In this document: positions 1 to 64,000 of the stretch, in pieces | Numbering within the stretch: position 1 is the stretch's first letter | How the letters are laid out: each line of letters opens with the position of its first letter | Assembly: GCF_030028105.1 (NCBI RefSeq) | Contig: NC_092379.1 | Span: 20,499,309-20,563,308, forward strand | Source: Mobula birostris | Taxonomy: Eukaryota | Length of the DNA stretch: 64,000 bases | Direction of reading: 5' to 3' | Position numbers and translations under genes: made by a program | The notes under the pieces: generated by a model | Told to the model about the DNA's origin: nothing | What the model saw: only the letters and a program-made list of their open reading frames with translations | Databases searched by the model: none

Positions 1-850
1 AGAGATTCATCACTCTCTGGGATAAACAGTTCCTCCTCATTTCCATCCTAAATCTACTCCCCCAAATCTTGAGGCTGTGTCCCCTAGTTCAATCCCATCA
101 CTGTGATTGCACCCTGCCTGTTCCTGAGTTTCACTCAAATGGACTCAGTTTCTCACCTCTCCATTATGTCTCCTCTGAGTGCAGCTGTGATATTGTCCCT
201 GACTATTAATGCAACACACCCCCTCTTTATCTCCTCCTCTATCTTTTCTAAAACTTCAAAAACCTGGTACATTAATCACCCATTCCCGCCCCTCTCTCAA
301 CCAAATTTCAGTAATGGCTATAACATCATAGTTCCATGTACGGATCCGTACTCTCATTTCATCACCCTTAACTATAATACTCCTAGGTATACCCAGAATT
401 ATTCTACACCTTCCCATCCTATGTCACCTCTTTCTAATGATTTCATTTAATTTTTTGCCAACACAGCCATATCACGCCTTCTGCCAACCGACCTGTCCTT
501 TCGATACAATGTGTATCCCTGGATATCAAGCTCCCAACTATAATCTTCTTTCAGCCACAATTCAGTGATGCCCACACTGTCATACATGCCAATCTGTAGC
601 TGTGCTACAAGTTAATCTATCTCATTCTGTATACTGTCTGAATTTAAAGATAACACTTTCAGTCCAGTATTCATCACCTGTTTTTGATTTTTGTCCCCCT
701 TTTGCATTGCAACTCATCCCATTGACTGCAGTTTTGCCCTGTCATCAGCCTCTGCTTGCTAGCAGTCTCACAAACACTGCCTTTGCTTGTAAGCCAACAA
801 CTCAACCCTCAGCCTTATCTCTCTATTTAACTGATTATCGATTAAAATTA
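1..850 (-). mobile_element. Internally deleted CR1/L3 LINE remnant (3' piece joined to endonuclease region and ORF1 end)
   Basis: Minus strand reads ...ITELWLKEDYSWELDIQGYTLYRKDR, an APE endonuclease N-terminus like that of the intact ORF at 13889. Confidence 0.8.
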
Positions 851-870
851 GAAACTGCAGATAGATACTT

Positions 871-2043
871 CTAAATTTTTAGGAATTTGGTTTGATAAAA
901 AACTCACATGGTCAATATTTATTAAAGAAATAATAACCAAAAGTAAGAAAGTAAGGTTAATCAGTGGGGCAATGAGGACAACACCAGTGGTGGCAATGGA
1001 GGTGGAGTTGGGAGAGACACCTCTGGAACTGAGAAGATCACAGCTTGTGTTAACATATTAGGTAAACGTACAAGGGCCTGGAGAAAATCATCCAAGTAAA
1101 CAGCTTTTAGATCGATGCTGGGAAAAGGAAAGAAGGAAATTCAGAAATTTTGCACGGACTATTGAAGGGAAAGCAAAAAGGCCAGGAATTAGTAACAAGG
1201 CCCCAAGTGATACACTGCCTTTTCCTGGGCTGTCTCCATGACTGTGTGAAGCACCAGAGGTGGATCCTAAATTATTCAGAAAGAGATGGAAAAGTAGAGA
1301 AGTCAACATAAATCAAGATATAGTTGAATGTTATGTAAATAATATTAATTATGGATATTTACGAATTTACACAGATGTTTCAAAAAAGGTAATACTGTGG
1401 TAGATTAGGGGTAGGATTGGTAGTGCCTGATTTTAACATGAAAAAGCAGGTGAGGATAAACGATGATTTCTCAGTGGATGCAGGTGAAATGACAGCTGGA
1501 CTATTGGCTTTGCAGTGGGTGGAGAAAGTGAGAGCATGCGAGTTGTAATATTGTCTGATTCAAGCACAACAATCCGGAGTCTAAAAGATTTACATTAAGT
1601 GGGAAAACCAGAGGTTGTATGTGGGATAATACAAACCTTATTTCAACTTAAAATCGTATCCAGAGAGAAGTGGGGTAGTTTAGGAATGCACGAAAGAGTA
1701 GGAGGGAGGAGTGATAATATCGAGACTGAGGTTTGGGCACACAGGGTTAAAGTACATTGTTTTTCATAAAGAAACGTAACAATGGGAGGTGTGAATATTG
1801 TAATCAACAAGACATAATCAAGAAGGGATGGACGATTTAAAAGTTATCTCAATACGATTTAACATTAACAGCATTTTGCAGAAAGGATCAGAGGATTATT
1901 GCTTAAAATTATAGTTCTGTTACTTCAGAGCACAGATCTTTTTATATAAAATGATATATAAATATGGGGTCAAATATAAATATGTGGGTCATGACACGTT
2001 GACCCATAGTCCAGTTCAGAAGGGGCGGCAATGCACCTTAAAA
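871..2043 (+). mobile_element. Nimb/I-clade LINE 3' remnant with RNase H
   Basis: Frameshifted translation gives FLGIWFDKKLTW, GAMRTTPVVAMEVELGETPLELRR, IYTDVSK, GVGLVVPDF..FSVDAGEMTAGLLALQWVE and VVILSDS; ends with GGCGGCAATGCACC. Confidence 0.8.
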
Positions 2044-2770
2044 AGGATGTTTGCGAGAGTGTCGGGATGTAAACATACACAGGCCATTCCCACCATAGGC
2101 TGTTTGCCGAAAGAAGAATTATGAGAAGGGAATAAACAAAGTAAATATCAGGAAGATTTAGTGAACCAGACGTCCCACCTTCCGGTTTCTATCCTTGCCG
2201 CCATTGGTTAAAAGGACCGACGGTCTTCCCACCCATCTTTCACGGGATTAGAGAAACATGCAGACCGCCTGTCGCTATTGGTTGCTTGGAGGTCCGCATG
2301 TTCCCACCCATTGGTTTGCGCGCATGGCCGTCATACCACTTGCTCTACCATTGGTCAAGTTTTTTTTAAAACTTGCGAAGATCGAATCGTATGAAAAAAT
2401 TTCGGAAAGATCCATTTGGTTCACAAAATTAAAGTAGATGGATCACCAAAGCAGGAAAATTTTGGAGGTTATAAATTTTATGATTAACCACCTAAAACTT
2501 TTGGAACAAAAGCGTAGCAGCTTTACGCCTGCGCTGAATGGTGATGTTTACCGGTCATTGCCGTATAAATTATTATTTCCGTACGGTATCTCTGAAGCCT
2601 CGGTGAACATTGGGAGCGAACTTCCCATTTGATGGTCACATGTTGTGATGTTTTGAAAAAAGAAAACGATGTTTCATGGCAGTTGCGATCGTCTTCCAAA
2701 TACTGAAATGGAGACTTTAGATACCCAAACGCCCTTGCGCGTAGAATAAGCTCTATCTCGAGTGGAACTG
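2044..2770. promoter_or_regulatory. Element X copy 1: CpG-rich promoter-like non-repeat sequence
   Basis: ATTGG (CCAAT on minus strand) at 2203, 2277, 2310 and 2350; TTCCGG at 2180; GCCGCCATT at 2197; repeated CCCACC; many CpGs in a CpG-poor window. Confidence 0.5.
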
Positions 2771-2774
2771 GAGA

Positions 2775-3080
2775 CGAAGTAGGATTGAGACCTTTCATGT
2801 GGACTGAAAGACAGAGGGGAGGTGACCGGGGTAAAGAGGCGAGGGAAGGGGTAGAGCAGGTGCTGTCAGGTGATAGGGGCCGCCAGGTGAGCGGGTGTAC
2901 AGGCGGATGGGGAATGGAATAGTGGCAAAAGGCTGAAGATAATGGAATCTGATGGGAGAGGAAGGTGGAGCATGAACTAAAGGGAGGGAGGTGTGGAGGG
3001 CAGAGGGGAGTAGTGGGGACGGGAACCAGTGGGATGAGTGTGTGGGTTGTGTCACGGACTGGTATGGAAACACCCTTGAA
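2775..3080 (-). mobile_element. Degenerate Penelope-like 3' region
   Basis: Reverse complement resembles the pyrimidine-rich PLE 3' region and ends in a decayed CAGTC..ATGAAAGGTCTC hammerhead-like motif. Confidence 0.5.
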
Positions 3081-3145
3081 TAGAAAAGCCTACAAAAATG
3101 CATGGATACAGACTAGATCATCACAGGTAAAGCCCTTGTTGTTAC

Positions 3146-3480
3146 TGTGAACGAAGTCACCAGAGAGACAGTGAAGCTGGTGGTGATAGAAGTCTTTATT
3201 CAGCAAAACAAGCAGCGGAGATCATACTCCAGACACTCTTGGAAGAAGAGGCCTGCCTGACCCAATATTACATGACATTTTTATATGCTAAATATGAAAC
3301 GTAACAGCAGGACAATGCTGTAGTTACAATGTTATTTAGAATGCTCCCTTTGAATGACATATAATTTTCAAATACCTCCATCTTCACATCCACACTCCAT
3401 GCACACAAAACAAATGTTAATTCCCAGTGACTCTGGACCACATTCATGCACAAGCAGGTATCTGAGGTTGAATTTATCTG
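3146..3480 (-). mobile_element. Partial LTR, truncated by a PLE insertion
   Basis: Minus strand has a TATA-like GCATATAAAA, then AATAAA, and terminates ...GTTCACA; paralog near 31403-31740. Confidence 0.45.
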
Positions 3481-4128
3481 AGGGCAAGGAGTTATAGTGA
3501 GAGGGACAGAGGGAGAAAAAAGAGAGAGGAAAAAAATAAGTAATAAATAAACAAACAAACAAATAAGGGATGGAGGTGGGGCATTAACGGAAGTTAGAGA
3601 AGTCAATGTTCATGCCATCAGGTTGGAAGCTACCCAGATGGAATATAAGGTGTTATTCCTCCAACCTGAGTGTGGCTTCATCTTGACAGTAAAGGAGGCC
3701 GTGGATAGACATATCAGAATGAGAATGGGATGTGGAATTAAAATGTGTGGCCACTGGGAGATCCTGCTTTCTCTGGTGGACAGCCTTGCCCATCCTCTGG
3801 GCTCCCCTCCCCCTTTCTTTCTCCCTAGGCCTCCCGTCCCCTGATCCTCTCCCTTCTCCAGCCTCGTATCCCTTTTGCCAATCAACGTTCCAGCTCTTAG
3901 CTCAATCCCTCCCCCTCCTGTCTTCTCCTATCATTTCGGATCTGCCCCTCCCCCTCCCACTTTCAAATCTCTCACTGTCTCTTCTTTCAGTTAGTCCTGA
4001 TGAAGGGTCTCAGCCCGAAACGTCGACTGTACCTTTTCCTATTGATGCTGCCTGGTCTGCTGCGTTCACCAGCATTTTTTGTGTGTGTTGCTTGAATTTC
4101 CAGCATCTGCAGATTTCCTCGTGTTTGC
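3481..4128 (+). mobile_element. Penelope-like element with 5' inversion (GIY-YIG C-terminus inverted, 3' end direct)
   Basis: 3481-3782 is the reverse complement of the GIY-YIG end (HFNSTSHSHSDMSIHGL..RLGSFQPDGMNIDFSNFR); 3783-4128 is the direct PLE tail. Confidence 0.85.
3992..4029 (+). ncRNA. Minimal type I hammerhead ribozyme motif (PLE-type)
   Basis: AGUC-CUGAUGA-A-GGGU(CUCA)GCCC-GAAA-C-GUC/GACU; stem I AGUC:GACU, palindromic stem III ACGU; predicted cleavage after 4024. Confidence 0.75.
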
Positions 4129-4149
4129 AAAAACTTCTGTAGTTCTTTC

Positions 4150-5850
4150 GTGGTGTCTCAGGAAGGCAGCGTCCATTATTAAAGACCTCCAGCACCCAGG
4201 GCTTGCACTTTTCTCACTGTGATCAGAGTCATAGTCATTGTCATAGTCACAGTCATACTTTACTGATCCCGGGGGAAACTGGTTTTCATTACAGATGCAC
4301 CATAAATAATAAATAGTAATAGAACCATAAATAGTTAAATAGTAATATGTAAATTATGCCAGTAAATTATTAAATGTCCAGGACCAGCCTATCGGCTCAG
4401 GGTGTCTAACCCTCCAAGGGAGGAGTAGTAAAGTTTGATGGCCACAGGCAGGAATGACTTCCTGTGATGCTCTGTGCTGCATCTCGGAGGAATGAGTCTC
4501 TGGCTGAATGTACTCCTGTGCCCACCCAGAACATTATGCAGTGGATGGGAGACATTGACCAAGATAGCATGCAACTTAGACAGCATCCTCTTTTCAGACA
4601 CCACTGTGAGAGAGTCCAGTTCCATCCCCACAACATCACTGGCCTTACGAAAGAGTTTGTTGATTCTGTTGGTGTCTGCTACCCTCAGCCTGCTGCCCCA
4701 GCACACAACAGCAAACATGATAGCACTGGCCACCACAGACTCGTAGAACATCCTCAGCAAAGTCCGGCAGATGTTAAAGGACCTCAGTCTCCTCAGGAAA
4801 TAGAGACGGCTCTGACCCTTCTTGTAGACAGCCTCAGTGTTCTTAGACCGGTCCAGTTTATTGTCAATTCATATCCCCAGGTATTTGTAATCCTCCACCA
4901 TGTTCACTCTGACCCCCTGGATGGAAACAGGGGTCACCAGTACCTTAGCTCACCTCAGGTCTGCCACCAGCTCCTTAGTCTTTTTCACATTAAGCTGCAG
5001 ATAATTCTGCTCACTCCTTGTGACAAAGTTTCCTACCGTAGACCTGTACTCAACCTCATCTCCCTTGCGGATGCATCCAACTATGGCAGAGTCATCTGAA
5101 AACTTCTGAAGATGACAAGACTCTGTGCGGTAGTTGAAGTCCGAGGTATAAATGGTGAAGAGAAAGGGAGACAAGACAGTCCCCTGTGGAGCCCCAGTGC
5201 TGCTGATCACTCTGTCGGACACACGTTGTTGCAAGCACACGTACTGTGGTCTGCCAGTCAGCTAATCAAGAATCCATGATACCAGGGAAGCATCCACCTG
5301 CATCGCTGTCAGCTTCTCCCCCAGCAGAGCAGGGCAGATGGTGTTGAACGCACTGGAGAAGTCAAAAAACATGACCCTCACAGTGCTCGCTGGCTTGTCC
5401 AGGTGGGCGTAGACACGGTTCAGCAGGTAGACGATGGCATCCTCAACTCCTAGTCAGGGCTGGTAGGCGAACTGCAGGGGATCTAAGTGTGGCCTGACCA
5501 TAGGCCGGAGCAGCTGTCATCAGGTAGGAGATACAGAAGCCTGAAGGCACACACTCAGCGATCAGGAACAGCTTCTTCCACTCTGCCATCCGATTCCTAA
5601 ATGGACGTTGAAGCTTTGGACACTACCTCACGTTTTTCATATACAGTATTTTTGTTTTTGCACATTTTTTAATAATCTATTCAATATACGTAATTGATTT
5701 ACTTGTTTGTTTATTATGTTTTATTTTATTTATTATTATATTTTTTTCTCTCTCTGCTAGATTATGTATTGCATTGAACTGCTGCTGTGAAGATAACAAG
5801 TTTCACGTCACATACTGGTGATAACAAACCCGATTCTGATTCTGATTCTG
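4150..5850 (+). mobile_element. Rex1/Babar-type LINE 3' fragment with (GATTCT)n tail, interrupted by a second Rex1
   Basis: RKAASIIKDLQHPG..RSLKAHTQR motif; uninterrupted paralog at ~32385-32790. Confidence 0.75.
4226..5518 (-). mobile_element. Rex1 LINE, 5'-truncated, specific to copy 1
   Basis: STGAPQGTVLSPFLFTIYTSDF..KFSDDSAIVG reverse transcriptase motifs; (ATGACT)n-like tail at 4226-4258; absent at the paralogous site near 32455. Confidence 0.9.
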
Positions 5851-7464
5851 AACCGGAGGTGATCAGGGAGTTTAAGGTAAAGAACCCTTAGGAACTAGTG
5901 ATAACAATGTGATTGAGATCAACTTGAAATTGGATAGGGAGAAAGTAATGTTTGACATAGCAATATTTCAGTGGAGTAAGCGAAATTACAGTGGTATGAG
6001 GAGTTCACCAAAGTAAATTGGAAGGAGCTGCGAGCAGGGATGTCAGCAGAGCAGCAATGCCATGTGTCTCTGGGGAAAAATGAGGAAGGTGCAGGACATG
6101 TGTATTCCAAATATGAAGAAATACTCAAATGGTAAAATAGTACAACTGTGGCTGACGAGGGAATTCAAAGCTGATGTAAAAACAAAAGAGAGGGCATACA
6201 ACAAAGCGAAATGATTGGGAAGACAGAGGATTGAGAAGTTTTTAAAAACCTACAGAGAACAACGAAAAGAATCATTAGAAGGGAAAAGATAAAATATAAA
6301 AGCAAGCTAACAGTAATATCAAAGTGGATAGCGAAAGCTTTTTGTAGTATGTAGAAATTAAAAGAGAAATGAGAGTGGATATAGGACCGCTACGAAATGA
6401 GGCAGGAGAAATAATAAATGGGGAACAAGGAGATGGCAGATGAATTAAATGAATATTTTGCATCAGTCTTCACTGTGGAAGGCACTAGCAGCATGCCTGA
6501 TGTTGTAGTGTGGGAAGGAAGAGAAGTGGGTGCTGTTACTATTAGAAGGGAGAAGGCTGAAGACCTAAAAGATCATAAGTCACCCAGACCAGAGAAACAG
6601 CACCCTAGCGTTCTGAAAGAGGGAGCATTAGAGATTGTGGTGACAGTGGAAATGATCCTTTCAAAATCATTGGACTCTGGCATGGTACCAGAGGACTGGA
6701 AAATTGCAAATGTCACTCCACTCTTTAAGAAAGGAGGAAGGCAGCTGAAAGGAAATTATAGAGAAGTTAGACTGACCTCAATGGTTGGGAAGATGTTCGA
6801 GTCAATTGTTAAGGACGAGGTGACGGAGTACTCGGTGACCCAGGACAAGACAGGATAAAGTCAGCGCTGTTTCCATCAGGTAAAACCCTGCCTGATGAAC
6901 CTGTTGGAATTCTTTGAGGAGATTACAAGTAGGATCGATAAAGGGGATGTAGTGGATGTTGTATATTTGGACTTTCAGAAGGCCTTTGACAAGGTGCCAC
7001 ACATAAGGCTGCTTAGCAAGTTAAGAGCCCATGGTATTTCAGGAACGTTACTAGGATGGGTGGAGCATTGGCTGATTGGAAGAAGTCAGCGAGTGGGAAT
7101 AGAAGGATCCTTGGCTGGTTGGCTGCCAGTGACTAGTGGTGTTCCGCAGGGGCAGTGTTGGGCCCACATTTTTTATGCTGTGTATAAATGATTTAGATAA
7201 TGAAACAGATGGCTTTGTTGCCAAGTTTGCAGATGATACAAAGACTGGTGGAGGAACAGGTAGTGTTGAGGAAACTGGTATGATGCAGAAGGACAGACGG
7301 ATTTGGAGAATGGGCAAGAAAGTGGCCAATGAAATATAATGGAGGAAAATGAATGATCATGCACTTTGGTAGGAGAAATAAATGTGTGGAGTATTTTCTA
7401 AACAGGGAGAAAATCCAAAAATCTGAGATGAAAGGGACTTGTGAGGCCTTTTGCAGAAGACCCT
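5851..7464 (+). mobile_element. CR1 LINE ORF2 remnant, frameshifted
   Basis: PEDWKIANVTPLFKKGG, VYLDFQKAFDKVPH, SGVPQG and KFADDTK motifs. Confidence 0.9.
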
Positions 7465-8240
7465 ATAACCATATAACAATTACAGCACTGAAACAGGCTA
7501 TCTCGGCCCTTCTCGTCCATGCCGAACGCTTGCTCTCATCTAGTCCCACCGACCTGCACTCAGCCCATAAACCTTTCCTTTCCTGTCCATATACCTATCC
7601 AATTTTTCTTTAAATGACAATATCGAACCTGCCCCTACCACTTCTACTGGAAGCTCATTCCACACGGCCACCACTCTCTGAGTGAAGAAGTTCCCCTTCG
7701 TGTTACCCCTAAACTTTTGCCCCCAACTCTCAACTCATGTCTTCTTGTTTGAATCTCCCCTACTCTCAATGGAAAAAGCTTATCCACGTCAACTCTATCT
7801 GTCCCACTCATAATTTTAAATACCTCTATCAAGTCCCCCCTCAACCTTCTACGCTCCAAAGAATAAAGACCTAACTTGTCCAACCTTTCTCTGTAACTCA
7901 GGTGCGGAAACCCAGGTAACATTCTACTAACTCTTCTCTGGACCCTCTCCATTTTGTTGACATCTTTTCTGTGATTTGGGGACCAGAACTGTACACAAGA
8001 CTCCAAATTTGGCCTTACCAATGCCTTGTACAATTTAACATTTCATCCCATCTCCTACACTCAATGCTCTGATTTATAAAGGCCAGCATACCAAAAGCTT
8101 TCTTCACCACCCTATCCACATGAGATTCTAGCTTCAGGGAACTATGCACCATTATTCCTGGATCACTCTGTTCTACTGGATTCTTCAGTACCGTACCATT
8201 TACCATGTATGTCCTATTTTGATTAGTCCTTCCAAAATAT
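7465..8240 (-). mobile_element. CR1 LINE 3' end, tail-to-tail with the preceding copy
   Basis: YKALVRPNLESCVQFWSP..GLYSLERRRLRGDLIEVFK, followed by a CR1 3' UTR. Confidence 0.9.
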
Positions 8241-8249
8241 AAAGGTAAA

Positions 8250-8960
8250 CTTTCAAGTCAAATCGTCACTTTTTATTGTCATTTCGACCATAACTGCTGG
8301 TACAGTACACAGTGAAAACAAGACAACGTTTTTCAGGACCATGGTGCTACATGAAACAATACAAAAACTACACTGAACTACGTGAAACAACACAAAAACT
8401 ACACTAGACTACAGACCTACCCAGGACTGCATAAAGTGCACAAAACAGTGCAGGCATTACAATAAATAATAAACAAGACAATAGGCACAGTAGAGGGCAG
8501 TAGGTTGGTGCCAGTCCAGGCTCTGGGTATTGAGGAGTCTGATGGCTTGGGGGAAGAAACTGTTACATAGTCTGGTCGTGAGAGCCTGAACGCTTCGGTG
8601 CCTTTTGTCAGATTACAGAAGGGAGAAGAGTTTGTATGAGGGCTGCGTGTAGTCCTTCATAATGGTGTTTGCTTTACGGATGCAGCGCGTGGTATAAATG
8701 TCTGTAATGGTGGGAAGAGAGACCCTGATGATCTTCTCAGCTGACCTCACTATCCGCTGCAGGGTCTTGCGATCCGAGATGATGCAATTTCCGAACCAGG
8801 CAGTGATGCAGCTGCTCAGGATGCTCTCAATACAACCTCTAGAATGTGGTGAGGATGGAGGTTGGGAGATGGACTTTTCTCAGCCTTTGCAGAAAGTAGA
8901 GATGCTGCTGGGATTTCTTTGCCATGGAGCTGGTGTTGAGGGACCAGGTGAGTTTCTCCG
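8250..8960 (-). mobile_element. Rex1-type LINE 3' fragment
   Basis: IRKANTIMKD..HP.YKLFSLL..RLCNSFFPQAIRLLN; (CTTGA)n-like tail, expanded in the paralog at ~35085. Confidence 0.75.
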
Positions 8961-9640
8961 CCAGGATGATTTGGTGGTGAGGAAGGCAAATGCAATGTTA
9001 ACATTCATTTCAAGAGGTCCAGAAAACAAGAGCAGGGATGTGATGCTGAGGCATTATAAGGCACTGGTGAGGCCTCACCTTGAATATTGTGTGCAGTTTT
9101 GTGCTCCTCATCTTAGAAGAGATGTGCTGGCATTGGAGAGGGTCCAGAGGAGGTTCACAAGGATGATTCCAGGAATGAAAGTGTCATAATATGAGGAGCA
9201 TTTGATGCTTCTGTGTCTGTACTCGCTGGAATTCAGAAGGATGAGGGGGAATCTCATTGAAACCTGTTGAAAATTGAAAGGCCTGGACAGAGTAGATGTG
9301 GAAGGGCTGTTTCCCATGGTGGGAGAGTCTAGGACAAGAGGGCACAGCTTCAGGATAGAAGAGCGTCCATTCAAAATAGAGATGCAGAAAAATTTCTTCA
9401 ACCAGAGGGTGACGAATCTGTGGAATTTATTCCCACATGCAGCTGTGGAGGCCAGAACTTTGTGTGTATTTAAGGCAGAGATTGATAGGTTCTTGACTGG
9501 ACATGATATCAAAGGTTGTGGGGAGAAGGCTGGGAACTGAGGTTGAGGAGGAGATAAAAAAAGGATCAGCCATAATTGAACAGTGGAGCAGACTAGATGG
9601 GCCAAATGGCCTAATTCTGCTCCTATGTCTTATGGTCTAA
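8961..9640 (+). mobile_element. CR1 LINE 3' fragment with 3' UTR
   Basis: VVRKANAMLTFISRG..LVRPHLEYCVQF, then GGGCCAAATGGCCT..TCTTATG tail. Confidence 0.85.
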
Positions 9641-10429
9641 AATAAATCTCAGGGTAGTATATGGCGGCATCTATGTACTCTGATTATAAATTTACTTTGA
9701 ACTTTGGACTTTCAGAAGGCCTTTGACAAGGTGCCACACATGAGGCTGCTTACCAGCTTAAGAGCCCATGGTATTACCAGAATGATACAGAGGGTGGAGG
9801 ATGAGAAAGAGACGGTGTTGTGGGTCAGGGAGATCAGGAGGCGGGAGGTAAGGGACAGAGGAGGGCAGCAGTTATTGGATGCTGAAGAAATCAATTTTAA
9901 TGCTGTCAAGGTGTTGGCTCCCCTGGAGAATATCAGCACCCCCAGGACCCAACTGTTTACTGTGAAAGACTTTGCCTGGTTTGACTTCACAAACTGGAAC
10001 ATCTCATGCAGAGTCATAGAGCATGGAAATAGGACTCTTGGCCCAACTGGTCAATCTGGACCAAGTTTTGCATCAAAGTTGCCCATTTACCAGTGTGTAC
10101 CCCACATCCCTGTAAAACAAGTGTTCCCAACCCTTTTATGCCATTGACCAATACCATTAAGCAAGGGGTCCAGGTACCGAAGGTTAGGAACCCCTGCTCT
10201 GAATCCTATCAATTCATGTACTTGTCCAAGTGTTTTTTTAGTGTTGTTCTTGTATCTGCCTCACCCACATCATCAGGCAGCTGATTCCATATGCAGACCG
10301 TCCTCTGGTTGAAAAACTCGTTCCTTCTGTTCCCATCAAATCTTTTAACTCTGTCCTGAAAACTGTGCCCCCTGGTAGGTGATGGGTGGGAGTGACAAAA
10401 GGCTGAAGATAATGGAATCTGATGGAAGA

Positions 10430-12524
10430 TGAAGTGAGGCCTCAACAGTGTTTTATAAAGTCTCAACATTACATCCTGGTTTTAATATTCCAATTCTCTG
10501 GAAATGAATGCTAACATCTCATTTACCTTCCTCACCACGGACTCAACTTGCAAATTAACCTTCAGAGAATCCCGCTCAAGGGCTCTCAATTCCTTTGTGC
10601 CTCAGAGTTTTGTACTTTCTGTCCACTCAGTCAATAGTTAAAGCTTTAATTTCTTCTACCAAAGAGCATGACCATACAATTGCTGACACTGTATTCCATC
10701 TGTCACTTCTTTGCCCAGTCTGCTAATCTGCTTCAGTCTTTCTGTAGCCTCTCTAAAAACTACCTGCCCCTCCCCCATGACAAACTCGCCAATAATTTCC
10801 TTTCTTCTGTCTCTCTCCCTTCTTGAAGAGTGGAGTGACATTTGCAATTTTCCAGTCCTCCATTCCAGAATCCAGTGCTTCTTGAAAGATCATTACTAAT
10901 GCCTCTATATTGTCTTCAGCCACCTCTTTCTGAATGTTGTGGTGTACACCATCTACTCCAGGTGACTCATCTCCCTCAGTTTCTCAAGAATCTTCTCCAT
11001 GGTAATGGTAGCACACTTCATGACCCCTGACACCTGGAACTTCTACCATGCTGATTGTGTCTTCCACAGTGAAGACTGATGAAATGTATTTATTCAGTTC
11101 TTCGGCCATTTCCTTGTCCCTCATTACCACCCTCCCAGCATCGTTTTCCAGTGGGCCGATATGACCTCTCACCTCTCTTTTACACTTCATATATCTGAAG
11201 AGACTGTTGGTATCCTCATTAATATTATTGGCTATCTAACTTTCGTATTCCACCTTTACCTTCTTACAGACTTTTTCAGTTACCTTATGCTGGTTCTCAA
11301 AAGCTTCCCATTCCTCCAGCTGTCATGGTCTTGTCCGTGACGTCTGCATTCCAGTTCACGGTCTGTTCAATCGATCCATATTCCGGGTTTTCCCTGTTTT
11401 CCCCAGTTCTATTGGGTGCCTTAACTGAGGCACCTGATTCTCGTTTTGGGCTGGCACATAAATACCTCTCAAACCAAGAATTCCCTGCTGGACTGTTCCC
11501 TTCCCCTGCCATCTGAAGCCCTGCCTGCATCCCCGTCAAGTTCAACTGCCAGAGTGAGACCGGAGCCTTGCCATGCCAAGATAAGGAACTATTTATTGTT
11601 GAGTTTGGAACTATCTCTTTGTGTCCCCGTGTTTAGTGTCTGTGTCAAAGAAGAGTCCCGGCCCTAGGTACTGTTCCCAAGGAGGGGTCCCGGCTCTGTG
11701 TTCTGTGTTCCAAGTTCCAGGCGCTGTTTTCCAGTCCTGTCCAAGTCTAGGCTTCGTGTTCTCATCCAGTCCAGGAGTCCCTTGGCAGTTTACCTCGGCA
11801 GTTCCCTTGGCAAGTATCCTCAGCAGAAAGGGTCCCGCCCCCGCGTCCCAGAGCCTAACAAAGCCGAGTCCAAGAGCCGAGCCAGAACTAGTCCAAGAGC
11901 CACGTCCTGCCCTGGAGTACCTCACGTCCAAGGCTCCGAGTGTCCAGTTGAAGTCCAAGGCTCTGTGTTCCAAGACCAAGCCTGGTCCAAGTCTGAGCTT
12001 TGTGTCCTCAACTAGTTCTGGTTCCTCAGCCAGCCCAGGGGTTCCTCACCCACCATTGGGGTACCTCGTCCTGACCTGTAGCCACGTCCTGTCCTTGCCA
12101 AGATCCTAGTCCCGAGTCCTAGCCCAGACCCGGGTTCCAGTTCTGAGTCCAAGTCCAAACCAAGACCCAGGTTCCGGGTCCTTGTCCAGGTTCTGGTTCC
12201 GGAGTTCCGTGTTCCTAGTCCAGGCTCCTCATTCCTAGTTCCCTGTCCGGGTCCTGTGTTTCTAGTCCAAGTCCCAGCCCTGGCCCTGAACCCTAGACTC
12301 ATCCAGGGACTGTGTCAATTTCAAGCATTGTCTCTTCCTTACTCACCTTCCTATCTCAATAAACCTAGTCTCTGTCTTGCTTTTGGGTCCGCCATCCATG
12401 CCCAGCTTATAACACTAACTTCCCAATAATTTCTGCTCAGTTATATGCCCTCTCTTTGGTTTTATGTTGGCTTTGACTTTCCTTGTTCGGCATGGCTGAG
12501 TCACCTTGCCTTTAGAATACTTTT
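10430..12524 (-). mobile_element. 3'-truncated CR1 ORF2 remnant hosting a solo LTR
   Basis: IGPLENDAGRVVMRDKEMAEELNKY..SVFTVED on the minus strand; sequence resumes after the LTR. Confidence 0.85.
11321..12414 (+). mobile_element. Solo LTR (~1.09 kb, probably Gypsy-type) with internal GTCC(A)AG-rich repeats
   Basis: Starts TGTCA and ends TAACA; CATAAATA box at ~11457; AATAAA at ~12358; degenerate 5-bp TSD CCAGC/CTAAC (CCAAC/CTAAC in the paralog). Confidence 0.85.
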
Positions 12525-12607
12525 CAAAGTTGCTGGTCAACGCAGCAGGCCAGGCAGCATCTCTAGGAAGAGGTGTAGTCGACGTTTCAGGCCGAGACCC
12601 TTCGTCA
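12524..12607 (-). mobile_element. Short PLE tail fragment at a rearrangement junction, hammerhead core truncated
   Basis: Minus strand TGACGAAGGGTCTCGGCCTGAAACGTCGAC..CAGCAACTTTGA; matches the short PLE insertions at 27640 and 51521. Confidence 0.85.
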
Positions 12608-13328
12608 TCACTGAATTGTGGCTGAAAGAAGATTATAGTTGGGAGCTTGATATCCAGGGATACACATTGTATCAAAAGGACAGGCAGGTTGGCAGAAGGC
12701 GAGGTGTGCCTGTGTTGGCAAAAAAAATTGTGGTGTGCCTGTATTGGCAAAAAATTAAATGAAATCATTTGAAAGAGGTGACATAGGATGGGAAGGTGTA
12801 GAATAATTCAGGGTATACCAAGGAGTATTATGGTTAAGGGTGATGAAATGAGAGCATGGATCAGTACATGGAACTACAATGTTGTAGGCATTACTGAAAT
12901 TTGGTTGACAGAGGGGCAGGAATGGGTGATTAATGTACCAGGTTTTTGAAGTTTTAGAAAAGATAGAGGAGGAGATAAAGTGGGGGTATTGCATTAACAG
13001 TCAGGGACAATATCACAGCTGCACGCAGAGGAGACATAATGGCGAGGTAAGAAACTGAGTCCATTTGATTGAAACTCAAGAACAGGCAGGGTACAATCAC
13101 ACTGATGGGATTGAACTTGGGGACGCAGCCTCAAGATTTGGGGGAGTAGATTTAGGATGGAAATGAGGAGAAACTGTTTATCCCAGAGAGTGGTGAATCT
13201 CTGTGAATTCAATGCCTAATGAAGCAGTGGAAGCTACCTCAGTAGATATATTTATGACAAGGTTGGATAGATTTTTGCATAGTAGTGGAATTAAGGATCA
13301 TGGGGAAAAGGCAGGTAGGTGGAGATGA
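12606..13328 (-). repeat. Inverted duplication of 25745-26466 (CR1-derived sequence)
   Basis: Near-identical translated frames (MNSQRFTTLWDK.., MQYPHFISSS..) on opposite strands; shares a diagnostic ~27-bp tandem duplication with 26319-26370. Confidence 0.95.
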
Positions 13329-13888
13329 AAATCAAACGTAGGTTCAAAGGTTCGACTTCTAATTTTCTCCGAACTAAGACATAGCATCACTTGAGAGAGC
13401 CATTGTGACAAAATGGGAGCCGATGTCTCCTTCCACTTCGACAAAATGGCCCTCCTAGCTATTAATGTAACAAGTGCAGTTACATGTTGGTCAGACAAAG
13501 AGATACCGTGGATATTTTGAGGAATTATTCCAAAAAGCACAGTTAATTTGTTAGGTTGTAAATTAGTTTTAAGTGCTTTAGAAATTGTAGAAAAAATTGA
13601 CTTCCAGAACTATTCCAGTATAGAACAGGAACAAAACATGTGTGTCAGTGTAGCTGTCTCAGTTTTACATCTATTACAATAACTATCAACATTAGGAAAC
13701 TCTTTAGACAATCTCTCCTACGTCAAATAGTAACGACGTACAATTTTAAATTGAATCAGTGAATGACTAGCACAGGTCGAAGAACAGTTAACCAATTTCA
13801 GAATCCGCGTCCAATCCTCCGTCATAGGAGTCAAATTAAGTTCCTTTTCCCAATCTTGTTTAATCTTAAATAAAGGACGCTTATCCCT

Positions 13889-16687
13889 TTGTGTGTCAAT
13901 GCAAGGAGCATTCGTAATAAGGTGGATGAATTGAAAGTGCAGCTTGTTATTAATGATTATGATATAGTTGGGATCACAGAGACATGGCTCCAGGGTGACC
14001 AGGGATGGGAGCTCAACGTTCAGGGATATTCAATATTTAGGAGGGATAGACATGAAGGAAGGGGAGGTGGGGTGGTGTTGCTGGTTAAAGAAGAGATTAA
14101 CACAATAGAAAGGAAGGACATAAGCCGGGAAGATGTGGAATCGATATGGGTAGAGCTGCGTAACACTAAGGGGCAGAAGACACTGGTGGGAGTTGTGTAC
14201 AGGCCACCTAACAGTAGTAGTGAGGTCGGAGGTGGTATTAAACAGGAAATTAGAAATGTGTGCAATAAAGGAACAGCAGTTATAATGGGTGACTTCAATC
14301 TACATGTAGATTGGATGAACCAAATTGGTAAAGGTGCTGAGGAAGAGGATTTCTTGGAATGTATGCGGGATGGTTTTTTGAACCAACATGTCGAGGAACC
14401 AACTAGAGAGCAGGCTATTCTGGACTGGGTTTTGAGCAATGAGGAAGGGTTAATTAGCGATCTTGTCGTGAGAGGCCCCTTGGGTAAGAGTGACCATAAT
14501 ATGGTGGAATTCTTCATTAAGATGGAGAGTGACATAGTTAATTCAGAAACAAAGGTTCTGAACTTAAAGAGGGGTAACTTTGAAGGTATGAGACGTGAAT
14601 TAGCTAAGATAGACTGGCAAATGACACTTAAAGGATTGACGGTGGATATGCAATGGCAAGCATTTAAAGGTTGCATGGATGAACTACAACAATTGTTCAT
14701 CCCAGTTTGGCAAAAGAATAAATCAAAGAAGGTAGTGCACCCGTGGCTGACAAGAGAAATTAGGGATAGTATCAATTCCAAAGAAGAAGCATACAAATTA
14801 GCCAGAGAAAGTGGCTCACCTGAGGACTGGGAGAAATTCAGAGTTCAGCAGAGGAGGACAAAGGGCTTAATTAGGAAGGGGAAAAAAGATTATGAGAGAA
14901 AACTGGCAGGGAACATAAAAACGGACTGTAAAAGCTTTTATAGATATGTAAAAAGGACAAGACTGGTAAAGACAAATGTAGGTCCCCTGCAGACAGATAC
15001 AGGTGAATTGATTATGGGGAGCAAGGACATGGCAGACCAATTGAATAATTACTTTGGTTCTGTCTTCACTAGGGAGGACATAAATAATCTTCCAGAAATA
15101 GTAGGGGACAGAGGGTCCAGTGAGATGGAGGAACTGAGCGAAATACATGTTAGTAGGGAAGTGGTGTTAGGTAAATTGAAGGGATTGAAGGCAGATAAAT
15201 CCCCAGGGCCAGATGGTCAGCATCCCAGAGTGCTTAAGGAAGTAGCCCAAGAAATAGTGGATGCATTAGTGATAATTTTTCAAAACTCGTTAGATTCTGG
15301 ACTAGTTCCTGAGGATTGGAGGGTGGCTAATGTAACTCCACTTTTTAAAAAAGGAGGGAGAGAGAAACCGGGGAATTATAGACCGGTTAGCCTAACGTCG
15401 GTGGTGGGGAAACTGCTGGAGTCAGTTATCAAGGATGTGATAACAGCACATTTGGAAAGCGGTGAAATGATCGGACAAAGTCAGCATGGATTTGTGAAAG
15501 GAAAATCATGTCTGACGAATCTCATAGAATTTTTTGAGGATGTAACTAGTAGAGTGGATAGGGGAGAACCAGTGGATGTGGTATATTTGGATTTTCAGAA
15601 GGCTTTTGACAAGGTCCCACACAGGAGATTAGTGTGCAAACTTAAAGCACACGGTATTGGGGGTAAGGTATTGGTGTGGGTGGAGAGTTGGTTAGCAGAC
15701 AGGAAGCAAAGAGTGGGAATAAACGGGACCTTTTCAGAATGGCAGGCGGTGACTAGTGGGGTACCGCAAGGCTCAGTGCTGGGACCCCAGTTGTTTACAA
15801 TATATATTAATGACTTGGATGAGGGAATTAAATGCAGCATCTCCAAGTTTGCGGATGACACGAAGCTGGGTGGCAGTGTTAGCTGTGAGGAGGATGCTAA
15901 GAGGATGCAGGGTGACTTGGATAGGTTGGGTGAGTGGGCAAATTCATGGCAGATGCAATTTAATGTGGATAAATGTGAAGTTATCCACCTTGGTGGCAAT
16001 AATAGGAAAACAGATTATTATCTGAATGGTGGCCGATTAGGAAAAGGGGAGGTGCAACGAGATCTGAGTGTCATTATACACCAGTCATTGAAAGTGGGCA
16101 TGCAGGTACAGCAGGCGGTGAAAAAGGCGAATGGTATGCTGGCATTTATAGCGAGAGGATTCGAGTACAGGAGCAGGGAGGTACTACTGCAGTTGTACAA
16201 GGCCTTGGTGAGACCACACCTGGAGTATTGTGTGCAGTTTTGGTCCCCTAATCTGTGGAAAGACATCCTTGCCATAGAGGGAGTACAAAGAAGGTTCACC
16301 AGATTGATTCCTGGGATGGCAGGATTTTCATATGATGAAAGACTGGATGAACTGGGCTTGTACTCGTTGGAATTTAGAAGATTGAGGGGGGATCTGATTG
16401 AAACGTATAAGATCCTAAAGGGATTGGACAGGCTAGATGCAGGAAGATTGTTCCCGTTGTTGGGGAAGTCCAGAACAAGGGGCCACAGTTTGAGGATAGA
16501 GGGGAAGCCTTTTAGGACCGAGATTAGGAAAAACTACTTCACACAGAGAGTGGTGAATCTGTGGAATTCTCTGCCACAGGAAACAGTTGAGGCCAGTTCA
16601 TTGGCTATATTTAAGAGGGAGTTAGATATGGCCCTTGTGGCTATGGGGGTCAGGGGGTATGGAGGGAAGGCTGGGGCGGGGTTCTGA
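13889..16687 (+). CDS. CR1/L3 LINE ORF2 (APE endonuclease + reverse transcriptase), uninterrupted 932 codons
   Basis: NARS, GITETW, MGDFN and SDH endonuclease motifs; YRPVSLTS, LDFQKAFD, GVPQGSVLGP and FADD RT motifs. The TTG start is partly flank-derived, so this is an open frame without a native ATG. Confidence 0.95.
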   Translation: MCVNARSIRNKVDELKVQLVINDYDIVGITETWLQGDQGWELNVQGYSIFRRDRHEGRGGGVVLLVKEEINTIERKDISREDVESIWVELRNTKGQKTLVGVVYRPPNSSSEVGGGIKQEIRNVCNKGTAVIMGDFNLHVDWMNQIGKGAEEEDFLECMRDGFLNQHVEEPTREQAILDWVLSNEEGLISDLVVRGPLGKSDHNMVEFFIKMESDIVNSETKVLNLKRGNFEGMRRELAKIDWQMTLKGLTVDMQWQAFKGCMDELQQLFIPVWQKNKSKKVVHPWLTREIRDSINSKEEAYKLARESGSPEDWEKFRVQQRRTKGLIRKGKKDYERKLAGNIKTDCKSFYRYVKRTRLVKTNVGPLQTDTGELIMGSKDMADQLNNYFGSVFTREDINNLPEIVGDRGSSEMEELSEIHVSREVVLGKLKGLKADKSPGPDGQHPRVLKEVAQEIVDALVIIFQNSLDSGLVPEDWRVANVTPLFKKGGREKPGNYRPVSLTSVVGKLLESVIKDVITAHLESGEMIGQSQHGFVKGKSCLTNLIEFFEDVTSRVDRGEPVDVVYLDFQKAFDKVPHRRLVCKLKAHGIGGKVLVWVESWLADRKQRVGINGTFSEWQAVTSGVPQGSVLGPQLFTIYINDLDEGIKCSISKFADDTKLGGSVSCEEDAKRMQGDLDRLGEWANSWQMQFNVDKCEVIHLGGNNRKTDYYLNGGRLGKGEVQRDLSVIIHQSLKVGMQVQQAVKKANGMLAFIARGFEYRSREVLLQLYKALVRPHLEYCVQFWSPNLWKDILAIEGVQRRFTRLIPGMAGFSYDERLDELGLYSLEFRRLRGDLIETYKILKGLDRLDAGRLFPLLGKSRTRGHSLRIEGKPFRTEIRKNYFTQRVVNLWNSLPQETVEASSLAIFKRELDMALVAMGVRGYGGKAGAGF

Positions 16688-16778
16688 GTTGGATGATCAG
16701 CCATGATCATAATAAATGGCGGTGCAGGCTCGAAGGGCCGAATGGCCTACTCCAGCACCTATTTTCTATGTTTCTATG
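13890..16778 (+). mobile_element. Young CR1 insertion (HER1-like tail), 5'-truncated at the ORF2 start
   Basis: 3' UTR GGGCCGAATGGCCTACTCC followed by (TTTCTATG)2; the host L1 resumes at 16779. Confidence 0.92.
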
Positions 16779-18689
16779 TAATAATAAATTATAAATTCTT
16801 CCAATGCAACCCTTCATCAAAGGGTTCATACTCGTAATAGTATCCAACAGGTCGGCATCCAATATGTAAGGAAAATTACTTAAATATTTTTGTAAGAAAT
16901 GTCTAACTTGAAGATATTGTAAAAACTGAGTATGAAAGAAAATATTTATCAACTAATTGTTCAAAAGACATCAGTCTATATTCTTTAAATAAATCCAGAA
17001 AAAGAATTAATACCTTTATTTTTCCAAAGTAAAAAAAGTTGGATCACTCAAAGAAAGCTTAAAAAACAAATTTTGATAAATTAAACTACAAAGTTTAAAT
17101 TTTTTAAGATTAAAAAAATTGCAGAACTGGAGCCAAATTTGTAAAGAATGCTAAATCACAGGGTATAAATTTAAATTAGCAACTTTAGCTAATTGTATAG
17201 GTAAAGCAGCTCCCAATAACGAGGTTAAATAAAACTGTTTCACAGCTTTCAATTCCAAGTCTACCCAAATTGCCCGATCGTTCTTATCAACCCAGTGTAA
17301 CCAGAAGGACATATATCGCACATTAACAGCCCAGTAATACATGCTTAAATTAGGCAAAGCGAGACCGCCATCCTTTTTCAACTTTTGTAAGTGACATTTA
17401 CTAATTCTTGGTCTTTTATTATTCCAAATAAAAGATAAAATAATAAAATCAATCCGATCAAAAAACTTCTTAGTCAGAAAAACAGCGATATTCTGAAATA
17501 AATATAAACATTTTGGTAAAATCATGATTTTGACTATATGGATGCGACCAACAAGTGAAAAGGTAAGTGGGTTCCATCTACTAAATAAATACTTCATAGA
17601 ATCCACCAAGGGAACAAAATTAGCTTTATAATGATCCTGATATTTTTTAATGATTATAACACCTAAATATCTAAAGGAATCTGTGACTTTGAAAGTATTA
17701 TCATATATAGAAACAGTTTCATTTAAAGGAAACAGTTCACTTTTACTAAATTTTATTTTATATCTTGAAAAATCTCCAAATTCATTAAATAATTTTAGCA
17801 AGGCAGGAATAGATTCCTCAGGATTGGATATTTAAACCATTAAATCATCAGCGTAAAGAGAAATCTCATGAATGGTCTCATTCACAAAATTCCCAAAAAT
17901 ATCTTTAGCTTCACGAAGAGCAATAGCAAGGGGTTCTAGTATTAAATTAAATAACAAAGGACTTAATAGACAACCTTGTCTTGTCCCCCGTGAAAGCTGA
18001 AAAAAGGGGATCTACAGTTATGAGTAATAACAGTAGCAATAGTTTTATATATCATTCTAATCCAATTATTAAAATTAATACCAAAGACAAATTTCTCTAA
18101 AACATTAAATAAATATTTCTATTCGACTTGATCGAACGCTTTTTCAGCATCCAAAGAGACAATGCATTGTGGAGTTTTAAAAGAGGACAAATATATGATG
18201 TTAAATAATCTCCAAACATTCGAAAAAGAATAACGACCCTTTATAAAGCCTGTTTGATCTTTAAAAATAATGGCCATTAACTTTGACAGAATCTTAGCAT
18301 TGACATTCAATAATGAAATAGGTCTATATGAGGCACAATCAGTAGGATCTTTATCCCTTTTAAGAACTAAAGAAATAGAAGCCTCATAAAAAGTAGAGGG
18401 TAAATCAGCTTTCACCAATGAATCCTTAAACAATTCCAACATATATGGAGAATGCAATTTTCCAAATTTTTTATAGAATTCTACAGGATAGCCATCACGC
18501 CCAGGGGCCTTACCAGATTGCATTAAAAAAATAGCTTTATAAATTTTGGCTTCAGTAATTTGGGCATCAAGAGATTTTTGATCCTCAACAGAAATTTGAG
18601 GAAAAGCAATCTTTTGTAAGAAAGCATTAATTTTAGAAGAATCTACTGGACAGAGTTATAAAGTTCAGTATAAAAATCTTGAAAAATCC

Positions 18690-18945
18690 ACACAGGTTTG
18701 AATGAGGTCCATAACAACTGCGGCATACTAGTTCAGATTCAAATATGAATCCCTGAATACGGTCCAGACCACCGATTCAAAGCAGTCCTGTAAGCACTCC
18801 TGTACTTCCCTGGTCCATACCTTCTTGGTCCTCACTACTGGTGCTGCAGTCTTCAGTCTCTGTCTATATTCAGGGAGTAGAAGTATAACCAGATGATCTG
18901 ACTTCCCAAAGTGAGGGCATGGAATAGCACAGTAGTCTGAAACTT
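18690..18945 (-). mobile_element. Rex1-type endonuclease-end fragment
   Basis: PHFGKSDHLVILLLPEYRQRLKTAAPVVRTKKVW on the minus strand. Confidence 0.7.
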
Positions 18946-19262
18946 CCTGAAAGATTAGGAGTTGTGGTCACTCTTCATCCACTGAAAGATCAGTTCCCTG
19001 GTCAGGCTCATTACCCGACACCAGGTACAGTATGGCCCCTACTTTCATTGGACCATGCACATACTGATTTGAGAAACCTTCCTGGATGCACCGAATAAAT
19101 TCAGCCCCATCTGAAACCCTTACACTAAGCAGGTCCCAGTTTATATGCGGAAATTTTAAAATGCCCATGACAACAACCCTATTATTTTTACACATTTCCT
19201 TAATCAGATTACATACCTGTTCCTCAGTGTCCTGGTGGCTATTAGGGGGTCTGTAGCACATA
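18946..19262 (-). mobile_element. CR1 endonuclease fragment
   Basis: CYRPPNSHQDTEEQ..FPHINWD..FIRCIQEGF..LVSGNEPDQ. Confidence 0.75.
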
Positions 19263-19274
19263 ACACATAGGAGC

Positions 19275-19960
19275 AGGAGGAGGCCATCTTTCTTTTTCAA
19301 TCTTTTTATTGGTTTCATAATGATAAACATACCATAGTATTGATACAGTTATTGGGATTACATTGTTATAATTAACATAGTTGAATATAAACCCAGTTGA
19401 CACATGGGTATTAAACCTCCCAATCATAGAGGATACAAATATAATGTACAAAAAAAATAGAAATAAAATCATGAAAAAGCAAAAAAAAATAAAAATATAC
19501 CCCAATAGAAAAACTAACCTAAACAGTGTTAATCAACCAAACTAAGAAAAAAAAGACATGGGCTGTTATGTAACATCAAAAAAAGGAACCATTAGTGTCG
19601 GCGACTCCGCTCCTCTCGACATATATTAAAAAGAATTTGAATACATTTGGAAAAGGTCAAATTACAACATATGGAAATGTTGAATAAATGGCCTCCAAGT
19701 CTTTTCGAATTTAGTAGAGGGATCATAAATAACACTGCTAATTTTTTCTAAGTTTAAACACAACATAGTTTGAGAGAACCAATGAAACGTAGTGGGAGAA
19801 TCAATCTCTTTCCAATTCAGCAAAATGGATCTTCTAGCCATCAATGTAAGAAATGCAATCATCCGACGAGCTGAAGAGGTTAAATGACTTGATTCTGTCA
19901 ATGATAACCCAAAAAATTGCAGTAGTAGGGTGAGGTTGTAAATCAATATTCAGAACAGTT
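19275..19960 (-). mobile_element. L1 3' end with 3' UTR and A-rich tail
   Basis: AFLTLMARRSILLNWK..LEKI..KTWRPFIQHF*, then a T-rich UTR and AATAAAAAGATTGAAAAAG. Confidence 0.85.
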
Positions 19961-20110
19961 TATTGTGGGATTTTTTTCACACATTTTCTGTATTTTTTCC
20001 CCATTACGGAGTTCCGGAGCATGCGCGTTTTCTATTTGGTTCTATTTATCCCCGCCATCTTTGATTAGCCCGCGGTGGTCTGCGTGTATTGTGTTTAAGA
20101 ATAATATCCA

Positions 20111-23100
20111 ATGGTACTTAAACAGATAAACGTTGTTAGTTGGAATGTACGTGGCTGGAATCACCCTGTTGAGCGAAAGAAGACATTTACAGTTTTTAAT
20201 CGATTCCAGCCCGATATAATTTTTGCTCAAGAAACGCATATCAGAACGGGCGATCAAAATAGATTTTTTAAAACATGGAAGGGTCTGCAATAACATGCTA
20301 CCTGTCAAAATAAAACAAAGGGAGTATCTATTTTTATTGAATCTAATATTTTATTTATTCAAGAAGACATTTTCTCAGATAATAATGGTAGATTTTTAAT
20401 TATTAAAGAAACAATTTGTAATAGAAAAATTATCCTGGTCAATCTATACGGACCTAATGTAGATGATCCTTTTTTAAAAAATGTATTTGGTTTATTACCA
20501 GACTTAAATGAATATATGCTGCTGATGGGAGGTGACTTCAACTGTTGTTTAAACTCTTTGATTGACAAGAGTTCAACCAATCAGCAGCTTCCGAGTCGTT
20601 CGGCAACACTTATTAATTCTTTTTTAATTGATTATGTTCTGATAGAAATCTGGAGAAATTTACATCCTAATGACAGAGATTATTCTTTTTATTCATATGT
20701 TCATAATAAATATTCGAGAATTGAGTATTTTATAGCTGATTTCCGATTTTTGTCCAAAGTCCAGAAATGTGAATATGATGCTATTGCAGTCTCGGATCAT
20801 GCGCCTTTAAGCTTAACTTTTGAGTTAAATGATGTTAGTAATGTAAACTTGCCTTGCCGCTTTCCAGAAAATTTATTACAAAGTTCGGACTTTGTTAAAT
20901 TTATAGAGATTCAGATAAAAGATTTCTTCCTTCTTAATAATACGGGGGATGTCTCGAAATTGATTATATGGGATACACTCAAAGCATATTTGCGAGGTCA
21001 GATACTATCTTATTTGGCTAAACTCAAGAAACAGACAAAAATAGAGCTAGATAGAATTTCCAAACTAATTGAAGGTCTGGATAATTCTTATGCAGTTTCT
21101 CCTAATGTTGATTTATTTAAACATAGGGTTGAACTTAAATCACAATATAATTTACTATTAACTTATCCTATTGAAAAAAATTTGCTTAAATTAAAAAATC
21201 AATTTTATATGTTTGGAGATAAAAGTAACAAGCTATTAGCATCTCAACTTAAAGCAGTTAGAGCTAAAACAAATTTTTAAAATTCGTAAGGGAGATGGTA
21301 GTTTAGCTTGTAATTATGAAGATATTAATAAAAATTTTCAAGACTATTATAGTTAACTCTATAACTCTCAGTTTCCAGCTGACCCTTCTAATATGTTTGC
21401 CTTTTTACAAAAGATTGATTTTCCTGGAATATCTGTTGAAAATTAGCAAATTCTTGCTGCTCCTTTTACTGAAAGAGAAATTCAGAAAGCTATTCTTTCA
21501 ATGCAATCTGGTAAAGCTCCTGGATTGGATGGTTTTACTGCAGGATTTTATAAAAAATTTGAACATTTGCTTACTTCTTATATGTTGGAAATGCTTAAAG
21601 ATTCTCTCCTGTTAGGAGAGTTACCTTCCACATTTTATGAAGCTGCTATTTCTTTAATTCTTAAGAAAGATAAAGACCCTACTGATTGTACTTCATGTAG
21701 ACCTACTTCATTATTAAATGTGGATGCCAAAATTCTTTCAAAAATAATGGCTAATCGGATGGAGAATATACTAGCTAAAATTATTTCTCAGGATCAAATG
21801 GGTTTTACAAAAGGCTGTTATTCTTTTTCTAACACTTGGAGATTGTTAAATATTATATACTCATCCCTATCTAAGATTCCCAATGTGTTGTTTCTCTAGA
21901 TGCTGAAAAGGCATTTGATAGAGTTGAATGGAGAATATTTAAAGTTTTGAAGAAATTTAGCTTTGGTACTAATTTTAATAAATGGATTACATTGATATAT
22001 AAAAGCCCCATTGCCACTGTTATTACTAATAACTGTAGATCCCCCTTTTTCCAACTTTCCCGGGGTATGAAAAAAGGATGTCCGTTAAGTCCTCTGTTAT
22101 TTAATTTGATGTTGGAACCTTTGGCTATTGCACTTCTTGAAGCTAAAAATATTCAAGGAATTTCTATAAATGGGACCATTCATAAGATCTCCCTTTATGC
22201 GGATGATCTTTTGGTTTATGTTTCGAATCCCGAAGAATCTATTCCTAACTTACTGAAATTATTAAATGAATATGAATTGTTTTCAGGATATAAATTAAAC
22301 CTGCATAAAAGTGAATTATTTCCTTTAAATGATTCTGCTTCTATATATGATGACATTTCTCTAAAAGTTACGTATTCTTTTAAATATTTAGGTATTATCA
22401 TAACTAAAAATTATGGAGACCTTTATAGGGCTAATTTAGTTCCCTTAGTGGATTTTATGAAGCAATTTTTTCTAGGTGGAATCCACTTACACTTCGTTAG
22501 CAGGTCGAATTCATGCAGTGAAAATGATGATTTTACCAAAATTTTTATATGTATTTCAAAATATTCCTATTTTTTTAACTAAGAAGTTTTTTGATCAGGT
22601 TGACTCTATTATTTCATCTTTTGTTTGGAATAATAAAAGACCAAGAATTGGAAAATGTCATTTACAAAAATTAAAAAAGGATGGAGGTCTTACTTTGCCT
22701 AATTTAAGAAGGTATTATTGGGCGGTTAATATACGTTATGCGTGTTCTTGGTTATATTGGATGGATAAAAAGGAACGACCATCTTGGGTTGATTTGGAAT
22801 TGAAAATTTTGAAACAATTTCATTTAACTTCGTTATTAGGAGCTCCTTTACCTGTACAATTAGCCAAAATTTCTATTCTAAATATAAATCCTATGATTAA
22901 CCAATGATTATGAATCTGGTACCAATTTTGAAAGTTTTTTAATCTTAAAAAATTTAACCACCTTAGTTTAATTTATTGAAACTATTTATTTAAACCTTCA
23001 CTTAGTGATCCAACCTTTTCTCTTTGGTGGAATAAAGGAATTTTTTCCTTGGTGGACTTGTTTCAAGAAGGACGATTGATGTCCTTTGAGAAATTAGTAA

Positions 23101-24090
23101 CTAAATACTCTCTCTCATATTCACATTTTTTGCAATATCTTCAGGTCAGACATTTCTTACAAGAATATTTAAGTAATTTTCCATATACACAAGACTCTGA
23201 CCTGTTAGACATTATTTTAAATATGAACCCTTTAGTGAAAGGTTTTATAGGGAAAATTTATAATTTACTATTACAACAGGATAATTATCCTTTACTTAAG
23301 ATTAAGCAAGATTGGGAAAGAGAGCTTAATATGACCTTAATAACAGAGGATTGGTTGCAAATTTTGAAGCTGGTTAACTCTTCTTCGATTTGTGCCAATC
23401 ATTCTCTAATTCAATTTAAAATTGTACATCGTTATTATTTGACAAAGGAGAGATTGTCTAAAATATTTCCTAATGTAAATAGTCTGTGTGATAGATGCAA
23501 AACTGAGATAGCCATATTGACGCATATGTTTTGGTCGTGTTCTGTATTGAAACAATTTTAGAAATCTACTTTTTCCACAATTTCTAAAGCTTTGAAAATC
23601 AATTTACAACCTAAAAAATTGACAGTTTTGTTTGGTATAATTCCTCAACATATTCACGGTATTTCTATATCTGACCAATACGTAATTGCATTGGTCACAT
23701 TATTGGCTAGAAGGGCTATTTTATTAAAATGATAAGATGCCTCTGTTCCCACTCTGATACAATGGTTCTCTCAGGTGAGGTTATGTCTTAGTATGGGAAA
23801 AAATTAGAAGTCAAGCTTTTGATCCTAGATTTGACTTCGAGAAAAGGTGGGGTTCTTTTGCCCTTTATTATCATTTGACATGAGTTAATAAAGATGGTCC
23901 TTTTCTGATGGTTGGTGGTTTGGTGTCTTTTTTTAAAGGAAGCGTGTACGGTGTATAGCTCCGGGTTTGTGCTCCAAATGGGTATTTTTTTTTCCTTTTT
24001 TTTCGTTATTAGGGTTTTTCTCTGTTTTAGTTAGTAGGGGTTCTTTTTTTCTTTCTTTCTTTTTTCCATAAAAAAAGCTTTAACACTTTG
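20111..24090 (+). mobile_element. L1-clade LINE: full-span but frameshifted ORF2 plus 3' UTR, no ORF1
   Basis: SWNVRG, AQETH, GGDFN and SDH (APE); QSGKAPG and LYADD (RT); CDRC..HMFWSC C-terminal zinc knuckle. Confidence 0.92.
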
Positions 24091-24094
24091 TTTT

Positions 24095-25650
24095 TTGATT
24101 ATTATTGATAAAAAAATCAGTTGAAATAGTATCAAAAATATCTTTCCAATATTTTTTCAAAAAAGGACATGACCAAAAAATATGAATTAAAGAAGCTACC
24201 TCAAAGTGATATCTATCGCATTAAGGATTTATATGAGAATAATAACGAGCTAATTTATCCTGAGACATATGAGCCCTATCCACTACTTTAAACTGTATCA
24301 ACGCATGTTTAGCACGTATAGAGGATGAGTTAACTAATTGAAGAATTTTTTTCCCATTTTTCAATCAGTAATCTGAAGTTCCCTTTCCTTATCAGTCTTA
24401 ACTTTATTAGATACATCTGGACATATTTTCATAATTATATTATAAATAATTGCTATTACACCTTTCTGAAAAGGATTTAAATCTAAATTTTTTTCCAAAA
24501 TATCCATTGAATATAAATTCAGGAATGTAGGAGAAACAGTATTTAAAAAGTTTCTAATCGGTAAATATCTAAAAAAAAATGGGATCGAGGCAAGTTATAT
24601 TTATTAGATAATTGTTCAAAGGATATGAAACAATTATCCAAAGGTAGATCACAAAATCATACTATTCCTTTAATTTTCCAAGCCGGATATGCTTGATCCA
24701 TAATAGAGGGTTGAAAGAAGAAATTAGAGATAATAGGACTTGCCAAAATAAATTGATTCAACACAAAAAATTTTCAAAATTGAAACCATATACAATAGAC
24801 AACAGACAATAGGTGCAGAAGTGGACCATTTGGCCCTTCGAGCCTGCACCGCCATTCTGAGATCATGGCTGATCATCTACTATCAATACCCGGTTCCTGC
24901 CTTGTCCCCATAATCCATGATTCCCCTATCCATAAGGTACCTATCTAGCTCCTTTTTGAAAGCATCCAGAGAATTGGTCTCCACTGCCTTCTGAGGCAGC
25001 GCGTTCCACACCTATACATCAAGTATGTTTTACTATTCGGTTATCCATTTGTTTATACAATTTAAAATGAGTAAAGGGAAGCAAAGTCCCTAAAATAGAA
25101 CCCAGTGAAAACCCTTGTAAAGAACTACGTTCAAGATTTACCCAATGTGGACTTGAAGTTACGTCCGTCCGCTAACCAAAATTTTAAATATCGAATATTA
25201 ATTGCCCAATAGTAAAATCTAAAATTTGGCAAAGCTAAACCCCCCTCCTTTTTAGATTTCTGTATATGTCTTTTACCTAACCTAGGATTTTTGTTCTGCC
25301 ATATAGATGAAGAAATTTTGGAATCAACATTATCAAAAAAGGCTTTCGGAATGAAAATCGGCAACCCTTGAAATAAATATAAAAATTTAGGCAAAATAAT
25401 CATCTTGATAGCATTGATCCGACCGATCAATGACAGAGACGTTGGTGACCATTTAGTAAACAAAAGTTTAACCTGATCAATTAAAGGTAAAAAATTTGCC
25501 TTAAATAAATCCTTATACTTTTTCGTACTATTAACCCCCAAACATGTAAAAAAGTTGGTGACCAATTTAAATGGTAAACATCCATAAATAGGAACTTATA
25601 ACCAGAAAAATTTCTAAACTGAGCCAACAAAGATAAAATAGCGGGAATGG
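24095..25650 (-). mobile_element. L1 ORF2 remnant of a different subfamily, with a CR1 3' tail inserted at ~24795-25012
   Basis: LSLIGRINAIKMIILPKFLYLFQ..GGLALPNFRFYYWA. Confidence 0.85.
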
Positions 25651-25659
25651 ATTTCCCAG

Positions 25660-26750
25660 GATTAGAAATATATGGGAGTAGGCCATCTGGCTCGTTGAGC
25701 CTGCTCTGCCATTCAATAAGATCATGGCTGATCTGGCCATGGACTCATCTCCACATACCTGCCTTTTCCCCATGATCCTTAATTCCACTACTATGCAAAA
25801 ATCTAGCCAACCTTGTCATAAATATATCTACTGAGGTAGCTTCCACTGCTTCATTAGGCATTGAATTCACAGAGATTCACCACTCTCTGGGATAAACAGT
25901 TCCTCCTCATTTCCATCCTAAATCTACTCCCCCAAATCTTGAGGCTGCGTCCCCAAGTTCAATCCCATCTGTGTGATTGTACCCTGCCTGTTCTTGAGTT
26001 TCACTCAAATGGATTCAGTTTCTTACCTCGCCATTATGTCTCCTCTGCGTGCAGCTGTGATATTGTCCCTGACTGTTAATGCAATACCCCCACTTTATCT
26101 CCTCCTCTATCTTTTCTAAAACTTCAAAAACCTGGTACATTAATCACCCATTCCTGCCCCTCACTCAACCAAATTTCAGTAATGGCTACAACATTGTAGT
26201 TCCATGTACTGATCCATGCTCTCATTTCATCACCCTTAACCATAATACTCCTTGGTATACCCTGAATTATTCTACACCTTCCCATCCTATGTCACCTCTT
26301 TTGAATGATTTCATTTAATTTTTTGCCAACACAGGCACACTACAATTTTTTTGCCAACACAGGCACACCTTGCCTTCTGCCAACCTGCCTGTCCTTTCGA
26401 TACAATGTGTATCCCTGGATATCAAGCTCCCAACTATAATCTTCTTTCAGCCACAATTCAGTGATGCCCACACTGTCATACATGCCAATCTGTAGCTGTG
26501 CTACAAGTTAATCTATCTTATTCTGTATACTGTCTGAATTCAAAGATAACACTTTCAATCCAGTCTTCATCACCTTTTTTTGATTTTTGCCCCCCTTTTG
26601 CATCCCATTGACTGCAGTTTTGCCCTGTCATCAGCCTCTACTTGCCAGCAGTCTCACTAAAGACTGCCTTTGTTTGAAAATCAACAACTCGATCCTCAGC
26701 CTTATCTCTACATTTAATTGATTATCGATTAAAATTAGAAACTGCAGACC
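25660..26750 (-). mobile_element. CR1 remnant with intact 3' tail; paralog of 1-850
   Basis: GCCAGATGGCCTACTCCC tail at ~25675; same internal deletion junction as at ~90. Confidence 0.85.
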
Positions 26751-26751
26751 C

Positions 26752-27962
26752 TTTTAAATTTTTAGGAATTTGGTTTGATAAAAAACTCACATGGTCAACA
26801 TGTATTAAAGAAATAAAAACCCAAAGTAAGAAAGTAAGGTTAATCAGTGGGGCAATGAGGACAACACCAGTGGTGGCAATGCAGGTGGAGTTGGGAGAGA
26901 CACCTCTGGAACTGAGAAGATCACAGCTTGTGTTAACATATTGGGTAAACGTACAAGGGCCTGGAGAAAATCATCCAAGTTAACAGATTTTAGATCGATG
27001 CTGGGAAAAGGAAAGAAGGAAATTCAGAGATTTTGCACGGACTATTGAAGGGAAAGCAGAAATGACAGGAATTAGTAATAAGGCCCCAAGTGATACAGTG
27101 TCTTTTCCTGGGCTGACTCCATGACTGTGTGAAGCACCAGAGGTGGATCCTAAATTATTCAGAAAGAGATGGAAAAATAGAGAAGTCTACTTAAATCAAG
27201 ATATAGTTGAATGTTATGTAAATAATAATAATTAGGGATATTTACAAATTTACACAGATGTTTCAAAAACGGTAACACTGTTGTAGATTAGGGGTAGGAT
27301 TGGTAGTGCCTGATTTTAACATGAAAATGCAGGAGAGGATAAATGATGATTTCTCAGTGTATACAGGTGAAATGACAGCTGGACTATTGGCTTTGCAGTG
27401 GGTGGAGAAAATGAGACCATGCGAGTTGTAATATTGTCTGATTCAAGCACAACAATCCAGAGTCTAAAAGATTTGCATTCAGTGGGAAAACCAGAGGTTG
27501 TATGTGGGATAATACAAACCTTATTTCAATTTAAAATGGTATCCAGAGAGAAGTGGGGTAGTTTAGGAATGCAGGAAAGAGTAGGAAGGAGGAGGTGATA
27601 ATATCGAGACTGAGGTTTGGGCACGCAGGGTTAAAGTACCATACATCAAAGTTGCTGATGAACGCAGCAGGCCAGGCAGCATCTCTCGGAGGAGGTACAG
27701 TCGACGTTTCGGGCCGAGACCCTTCGTCAGGACATTGTACGGGGTTAAAGTACATTGTTTTTCATAAAGAAACACAACAATGGGAGGTGTGAATATTGTA
27801 ATCAACAAGACATAATCAAGAGGGGATGGACGATTTAAAAGTTATCTCAATACGATTTAACATTAACAGCATTTTGCAGGAAGGATCAGAGGATTATTGC
27901 TTTAAATAATAGTTCTATTACTTCAGAGCACAGATCTTTTTATATAAAAATGATATATAAAT
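26752..27962 (+). mobile_element. Nimb/I-clade LINE remnant, copy 2
   Basis: Paralog of 871-1975; reads FSVYTGEMTAGLLALQWVE. Confidence 0.8.
27640..27733 (-). mobile_element. ~94-bp hammerhead-headed PLE-derived insertion
   Basis: GTCCTGACGAAGGGTCTCGGCCCGAAACGTCGAC.. on the minus strand; TSD GGGTTAAAGTAC at 27628 and 27742; empty site in copy 1 at ~1745. Confidence 0.9.
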
Positions 27963-30230
27963 GATAGTGGGTGAGCATCTGGGGGACAGTGACCACCGCT
28001 CCCTGGCCTTTATAATTATCATGGAAAAGGATAGAATCAAACGGACAGGAAAATTTTTAATTGGGGAAAGGCAAATTATGAGGCTATAAGGCTAGAACTT
28101 GCAGGTGTGAATTGGGATGACGTTTTTGCAGGGAAATGTACGATGGACATGTGGTCGATGTTTAGAGATCTCTTGCGGGATGTAAGGGATAAATTTGTCC
28201 CGGTGAGGAAGATAAAGAATGGGAGGGTGAAGGAACCATGGGTGACAAGTGAGGTGGAAAATCTAGTCAGGAGGAAGAAGGCAGCATACATGAGGTTTAG
28301 GAAGCAAGGATCAGATGGGTCTATTGAGGAATATAGAGAAGCAAGAAAGGAGCTTAAGAAGGGGCTGAGAAGAGCAAGAAGGGGGCATGAGAAGGCCTTG
28401 GCGAGTAGGGTAAAGGAAAACCCCAAGGCGTTCTTCAATTATGTGAAGAAAAAAAGGATGACAGGAGTGAAGGTAGGACTGATTAGAGATAAAGGTGGGA
28501 AGATGTGGCTGGAGGCTGTGGAAGTGAGCGAGGTCTTCAATGAATACTTCTGTTCGGTATTCACCAATGAGAGGGAACTTGATGATGGTGAGGACAATAT
28601 GAGTGAGGTTGATGTTCTGGATCATGCTGATATTAAGGGAGAGGAGGTGTTGGAGTTATTAAAATACATTAGGACAGACAAGTCCCCGGGGCCTGACGGA
28701 ATATTCCCCAGGCTGCTCCACGAGGTGAGAGAAGAGACTACTGAGCCTCTGGCTAGGATCTTTATGTCCTCGTTGTCCACGGGAATGGTACCGGAGGATT
28801 GGAGGGAGGTGAATGTTGTTCCCTTGTTCAGAAAAGGTAGTAGGGATAGTCCGGGTAATTATAGACCAGTGAGCCTTCCGTCTGTGGTGGGAAAGCTGTT
28901 GGAAAAGATTCTTAGAGATAGGATCCGTAGGCATTTAGAGAATCATGGTCTGATCAGGGACAGTCAGCTTGGCTTTGTGAAGGGCAGATCGTGTCTAACA
29001 AGCCTGATAGAGTTCTTTGAGGAGGTGACCAGGCATATAGATGAGGGTAGTGCAGTGGATGTGATCTATATGGATTTTAGTAAGGCATTTGACAAGGTTC
29101 CACACGGTAGGCTTATTCAGAAAGTTAGCAGGCATGGGATCCAGGGAAGTTTGGCCAGGTGGATTCAGAATTGACTTGCCTGCAGAAGGCAGAGGGTGTT
29201 GGTGGAGGGAGTACATTCAGATTGGAGGATTGTGACTAGTGGTGTCCCACAAGGATCTGTTCTGGGACCTCTACTTTTCGTGATTTTTATTAACGACCTG
29301 GATGTCGGGGTAGAAGGGTGGGTTGGCAAGTTTGCAGACGACACAAAGGTTGGTGGTGTTGTAGATAGTGTAGAGGATTGTCGAAGATTGCAGAGAGACA
29401 TTGATAGGATGCAGAAGTGGGCTGAGAAGTGGCAGATGGAATTCAACCCGGAGAAGTGTGAGGTGGTACACTTTGGAAGGACAAACTCCAAGGCAGAGTA
29501 CAAAGTAAATGGCAGGATACTTGGTAGTGTGGAGGAGCAGAGGGATCTCGGGGTACATGTCCACAGATCCCTGAAAGTTGCCTCACAGGTGGGTAGGGTA
29601 GTTAAGAAAGCTTATGGGGTGTTAGCTTTCATAAGTCGAGGGATAGAATTTAAGAGTCGCAATGTAATGACGCAGTTCTATAAAACTCTGGTTAGGCCAC
29701 ACTTGGAGTACTGTGTCCAGTTCTGGTCACCTCACTATAGGAAGGATGTGGAAGCATTGGAAACGGTACAGAGGAGATTTACCAGGATGCTGCCTGGTTT
29801 AGAAAGTATGCATTATGATCAGAGATTAAGGGAGCTCGGGCTTTACTCTTTGGAGAGAAGGAGGATGAGAGGAGACATGATAGAGGTGTACAAGATAATA
29901 AGAGGAATAGATAGAGTGGATAGCCAGCACCTCTTCCCCAGGGCACCACTGCTCAATACAAGAGGACATGGCTTTAAGGTAAGGGGTGGGAAGTTCAAGG
30001 GGGATATTAGAGGAAGGTTTTTTACTCAGAGAGTGGTTGGTGCATGGAATGCACTGCCTGAGTCAGTGGTGGAGGCAGATACACTAGTGAAGTTTGAGAG
30101 ACTACTAGTCAGGTATATGGAGGAATCTAAGGTGGGGGCTTATATGGGAGGCAGGGTTTGAGGGTCGGCAGAACATTGTGGGCCGAAGGGCCTATACTGT
30201 GCTGTACTATTCTATGTTCTATGTTCTGTG
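27963..30230 (+). mobile_element. Young 5'-truncated CR1 specific to copy 2; ORF2 broken by a single stop
   Basis: ORFs 28107-29174 and 29196-30161 share a frame, separated by TGA (WIQN*LACRRQR); (TTCTATG)n tail. Confidence 0.93.
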
Positions 30231-30429
30231 NNNNNNNNNNNNNNNNNNNNNNNNNNNNNNNNNNNNNNNNNNNNNNNNNNNNNNNNNNNNNNNNNNNNNN
30301 NNNNNNNNNNNNNNNNNNNNNNNNNNNNNNNNNNNNNNNNNNNNNNNNNNNNNNNNNNNNNNNNNNNNNNNNNNNNNNNNNNNNNNNNNNNNNNNNNNNN
30401 NNNNNNNNNNNNNNNNNNNNNNNNNNNNN
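30231..30429. other. Assembly gap (~199 N)
   Basis: Run of N. Confidence 1.
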
Positions 30430-31030
30430 CCCACCTTCCGGTTTCTATCCTTGCCGCCGTTGGTTAAAAGGACCGACGGTCCTCCCACCCATCTTTCACG
30501 GGATTAGAGAAACATGCAGACCGCCTGTCGCTATTGGTTGATTGGTGGTCCGCACGTTGCCACCCATTGGTTTGCGCGCCTGCCGTCATACGACGTGCTC
30601 TACCATTGGTCAATTTTTTTTAAAAAAACGTGCTGAGATTGAATCGCATGAAAACATTTCGGAAAGGTCCATTTGGTTCACAAAATTAAAGTGGATGGTT
30701 CATCAAAGCTGTAAAAATTTGGAGGTTATAAATTTTATGATTGAACACAGAAAACTTTGGGAACAAAAGCGTAGCAGCCTTACGCCTGCACCGAATGGTG
30801 ATGTTTACCGGTCATTGCCGTATAAATTATTATTTCCGTACGGTATCTCTGAAGACTCGGGGAACATTGGGAACGAATTTGCTATTTCACGGTCACATGC
30901 TTTGATGTTTTGAAAAAAGAAAACTATGCTTAATGGCAGTTGCGATTGTCTTCCAAATACTGAAATGGAGACTTTAGATACCCAAACGCCCTTGCGCTTA
31001 GAATAAGCTCTATCTCGAGCGGAACTGGAG
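30430..31030. promoter_or_regulatory. Element X copy 2
   Basis: Paralog of 2174-2770; ATTGG at 30533, 30541, 30566 and 30605. Confidence 0.5.
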
Positions 31031-34000
31031 ACGAAGTAGGGTTGAGATCTTTCATGTGGACTGAAAGACAGAGGGGAGGTGACCGGTGTGAAGAGGCGAG
31101 GGAAGGGGTAGAGCAGGTGGTGTCAGGTGATAGGGGCCGCCAGGTGAGCGGGTGTACAGGCGGATGGGGAATGGAATAGTGGCAAAAGGCTGAAGATAAT
31201 GGAATCTGATGGGAGAGGACGGTGGAGCATGAACTAAAGGGAGGGAGGTGCGGAGGGCAGAGGGGAGGAGTGGGGACGGGAACCAGTGGGATGAGTGTGT
31301 GGGTTGTGTCACGGACTGGTATGGAAACACCCTTGAATAGAAAAGCCTACAAAAATGCATGGATACAGACTAGATCATCACAGGTAAAGCCCTTGTTGTT
31401 ACTGTGAACGAAGTCACCAGAGAGACAGTGAAGCTGGTGGTGATAGAAGTCTTTATTCAGCAAAACAAGCAGCAGAGATCATACTCAGACAGTCTTGGAA
31501 GAAGAGGCCTGCCTGACCCAATATTACATGACATTTTTATATGCTAAATATGAAACGTAACAGCAGGACAATTCTGTAGTTACAATGTTACTTAGAATAC
31601 TCCCTTTGAATTACATATAGTTTTCAAATACCTCCATCTTCACATCCACACTCCATGCACATAAAATGAATGTTAATTCCCACTGACTGTGGACCACATT
31701 CATGCACAAGCAGGTATCTGAGGTCGAATTTATCTGAGGGCAAGGAGTTATAGTGAGAGGGACAGAGGGAGAAAAAAAAAGAGAGGAAAAAAATAAGTAA
31801 GTAAGAAATAAACAAACAAACAAATAAGGGATGGGAGGTGGGGCATTAACGGAAGTTAGAGAAGTCAATGTTCATGCAGGTTGGAGGCTACCCAGATGGA
31901 ACATAAGGTGCTGTTCCTCCAACCTGAGTGTGGCTTCATCTTGATAGTAAAGGAGGCCGTGGATAGACATATCAGAATGAGAATGGGACGTTGAATTAAA
32001 ATGTGTGGCCACTGGGAGATCCTGCTTTCTCTGGTGGACAGCCTTGCTTATCCTCTGGGCTCCCCTCCCCCTTTCTTTCTCCCTAGGCCTCATGTCCCCT
32101 GATCCTCTCCCTTCTTCGGCCTCGTATCCCTTTTGCCAATCAACTTTCCAGCTCTTAGCTCAATCCCTCCTCCTCCTGACTTCTCCTATCATTTCGGATC
32201 TCCCCCTCCCCCTCCCACTTTCAAATCTCTCACTATCTCTTCTTTCAGTTAGCCTTGACGAAGGGTCTCAGCCCGAAATGTCAACTGTACCTCTTCCTAT
32301 AGATGCTGCCTGGTCTGCTGCGTTCACCAGCACTTTTTGTGTGTGTTGCTTGAATTTCCAGCATCTGCAGGTTTCCTCGTCTTTCCGTGGTGTCTCAGGA
32401 AGGCAGCGTCCATTATTAAAGACCTTCAGCACCCAGGGCTTGCACTTTTCTCACTGTTATCATCAGGTAGGAGATACAGAAGCCTGAAGGCACACACTCA
32501 GCGATTCAGGAACAGCTTCTTCCACTCTGCCATCCGATTCCTAAATGGACATTGAAGCTTTGGACGCTACCTCACTTTTTCATATACAGTATTTCTGTTT
32601 TTGCGCATTTTTTAATAATCTATTCAATATACGTAATTGATTTACTTGTTTGTTTATTATGTTTTATTTTATTTATTATTATATTTTTCTCTCTCTGCTA
32701 GATTATGTATTGCACTGAACTGCTGCTGTGAAGATAACAAGTTTCACGTCACATGCTGGTGATAACAAACCCGATTCTGATTCTGATTCTGAACCGGAGG
32801 TGATCAGGGAGTTTAAGGTAAAGAACCCTTAGGAACAAGTGATCACAATGTGATTGAGTTCATCTTGAAATTGGATAGGGAGAAAGTAAAGTCTGACATA
32901 GCAATATTTCAGTGGAGTAAGGGAAATTACAGTGGTATGAGGAGTTCACCAAAGTAAATTGGAAGGTTCTGCGAGCAGGGATGTCAGCAGAGCAGCAATG
33001 CCATGTGTTTCTGGGAAAAATGAGGAAGGTGCAGGACATGTGTATTCCAAATATGAAGAAATACTGAAATGGTAAAATAGTACAACTGTGGCTGATGAGG
33101 GAATTCAAAGCTGATGTAAAAACAAAAGAGAGGGCATACAACAAAGCGAAATGATTGGGAAGACAGAGGATTGAGAAGTTTTTAAAAACCTACAGAGAAC
33201 AATGAAAAGAATCATTAGAAGGGAAAAGATAAAATATAAAAGCAAGCTAGCAGTAATATCAAAGTGGATAGCAAAAGCTTTTTCTAGTATGTAGAAATTA
33301 AAAGAGAAATGAGAGTGGATATAGGACCGCTACCAAATGAGGCAGGAGAAATAATAATGGGGAACAAGTAGATGGCAGGTGAATTAAATGAAAATTTTGC
33401 ATCAGTCTTCACTGTGGAAGACACCAGCAGTATGCCCGATGTTGTAGTGTGGGAAGGAAGAGAAGTGGGTGCTGTTTCTATTACAAGAGAGAAGGCTGAA
33501 GACCTAAAAGATCATAAGTCACCCAGACCAGAGAAACTGTACCCTGGCGTTCTGAAAGAGGGAGCATTAGAGATTGTGGTGGCAGTGGAAATGATCCTTC
33601 AAAAATCATTGGACTCTGGCATGGTGCCAGAGGACTGGAAAATTGCAAATGTCACTCCACTCTTTAAGAAAGGAGGAAGACAGCAGAAAGGAAATTATAG
33701 ACAAGTTAGCCTGACCTCAATGGTTGGGAAGATGTTCGAGTCAATTGTCAAGGATGAGGTGACGGAATACTCAGTGACCAAGGACAACATAGGACTAAGT
33801 CAGCGCGGTTTCCATCAGGGAAAACCCTGCCTGACGAACTTGTCGGAATTTTTTGAGGAGATTACAAGTAGGATGGATAAACGGGATGTAGTGGATTTCG
33901 TATATTTGGACTTTCAGAAGGCTTTTTACAAGGTGCCACACATGAGGCTGCTTAGCAAGTTAAGAGCCCATGGTATTTCAGGAATATTACTAGGATGGTT

Positions 34001-36542
34001 GGAGCATTGGCTGATTGGAAGAAGTCAGCGAGTGGGAATAAAAGTGGCCTGGGCTGGTTGGCTGCCAGTGACTAGTGGTGTTCCGCAGGGGTCAGTGTTG
34101 GGCCCACATTTTTTATGCTGTATATAAATGATTTAGATAATGAAATAGATGGCTTTGTTGCCAAGTTTGCAGATGACACAAAGACTGGTGGAGGAACAGG
34201 TAGTGTTGAGGAAACGGGTATGATGCAGAAGGACAGACGGTTTTGGAGAATGGGCGAGAAATGTCAAATGAAATATAGTACTGGAAAATGAATGATCATG
34301 CACTTTGGTAGTAGAAATAAATGTGTGGAGTATTTTCTAAACGGAGAAAATCCAAAAATCTGAGATAAAAGGAACTTGAAAGGCCTTTTGCAGAACACCC
34401 TATAACCATATAACAATTACAGCACGGAAACAGGCCATCTCGGTCCTTCTGGTCCATGCCGAATGCTTACTCTCACCTAGTCCCACCGACCTGCACTCAG
34501 CCCATAACCCTCCATTCCTTTCCTGTCCATATACCTATCCAATTTTGCTTTAAATGACAATATCGAACCTGCCTCTACCACTTCTACTGGAAGCTCATTC
34601 CACACAGCCACCACTCTCTGAGTAAAGAAGTTCCCCATCGTGTTACCCCTAAACTTTTGCCCCCTAACTCTCAACTCATGTCCTCTTGTTTGAATCTCTC
34701 CTACTCTCAATGGAAAAAGCTTATCCACGTTAACTCTATCTGTCCCACTCATAATCTTAAATACCTCTATCAAGTCCCCACTCAACCTTCTACGCTCCAA
34801 AGAATAAAGACCTAACTTGTTCAACCTTTCTTTGTAAATCAGGTGCTGAAACCCAGGTAACATTCTAGTAACTCTTCTCTGTACTCTACTCAGTGCTCTG
34901 ATTTATGAAGGCCAGCATACCAAAAGCTTTCTTCACCACCCTATCCACATGAGATTCTACCTTCAGGGAACTATGCACCATTATTCCTGGATCACTCTGT
35001 TCTACTGCATTCTTCAATGCTGTACCATTTACCATGTATGCCCCATTTTGATTACTCCTATCAAAATATAAAGGTTAACTTTCAAGCAAGTCAAGTCAAA
35101 TCGTCACTTTTTATTGTCATTTCGACCATAACTGCTGGTACAGTACACAGTGAAAACAAGACAACGTTTTTCAGGACCATGGTGCTACATGAAACAATAC
35201 AAAAACCACACTGAACCTACATAAAACAACACAAAAACTACACTAGACTACAGATCTACCCAGGACTGCATAAAATGCAGAAAACAGTGCAGGCATTACA
35301 ATAAATAATAAACAAGACAATAGGCACAGTAGAGGGCAGTAGGTTGGTGTCAGTCCAGGCTCTGGGTATTGAGGAGTCTGATGGTTTGGGGGAAGAAACT
35401 GTTACATAGTCTGGTCGTGAGAGCCTGAACGCTTCGTTGCCTTTTGCCAGATTGCAGAAGGGAGAAGAGTTTGTATGAGGGGTGCGTGTGGTCCTTCATA
35501 ATGCTGTTTGCTTTACGGATGCAGCGTGTGGTGTAAATGTCTGTATTGGCGGGAAGAGAGACCCCGATGTCCTGAAAACTGTGCCCCCTGGTAGGTGATG
35601 GGTGGAAGTGACAAAAGGCTGAATATAATAGAATCTGATGGAAGATGAAGTGAGGCCTCAACAGTGTTTTATAAAGTCTCAACATTATATCCTTGTTTTA
35701 ATATTCCAGTCCTCTGGAAATGAATGCTAACATCACATTTGCCTTCCTCACCACAGACTCAACCTGCAAATTAACCTTTAGAGAATCCTGCTCAAGGGCT
35801 CTCTAATTCCTTTGTGCCTCAGAGTTTTGTATTTTCTGTCCACCTGGTCAAGAGTTAAAGCTTTAATTTCTTCTACCAAAGAGCATGACCATGTATTTGC
35901 TGACATTGTATTCCATCTGTCAGTTCTTTGCCCAGTCTGCATCTGCTGAAGTCTTTCTGTAGCCTCCCTAAAAAAAAACTACCTGCCCCTCCCCGATGAC
36001 AAACTCGCCAATAATTTCCTTTCTCTCTCTCTCTCTCTCCCTTCTTGAAGAGTGGAGTGACATTTGCAATTTTCCGGTCCTCCATTCCAGAATCCAGTGC
36101 TTCTTGAAAGATCATTACTAATGCCTCTATATTGTCTTCAGCCACCTCTTTCTGAATGTTGTGGTGTACACCATCTGCTCCAGGTGACTCATCTCCCTCA
36201 GTTTCTCAAGAATCTTCTCCATGGTAATGGTAGCACACTTCATGACCCCTGACACCTGGAACTTCTACCATGCTGATTGTGTCTTCCACAGTGAAGACTG
36301 ATGAAATGTATTTATTCAGTTCTTCGGCCATTTCCTTGTCCCTCATTACCACCCTCCCAGCATCGTTTTCCAGTGGGCCAATATGACCTCTCACCTCTCT
36401 TTTACACTTCATATATCTGAAGAGACTGTTGGTATCCTCATTAATATTATTGGCTAGCTTACTTTCGTATTCCACCTTTAACTTCTTACAGACTTTTTCA
36501 GTTAACTTATGCTGGTTCTCAAAAGCTTCCCAGTCCTCCAAC

Positions 36543-37684
36543 TGTCATGGTCTTGTCCGTGAAGTCCACATTCCGGTTCATTGTCCGGTCCTTCGATCCA
36601 TATTCCGGGTTTTCCCTGTTTTCCCAGGTTCTATTGGGTGCCTTAATTGAGGCATCTGATTCTCGTTTTTGGCTGGCACATAAATACCTCTCAAACCAAG
36701 AATTCTCTGCTGGGCTGTTCCCTTCCCCTTCCTTCTGAAGCCCTGCCTGCATCCCCGTCAAGTTCAACTGCCAGAGTGAGACCGGAGCCTTGCCATGCCA
36801 AGATAAGGAACTATTTATTGTTGAGTTTGGAACTATCTCTTTGTGTCCCTGTGTTTAGTGTCTGTGTCAAAGAAGAGTCCTGGCCCTAGCTCCTGTTCCC
36901 AAGGAGGGGTCCTGACTCTGTGTAAAGTCCCGGCCCTAAGTCCTGTTCCCAAGGAGGTGTCCTGGCTCTGTGTTCTGTGTTCCAGGCGCTGTGTTCCAGT
37001 CCTGTCCAAGTCAAGGCTTTGTGTTCTCATCCAGTCCAGGAGTCCCTTGGCAGTTTACCTCGGCAGTTCCCTCGGCAAGTGTCCTCAGCAGAAAGGGTCC
37101 TGGCCCCGCGTCCCAGAAAGGGTCCCGGCCCCGCGTCCCAGAGCCTAACAAAGCCGAGTCCAAGAGCCGAGCCAGACCTAGTCCAAGAGCCACGTCCTGC
37201 CCTGGAGTATCTCAAGTCCAAGGCTCTGAGCGTCCAGTTCAAGTCCAAGGCTCTGTGTTCCAAGACCAAGCCTCGTCCAAATCTGAGCTTCGTGCCCTCA
37301 TCTAGTCCTGGTTCCTCGGCTAGCCCAGGGGTTCCTCGTCCTGTCCTGTAGCCATGTCCTGTCCTTGCCAAGATCTTAATCCCGAGTCCTAGCCCAGACC
37401 CGGGTTCCGGTTCTGAGTCCGAGTCCAAACCAAGACCCAGGTTCCGGGTCCTTGTCCAGGTTCTGGTTCCAGAGTTCCATGTTCCTAGTCCAGGCTGCTC
37501 GTGCCTAGTTCCCTGTCCGGGTCCTGTGTTTCTAGTCCAAGTCCTAGCCTAGGCCCTGAATCCTAGTCTCATCCAGGGCCTGTGTCAATGTCCAGTGTTG
37601 TTTCTTCCTTACTTACCTTCCTATCTCGATAAACCTAGTCTCTGTCTTGCTTTTGGGTCCACCATCCATGCCCAGCTTATAACA
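36543..37684 (+). mobile_element. Solo LTR, paralog of 11321-12414
   Basis: TGTCA..TAACA termini; TSD CCAAC/CTAAC; extra 25-bp tandem unit at ~37088-37138. Confidence 0.88.
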
Positions 37685-38352
37685 CTAACTTCTCAATAAT
37701 TTCTGCTCAGTTATATGCCCTCTCTTTGGCTTTATGTTGGCCTTGACTTTCCTTCTTCGGCATGGCTGAGTCATCTTGCCTTTAGAATACTTTTTCCTTT
37801 TTGGAATGTATAGATCTTTTGCCCTCTGAATTGCTTCCAGAAATTCCAGCTATTGTTGCTCGACCATCATCCCTGCCAGTGTTCTTTTCCAATCCATTAT
37901 AGCAATCAACTCCTCTCTCATGCCTCTATAACTTCCTTTGCTCCACTGTAATAATGATACATCTAACTTTAGCTTCTTCTTCTCAGATTTCACTAATCAA
38001 TTCCAGTTCATTGTAGAATACCCAATACAGAATAGTCAATCTGCCTGCAAGGATATGGGACCTCTCAGGCTCAGGCGTAACCTATCTCTTTTGTACGTGT
38101 TATATCTTCCCCAGAAGAGGTCCTGATAATCCATAAATCTGAACCCATGCCTCCTGCACCAGTTCCTGAGCCAGACATTCACCTGCAAATCAGCCTATTC
38201 TTACCCTCATTGACATGTGGCTCAGGCAGCAATCCAATGAGTACTACCCTGGAGGTTCTGTTCCTCAGCTTTGTACCTTGCTTCCTAATATCTCTCTTTG
38301 GGACCACCTCACCTTATCTACCTATGTCATTTGTGCCAATATGTACAAAGAC

Positions 38353-41270
38353 TGTGACGAGAGTCCTTGATGTGGATGGTTTGGACTCAATTGCTGGGGT
38401 ATCTTTGTGCCCAAAACATCGTTACCAATTAGCAGGACCATCCAGAGTCCTTAAAGGGGCTGCACCAGCTATCTGCACTGCGAAGAGTCAGAGTCGAAAT
38501 TACGGAAGCAGGGACTGTTGGGGGTGCCTCGTAACAGGACCTATTATGTACACTGATTCCTGCCGACCCTGGCTACTTGGAGAGGCAGTGATGAGAGTTG
38601 TGGAAGAGAGCAGGATCTCAGATATCTCTATCAGGCACCCAGCACCTCTCCTGGAGTCCGAATAATTCCCAGTCCATGAGGTATTGTCAAATACCCAGAG
38701 CAGTACGCAAGTACAAAAGTCTTCTCACCGGGGCAGCGGGGCTCATGGTGGTGGGGCTAAGGGGCTGATGCAGACAGGTTTTAATTTAGAGATTTGGAAG
38801 GTGGGATTGATCTTTGGAGTTTTGGGGAGCTGCAAAGTTTCTCTTGTCCTAATCCATTTCTGCTTGCAGCGTTGGATGAAATCTTCAGCCTCAGGGACCC
38901 CGACCTCTGCCTCCTTGTATGTAAAGAGAGGCAGAGGATAACCAAACTCACTTGAACGGTGACAACCCATGCGCTGAATGCTGTAAGGTGTTGTAACGGC
39001 CCACATCAATGGTCTATATTCATGAGTGGTAGGGGATAGTGATTTCTGACCATCATGCAGTTGAATTCCCTATAATTAATGCATCGTTGCAGGCTCCCAT
39101 CGTTCTTTTGTGCAAAGAAGAAGCCTGTGCCAGCAGGTGTGGTGGAGGGCTGAATGAAGCCTGTGGCAAGAGCCCCCTTGATATACTCTTCCATTACACT
39201 TCTCTCTGGGCCCAAGAGCACATACAATCAACCCCTTGGGGGACAGGTACCGGGCAGCAGGTCTATCGCACAGTTGTGGGGTTGGTGTGGTGGAAGAGTT
39301 GATGCCTTTCCCTTGCTGAAGACCTCCTCCAGGTCCTTGTAGATGGAAGCACTTTCGACAGGTTTGGGTGTGCTAACCCCTCGGGACCTTCTTTCGAGGA
39401 TGACCCCTTTGTTTTTTTAGGTGACAGGGTGACTCAACCAACCTCAGAGTCTGCTCCCTGGGCTCATGAAGCTCATTTGTGGAAACAGGCCAAATTAGAG
39501 TCTAAATCCCAATCGAAATCCTCAGGCGACGGCAGCAAGACTTTACTGAGGGTACGTTCCCTCCAGCAAATAGGCTTCAAAGCTCGGCATAATGGAGTCT
39601 GTTCCATTACTTGAGACCTGGTGGCTGTGTTCTTAAGCTTAGCTGCAAGTTCCCCAGAATGTTGGGGCGTCTCTTTGGTCCTCTCTTCCACATGATCCCA
39701 TATCCTCATCTTCAAATCCACAGTGTGTTGCTGGATCCGCCTGGAACCGAGTGGGCAACCGTACAAGACAGTTACAGGCATGGGTTGGCTCGACTTTTGC
39801 AGCGGGAGATAAGTTACAGAACCTGGGCTTGTGTACCTCCCTCTGCAATTAGATGCTCAACTTCTTAACTGGAAGACCAATCTGTGCAGATTGACAATAA
39901 TGTCTCCTCCTCGCTGATGATCAACACTGGGGCACCTCAGGGGTGTGTGCTTAGCTCACTGCTCTACCCTCTCTATACCCATGACTGTGGCTCAGCATTG
40001 CTCAAATACCATCCATAAATTTGCTGATGATACAACCATTGTATTGTTGGTAGAATCTCAGATGGAGGTGAGGGGGCGTACAGGAGCGAGATACACCAAC
40101 CAGGGGAGTGGTGTCACAGCAACAACCTTGCACTCAACATCAGTAAGATGAAAAAGCTGATTGTGGACTTCAGGAAGGGTAAGACGTAGGAACACATACC
40201 AATCCGCATAGAGGGAGCAGAAGTGGAGAGACTGAGCAGTTTCAAGTTCCTGACTGTCAAGATCTCTGAGGATCTAACCTGGTCCCAACATATTGGTGCA
40301 GTTACAATGAAGGCAATACAGTGAATATACTTGAAGAGATTTTGTCTGAAGAGATTTACTTGAAGAGTTTGAAGAGATTTGGTCTGTCAACAAGAACACT
40401 CAGAAACTTCTATTGATGTACTGTGGAGAGCAGTCTGACAGACTGTATCACTGTCTGGTATTGGGGGGAGTACTGCACCGGACCGAAAGAAGGGTTGTAA
40501 ATTTAGTCAGCTCCAACTTGGGTACGAGCCTACAAAGCACCCAGGACATCTTCAATGAGCGGTGTCTCAGAAAGACAGCATCCATTATTAAGGACATTCA
40601 GCACCCAGGGCATTCCTTTTTCTCACTTTTACCATCAGGTGGGAGGTGCAGAAGCCTGAAGGCTCACACTCAGCGATTCAGGAACAGCTTCTTCTCCTCT
40701 ACCATCCAATTCCTAAATGGCCATTGAACCCTCGAACACTCCCTCACTTGGTTAATATATATTATTTCTGTTTTTGCATGATTTTTAATCTATTCAATGT
40801 ACACATACTGAAATTTATTTATTTATTATGACCCGGATCTGGGCCGTACCCTCCAAATATCCGGTCCTGCCTCTCGTTTTTTTTGCACTACCTTACTTTC
40901 CATTTTCTATTTTCTATTCATGATTTATAATTTCAATTTTTAAAATTTACTATCAATTTGTACTCCAGGGAGCGGAAGCGCAGAATCAAATATCACTGTG
41001 ATGATTGTGTGTTCTAGTATCAATTGTTTGGTGACAATAAAGTATAAAGTAATTATTTTTTCTTTTATATTATGTATTGCATTGAACTGCTGCTGCTAAG
41101 TCAACAAATTTCACAACACATGCCGGTGATAATAAACCTGATTCTATTTCTGATTCTGGATGTCGAACTGACCGATGAATCAATGGGACTGGGAGTAGAG
41201 ACTGATACCGTCACAGTCCTCCCGATACTGGACGGTCCTAGTAGTCCTGATAGTTACAGCCTGGGACATT
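38353..41270 (-). mobile_element. Deleted Sushi-like (chromovirus-type) Gypsy element with a ~184-bp 3' LTR at 38353-38536
   Basis: [31 protein letters not shown]; GFIQPSTTPAGTGFFFAQKNDGSL (RT start); INPTFQISKLKP (integrase C-terminus); LTR TGTTAC..GTCACA. Confidence 0.85.
39853..41158 (+). mobile_element. Rex1-type LINE inserted in the Gypsy; a second LINE/SINE tail is nested at ~40828-41050
   Basis: NTGAPQGCVLS.., KFADDTTI, RSLKAHTQRFRNSFF; GATTCT-like tail. Confidence 0.85.
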
Positions 41271-41629
41271 CAATCATGCCCACAGAACCTTGTCTCTGTC
41301 CTGCTGTCTGAGGAATCTCCTATCATCACTGCATTCCAGTTCCTGAATACATTCTCTCAGTTGCTGCAACTCGGTGCACCTGGAGCGGATGTGTTCACCT
41401 GGGAGACTGGAGTCTCCCAGACTTCCCACATCCCACACAGAGTGCAAAACACTGCCCCTGGAGCCATTCCTACTAAACTACTATGCCCTAATAGATGAGG
41501 AATGAACTAATGGGAACAGAAAGAGAGAAACCTTATGGTCTTATGGAAGGTGGAGCAGGACTAAACAGAGGAAATCCATGAGACATAATCTCTCACACAC
41601 AGAGCCTTGCTCACTAATCCTAATCTACC

Positions 41630-43860
41630 CCAAGGCCATTTGGCCCATCGAGTCATTTTATCATGGCTGATCCATTTTCCCTCTCAGCCCCAATTGTCTG
41701 TCTGCTACCCATATCTCTTCATACCCTGATTAATCAAGAATCTATCAACCTCTACCTTGAATATGCCAAGACTTGGCCTCCGCAGCCACCTGTGGCAGTG
41801 AATTCATCTTCTAAAATAAACCCCTCTATTCCAAGGCTGTGCCATCTGGTCTTAGACTCTCCAGTCATGGGAAACATCCTCTCCACATCCACTCTTAACA
41901 TGGCTATTCAACATTTGATCGGTTTCAATAAGGTCACCCTTCATTCTTCTGAATTCCAGTGAGCACGTGAAATGCTCTCCACATGACGAGCCTTTCAATC
42001 CCAGAATCATTTTTGAGAATCTCCTTTGAACTCCCCACAATGTCAGCACATTTTTTCTCAGATAAGGGGCCCAAAATTGCTCACAGTACTCCGTTAGGCC
42101 TCACCAGTGCTTTGTAAAGCCTCAACATTACATCCTTGCTTTTATCTTGTAGTCCTCTTCAAATGAATGCTGACATCACTTTTGCCTTCCTCACCACCCA
42201 CTCAACCTGCAAATTAACCTTTAGGGAAGCCCACACAATGACTCCCAAGTTCATTTGCACCTCAGATTTTTGAATTTTCTGTCCATTTAGAAAATTGTCT
42301 TTCCTTTTTATTTCTTCTACCAAAGTGCATGACCGTACAATTCCGAACATTGTATTCCATCTGCCAGTTCATTGCCCATTCTACCAATCTGGCTTCGTCC
42401 TTCTGTAGCCTCTCTACCTCCTCAAAACTACCTGCCCCTCCACCCATCTTGTATCATGTGCAAACATTGCAACAAAGCCACCAATCCTGTCATCCAAGAC
42501 TTTGACATTTTATGTTAAAGGGAGCAGTCCCACCACTGGTCACCAGCAGCCAAACAGAAAAGGCTCCCTTTATTCCCATTCTTTTCCTCTTGCCACTTCA
42601 TCCCTGCTACTGTCTTTCATGTAATACCATGAGCTGTTAACTTGTTAAGCAGCCTCATGTACTGCACATTGTCAAAGGCCTTCTGAAGATCCAAGTACAC
42701 AATATCCACCAATTCTCCTTTGTCTGTTCTACTTGATATTTCTTCAAAGAATTCCAACAGATTTCTATGGCAAGGTGTTCCTTGAGAAAACCATGCTGAC
42801 TACAGCCGATTTTATCGTGTGCCTCCAAGTATCCGGAAACCACAACCTTAGCAATCGACTCCAACTTCTTCCCAACCCCTGAGGTCAGAATAACTAGCCT
42901 ACAATTTCCTTTCTTCTGCCTCTTTCCTTCTTGAAAAGCGACGTGACATTTGGAATTTTCCAGTCTTCCAGAACCATTCCAGAATCTAGTGTTTTGTGAA
43001 AGATCATTACTAATGCCTCCACAGTCTCTTCAGCCTAGTAATGGATGCATTACCCACTCCTGCCCCCGACACTCTCGAAGTTCTACCATACTGCTCGTGC
43101 CTTCCACAGTGAAGACTGATGGAAAATACTTGTTCAGTTTGTCCATCATTTCCTTGTCCCCTATGACTACCTCTCCATCATCGTTTTCCAGTGGTCTGAT
43201 ATCCATTCTCGCCTCTCTTTTACACTTTATGTATCTGCAGAATCTTTTGGTAACCTCTTCAATATTATTGGCTAACTTACTTTTGTATTCGATGTTTTGC
43301 CTCTTTGTTTTTGTAAATTGCCTTCTGATGTTTTTAAAATCTTCCCATTCTAATTTCTCACCAACTTTTGCTCTGTTATATCAACTTCCGACCATAGATA
43401 TTGGGTTTGCTCATCTATAGTTCCCAACATTTTATTTTTAATTGTAACCCTTCTTGAATTGCTGAACTGAACTGAATTCCTGCTCCCTGTGCAAGGTTTC
43501 AGCAATGTTCTAATCTATGATAAGTTCAATTTTTAACCTCACCTGCACATGGTACTGAGAATAATCCAGAGATTACCACTGTTGGGGTCTTCCATTTTAA
43601 CACATTTTCTTTCTCCCTATATTCACTGCACAGCAGTACATCCATTTTTTCTTCCAATTGTCATTTGATCCAATGTGTGCAACCACTTCTGTTTGCTCAC
43701 CCTCCTCACTGAGAATGTTCTGCAATCGCTCTGAGACATCCTCATCTGAATAATACTCTATTTGTAATTCCTCATCTCACCTACCCAGCTGATCAAGATC
43801 CCACTGTAATTGTTGCTAACCTTCTTCACTCCCTACAATACCATCTGTTTCAGTGTCAGC
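41630..43860 (-). mobile_element. Old CR1 remnant (ORF2 plus ORF1 end)
   Basis: YLEAHDKIG.SQHGFLK, QKSEVQMNLGVIV, RRMKGDLIET. Confidence 0.8.
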
Positions 43861-45129
43861 TGTCATCTAATACTCAGGAATATGGGATCGATTCCCATCA
43901 ATGAGAGGCTTCCTTCATCCAGGTAACAGCAATCATTTGGATGAGATTGAAAGGAATAATTCTCAGTCCGTCTCTGTGGGAATGCCCCCAAATGCAGTAT
44001 TGTGCAAAAATATACTTGGATTAGATTTTGGAGAGCCACAAAGTCGTGGAGATTCCCAGTGTCTGGAACACAGGGTGCAGAGCAGGAAGTGAGGAACATG
44101 GCACAGATTTGGATATTAGTCTGGTAGCCAGGCCTTGGAGAGTCTCTCCCTCTTACACTGTGATCTCTCTGTCCTTGTCCTTCCTGCTTCTCTCTCTCTC
44201 CTTCCACCTTCCCTTAGCTCATTTCAAACTTTTCAAACCTCCAATCTGCTGCCTCATTTCTCCCTCCCACTCCACAGAGCACAGGGTCAGATGCTGGCTC
44301 TGACAAGCTGCCTGCACTTTGTACAAACAGACTGTCGGAGCCATTAGCTGAGAGAGAGAGATGCAGAGACACAAACAGGAAGCAGAAGGCAATGCTGTTA
44401 CAGTGAGCAGTGAAGGGTGTAAGATATGCTGGAGGACTGGCAGCACGAAATCAGGGAGGGAAAGAAGGAGTGGGCAGGTCAGTGTTGGGAACTGACATTC
44501 CCAGAGGGGAGCAGAGGCCAGTGACAAGGTAAGGTCCTCAGTTGTTGCACATCCTGGCTTTCTAGTTGGCTGGAGCGTGAGACTGGGAGGGAGACTGGTT
44601 GCTGAGCAAAACATATGGAATCAAGAAGCTGAGTTTGTGACGTAGATAGCTGAGTTCAGGTCACATCACGGCCGCGGGGATGTTTAAAGTCAGTTGATTA
44701 AACATGTAACTGTGACTTAATTCTTAATTAAATTTGGAGCTGGTCCCAAGTCATCTCCTTTTCCTGCAATAACGTCCCCAGTATCTGATTCAGTGCCATG
44801 CACCCTCATGACCTGCTCTGCACTCCAGGTTATGGGCACAGGGAAACTCCTACAACCCGTGATCTTGGGTGCAGTTTCTAAAATCTGCTCCGTATATTTC
44901 CCCATATGACTGAACATGGTGCATCCCTGAGATGTGGGGTTTGGAATCTGAGTCTCGGATTCTTCCAAATAACTGATTTTAAGTTATTTCTCACACGTGG
45001 GAATCACAACCTTCCCTAAAGTCAATCGTGCATTCCCAATCTCTGTCGTATTCCCTCATGAACTAAGTTGAGAATTAAGCACAATTTCTGGTTCTGTGGA
45101 GGGGTATTTTCCCCAATGTCTTGTTGTTC

Positions 45130-48010
45130 ATAGTTTTACAGAAACATAGAAACATGCAGCACGATACAGGCCCTTCGGCCCACAAAGCTCTACTGAGCAT
45201 GTCCCTACCTAAGAACTACCTAGGCTTACCCATAGTCCTCTATTTTTATAAGCTCCATTTAGCCATCCAAGAGTCTCTTAAAAGACCCGATCATTTCCAC
45301 CTCCACCACTGCCGCCGGCAGCCCATTCCACACACTCATCACTCTCTGCGTAAAAAACTTACCCCTAACATCTCTCTATACCTGTTTCCAAGCACCTTAC
45401 AACTGTCCCCTCTCATGCTTGCCATTTCAGCCCTGGGGAAAAGCCTCTGACCATCCACACGATCAATGCCTCTCAGTATCTTGTACACCTCTATCAAGTC
45501 ACCTCTCATCCACCATCATTCCAAGGAGAAGAGGCCGAGTTCACTCAAGCTATTCTCAAAAGGCATGCACCCTAATCCAGACAACATACTTGTAAATCTC
45601 CTCTGCACCCTTTCTATGGTTTCCACGTCCTTCCTGTAGTGAGGCGACCAGAATTGAGCACAGTTCTCCAAGTGCAGTCTGACCAGGGTCGTATATAGCT
45701 GCAACATTACCTGTCGGCTCTTAAACTCAGTCCCACGATTGATAAAGGCCAATGCACTGTATGCCTTCTTATCCACAGAGTCAACCTGCATAAGCTTTGA
45801 GTGTCCTCTGGACTCGGACCCCAAGAGCCCTCTGATCCTCCACACTGCCAAGAGTCTTACAATTAATACTATATTCTGCCATGATATTTGACCTACCAAA
45901 ATGAACCACCTCACACTTATCTGGGTTGAACTCCATCTGCTACTTCTCTGCCCAGTTTTGCATCCTATCAATGTCCCGTTGTAAACTCTGACAGACCTCC
46001 ACACTAACCAGAACACCCCAAACTTTGTGTCATCAGCAAACTTCATAACCCATCCCTCCATTCCTCATCCAGGTCATTTTTAAAAATCACGGAGTAAGGG
46101 TCCCAGAACAGATCCCTGAAGCATACCACTGGTCACCGACCTCCATGCAGAATGTGACCTGTCTCTAACCACTCTTTGCCTTCTGTGGGCAAGCCAGTTC
46201 TGGATCCACAAAGCAATGCCCCCTTGGATCCCATGCCTCCTTACTTTCTCAATAAGCCTTGCATGAAGTACCTTATCAAATGCCTTGCTGAAATCCATAT
46301 ACACTACATCTACTGCTCTTCCTACATCAATGTGTTTAGTCACATCCTCAAAAAATTCAATTAGGCTTGTAAGGCACGACCTGCCCTTGACAAAGCCATG
46401 CTGACTATTCCTAATCATATTATACCTCTCCAAATGTTCATAGATCCTGCCTGTCAGGATCTTCTCCATCAACTTACCAACCACTGAAGTAAGACTCACT
46501 GGTCTATAATTTCCTGGGCTATCTCTACTCCCTTTCTTGAATAAGGGAACAACAACTGCCACCCTCCAGTCCTCCGGAACCTCTCTCGTCCTCATTGATG
46601 ATGCAAAGATCATTGCAGAGGCTCAGCAATCTCCTTCCTCGCCTCCCAAAGTAGTCTGGGGTACATCTCATCCGGTCCCAGCGACTTATCCAACTTGATG
46701 CTTCCCAAAAGCTCCAGCATATCCTCTTTCTTAATATCCACATTCTCAAGCTTTTCAGTCCACTGCAAGTCATCCCTACAATCACCAAGATCCTTTTCCG
46801 TAGTGAATACTGACTAGTGAACCCAAGCCTGTAGACCCCAGCCTCCATGTCTGAAGACCAAGACCCCAGCCTGCAGTCCCAAGCCTCTAGACCCCAGCCA
46901 CATCCTGCCTGTAGTCATGTCATGTTCTTGCCTGGTTCTGGAGCCCGAGCCCGAGGCAAGACCCAGGTTCTAGCTCCTTGTCCAGTCTCTAGATCGGGGC
47001 CCAAGCCCAAGTCTGCGTTCTTGTCCCTGCTCCTTGTCTGTACCCTGTCACATTCCTAATCTAGTCAAGTCCTGTTCCTTGCCTGTGTCTTGCATTTGGG
47101 TCCATTCCCAACGCCCCCATTGAGACAACCACTGAGAGACCTGACACCTGACCAGGTTCATTTCCCAATACCAGATCAAGTACAGCCTCTCCTCTTGTAG
47201 GCTTGTCTACATATTGTGTCAAGAAACCTTCCTGAACACACCTAACAAACTCCACCCCGTCTAAACCCCTCACTCGAGGGAGATGCCAATCAATATTTGG
47301 GAAATTATAATCTCCCGCCACAACAATCCTGTTATTGTTACTCCTTTCCAGAATCTGTCTCCCTATCTGTTCCTTGATGTCCCTGTTACTATTGGGTGGT
47401 CTATAAAAACACCCAGTTGAGTTATTGACCCCTTCCTATTACTAATTTCCACCCACAGAGACTCCGTAGACAAACCCTCCATGACTTCCTCCTTTTCTGC
47501 AGCCATGACTCTATCTCTGATCAGCAGTGCCACGCCCCCACCTCTTTTGCCACCCTCCCTATCCTTTCTGAAACATCTAAAGCCTGGCACTTGAAGTAGT
47601 CATTCCTGCTCTTGCATCATCCAAGTCTCTGTAATGGCCACAACATCTTAACTTCAACTGCTGATCCATGCTTTAAGCTCTTCCACTTTATTCATAATAC
47701 TCCTCACATTAAAATAGACACATCTCAAACCATCGGAGTGAGTGCATCCCTTCTCTATCACCAGCCTATTCTCTCTTTCTCACTGTCTCCAAACTTTCTC
47801 TTTTTGTGACCCAACCTCTCTTTCCCCCGTCACTTCAGTTCGGTTCCCACCCCCCAGCAATTCTAGTTTAAGTTCTCCCCAATAGCCTCAGCAAACCTTC
47901 CCACCAGAATATTGGTCCCCCTTGGATTCAAGTGTAACCCGTTCCGTTTGTACAGATCACACCTGCCCCAGAAGAGGTCCCAATGATCCAGAAATCTGAA
48001 TACCTGCCCA
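45130..48010 (-). mobile_element. CR1 LINE with (TTTCTATG) tail, internally deleted
   Basis: PEDWRVAVVVPLFKKGSRDSPGNYRPVSLTSVVGK; APE motifs at 47130-47600. Confidence 0.9.
46814..47127 (+). mobile_element. 3' half of an LTR related to the 11321 and 36543 solo LTRs
   Basis: Shared CAAGACCCAGGTTC and TGTCTTGC.TTTGGGTCC; ends TGAGACA. Confidence 0.65.
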
Positions 48011-49769
48011 TTGTCTATTCCTGGAGTACATTCCTTCAATATCTGTGCCTTCCTCCAATGTCTGTCCCTTGGACTTACTCTGCTCAAATAAATGCTGGTG
48101 TTCATCACTGAGACAGCTGTTGTATTCTCTTCTATTCTTGGTTTGCATTAAATAGTAACTGTTTATGTTTTCTGCTTCGACTGTGTTTACCCCAGTATCT
48201 GTTGTATTTTCCTGCATTGACATACTTTTTCAGAAAGCTCTGTGCTGCTGACATCACATTAAAACATGTACATGGTCGATCTCCAGTTCTGAGTCACCTG
48301 TACTTGTACCAACAGCTCCACACTCTCTGATGGGGGATGCTGCAGGATGCACAAAGTTTCCTTCAGCTAAACACCGAGCAGGCCAAAGCCTTTGGTCCCC
48401 ACAGTGAGTTCTGTTCCAGGGCACTGATGCTGTTGAGTCACTTTTCAGTGATGTGAGAACAGAAATTCAGGCTGACTTGGCTGTTCACTGTAGTACAGAG
48501 GGACAGAGCTGCTGCCTTTCAGCTGAGACATTGAAGGGAGATTGTGTGTGCAATGGAGAAGCTCCTGTACCCACATTTTTCTATGATATGGAGTGGGGAG
48601 AATTCGGATAATGTGTTGAAATATGGATTGAGACACTCATTATGAAACATTCCATCAACATCTTGCTCTGGGATGTATAACAAGGTTCTGAGAAACTCTT
48701 CCAATGAGCCTCTGTGTTTTCCTGAATATCTTTCTCAGGGTGCAGCACCCCAGTGTTCCCACTGTGAGAAATTCCTTATGAACATGAGCAGTACATGTGG
48801 GGCTACACTCATATATTACTGGCTGGAAATCTCTCCGATATTTGTCCCGGGATGCATTACCCACTCGTACGTGGAGGCAGATGGAGTCTCTGCAGTGATG
48901 AGGGAACTAAGATGGGCTGAATGGCTTCCCTCCGTTTTATCAACTCCAGTCACTTCATGTTCTCCTTTTCTTTGTTTTTAATGAATACAATTTCAAATCA
49001 TGACATGACATAAACTCCAGTGGAAAACTGGAAGAAAAGCTATAGGCAATGACTTCCACAACATTTGATTTACAGAATTTGACAGAACATCCTCCACCAC
49101 ACTCCCCCTCCCCATGTCAACTTCTTGCTCCATAACAATAATAACCACTTCCTCAACTCCCTCTTCTCCATCACTAAACACACCCCCATTCCCCTGCTCC
49201 CCATTCCCAAGCCTTAACCCTGCCTTTCTCTCCCCTCCTGTAAACCCCCTCCAGTGTCACATATCCTGCCATTTTCCCAATGTATCATCCACCGCTGTCC
49301 CTCCGCCCACCGAACCGGCTCTGTGCCCCCATTTCCCATCTGGCATCCCCGGTACATTTAGAGGTTTATTTCCTGAAATGAGCAGTTGCAGTGCAGTAGC
49401 CTCAGATTGCCGAGTGAATGAGATGGAGACTCCATTTCCAAACATCGCAGCCACACGGGGATCTCTTGACTGAATGTGGGGCGTGTGTCTGCTGGTCACT
49501 GCTGAACCTGAAATATAGACAGGAGAGTATGATATTGTGTGACAAGGTGCAGCACAGACATTAACCTGTGAGGACCACATTGATGATGTACAGGTCATTG
49601 CAGAGGCTCAGCAATCTCCTCTCTCGCCTCCCACAGTAGTCTGGGGTACATCTCATCCGGTCCCGGCGACTTATCCAACTTGATGCTTTCCAAAAGCTCC
49701 AGCACATCCTCTTTCTTAATATCTACATTCTCAAGCTTTTCAGTCCACTGCAAGTCATCCCTACAATCA

Positions 49770-50971
49770 TCTGCTCTCAGGATGAGGCTTTTCATTCTAG
49801 GACAAGGGAGATGTCCTCCTTTTTTAAAGAAAGGGGCTTCCCTTCCTCCACTATCAACTCTGCTCTTAAACGCATCTCCCCCATTTCACGTACATCTGCT
49901 CTCACTCCATCCTCCTGCCACCCCACTAGGAATAGGGTTCCCCTGGTCCTCACCTACCACCCCACCAGCCTCCAGGTCCAACATATTATTCTCCGTAACT
50001 TCCGCCACCTCTAATGGGATCCCACCACTAAGCACGTCTTTCTCTCCCCACCCTCTGTGCTTTCCGCAGGGATCACGCCCTATGCGACTCCCTTGTCCAT
50101 TCGTCCCCCCCATCCCTCCCCACTGATCTCCCTCCTGGCACTTATCCGTGTAAGCGGAACAAGTGTTACACATGCCCTTACACTTCCTCCCTTACCACCA
50201 TTCAGGGCCCCAAACAGTCCTTCCAGGTGAGGCGACACTTCACCTGTGAGTCGGCTGGGGTGATATACTGCGTCCGGTGCCCCCAATGTGGCCTTTTATG
50301 CATTGGCGAGACCCGACGCAGACTGGGAGACCGCTTTGCTGAACACCTACGCTCTGTCCGCCAGAGAAAGCAGGATCTCCCAGTGGCCACACATTTTAAT
50401 TCCACATCCCATTCCCATTCTGACATGTCTATCCACGGCCTCTTCTACTGTAAAGATGAAGCCACACTCAGGTTGGAGGAACAACACCTTATATTCCGTC
50501 TTGGTAGCCTCCAACCTGATGGCATGAACATCGACTTCTCTAACTTCCGCTAATGCCCCACCTCCCCCTCGTACCCCATCTGTTACTTATTTTTATACAC
50601 ACATTCTTTCTCTCACTCTCCTTTTTCTCCCTCTGTCCCTCTGAATATACCCCTTGCCTATGCTCTGGGTTCCCCCCCTCTCATTGTCCCTGTCCCATGA
50701 TCCTCTTGTATCCCTTTTGCCAATCACCTATGCAGCTCTTGGCTCCATCCCTCCCCCTCCTGTCTTCTCCTATCATTTTGGATCTCCCCCTCCCCCTCCA
50801 ACTTTCAAATCTCTTACTCACTCTTTCTTCAGTTAGTCCTGACGAAGGGTCTCGGCCTGAAACTTTGACTGCACCTCTTCCTAGAGATGCTGCCTGGCCT
50901 GCTGCGTTCACCAGCGACTTTGGTGTGTGTTGCTTGAATTTCCAGCATCGTCAGAATTCCTGTTGTTTGCG
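49770..50971 (+). mobile_element. 5'-truncated Penelope-like element encoding a GIY-YIG endonuclease remnant
   Basis: VIYCVRCPQCGLLCIGETRRRLGDRFAEH; TSD CCTA(C/T)AATCA at 49760 and 50972; degenerate hammerhead at ~50834-50870. Confidence 0.92.
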
Positions 50972-51520
50972 CCTATAATCACCAAGATCCTTTTCCGTAG
51001 TGAATACTGAAGCTAAGTATTCATTAAGTACATGTGCTATTTCCTCCGGTTCCACACACACTTTCCCACTGTCACACTTGATAGGTCCTATTCATTCACG
51101 TCTTATCCTCTTGCTCTTCACATACTTGTAGAATGCCTTGGGATTTTCCTTAATCCTGCCCGCCAAGGCCTTCTCATAGCCCCTTCTGGCTCTCCTAATT
51201 TCCTTCTTAAGCTCTTTCCTGTTAGCCTTATAATCTTCTAGATCTCTAACATTACCTAGCTCTCTGAACCTTTCATAAGCTTTTCTTTTCTTCTTGACTA
51301 GATTTACTGCAGCCTTTGTACACCACGGTTCCTGTACCCTACCATAACTTCCCTGTCCCATTGGAATGTACCTATGCAGAACTCTACACAAATATCCCCT
51401 GAACATTTGCCACATTTCTTCCATACCTTTCCCGAGAACATCTGTTCCCAATTTAAGCTTCCAAGTTCCTGCCTGATAACCTCCTAATTCTCCTTACTCC
51501 AATTAAACACTTTTCTAACT

Positions 51521-51620
51521 TGCAACACACATAAAAGTTGCTGGTGAACGCAGCAGGCCAGGCATCATCTTCTCGGAAGAGGTGCAGTCGACGTTTCAGG
51601 CTGAGACCCGTCGTCAGGAC
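51521..51620 (-). mobile_element. 100-bp hammerhead-headed PLE-derived insertion
   Basis: GTCCTGACGACGGGTCTCAGCCTGAAACGTCGACT.. on the minus strand; TSD TTTTCTAACT at 51511 and 51621. Confidence 0.9.
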
Positions 51621-52668
51621 TTTTCTAACTTTTTCCTTTTTCTCGCCAATACTATTGTAAATGAGATAGAATAATGATCACTATCTCCAAAATGCTCTCC
51701 CACTGAGAGATCTGACACCTGACCAGGTTCATTTCCCAATACCAAATCAAGTAGTCTCTCCCCTTGTAGGCTCATCTACATATTGTGTCTAGAAACCCTT
51801 CTGAACACACCTAACAAACTACACCCCATTTAAACCCTTTGCTCTGGGGAGATGCCAATCGATATTTGGGAAATTAAAATCAACCACCACGACAACTATG
51901 TTATGATTACACCTTTCCACGATCTGTTTCCCTACCTGCTCCTCGATATCCCTGTTATTATTGGGTGACCGAAAAAAACACCCAGTAGAGTTATTGACCC
52001 CTTCCTGTTCCTAACTTCCACCCACAGAGACTCCGTAGACAATCCCTCCATGACATCCACCTTTTTTGCAACCGTGACACTATCTCTGATCAACAGTGCC
52101 ACGCCCTCACCTCTTTTGCCTCCCTCCCTGTCCTTTCTGAAACATCCAAAACCCGGCACTTGAAGTAACCATTCCTGTCCCTGAACCATCCAAGTCTCTG
52201 TAATGGCCAACATATCATAGCTCGAAGTACTGATCCACGCTCTAAGCTCATCCGCTTTGTTCACAATACTCCTTTCATTAAAATAGACACATCTCAAACT
52301 GTCGGTCTGAGCGTGTCCCTTCTCTATCACCTGCCTAACCTCCCTCACACACTGTCTCCAAGCTTTCTCTATTTGTGAGCCAATCGCCTCTTCCCCAGTC
52401 TCTTCAGTTCGGTTCCCACCCCCGAAAAATTCTAGTTTAAACTCTCCCCAGTAGCCTTAGCAAACCTCCCCGCCAGGGTATTAGTCCCCTGGGATTCAAG
52501 TGCAACCCGTCATTTTTGTACAGGTCACACCTGCCCCAAAAGAGGTCCCAATGATCCGGAAATCTGAATTCCTGCCCCCGCTCCAATCCCTCAGCCACGC
52601 ATTTTTCCTCCACCTCATTCTATCCCTATACTCACTGTCACATGGCACAGGCAGTAATCCTGAGATTA

Positions 52669-53431
52669 CATAGAACATAGAATAGTACAGCACATTACAG
52701 GCCCTTCGGCCCACAATGTTGTGCCGACCCTCAAACCCTGCCTCCCATATAATCCCCTACCTTACATTCCTCCATATACCTGTCCAGTAGTCTCTTAAAC
52801 TTCACGAGTGTACCTGCCTCCACCACTGACTCAGGCAGTGCATTCCACACACCAACCACTCTGTGAGTAAAAACCCTTCCTCTAATATCCCCCTTGAACT
52901 TCCCACCCCTTACCTTAAAGCCATGTCCTCTTGTAATCAGCAGTGGTGCCCTGGGGAAGGGGTGCTGGCTATCCACTCTATCTATTCCTCTTAATATCTT
53001 GTACACCTCTATCATGTCTCCTCTCATCCTCCTTCTCTCCAAAGAGTAAAGCCCTAGCTCCCTTAAACTCTAATCATAATCCGTACTTTCTAAACCAGGG
53101 AGCATCCTGGTAAATCTCCTCTGTACCCTTTCCAATGCTTCCACATCCTTCCTATAGTGAGGTGACCAGAACTGGACACAGTACTCCATGTGTGGCCTAA
53201 CCAGAGTTTTATAGAGCTGCATCATTACATCGCGACTCTTAAACTCTATCCCTTGACTTATGAAAGCGAACACCCCATAAGCTTTCTTTATTACCCTGTC
53301 TACCTGTGAGGCAACTTTCAGGGATCTGTGGCCATGTGCCCCCAGATCCCTCTGCTCCTCCACACTACCAAGTATCCTGCCATTTACTTTGTACTCTGCC
53401 TTGGAGTTTGGCCTTCCAAAGTGTACCCCCT
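52669..53431 (-). mobile_element. Young 5'-truncated CR1 nested in the ORF1 of another CR1
   Basis: Highly similar to 29465-30230; (TTCTATG)n tail; host ORF1 resumes at ISGLLPVP. Confidence 0.9.
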
Positions 53432-54671
53432 CTAACTTTACGGTCCTGCTTCTCAACTTCCTTCCTAACTCCCTGTAATTTGTTTTCAGGACAATATGTA
53501 CCACGACCTCTGGCTGTTCTCCCTCCCACTGCAGGATATCGTGGACGCGATCTGAAACATCCCGGACCTTGGCACCTAGGAGGCAAACTACCATCCGAGT
53601 TTCTTTCCTGCGTCCACAGAATCGCCTGTCTGAACCCCTAACTATAGAGTCCCCTATCACTACTGCCTTTCTCTTCCTTTCCCTACCCTTCTGATCCACA
53701 GGGCCAGACTCTGTGCCCGAGGCATGGCTGCTTCCCCCAGGTAGGCTGTCCCCCCCACCCCCAACAGTAATCAAACAGGAGTACTTATTGTTCAGGGGGA
53801 CAGCCACAGGGGTACTCTCGAGTACCTGGCTCTTCCCCTTCCCTCTCCTGACTGTGACCCACTTGCCTGGCTCCTGTGGCCTTGGTGTGATCACCGGCCT
53901 ATAACTATTTTCTATCACCTCCTTGCTCTCCCTGACCAGACGAAGGTCATCAAGCTGCAACTCCAGTTCCCTAACGCGGTCCCTTAGGAGCTGCAGCTCG
54001 ACACACCGGGTGCAGATATGGCCGTCCGGGAGGCTGGCAGACTCCAGGACCTCCCACATCTGACACCGAGCACAGAACACCGGCTTCACACACATACCTC
54101 CTTTCTACAATTAGCACAGGTAAACCTACCTCACCTCATCCCATTACTGCCTAAACCCGTTGAGCTTAAGCCCTCTCACTCCGCTGCCCGCTGGATATGG
54201 CAGTCTTTAAACATTTCCTGCTCTACCGGCAGACATCACGCGCCTGCGCAGTCTTGCCTCTCTTTACCCTGAGTAGTAAAACGCCTTCGCTCCAGAAATC
54301 CTCAGCCGTTCCACTCGCAGCCTTCTTGCTTAGAAAGTAGTCTACACTTTATCATATCTGCCACTTCTTTGCCCATTTTTAAAATCTGTCTAAGTATTTC
54401 TGTAGCCTCTCTGCTTTCTCAACTCTATCTGCCTTTCCACCTCTCTCAGTATCATCCACAAACTTGGCCATAAAAGCCATCAATTTTGTAATCCAATTCA
54501 CTGACATTTTACATGAAAAGATGCAGTCCCAACACAGACCCTTGTGGAACATCACGAGTCACCAGCAGCTAACCAGAAAAGGCTCCCTTTATTCCTACTT
54601 TTTGCCTCCTACCAATCAGAGAATGTTCTATCCAGGTTCGTATCTCTCCTGTAGAACCATGGGTCATTTGG

Positions 54672-54812
54672 CAACACACACACTATGCTGGAAGAGTTCA
54701 GCAGGCCTGGTAGCACCTACAATAAAGAGTAAACCATCAAAGTTTCAGACTGATGAAGGGTCTTGGTCTGAATCATTGTTTGTTAACTCTTTTCCATAGA
54801 TGTTGCCTGGCA
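54672..54812. mobile_element. Degenerate palindromic (fold-back) PLE-tail element
   Basis: Left arm GCCTGGTAGCACCTACAATAAAGAGTAAAC mirrors right arm GTTAACTCTTTTCCATAGATGTTGCCTGGC around a central CTGATGAAGGG. Confidence 0.6.
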
Positions 54813-55259
54813 TGATCCTGCTTTTAGAATATTTCTTCTTTGGGATCCATCTGTATTGTGCCTTTCAAATTGCTCCCAGATTCTCCAGCCATTTCTGCTG
54901 TGCCGTCATCCCTTCTAGTGTCCCCTTCCAATCAATTTTGGCCCACTCCTCCCTCATACCTCTGTAATTCCCTTCAGTCCACTGTAATACTGACTTTAGA
55001 TTCTCCTTTTCAAATTAATTGCAGGGTGAATTACATCATATTATGATCACTGGCTCCCAAGTGTTCCCTTACCTAAAACTGCCCACTCTATTCTGGTTCA
55101 TTGCACAACGCCCAATCCAGAGTAATTGCCAAGTGGGCTCATTCACCCCTAATCTAAAAAAAAACTCGTAGGAATTCGACAAATTCTTTCCCTTGGGATG
55201 CGGCACCAAAATAACTTACTACAGCTTGGGCCATTTTGGCTGCACTGGTGAGCCGAACC

Positions 55260-58200
55260 AGCTACAAAGTAAATCAAAAACACCCAAGCACCAATCCCTA
55301 CCACCTACACCATGTCCATATCCCCCCTTCTTCCCTATATCCACTTGCCTCTCCAAACATCTCTAATGTACTTGCGTCTACCACCACACTAGGCAGCGCA
55401 TTCCAGACATCCTCCACTCTCTGCATATAAAACTCACCCCTCATATCCCCTTCGACCTACACCCCTTTACCTAAGATTCATTCCCTCCGGTATTACATGT
55501 TTCAACCCAGGGAAAGAGATACTCTCTGTCCACACAACACACACAAAATGCTGGTGCAACGCAGCAGGCCAGGCAGCATCTAAAGGAAGAAGTACAGTCA
55601 ACGTTTCAGGTCGAGACTCTTCATCAGGACAGGAGGGGGAGGGATGAAGTCAAGAGCTGGGAAGTTGATTGGAAAAAGGGATACAAGGCTGGGGAAGGGG
55701 GAGTATCATGGGACAGAAGGCCTTGGAAGAAAGAAGAGGGGAGGGGAGCACCAGAGCAAGATGGAGAACAGGCAAGGAGTTGTTGTGAGAGGGAAAGAGA
55801 GAAAAAAATTATAATAATGATAATAAATAATAAGAGATGGAGTAAGAAGGGGAGGAGGGGTATTAACAGAAGTTAGAGAAATCAATGTTCATGCCATCAG
55901 GTTGGAGGCTACCCAGACGGAATATAATGTGTTGTTCCTCCAACCTAAGTGTGGCTTCATCTCGAGAGTAGAAGAGGCCATAGATTGACATATCGGAATG
56001 GGAATGGGACGTAGGATTAAAATGTGTGGCCACAGGGAGATCCTGCTTCCTCTGGCGGACAGCGTGTAGGTGTTCAGTGAAGCAGTCTCCCAATCTGCGT
56101 CGGGTCTCACCAATATATAGAAGGCCACACTGGGAGCACCGAATACAGTATATCACACCAGCAGACTCACAGGTGAAGAGTCATCTCACCTGGAAGGACT
56201 GTCTGGGGCCCTGAATGGTGGTGAGGGAGGAAGTGTAAGGGCAGGTGTAGAACTTGTTCCGCTTACCAAGGTAAGTGCCAGGAGGGAGATCAGTGGGAAG
56301 GGATAGGGGGGATGAATGGACAAAGGAGTCGTGTAGGGAGCGATCCCTGTGGAAAGCAGAAAGTGGGGGGGGTAGGGAAAAATGTGCTTGATGCTGGGGT
56401 CTCATTGTAGGTGGCGGAAGTTATGGAGAATTATATGTTGGACACGGAGGCTGGTGGGGTGGTAGATGAGGACAAGAGGAACCCTATCCCTAGTGGGGTG
56501 GTGGGAGGATGGGGTGAGAGCAGGTGTGCGTGAAATGAGAGAGATGCATTTGAGGGTTGAGTCGATGGTGGAGAAAGGGAAGCCCCTTTCTTTAAAAAAG
56601 GAAGACACCTCCTTCGTCCTGGAATGGAAAGCCTCATTCTGAGAGCAGATGCGGTGGAGACGGAGAAATTGAGAGAAGGGGATGACACTTTTACAAGTAA
56701 CAGTGTGGGAACAGGAATACTCCAGGTAGCTTTGAGAGACGTGGGCTTATAGTAGACATCAGTAGACCCAAACTCTCTGTCCACTTTATCGTTGTCTCTC
56801 ATAATCTTGCAAACCTCTATCAGATTCTGCCACCCCTCAGCCTCCAATGCTCCAGAGAAAACAACCCAAGTTTATGTGGCCTCTCCTGCTTGCATGTTCC
56901 CTCGAAACCAGGCAGCATCCTGGCAAACTTCTTCTACACCCTCTCCAAAGCCTCAACTTCCTTCCAACGGTGGGGCAACCAGAACTGTATGCAGTACTTC
57001 AGTGTGGTCTAACCTGACTTTTATAAAAGTTGCAACATAACCTCCTGACTTTCGAACTCAATGCCTCGAATATTAAAAGCAAGCATTCCTTAAACCTTGT
57101 TAACTATCTTATTGACCTGTGTAGCCACTTTCAAGGAGTATGAACTTGGAACGCAAGATTTCTCTGCTCAACAACACTGTAAAAGACCTTGCTGTTAAAG
57201 GTGTACTGTCTCTTTTCATTTGCCCTCCCGGGGTGCAACACCTCACATTTATCTGGATTAGACTCCATTCTGCCATTTCTCAGTCCACATCTGCAGCTGA
57301 TCAATGTTGTGCTGTATTCTTTGCCAGTCTTCTACACTGCCAGCAACTGCACCATTCTTGGTATCATTCACAAATTTACAAACCCACCTGTCCACATTTT
57401 CATCCAGATCATTTATATACATTACAGACAGCAGAAGTACCAGCACAGATACCTACGGAACTCCACTAATTACAGACCTCCAGCTTGAACAAGTCCCCTA
57501 AACCATTACCCTCTGTCTTCTATTCACAAGCCAGTTCTGAATCCAACAGCAAATTTGCTACGGATCCCATGTATGTTAATCTTCTGGATTAGCCTCCCAC
57601 GGGGGACTTTGTCAAATGCCCTCCTAAAATCCATGTAGACAACAACCACTGCCCCACCCTCATCAATCTGTCTTGTCACCTTGTCAAAAAACTCTATCAA
57701 GTTGGTAAGGCACAACCTACCACGCTTAAAGCCATGCTGTCTCACCCCAATTAGGCCATGGGTTTCCAAATGCTCAGATATCCTATCCTTATGATTTTTA
57801 TTGGGCAATTTCCCTTCAGTTGAAGTGAGATTTACTGGTCCATAGTTCCCACAATTTTCCCTTTTTCCCTTCTTAAATCGAGGTACAATATTAGCCACTC
57901 GCCAGTCTTCAGGGACCTCACCTGTGGCGAGAGAGGACACAAAGATGCTGGTCAAGGGCCCAGCAAGCTCACCTCTTGCATCCTTCAATAACCTGGAGTA
58001 AATTACATCTGGCCCTGAGGACTTATCCATCTTAATCCTGATGAGGAGGTCCAACACTTCTTTCTCCTTGACCTCTAAATGCCTGAATGTATTTATATAC
58101 TCAGCACTGATCTCCTGGTCCTCCATATCCTTTTCCTTGGTAAGTACTGAACCAAAGTACTCACTTGGCACCTCACTCACATTCTCTGCATTCAAGCAAA

Positions 58201-58555
58201 TGTCCCCTCTCCCCATTCTTGAGTGGTCCCACCCTCTTCTAAGTTATCATCTTCCTCTCGGTGTCTGTATAAAATGCCTTGAGATTCACCTTAATCCCAC
58301 TTGCCAAGGACTTTTCATGGCCCTTGCTGGCTTTCCTCATTCCCTTTACTTCCTTTCTCGTTTCTTTACACTCCTTATGTGCTTCCTTTGATCCAAACAT
58401 CTGAAACTTTACATACTTCTTTTCCTTCTTGACTGAATTCATCACCTCTCTGGATATCCAAGGTTCTCTTATATTTCCATCCCCATCCTTCCTTCTAACA
58501 GGTACATACCTTTCCTGTACTGTGTGCAATTGCTCTTTAAACACCTTCCATTCTT
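55260..58555 (-). mobile_element. CR1 LINE interrupted by a PLE
   Basis: PEDWRVANIVPRFKKG, VYMDFRRAFDKVP, KFVNDTK. Confidence 0.88.
55534..56771 (-). mobile_element. Penelope-like element with GIY-YIG remnant
   Basis: IYCIRCSQCGLLYIGETRRRL; 13-bp TSD ACTCTCTGTCCAC at 55521 and 56772. Confidence 0.92.
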
Positions 58556-60255
58556 TAAGAAGGGAGGAAGGCAAAATAAAGGAAATTATAGGCGAGTTAT
58601 CCAAAACTCAGTGGTTGGGAAGTGTTGAAGTCTCTTTCTTTAGGATGAGGTTTGGGGTATTTGGAGACGAATGATAACATTTGTCAAAGTCAGCGTCGTT
58701 TCTGCAATGGGAAATCTGGCCTGACAAATCTGTTAGAGTTCTTCGAGGAACTAACAAGCAGGCTGGACAAAGGAGAGGCAGTGAATGGTATTTACTTGGA
58801 TTTTGAAAAGTTGTTTGATAAGGAGCAAAACATGAGGCTGCTTTACAAGATAAAATTGAATGGCGTTACAGGAGAGATATTGGCATGGACAGAGGAATGA
58901 CTGACAGGTAGGAGGCAGCAAGTGGGAATAAAAAGGCCCTTCTCTGGTTGGTTGCCATTGACTAGTGATGTTCCTCAGTATTGAGACTGCTACTTTTCAC
59001 ATTGTTTGGTTATGATTCAGATAATGGAATTAATGGCTCTGTAGCAAAGTTTGTGGATGATACAAAGATAGGTGGAGGGGTAGGTAGCCCTGAGGAAGCA
59101 ATGCAATTGCAGTAGGACTTAGATAAATTGGAAGAATGGGCAAAAAGTGGCAGATGGAATACAATCTTTGGAAATACATGGTAATGCATTTTGGTAAATG
59201 AAACTATAGTGCAGACTACAATCTAAATGGGGAGAAGGTTCAAACAACAGAGGTGCAAGGGGACTTAGGAGTCCTCGTGTAAGACTCTCAGAAGTTTAAT
59301 TTACAGGTTGAGTCTGTGGTGAAGAAGGCAAATGCAATATTAGCATTTATTTCATGGGAATAAAATATAAAGGCAAGGAGATATTGCTGAAGCTTTAAAA
59401 GACACTAATCAGGCCGCACTTGGAGTATTGTCAACAGTTTTGGGCCCCTTATCTCAGAAAGGGTGTGTTTTCATTGGAGAGAGTCACGAGGATAATTCCA
59501 GAAATGAAGGGGTTAACATATGAGGAGAGTTTGGCAGTGTTGGGCCTGTACTCGCTGGAACTTAGCAGAATGCAGACAGATCTCATTGAAACCTAGTGAA
59601 TGTTGGAAGGACGAGATAGGGTGGATGTAGAGAGGATGATTCCTATGGTGGGAGTATGCAGAACAAGAGTGCACAGTCTCAAAATTGAGGGGGATCTTTC
59701 AGAACAGAGGTAAGGAGGATTTTTTTTTAGCCTGAGAGTAGTGAATTTGTGTGTTGGCGTGTGGCCAAATGGTGAAGGCATCTGTCTAGTGATCTGAAGA
59801 TCACTGGTTCGAGCCTCAGCTAAGGCAGTGTGTTGTGTCCTTGAGCAAGGCACTTAACCACACATTGCTCTGCGACGACACTGGTGCCAATCTGTATTGG
59901 CCCGAGTCCCTTCCTTTGGACAACATCAGTGGCGTGGAGAGGGGAGACTTGCAGCATGGGCAACTGCCGGTCTTCCATACAACCTTGCCCAGGCCAAATC
60001 CATGGTTTCACGAGACTACAGATGCCTAAAGTGAATCTGTGGAATGGTCTGTCACAGACTGCAGTGGAGGCCAATTCTGTGGGCATATTTAAGGCACATT
60101 GATATTTTCCTGATCAGTCAGGGCATCTAAGGATATGGTGAGAAGGCAGGTTTATGGGGTTGAGTGGAATCCAGGATCAGCCATGATGGAATGGCAGTAC
60201 AGCCTTGATGGGCAGAATGGCCTAATACTGCTCCTGTCTCACGGTCTTATGTCTG
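58556..60255 (+). mobile_element. Old CR1 remnant
   Basis: LTNLLEFFEELTSRLDKGEAVNGIYLDF; CR1 3' UTR at ~60170-60250. Confidence 0.85.
59751..60029 (+). mobile_element. tRNA-derived SINE with a CORE/Meta-like central domain
   Basis: A box TGGCCAAATGG; B box GGTTCGAGCCT; GTGTCCTTGAGCAAGGCACTTAACC; TSD AGTGAAT(T/C)TGT at 59740 and 60030. Confidence 0.85.
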
Positions 60256-60552
60256 ATGTGGACTTGCCAGAGAAAAGGTGTTCCCAATTAACGCTTCTTC
60301 GTTCTTGCCTAATGCCCTTGTAAATTGCCCTGTGTCAATTTAAATCTCTTCCACAAGGACCATACCTATTCTTGTCGATAACTATCCTGAAAGTTAACAA
60401 GTTGTGGTCATGATTCCCGAACTGTTCACCCACTGAAAGGTTAATCACCTGGCCAGGGTCATTCCCCAAAACCAGGAACAGTATGGCCAACCGCCATAAA
60501 AAACTCAGAAACCTATTGACCATTGAAAGGCCCAGATGGGGCTGATGCAGAG

Positions 60553-61090
60553 AGGATGTCTGCGGGAGTGTCGGGATGTAAGTATACACAGGCCATTTCC
60601 ACCGGAGGCTGTTTGCGGAGGGAAGACAGAGAAGGGAAACGTCAGAGAAAATGTCAGGTAGACACAGTGAACCAGACCTCCCACCTACCTGTTTCTATCC
60701 CTGCAGCCATTGATTAAAAGGTCTGCTGGTCCTCCCACCTGTCTTTTATCTGGTTAGAGAAACATGCCGACCGCCTGTCTCTATTGGTTGGAGGTCTGCA
60801 TGTTGCCACCCTCGCTTTTTATCTCCATCGGTTTGCCTGCAGATCCGACACACAGCTTGCCTCACCATTGGTGACGTTTGTTTAAAATCGTGGCAGGGGC
60901 TGAATGGCACGAAAATTTTTCAGAAAGGTCCATTTGGTTCGTAAAATTAAAGTGGAAGTTTCAGCAAAGCTGTAAAATTGTGAAAAGGACAAGACTTGTG
61001 ATTGAACACAGAAAACTTTGGGAACAAAAGCGCAGCAGCTTTACGCCTGCGCTGAACGGCGATGTTTACCGTTCGTTGCCGTTTAAATTA
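60553..61090. promoter_or_regulatory. Element X copy 3 (older, roughly 80% identical by eye)
   Basis: Aligns to 2044-2575; ATTGG retained at 60783 and 60867. Confidence 0.5.
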
Positions 61091-62520
61091 TCAACATTAC
61101 ATCCTTGATTTTATATTCTAGTTCTCTACATCACATTTGCCTTCCTCACCACCGACTGCAAATTAACCTTTCGGGTATCCTGCACGAGGACTCGCAAAAC
61201 ACTTTGCGTCTCAGTGTTTCATATCTTCTGTCTATTTTGAAAATAGTCAACCCTTTCATTTCTTCTGCCAAAGAGCATGACCATACACTTCCCGAATTGT
61301 ATTCCGTCTGCCTCTTCTTTGCCCATTCTTCTAATCTGCCTATCTTTCTGTAGCCTCTCTACTTCCTCAAAATGCCCTGCCTCTCGACCTGTCTTCATAT
61401 CGTCTGCAAACTTTGCAACAAAGCCATCAAGTCCAACATCCAAATCGTTGACATATAATGTAAAAAGAATCATTCCGAACAAAGACCTCTGTGGAACACC
61501 ACTAGTCACCTGCAGCCAACCATAAAAGTCTCCCTTTATTCCCACTCTTTGCCTCCAACCAATCAGTCACTCCTTTAAACATCCTGGAAATTTTCCTGTC
61601 GTACCATGGGCTCGTAGCTTGTTAAGCAGCCTCATGTGTGGCAGCTTGTTGAAGGCTTTCTGAAAATCCAAGCACACAACATCAACTGATTCTCCTTTGT
61701 CTATCTTGCTTTTTATTTCTACAATGAATTCCAACATATTTGTCATGAAAGATTTTCCTTTGAGAAAACCATGCTGACTTCTGCCTATCTTATCATGTGC
61801 CTTCAAGTACCCCAAAACCACAACTTAACAATCAATTCCAACATCTTCTCAACCACTTAAGTCAGACTAACTGGCCTATACGTTCCTTCCTTCTGTCTCC
61901 CTCCCTTCTTGAAGAGCAGAATGGCATTTGTAATTTCCCAGAATTCCGGAACTATTCCAGAATCTAGGGATTCTTGAAAAATCACAGTTAATGCCTCCAC
62001 AATCTCCAAAGCTACCTCCTTCTGAACCCTCGTGTGTACACCATCAGGTCCAGGTGATTTATCTACCTTCAGACCTTTCTATTTCTCAAAAATCTTCTCC
62101 GTAGTAATGGCAGCTTCACACACGTCATGACCCCGATGCCCGGATGTTCTATCAGACTGCTCATGTCTTCCTCAGCGAAGACTGATGCAAAATATTTATT
62201 CAGTTCCTCCTGCATTTCCTTGTCCCCTATTACTACCTTTCCAGCATTGATTTCCACTCTTGCCTCTCTTCTACACTTTATGTATCTGAAGCGACTTTTG
62301 GTGTTTCTTTAATATTATTGAGTAGCTTACTTTAGCATTCCATCTGATTCTCCTTATTGACTTTTTTAGTTGCCTTCTGTTGATTTTAAATGCTTACCAA
62401 TCCTCCAAATTCCCACCAATTCCAGCTCAATTATATGCCCTCTCTTTGGCTGTTATGTTGCCTTTGAGTTCCCTTGATACCATAATTGTGTCATCTTGCC
62501 TTTTGAACACTTCTTCCTCT
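61091..62520 (-). mobile_element. 3'-truncated CR1 ORF2 remnant
   Basis: YLKAHDKIGRSQHGFLKGKS, KFADDMKTG. Confidence 0.85.
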
Positions 62521-64000
62521 TCAAATCCCCGTCTGAATCCTCAGGCAACAGCAATAAGGCATTACTGAGGGTTATTTCCCTCTTGGAAAAAGACTTCAAG
62601 GGTCAGCGTAAAGGAGTCTTATCCCTTCCTTTGGAACTGGCGGCTGGATTCCATAAGCTTGGCTGCAAGTTCCCCAGACTGTTCAGGTATTTGCTTTGTC
62701 CTGTCCTGATCGAGAGGACATGACTAGATAGTGTTTGGACTCACAGAGTCCTATTGACTGGAAATGGCTTGTTTGTCCTTGAGGGCAGGACTTGGTCTCT
62801 TGGAGGTCTCAGGTTACCTCACACTGAAGGCTGCCCTCTAATTAGTTCTTGGTCACAGGAGTGTTTGCGTCTCGGAATACCATGGTGCAAATAAAACCTC
62901 TTACGATGAATGGACCAAGCAATGATTCTGCCCTTTCTCCAGTCCACGGATGGGTTATACTGGGACAGCCCAGGGTACCTGAGGATCAGTGATATGAGTG
63001 AAGAGTCAATAATGTGGAAGCTAGTGTCTTCCACATGACCCCTATCCTCATCTGCAAATCCACAGTCTGTTGCTGGATCTGCCCAGAACCTAGTGGGCGA
63101 CCGTCCAAGACAGTTGCGGGCATGTGTTGGCTCAACTCTCACAGCGATATGTGGAACCGATGGGTGGTTCTTAAATCCAGAAAATAACCCACTGTCCCAG
63201 AGTCCAGGCAGCTCTCACCTGCCTTAAGTTTTTACCCCGGGTGAACTCTGCCTTCAGCATGAACCCAGAGTCAGTTGTACTGGGAGTAGTGACTGCCACC
63301 GTCACAGTCCTCCTGATACTGGATGATCTTAGCAGTCTCGACGGTTGCAGCCTGGGACACTCGGCTCACCAGTGACATACTCCCCCACAGTAAAAGCAGC
63401 GACTCTGACGCCGGGACCTTTCATCAGCGGAGAGCCCAGCACAACCGACCTGCATGAGTTCGACTGGATCTTGAGCAGGTGACGGGCTGGTTATGGTCCG
63501 ACGTTGTGGGGTGGAACTGTGTTGCATGGGGACTGGGCTCAAACTGGCTCACTTTGATTTCCTGAAGTGGTCCCACTTTCGCTCTGCCAGACGATTGTTG
63601 AGACGGATGGACTGGTCACTCAAAGCCTCGAAGATCTCAGCTGGCTCTCCCAAGACGAGGCATCCTTTAGTTCTTCTGTGGTGGTAGAGCATGGCTGCAC
63701 CCTCTCCATTCCAACCACTCTTCTGGGACAAGGTCCAAAATGCGATTGCGTTGTCGGCCGTGGACCATCCCCCCTGTCGAATCTTCATCAGCCGGTCTGA
63801 GTCTCAGCTGGCTCCAGTGAGGTGATTAAACACCTTCCTCATGGCAGCCATGAATTCCTCTGAATCTGAGCAGATCTCAGACCGATGTTCCCAATGCGCA
63901 GTGGCCAAGGCCAGGACTTTTCCAGTCCTGGAGAGAAAATGAAGGCCACCTTTCCTCGCTCTGAAAGGAACTGGGACAGCTGTAGTTCAAACACGAGTGA
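62521..64000 (-). mobile_element. Sushi-like Gypsy remnant (gag, protease)
   Basis: VFELQLSQFLSERGKVAFI, FWTLSQKSGWN and IRLNNRLAER (gag); LDGRPLGSGQI and NPSVDWRKGRIIAW (protease); homologous to 39495-39810 and 41180-41270. Confidence 0.8.

What the first reader, a model, noticed from the sequence alone, without database searches (positions are those of the whole stretch)
27628..27753. ~100-bp hammerhead-headed insertions with TSDs: a candidate retrozyme-like non-autonomous family
Two independent insertions (27640-27733, TSD 12 bp; 51521-51620, TSD 10 bp) consist only of the hammerhead plus ~60 nt of PLE tail, and both begin at exactly the same base, GTC-CTGACGA, the first strand of stem I. 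A third fragment (12524-12607) covers the same span. Random 5' truncation would rarely coincide. Either a tiny ribozyme-headed RNA is mobilised in trans by PLE RT/GIY-YIG, or RT stops or switches at the folded ribozyme. The 5' end is not the predicted cleavage site, so simple self-cleavage does not explain it.
Basis: partly seen in the sequence, partly recalled or inferred. Interest (0 to 1): 0.72.

Follow-up and report, generated by a model that had tools for sequence, protein, structure and literature searches.

The report
Short Penelope retrotransposon stubs starting at hammerhead
The ~100-base insertions are real but are the shortest products of an abundant Penelope-like retrotransposon, not a separate ribozyme-carrying element. 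Their starts do cluster at the upstream edge of the hammerhead motif, a small unexplained detail of how this element copies itself.

Summary
Two minus-strand insertions (27640-27741 and 51522-51620) have 11-14 bp target-site duplications. One also has an empty site in a paralogous segment (1741-1755). Both begin at GTC|CTGAYGA, give or take 1 nt.

They are the last ~95-100 nt of a Penelope-like element (PLE). Locus C (49769-50970) shows the same unit about 280 nt downstream of a GIY-YIG endonuclease ORF. The motif is the published minimal PLE hammerhead, with no helix III and an ACGU palindrome. No Rfam model detects it.

The 3' ends fall in two classes, +83..100 and +135. This matches the PLE "tail" signature, explained by two internal reverse-transcription start sites (PMC11167929).

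The 5' clustering looks real. Four of about eight independent ends lie at -1..+6, and a 74-nt deletion in locus D ends at the same GTC. By simulation, chance gives P of 0 to 0.03.

I found no sign of a separate lineage. No substitution is diagnostic of the short copies, and long copy C is as close to them as they are to each other. By analogy with Anolis Poseidon, the short copies also lack RNA 3' of the start site that the enzyme needs.

The most likely cause is that the template RNA ends at the hammerhead edge. This is unproven, because I could not obtain a genome-wide histogram of 5' ends. The scan has noted the same pattern elsewhere in this genome (s1-145277, s1-145758).

The parts
27628..27639 (.). 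left target-site duplication of short copy 1
   Evidence: Identical 12 bp at 27742-27753. A single copy is present in the paralogous empty site 1741-1755.
27640..27733 (-). short copy 1: PLE terminal unit, with the minimal hammerhead (27700-27733) plus about 60 nt up to the proximal RT start region
   Evidence: nhmmer model positions 1-97, E 6e-31. The core matches with 0 mismatches. Six CpGs are retained.
27734..27741 (.). 8-nt filler between the 5' end of short copy 1 and the right TSD
   Evidence: Absent from the empty-site paralog and from other copies. It partly repeats the bases that follow the TSD.
27742..27753 (.). right target-site duplication of short copy 1
51510..51521 (.). left TSD of short copy 2
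   Evidence: The same 12 bp recur at 51620-51631.
51522..51620 (-). short copy 2: hammerhead plus about 66 nt
   Evidence: nhmmer model positions 1-98, E 8e-31. The 5' end is ambiguous by 1-2 nt because it overlaps the TSD.
12525..12608 (-). short fragment 3 (+4..6 to +83) at a rearrangement junction
   Evidence: Homology to the paralog ends at 12524 (equivalent to 37794). The inverted-repeat arm starts at 12606 with TG microhomology. There is no TSD.
49769..50970 (+). locus C: 5'-truncated PLE, comprising the GIY-YIG ORF end (50227-50553), 282 nt of pLTR, the hammerhead at 50836, and a unit with tail reaching +135
   Evidence: The ORF carries the GIY-YIG motif. An empty site with a 9-10 bp TSD lies in the paralog at 46775-46784.
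55535..56651 (-). locus D: 5'-truncated PLE with a tail-less 3' end (+96) and a 74-nt internal deletion whose 3' edge is the GTC that starts the hammerhead
3483..4128 (+). locus A: PLE end whose 5' part (3483-3784) is inverted relative to the element, in the manner of twin priming; the tail reaches +135; its paralog B is 31739-32386
54673..54815 (.). old head-to-head stub: two units joined near their 5' ends, the right arm starting at +3/+4
1741..1755 (.). empty target site for short copy 1 in the paralogous segment

Best explanation
The ~100-bp pieces are ordinary insertions made by an abundant Penelope-like retrotransposon with a GIY-YIG endonuclease.

**How they form.** The enzyme nicks the target, leaving 10-14 bp staggered cuts that become the TSDs. 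It starts reverse transcription inside its own RNA at the nearer of two start regions, +83..100 in a GU-rich loop. The farther region is at +135. It then copies only about 95 nt, through the 34-nt minimal hammerhead.

**Where the copies stop.** The copies end preferentially at the upstream edge of the hammerhead (-1..+6). The most likely reason is that a large share of template RNAs begin there. The bases TTAGTCC fit the loose initiator consensus, with the start at the A just before GTC. On this view the short pieces are run-off cDNAs of the 5' leader of PLE transcripts.

**What they are.** They are dead-on-arrival by-products, not a lineage with its own master copies.

**Shown and inferred.**
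- Shown: the insertion itself, PLE identity, the two classes of 3' end, and the clustering of 5' ends in this window.
- Inferred: the RNA 5' end as the cause, and the immobility of the short copies.
For: **Insertion is proven**
- TSDs flank both short copies, and short copy 1 has an empty-site paralog.

**PLE identity**
- The same unit lies 282 nt downstream of a GIY-YIG ORF on the same strand in locus C, and likewise in locus D.
- The ORF matches PLE endonuclease fragments, including one in a stingray protein, and weakly matches Pfam GIY-YIG.

**Minimal-hammerhead features from PMC4209133 are all present** (for the criteria)
- CUGANGA and GAAA boxes.
- An extra base between positions 9 and 10.1.
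- The G10.1-C11.1 pair.
- A palindromic ACGU instead of helix III.
- Helix II is paired in 97% of cells.

**3' ends**
- They lie at +83, +90-94, +96 and +100, against +135 twice.
- In Anolis Poseidon the tail spans +85..119 from the AUG, which sits about 10 nt into the motif. The geometry is the same.

**5' clustering**
- Ends lie at 0, -1..+1, +4..6 and +3/4, and the deletion in D ends at GTC. The chance probability is at most 0.03.

**Short and long copies made together**
- Both C (1.2 kb) and short copy 1 inserted after segmental duplications that are now 95-97% identical.
- No column is diagnostic of the short copies, and C is 90-94% identical to them.

**Support from the Anolis element in vitro**
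- Short RNAs spanning only this region are competent templates.
- The enzyme runs to the 5' end of longer templates.

**Abundance**
- 163,000 and 194,000 Logan contigs were laid on the reference.
- Depth roughly halves past +90, which fits a majority of tail-less ends.
- Two joints restart at 50835 after an extra G.
Against: - No RNA data show a 5' end at this base.
- In Drosophila virilis Penelope the transcription start lies about 120 nt upstream of the hammerhead, with an intron between them. A start at the hammerhead edge would therefore be a family-specific feature.
- The initiator match is weak evidence, at about 1 in 128 per site.
- Short copy 1 starts at G with a filler rather than at the A.
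- The depth step at 50836 is ambiguous. It is 1.6-1.9x by bins but only 1.0-1.3x by per-position depths, and the upstream bins are noisy.
- Only about eight independent ends were available, all from one 64-kb window.
- The need for RNA beyond the start site is extrapolated from a Poseidon-clade element in a lizard.
Confidence: 0.6

Rival explanations
1. The reverse transcriptase itself leaves or switches template at the upstream boundary of the protein-bound hammerhead and leader region. This would resemble the template boundary of telomerase, whose reverse transcriptase is the sister group of PLE RTs. The RNA need not end there.
For: - Ends are scattered over -1..+6 rather than falling on one base.
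- Locus D looks like a jump from GTC to an upstream GTC.
- Fragment 3 is joined to foreign DNA at this point.
- The first 34 nt fold into a hairpin whose base is the first G.
- PMC11167929 suggests that the core must be unfolded for reverse transcription to pass.
Against: - In vitro, the Anolis enzyme gives products that shorten with the template's 5' end, and hammerhead mutants do not change product size. It therefore reads through.
- A structural block should act at the 3' side of the fold (+34), where no end was seen.
- The folds are no more stable than shuffled sequence (z +0.5 to -1).
Confidence: 0.17
2. The short pieces are a distinct non-autonomous, retrozyme- or SINE-like family. It would have its own transcribed master copies, mobilised in trans by the PLE enzyme.
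For: - Discrete size classes recur across the genome (the notes s1-145277 and s1-145758 are leads only).
- Short copies 1 and 2 share one base (G in CCGAG) that the others lack.
- PLE-derived non-autonomous elements are known (Chlamys MRC1).
Against: - No column is diagnostic for all short copies, and long copy C falls among them.
- No tandem arrangement, no tRNA, 7SL or 5S head, and no Rfam match.
- Each copy ends at the RT start site, so it lacks the downstream recognition region inferred.
- The copies differ from each other by about 10%, which fits many sources rather than one.
Confidence: 0.13
3. The shared 5' end is a coincidence of ordinary random 5' truncation in a family whose copies are mostly very short.
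For: If truncation is steep (mean 80-150 nt), two of eight ends agree within 2 nt in 25-40% of simulations.
Against: - Four ends within 8 nt, plus the deletion edge in D, give P of at most 0.03 even under the steepest model.
- Independent readers reported the same start in other windows (unchecked).
Confidence: 0.08

Closest known systems
Solo minimal hammerheads of truncated Penelope-like elements (Cervera and de la Pena 2014, PMC4209133)
   Same: - The same motif architecture.
- The same location in the pLTR, downstream of the RT-EN ORF.
- Found mostly as single dispersed copies, described there as 'probably related to truncated PLEs'.
- Opposite-strand pairs 100-700 bp apart.
   Different: That paper does not report where the truncated copies start. 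Here the starts cluster at the first bases of the motif.
Poseidon (PAc) of Anolis carolinensis: internal initiation of reverse transcription and the 'tail' (Frangieh et al. 2024, PMC11167929)
   Same: - The hammerhead lies at the pLTR-ORF junction.
- There are two start sites about 35 nt apart, roughly 95 and 130 nt from the start of the motif.
- Short RNAs covering only this region work as templates.
- No reads begin or end at the hammerhead cleavage site.
   Different: - A different clade and host.
- The start region here is GU-rich in the RNA, not AC-rich.
- The ORF does not start inside the hammerhead here (in-frame stop by about +108).
- A preferred 5' end was not described for PAc.
Non-LTR retrozymes of animals (PMC7229834; bioRxiv 10.64898/2026.07.22.740005)
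   Same: They are short, hammerhead-bearing, PLE-related and non-coding, with TSDs longer than 4 bp. Monomeric copies exist.
   Different: - Retrozymes are tandem repeats of 150-450 bp with canonical type I hammerheads.
- They are expressed as circular RNAs cut at the ribozyme site.
- The pieces here are solo and about 100 nt, carry a minimal hammerhead, and end 31 nt away from the cleavage site.
Sm-alpha / Sj-alpha SINE-like elements of schistosomes
   Same: They are a dispersed short retroposon carrying a hammerhead.
   Different: Those have a Pol III-type promoter ahead of a canonical hammerhead and are about 330 nt long. No such promoter or head is present here.
5'-truncated and twin-primed LINE-1 insertions
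   Same: Both show target-primed products with TSDs, variable 5' ends, filler or microhomology at the 5' junction, and inverted 5' segments (locus A).
   Different: The 3' end here is set by internal initiation rather than a poly(A) tail. The 5' ends show a sharp hotspot only about 95 nt from the start site.

Membership tests
Penelope-like element, terminal (3') copy | GIY-YIG endonuclease ORF upstream on the same strand | tested here: met
   - The ORF at 50227-50553 carries the GIY-YIG pattern and lies 282 nt upstream of the unit.
- It gave 22 PLE-type endonuclease fragment hits at E 1e-12 to 1e-37.
- Pfam GIY-YIG scored E 0.004, below the curated cut-off.
Penelope-like element, terminal (3') copy | PLE-type reverse transcriptase | tested here: inconclusive
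   Only a frame-shifted C-terminal remnant (49769-50226) is present, and it has no Pfam hit. There is no full-length copy in the window.
Penelope-like element, terminal (3') copy | Two alternative 3' ends 30-40 bp apart ('tail') | tested here: met
   The ends lie at +83..100 (four copies) and +135 (two independent copies). Depth falls 2.3x after +90. This compares with +85 and +119 in PAc.
Penelope-like element, terminal (3') copy | Heavy 5' truncation, TSDs, and inverted or head-to-head arrangements | tested here: met
Hammerhead ribozyme (minimal PLE variant) | Core boxes, a base between positions 9 and 10.1, the G10.1-C11.1 pair, and palindromic 15.2-16.2 without helix III | tested here: met
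   Shown by the alignments. Helix II is paired in 97% of cells and helix I in 75%. The criteria are quoted.
Hammerhead ribozyme (Rfam covariance models) | Score at or above the gathering threshold of any Hammerhead model | tested here: not met
   No match at gathering thresholds across the whole window, and none at E up to 10 in 27500-27900. This is expected for a motif without helix III.
Hammerhead ribozyme | Self-cleavage after GUC (+31), probably as a dimer | not testable with these tools
   A solo short copy has only 3 bp of helix I and no partner. Published minimal hammerheads cleave poorly in vitro.
Non-LTR retrozyme | Tandem units, each with a canonical type I hammerhead | tested here: not met
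   All window copies are solo or head-to-head. Only two low-depth tandem-like joints appear among more than 160,000 contigs.
Non-LTR retrozyme | Unit boundaries at the ribozyme cleavage site, with a circular RNA intermediate | tested here: not met
   The ends lie at 0 and +83..135, not at +31. Circular RNA could not be tested.
SINE | A Pol III head derived from tRNA, 7SL or 5S | tested here: not met
   No tRNA-like gene and no Rfam family.

The most novel reading that the evidence does not exclude
The upstream edge of the minimal hammerhead marks the 5' end of the RNA that the PLE enzyme copies in vivo. That end could be a transcription start driven by an internal promoter, or a telomerase-like template boundary. 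If so, 'leader-only' cDNAs of about 100-140 nt are a major, defined product of PLE activity. This would give the long-unexplained PLE hammerhead a positional role as the head of the template, rather than a role as a cutter.
Probability: 0.3. Interest if true: 0.6.

Novelty: new member of a known kind. Interest (0 to 1): 0.38.

Why it matters
The role of hammerheads in endonuclease-bearing PLEs is still open (PMC8557442 calls it unclear). The only biochemical study found no cleavage-site ends in vivo.

A sharp genomic hotspot of 5' ends at the first bases of the motif would be a cheap, testable footprint. It would show where PLE templates begin, or where the enzyme lets go. This genome carries the family in more than 100,000 contig-level pieces.

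If the hotspot does not survive a genome-wide census, these are ordinary truncated PLE copies with no further interest.

Tried and rejected
**Searches that gave nothing useful**
- Rfam found no hammerhead, either at gathering thresholds or with permissive filters. The motif is the minimal variant.
- Read laying:
  - The two raw-read DNA runs (X21, X22) laid nothing, so they are not from this organism.
  - The contig runs listed only 12 loose ends, all subfamily divergences in the ORF/pLTR region.
  - No 5'-end histogram came out, and the depth step at 50836 is ambiguous.
- A stingray contig found through a PLE-derived protein came back without DNA.
- A word search with the antisense ORF of the unit, meant to sample other copies through called ORFs, found no candidate.
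- Exact-pattern scans of metagenome contigs (twice) and viral contigs found nothing.
- No empty site could be found for short copy 2, because its paralog carries different sequence there.

**Explanations considered and dropped**
- Self-cleavage: the cut is predicted at +31 and no end lies there.
- A type-III-like register cutting after the first GUC: there is no helix I.
- Trans cleavage at UUA|G: the arms do not pair.
- Pol III SINE: there is no head.
- Splicing as the cause of the 74-nt gap in locus D: the segment starts with GT but ends TA, and the nearest AG sites give junctions that differ from D by 1-3 nt. This holds despite a strong branch point, pyrimidine tract and CAG ending 3 nt before GTC.

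**Left untouched.** The N run at 30231-30429 was not filled or looked up.

Full report
**What is there.** A 31-nt hammerhead core pattern occurs five times in the window against none expected. nhmmer with a model of the unit finds seven clear copies plus an old head-to-head pair.

I number positions from the G of GTC|CTGAYGA, which is 0. The independent copies are:
- **A**: 3483-4128, plus strand. Its segmental paralog B is 31739-32386.
- **Short3**: 12525-12608, minus strand.
- **Short1**: 27640-27733, minus strand.
- **C**: 49769-50970, plus strand.
- **Short2**: 51522-51620, minus strand.
- **D**: 55535-56651, minus strand.
- **Stub**: 54673-54815.

**The insertions are real.** Short1 is flanked by a 12-bp duplication (27628-27639 and 27742-27753). 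A paralogous segment, 95-96% identical, carries the intact target at 1741-1755. This proves an insertion of about 102 bp that is younger than the duplication.
- Eight bases (27734-27741) lie between the element's first G and the right duplication. They belong to neither the element nor the target, and they partly repeat the bases after the target site.
- Short2 is flanked by cttttctaactt (51510-51521 and 51620-51631). The duplication overlaps the element's first bases, so its 5' end is -1, 0 or +1.
- Short3 is not a simple insertion. It covers +4..6 to +83 and has no duplication. It sits where this segment stops matching its paralog (12524, equivalent to 37794) and an inverted copy of 25745-26466 begins, with TG microhomology.

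**What the unit is.** In locus C the same unit lies 282 nt downstream of the stop of an ORF (50227-50553) on the same strand.
- That ORF has the GIY-YIG endonuclease pattern.
- It matches PLE-type endonuclease fragments at E down to 2e-37. One of these is exonised in a stingray protein.
- It matches Pfam GIY-YIG weakly.
- Locus C is itself an insertion with a 9-10 bp duplication and an empty paralogous site at 46775-46784.

The unit is therefore the 3' terminus of a Penelope-like element. The hits place the host among cartilaginous fishes.

**The hammerhead.** No Rfam model detects the motif. It does have every feature of the minimal PLE hammerhead of Cervera and de la Pena:
- both core boxes;
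- an extra A after position 9;
- a G-C pair opening helix II;
- no helix III, with an ACGU palindrome that could form helix III between two molecules.

Helix II is paired in 97% of cells across eight copies. Cleavage would follow GUC at +31. Alone, the first 34 nt fold into a hairpin that buries the core.

**The 3' ends.** They fall at +83 (short3), +90-94 (short1), +96 (D) and +100 (short2), all inside a GU-rich stretch. Loci A and C both end at +135. Contig depth drops 2.3-fold after +90.
- This is the known PLE "tail".
- For Poseidon of Anolis, Frangieh et al. showed that reverse transcription starts at two internal sites of the RNA that bound a ~34-nt tail at +85..119 from the AUG.
- Their consensus shows that AUG about 10 nt into an equivalent hammerhead. 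The geometry is therefore nearly the same here.
- In the tailed copies, a 7-bp stem (GAUGCUG with CAGCAUC) encloses the proximal start region.

**The 5' ends.** Apart from the long copies, the ends lie at 0 (short1), -1..+1 (short2), +4..6 (short3) and +3/4 (right arm of the stub). The stub's left arm starts near +20.
- Locus D lacks 74 nt of pLTR (C coordinates 50762-50835). The 3' edge of that gap is the same GTC, with 3-nt microhomology.
- In simulations of eight random ends, two agreeing within 2 nt is unremarkable (P 0.03-0.4).
- Four within 8 nt has P between 0 and 0.03, depending on how steep truncation is.
- Other readers of this genome noted the same start in other windows. These are leads that I could not check.

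- Read laying placed 163,000 and 194,000 contigs but printed only twelve loose ends, none at this site.
- The depth step at 50836 is 1.6-1.9x by bins but 1.0-1.3x by per-position depths.
- Other routes to more copies failed.

**Is it a separate family?** The evidence points the other way.
- No alignment column separates the three short copies from the long ones.
- Long copy C is 90-94% identical to them, as close as they are to each other.
- C and short1 both postdate young segmental duplications. Long and short products were therefore being made in the same period.
- Every inserted unit ends at the start site. It thus lacks the RNA beyond, which the Anolis enzyme needs (minimum template to +172). 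This is an inference across clades, but if it holds, terminal units cannot be copied again.
- There is no tandem arrangement, no Pol III head and no tRNA-like sequence.

**Why the hotspot?**
- Self-cleavage would give ends at +31, and none is seen. Frangieh et al. likewise found no such ends.
- A block by the folded ribozyme should act on its 3' side. In vitro, the Anolis enzyme reads through the hammerhead to the end of longer templates, and ribozyme mutants do not change product size.

That leaves an RNA that begins at the hammerhead edge as the simplest reading. Three observations fit it:
- the bases TTAGTCC fit the loose initiator consensus, with the start at the A before GTC;
- short1 has filler bases at its 5' junction;
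- D looks like a jump from the end of one template to a GTC further upstream, and two contig joints restart at 50835 after an extra G.

All of this is suggestive only. Against it, Drosophila virilis Penelope starts transcription about 120 nt upstream of its hammerhead, with a 75-nt intron ending at helix I. Here a strong branch point, pyrimidine tract and CAG end 3 nt before GTC, but the gap in D is not a clean GT-AG excision.

**Verdict.** The pieces are ordinary, very short products of a known kind of retrotransposon, not a retrozyme-like family. The clustering of their starts at the hammerhead edge is probably real. It is not described in the papers I could read, and it is worth one genome-wide census. 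The N run at 30231-30429 was left untouched.

Noticed in passing
window 12606-13328 and 25745-26466: The hammerhead fragment at 12525-12608 forms the exact junction between unique sequence and a ~0.72-kb inverted copy of 25745-26466. The paralog at 37794 has neither. This suggests that a PLE cDNA was captured at, or caused, an inverted duplication or rearrangement.
   Followed up: partly
window 3483-4128 (paralog 31739-32386): In locus A, the 300 bp upstream of the pLTR are the GIY-YIG region in inverted orientation, abutting the direct part at the same element position. This is the pattern that twin priming gives in LINE-1. It fits the report that the PLE enzyme extends both target strands.
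   Followed up: partly
window 55628-55631 (locus D), equivalent to C 50762-50835: A 74-nt segment just upstream of the hammerhead is missing, between two GTC triplets. Its size and position recall the 75-nt intron of Drosophila virilis Penelope, but its ends are GT..TA.
   Followed up: partly
window 50810-50835 and 3968-3993: A branch-point-like CTCAC, a pyrimidine tract and CAG end 3 nt before the hammerhead in the long copies. This looks like a strong splice acceptor that could trap exons when the element sits in introns.
   Followed up: no
window 1-12500 vs 25880-37800; 46715-47531 vs 49700-52100: The window is built of segmental duplications with 25-28 kb spacing and 92-99% identity. These conveniently supply empty sites for young insertions.
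   Followed up: partly
window 13889-16687 (+): An uninterrupted 932-aa ORF carries an apurinic-type endonuclease and a reverse transcriptase (Pfam E 2e-33). It is a possibly intact LINE inside the inverted-repeat-bracketed segment.
   Followed up: no
window 54673-54815: An old head-to-head pair of two units joined near their 5' ends. It is of the kind that other reports on this genome describe as fold-back Penelope stubs.
   Followed up: partly
window 30231-30429: A run of 199 N (assembly gap or masked), left untouched.
   Followed up: no
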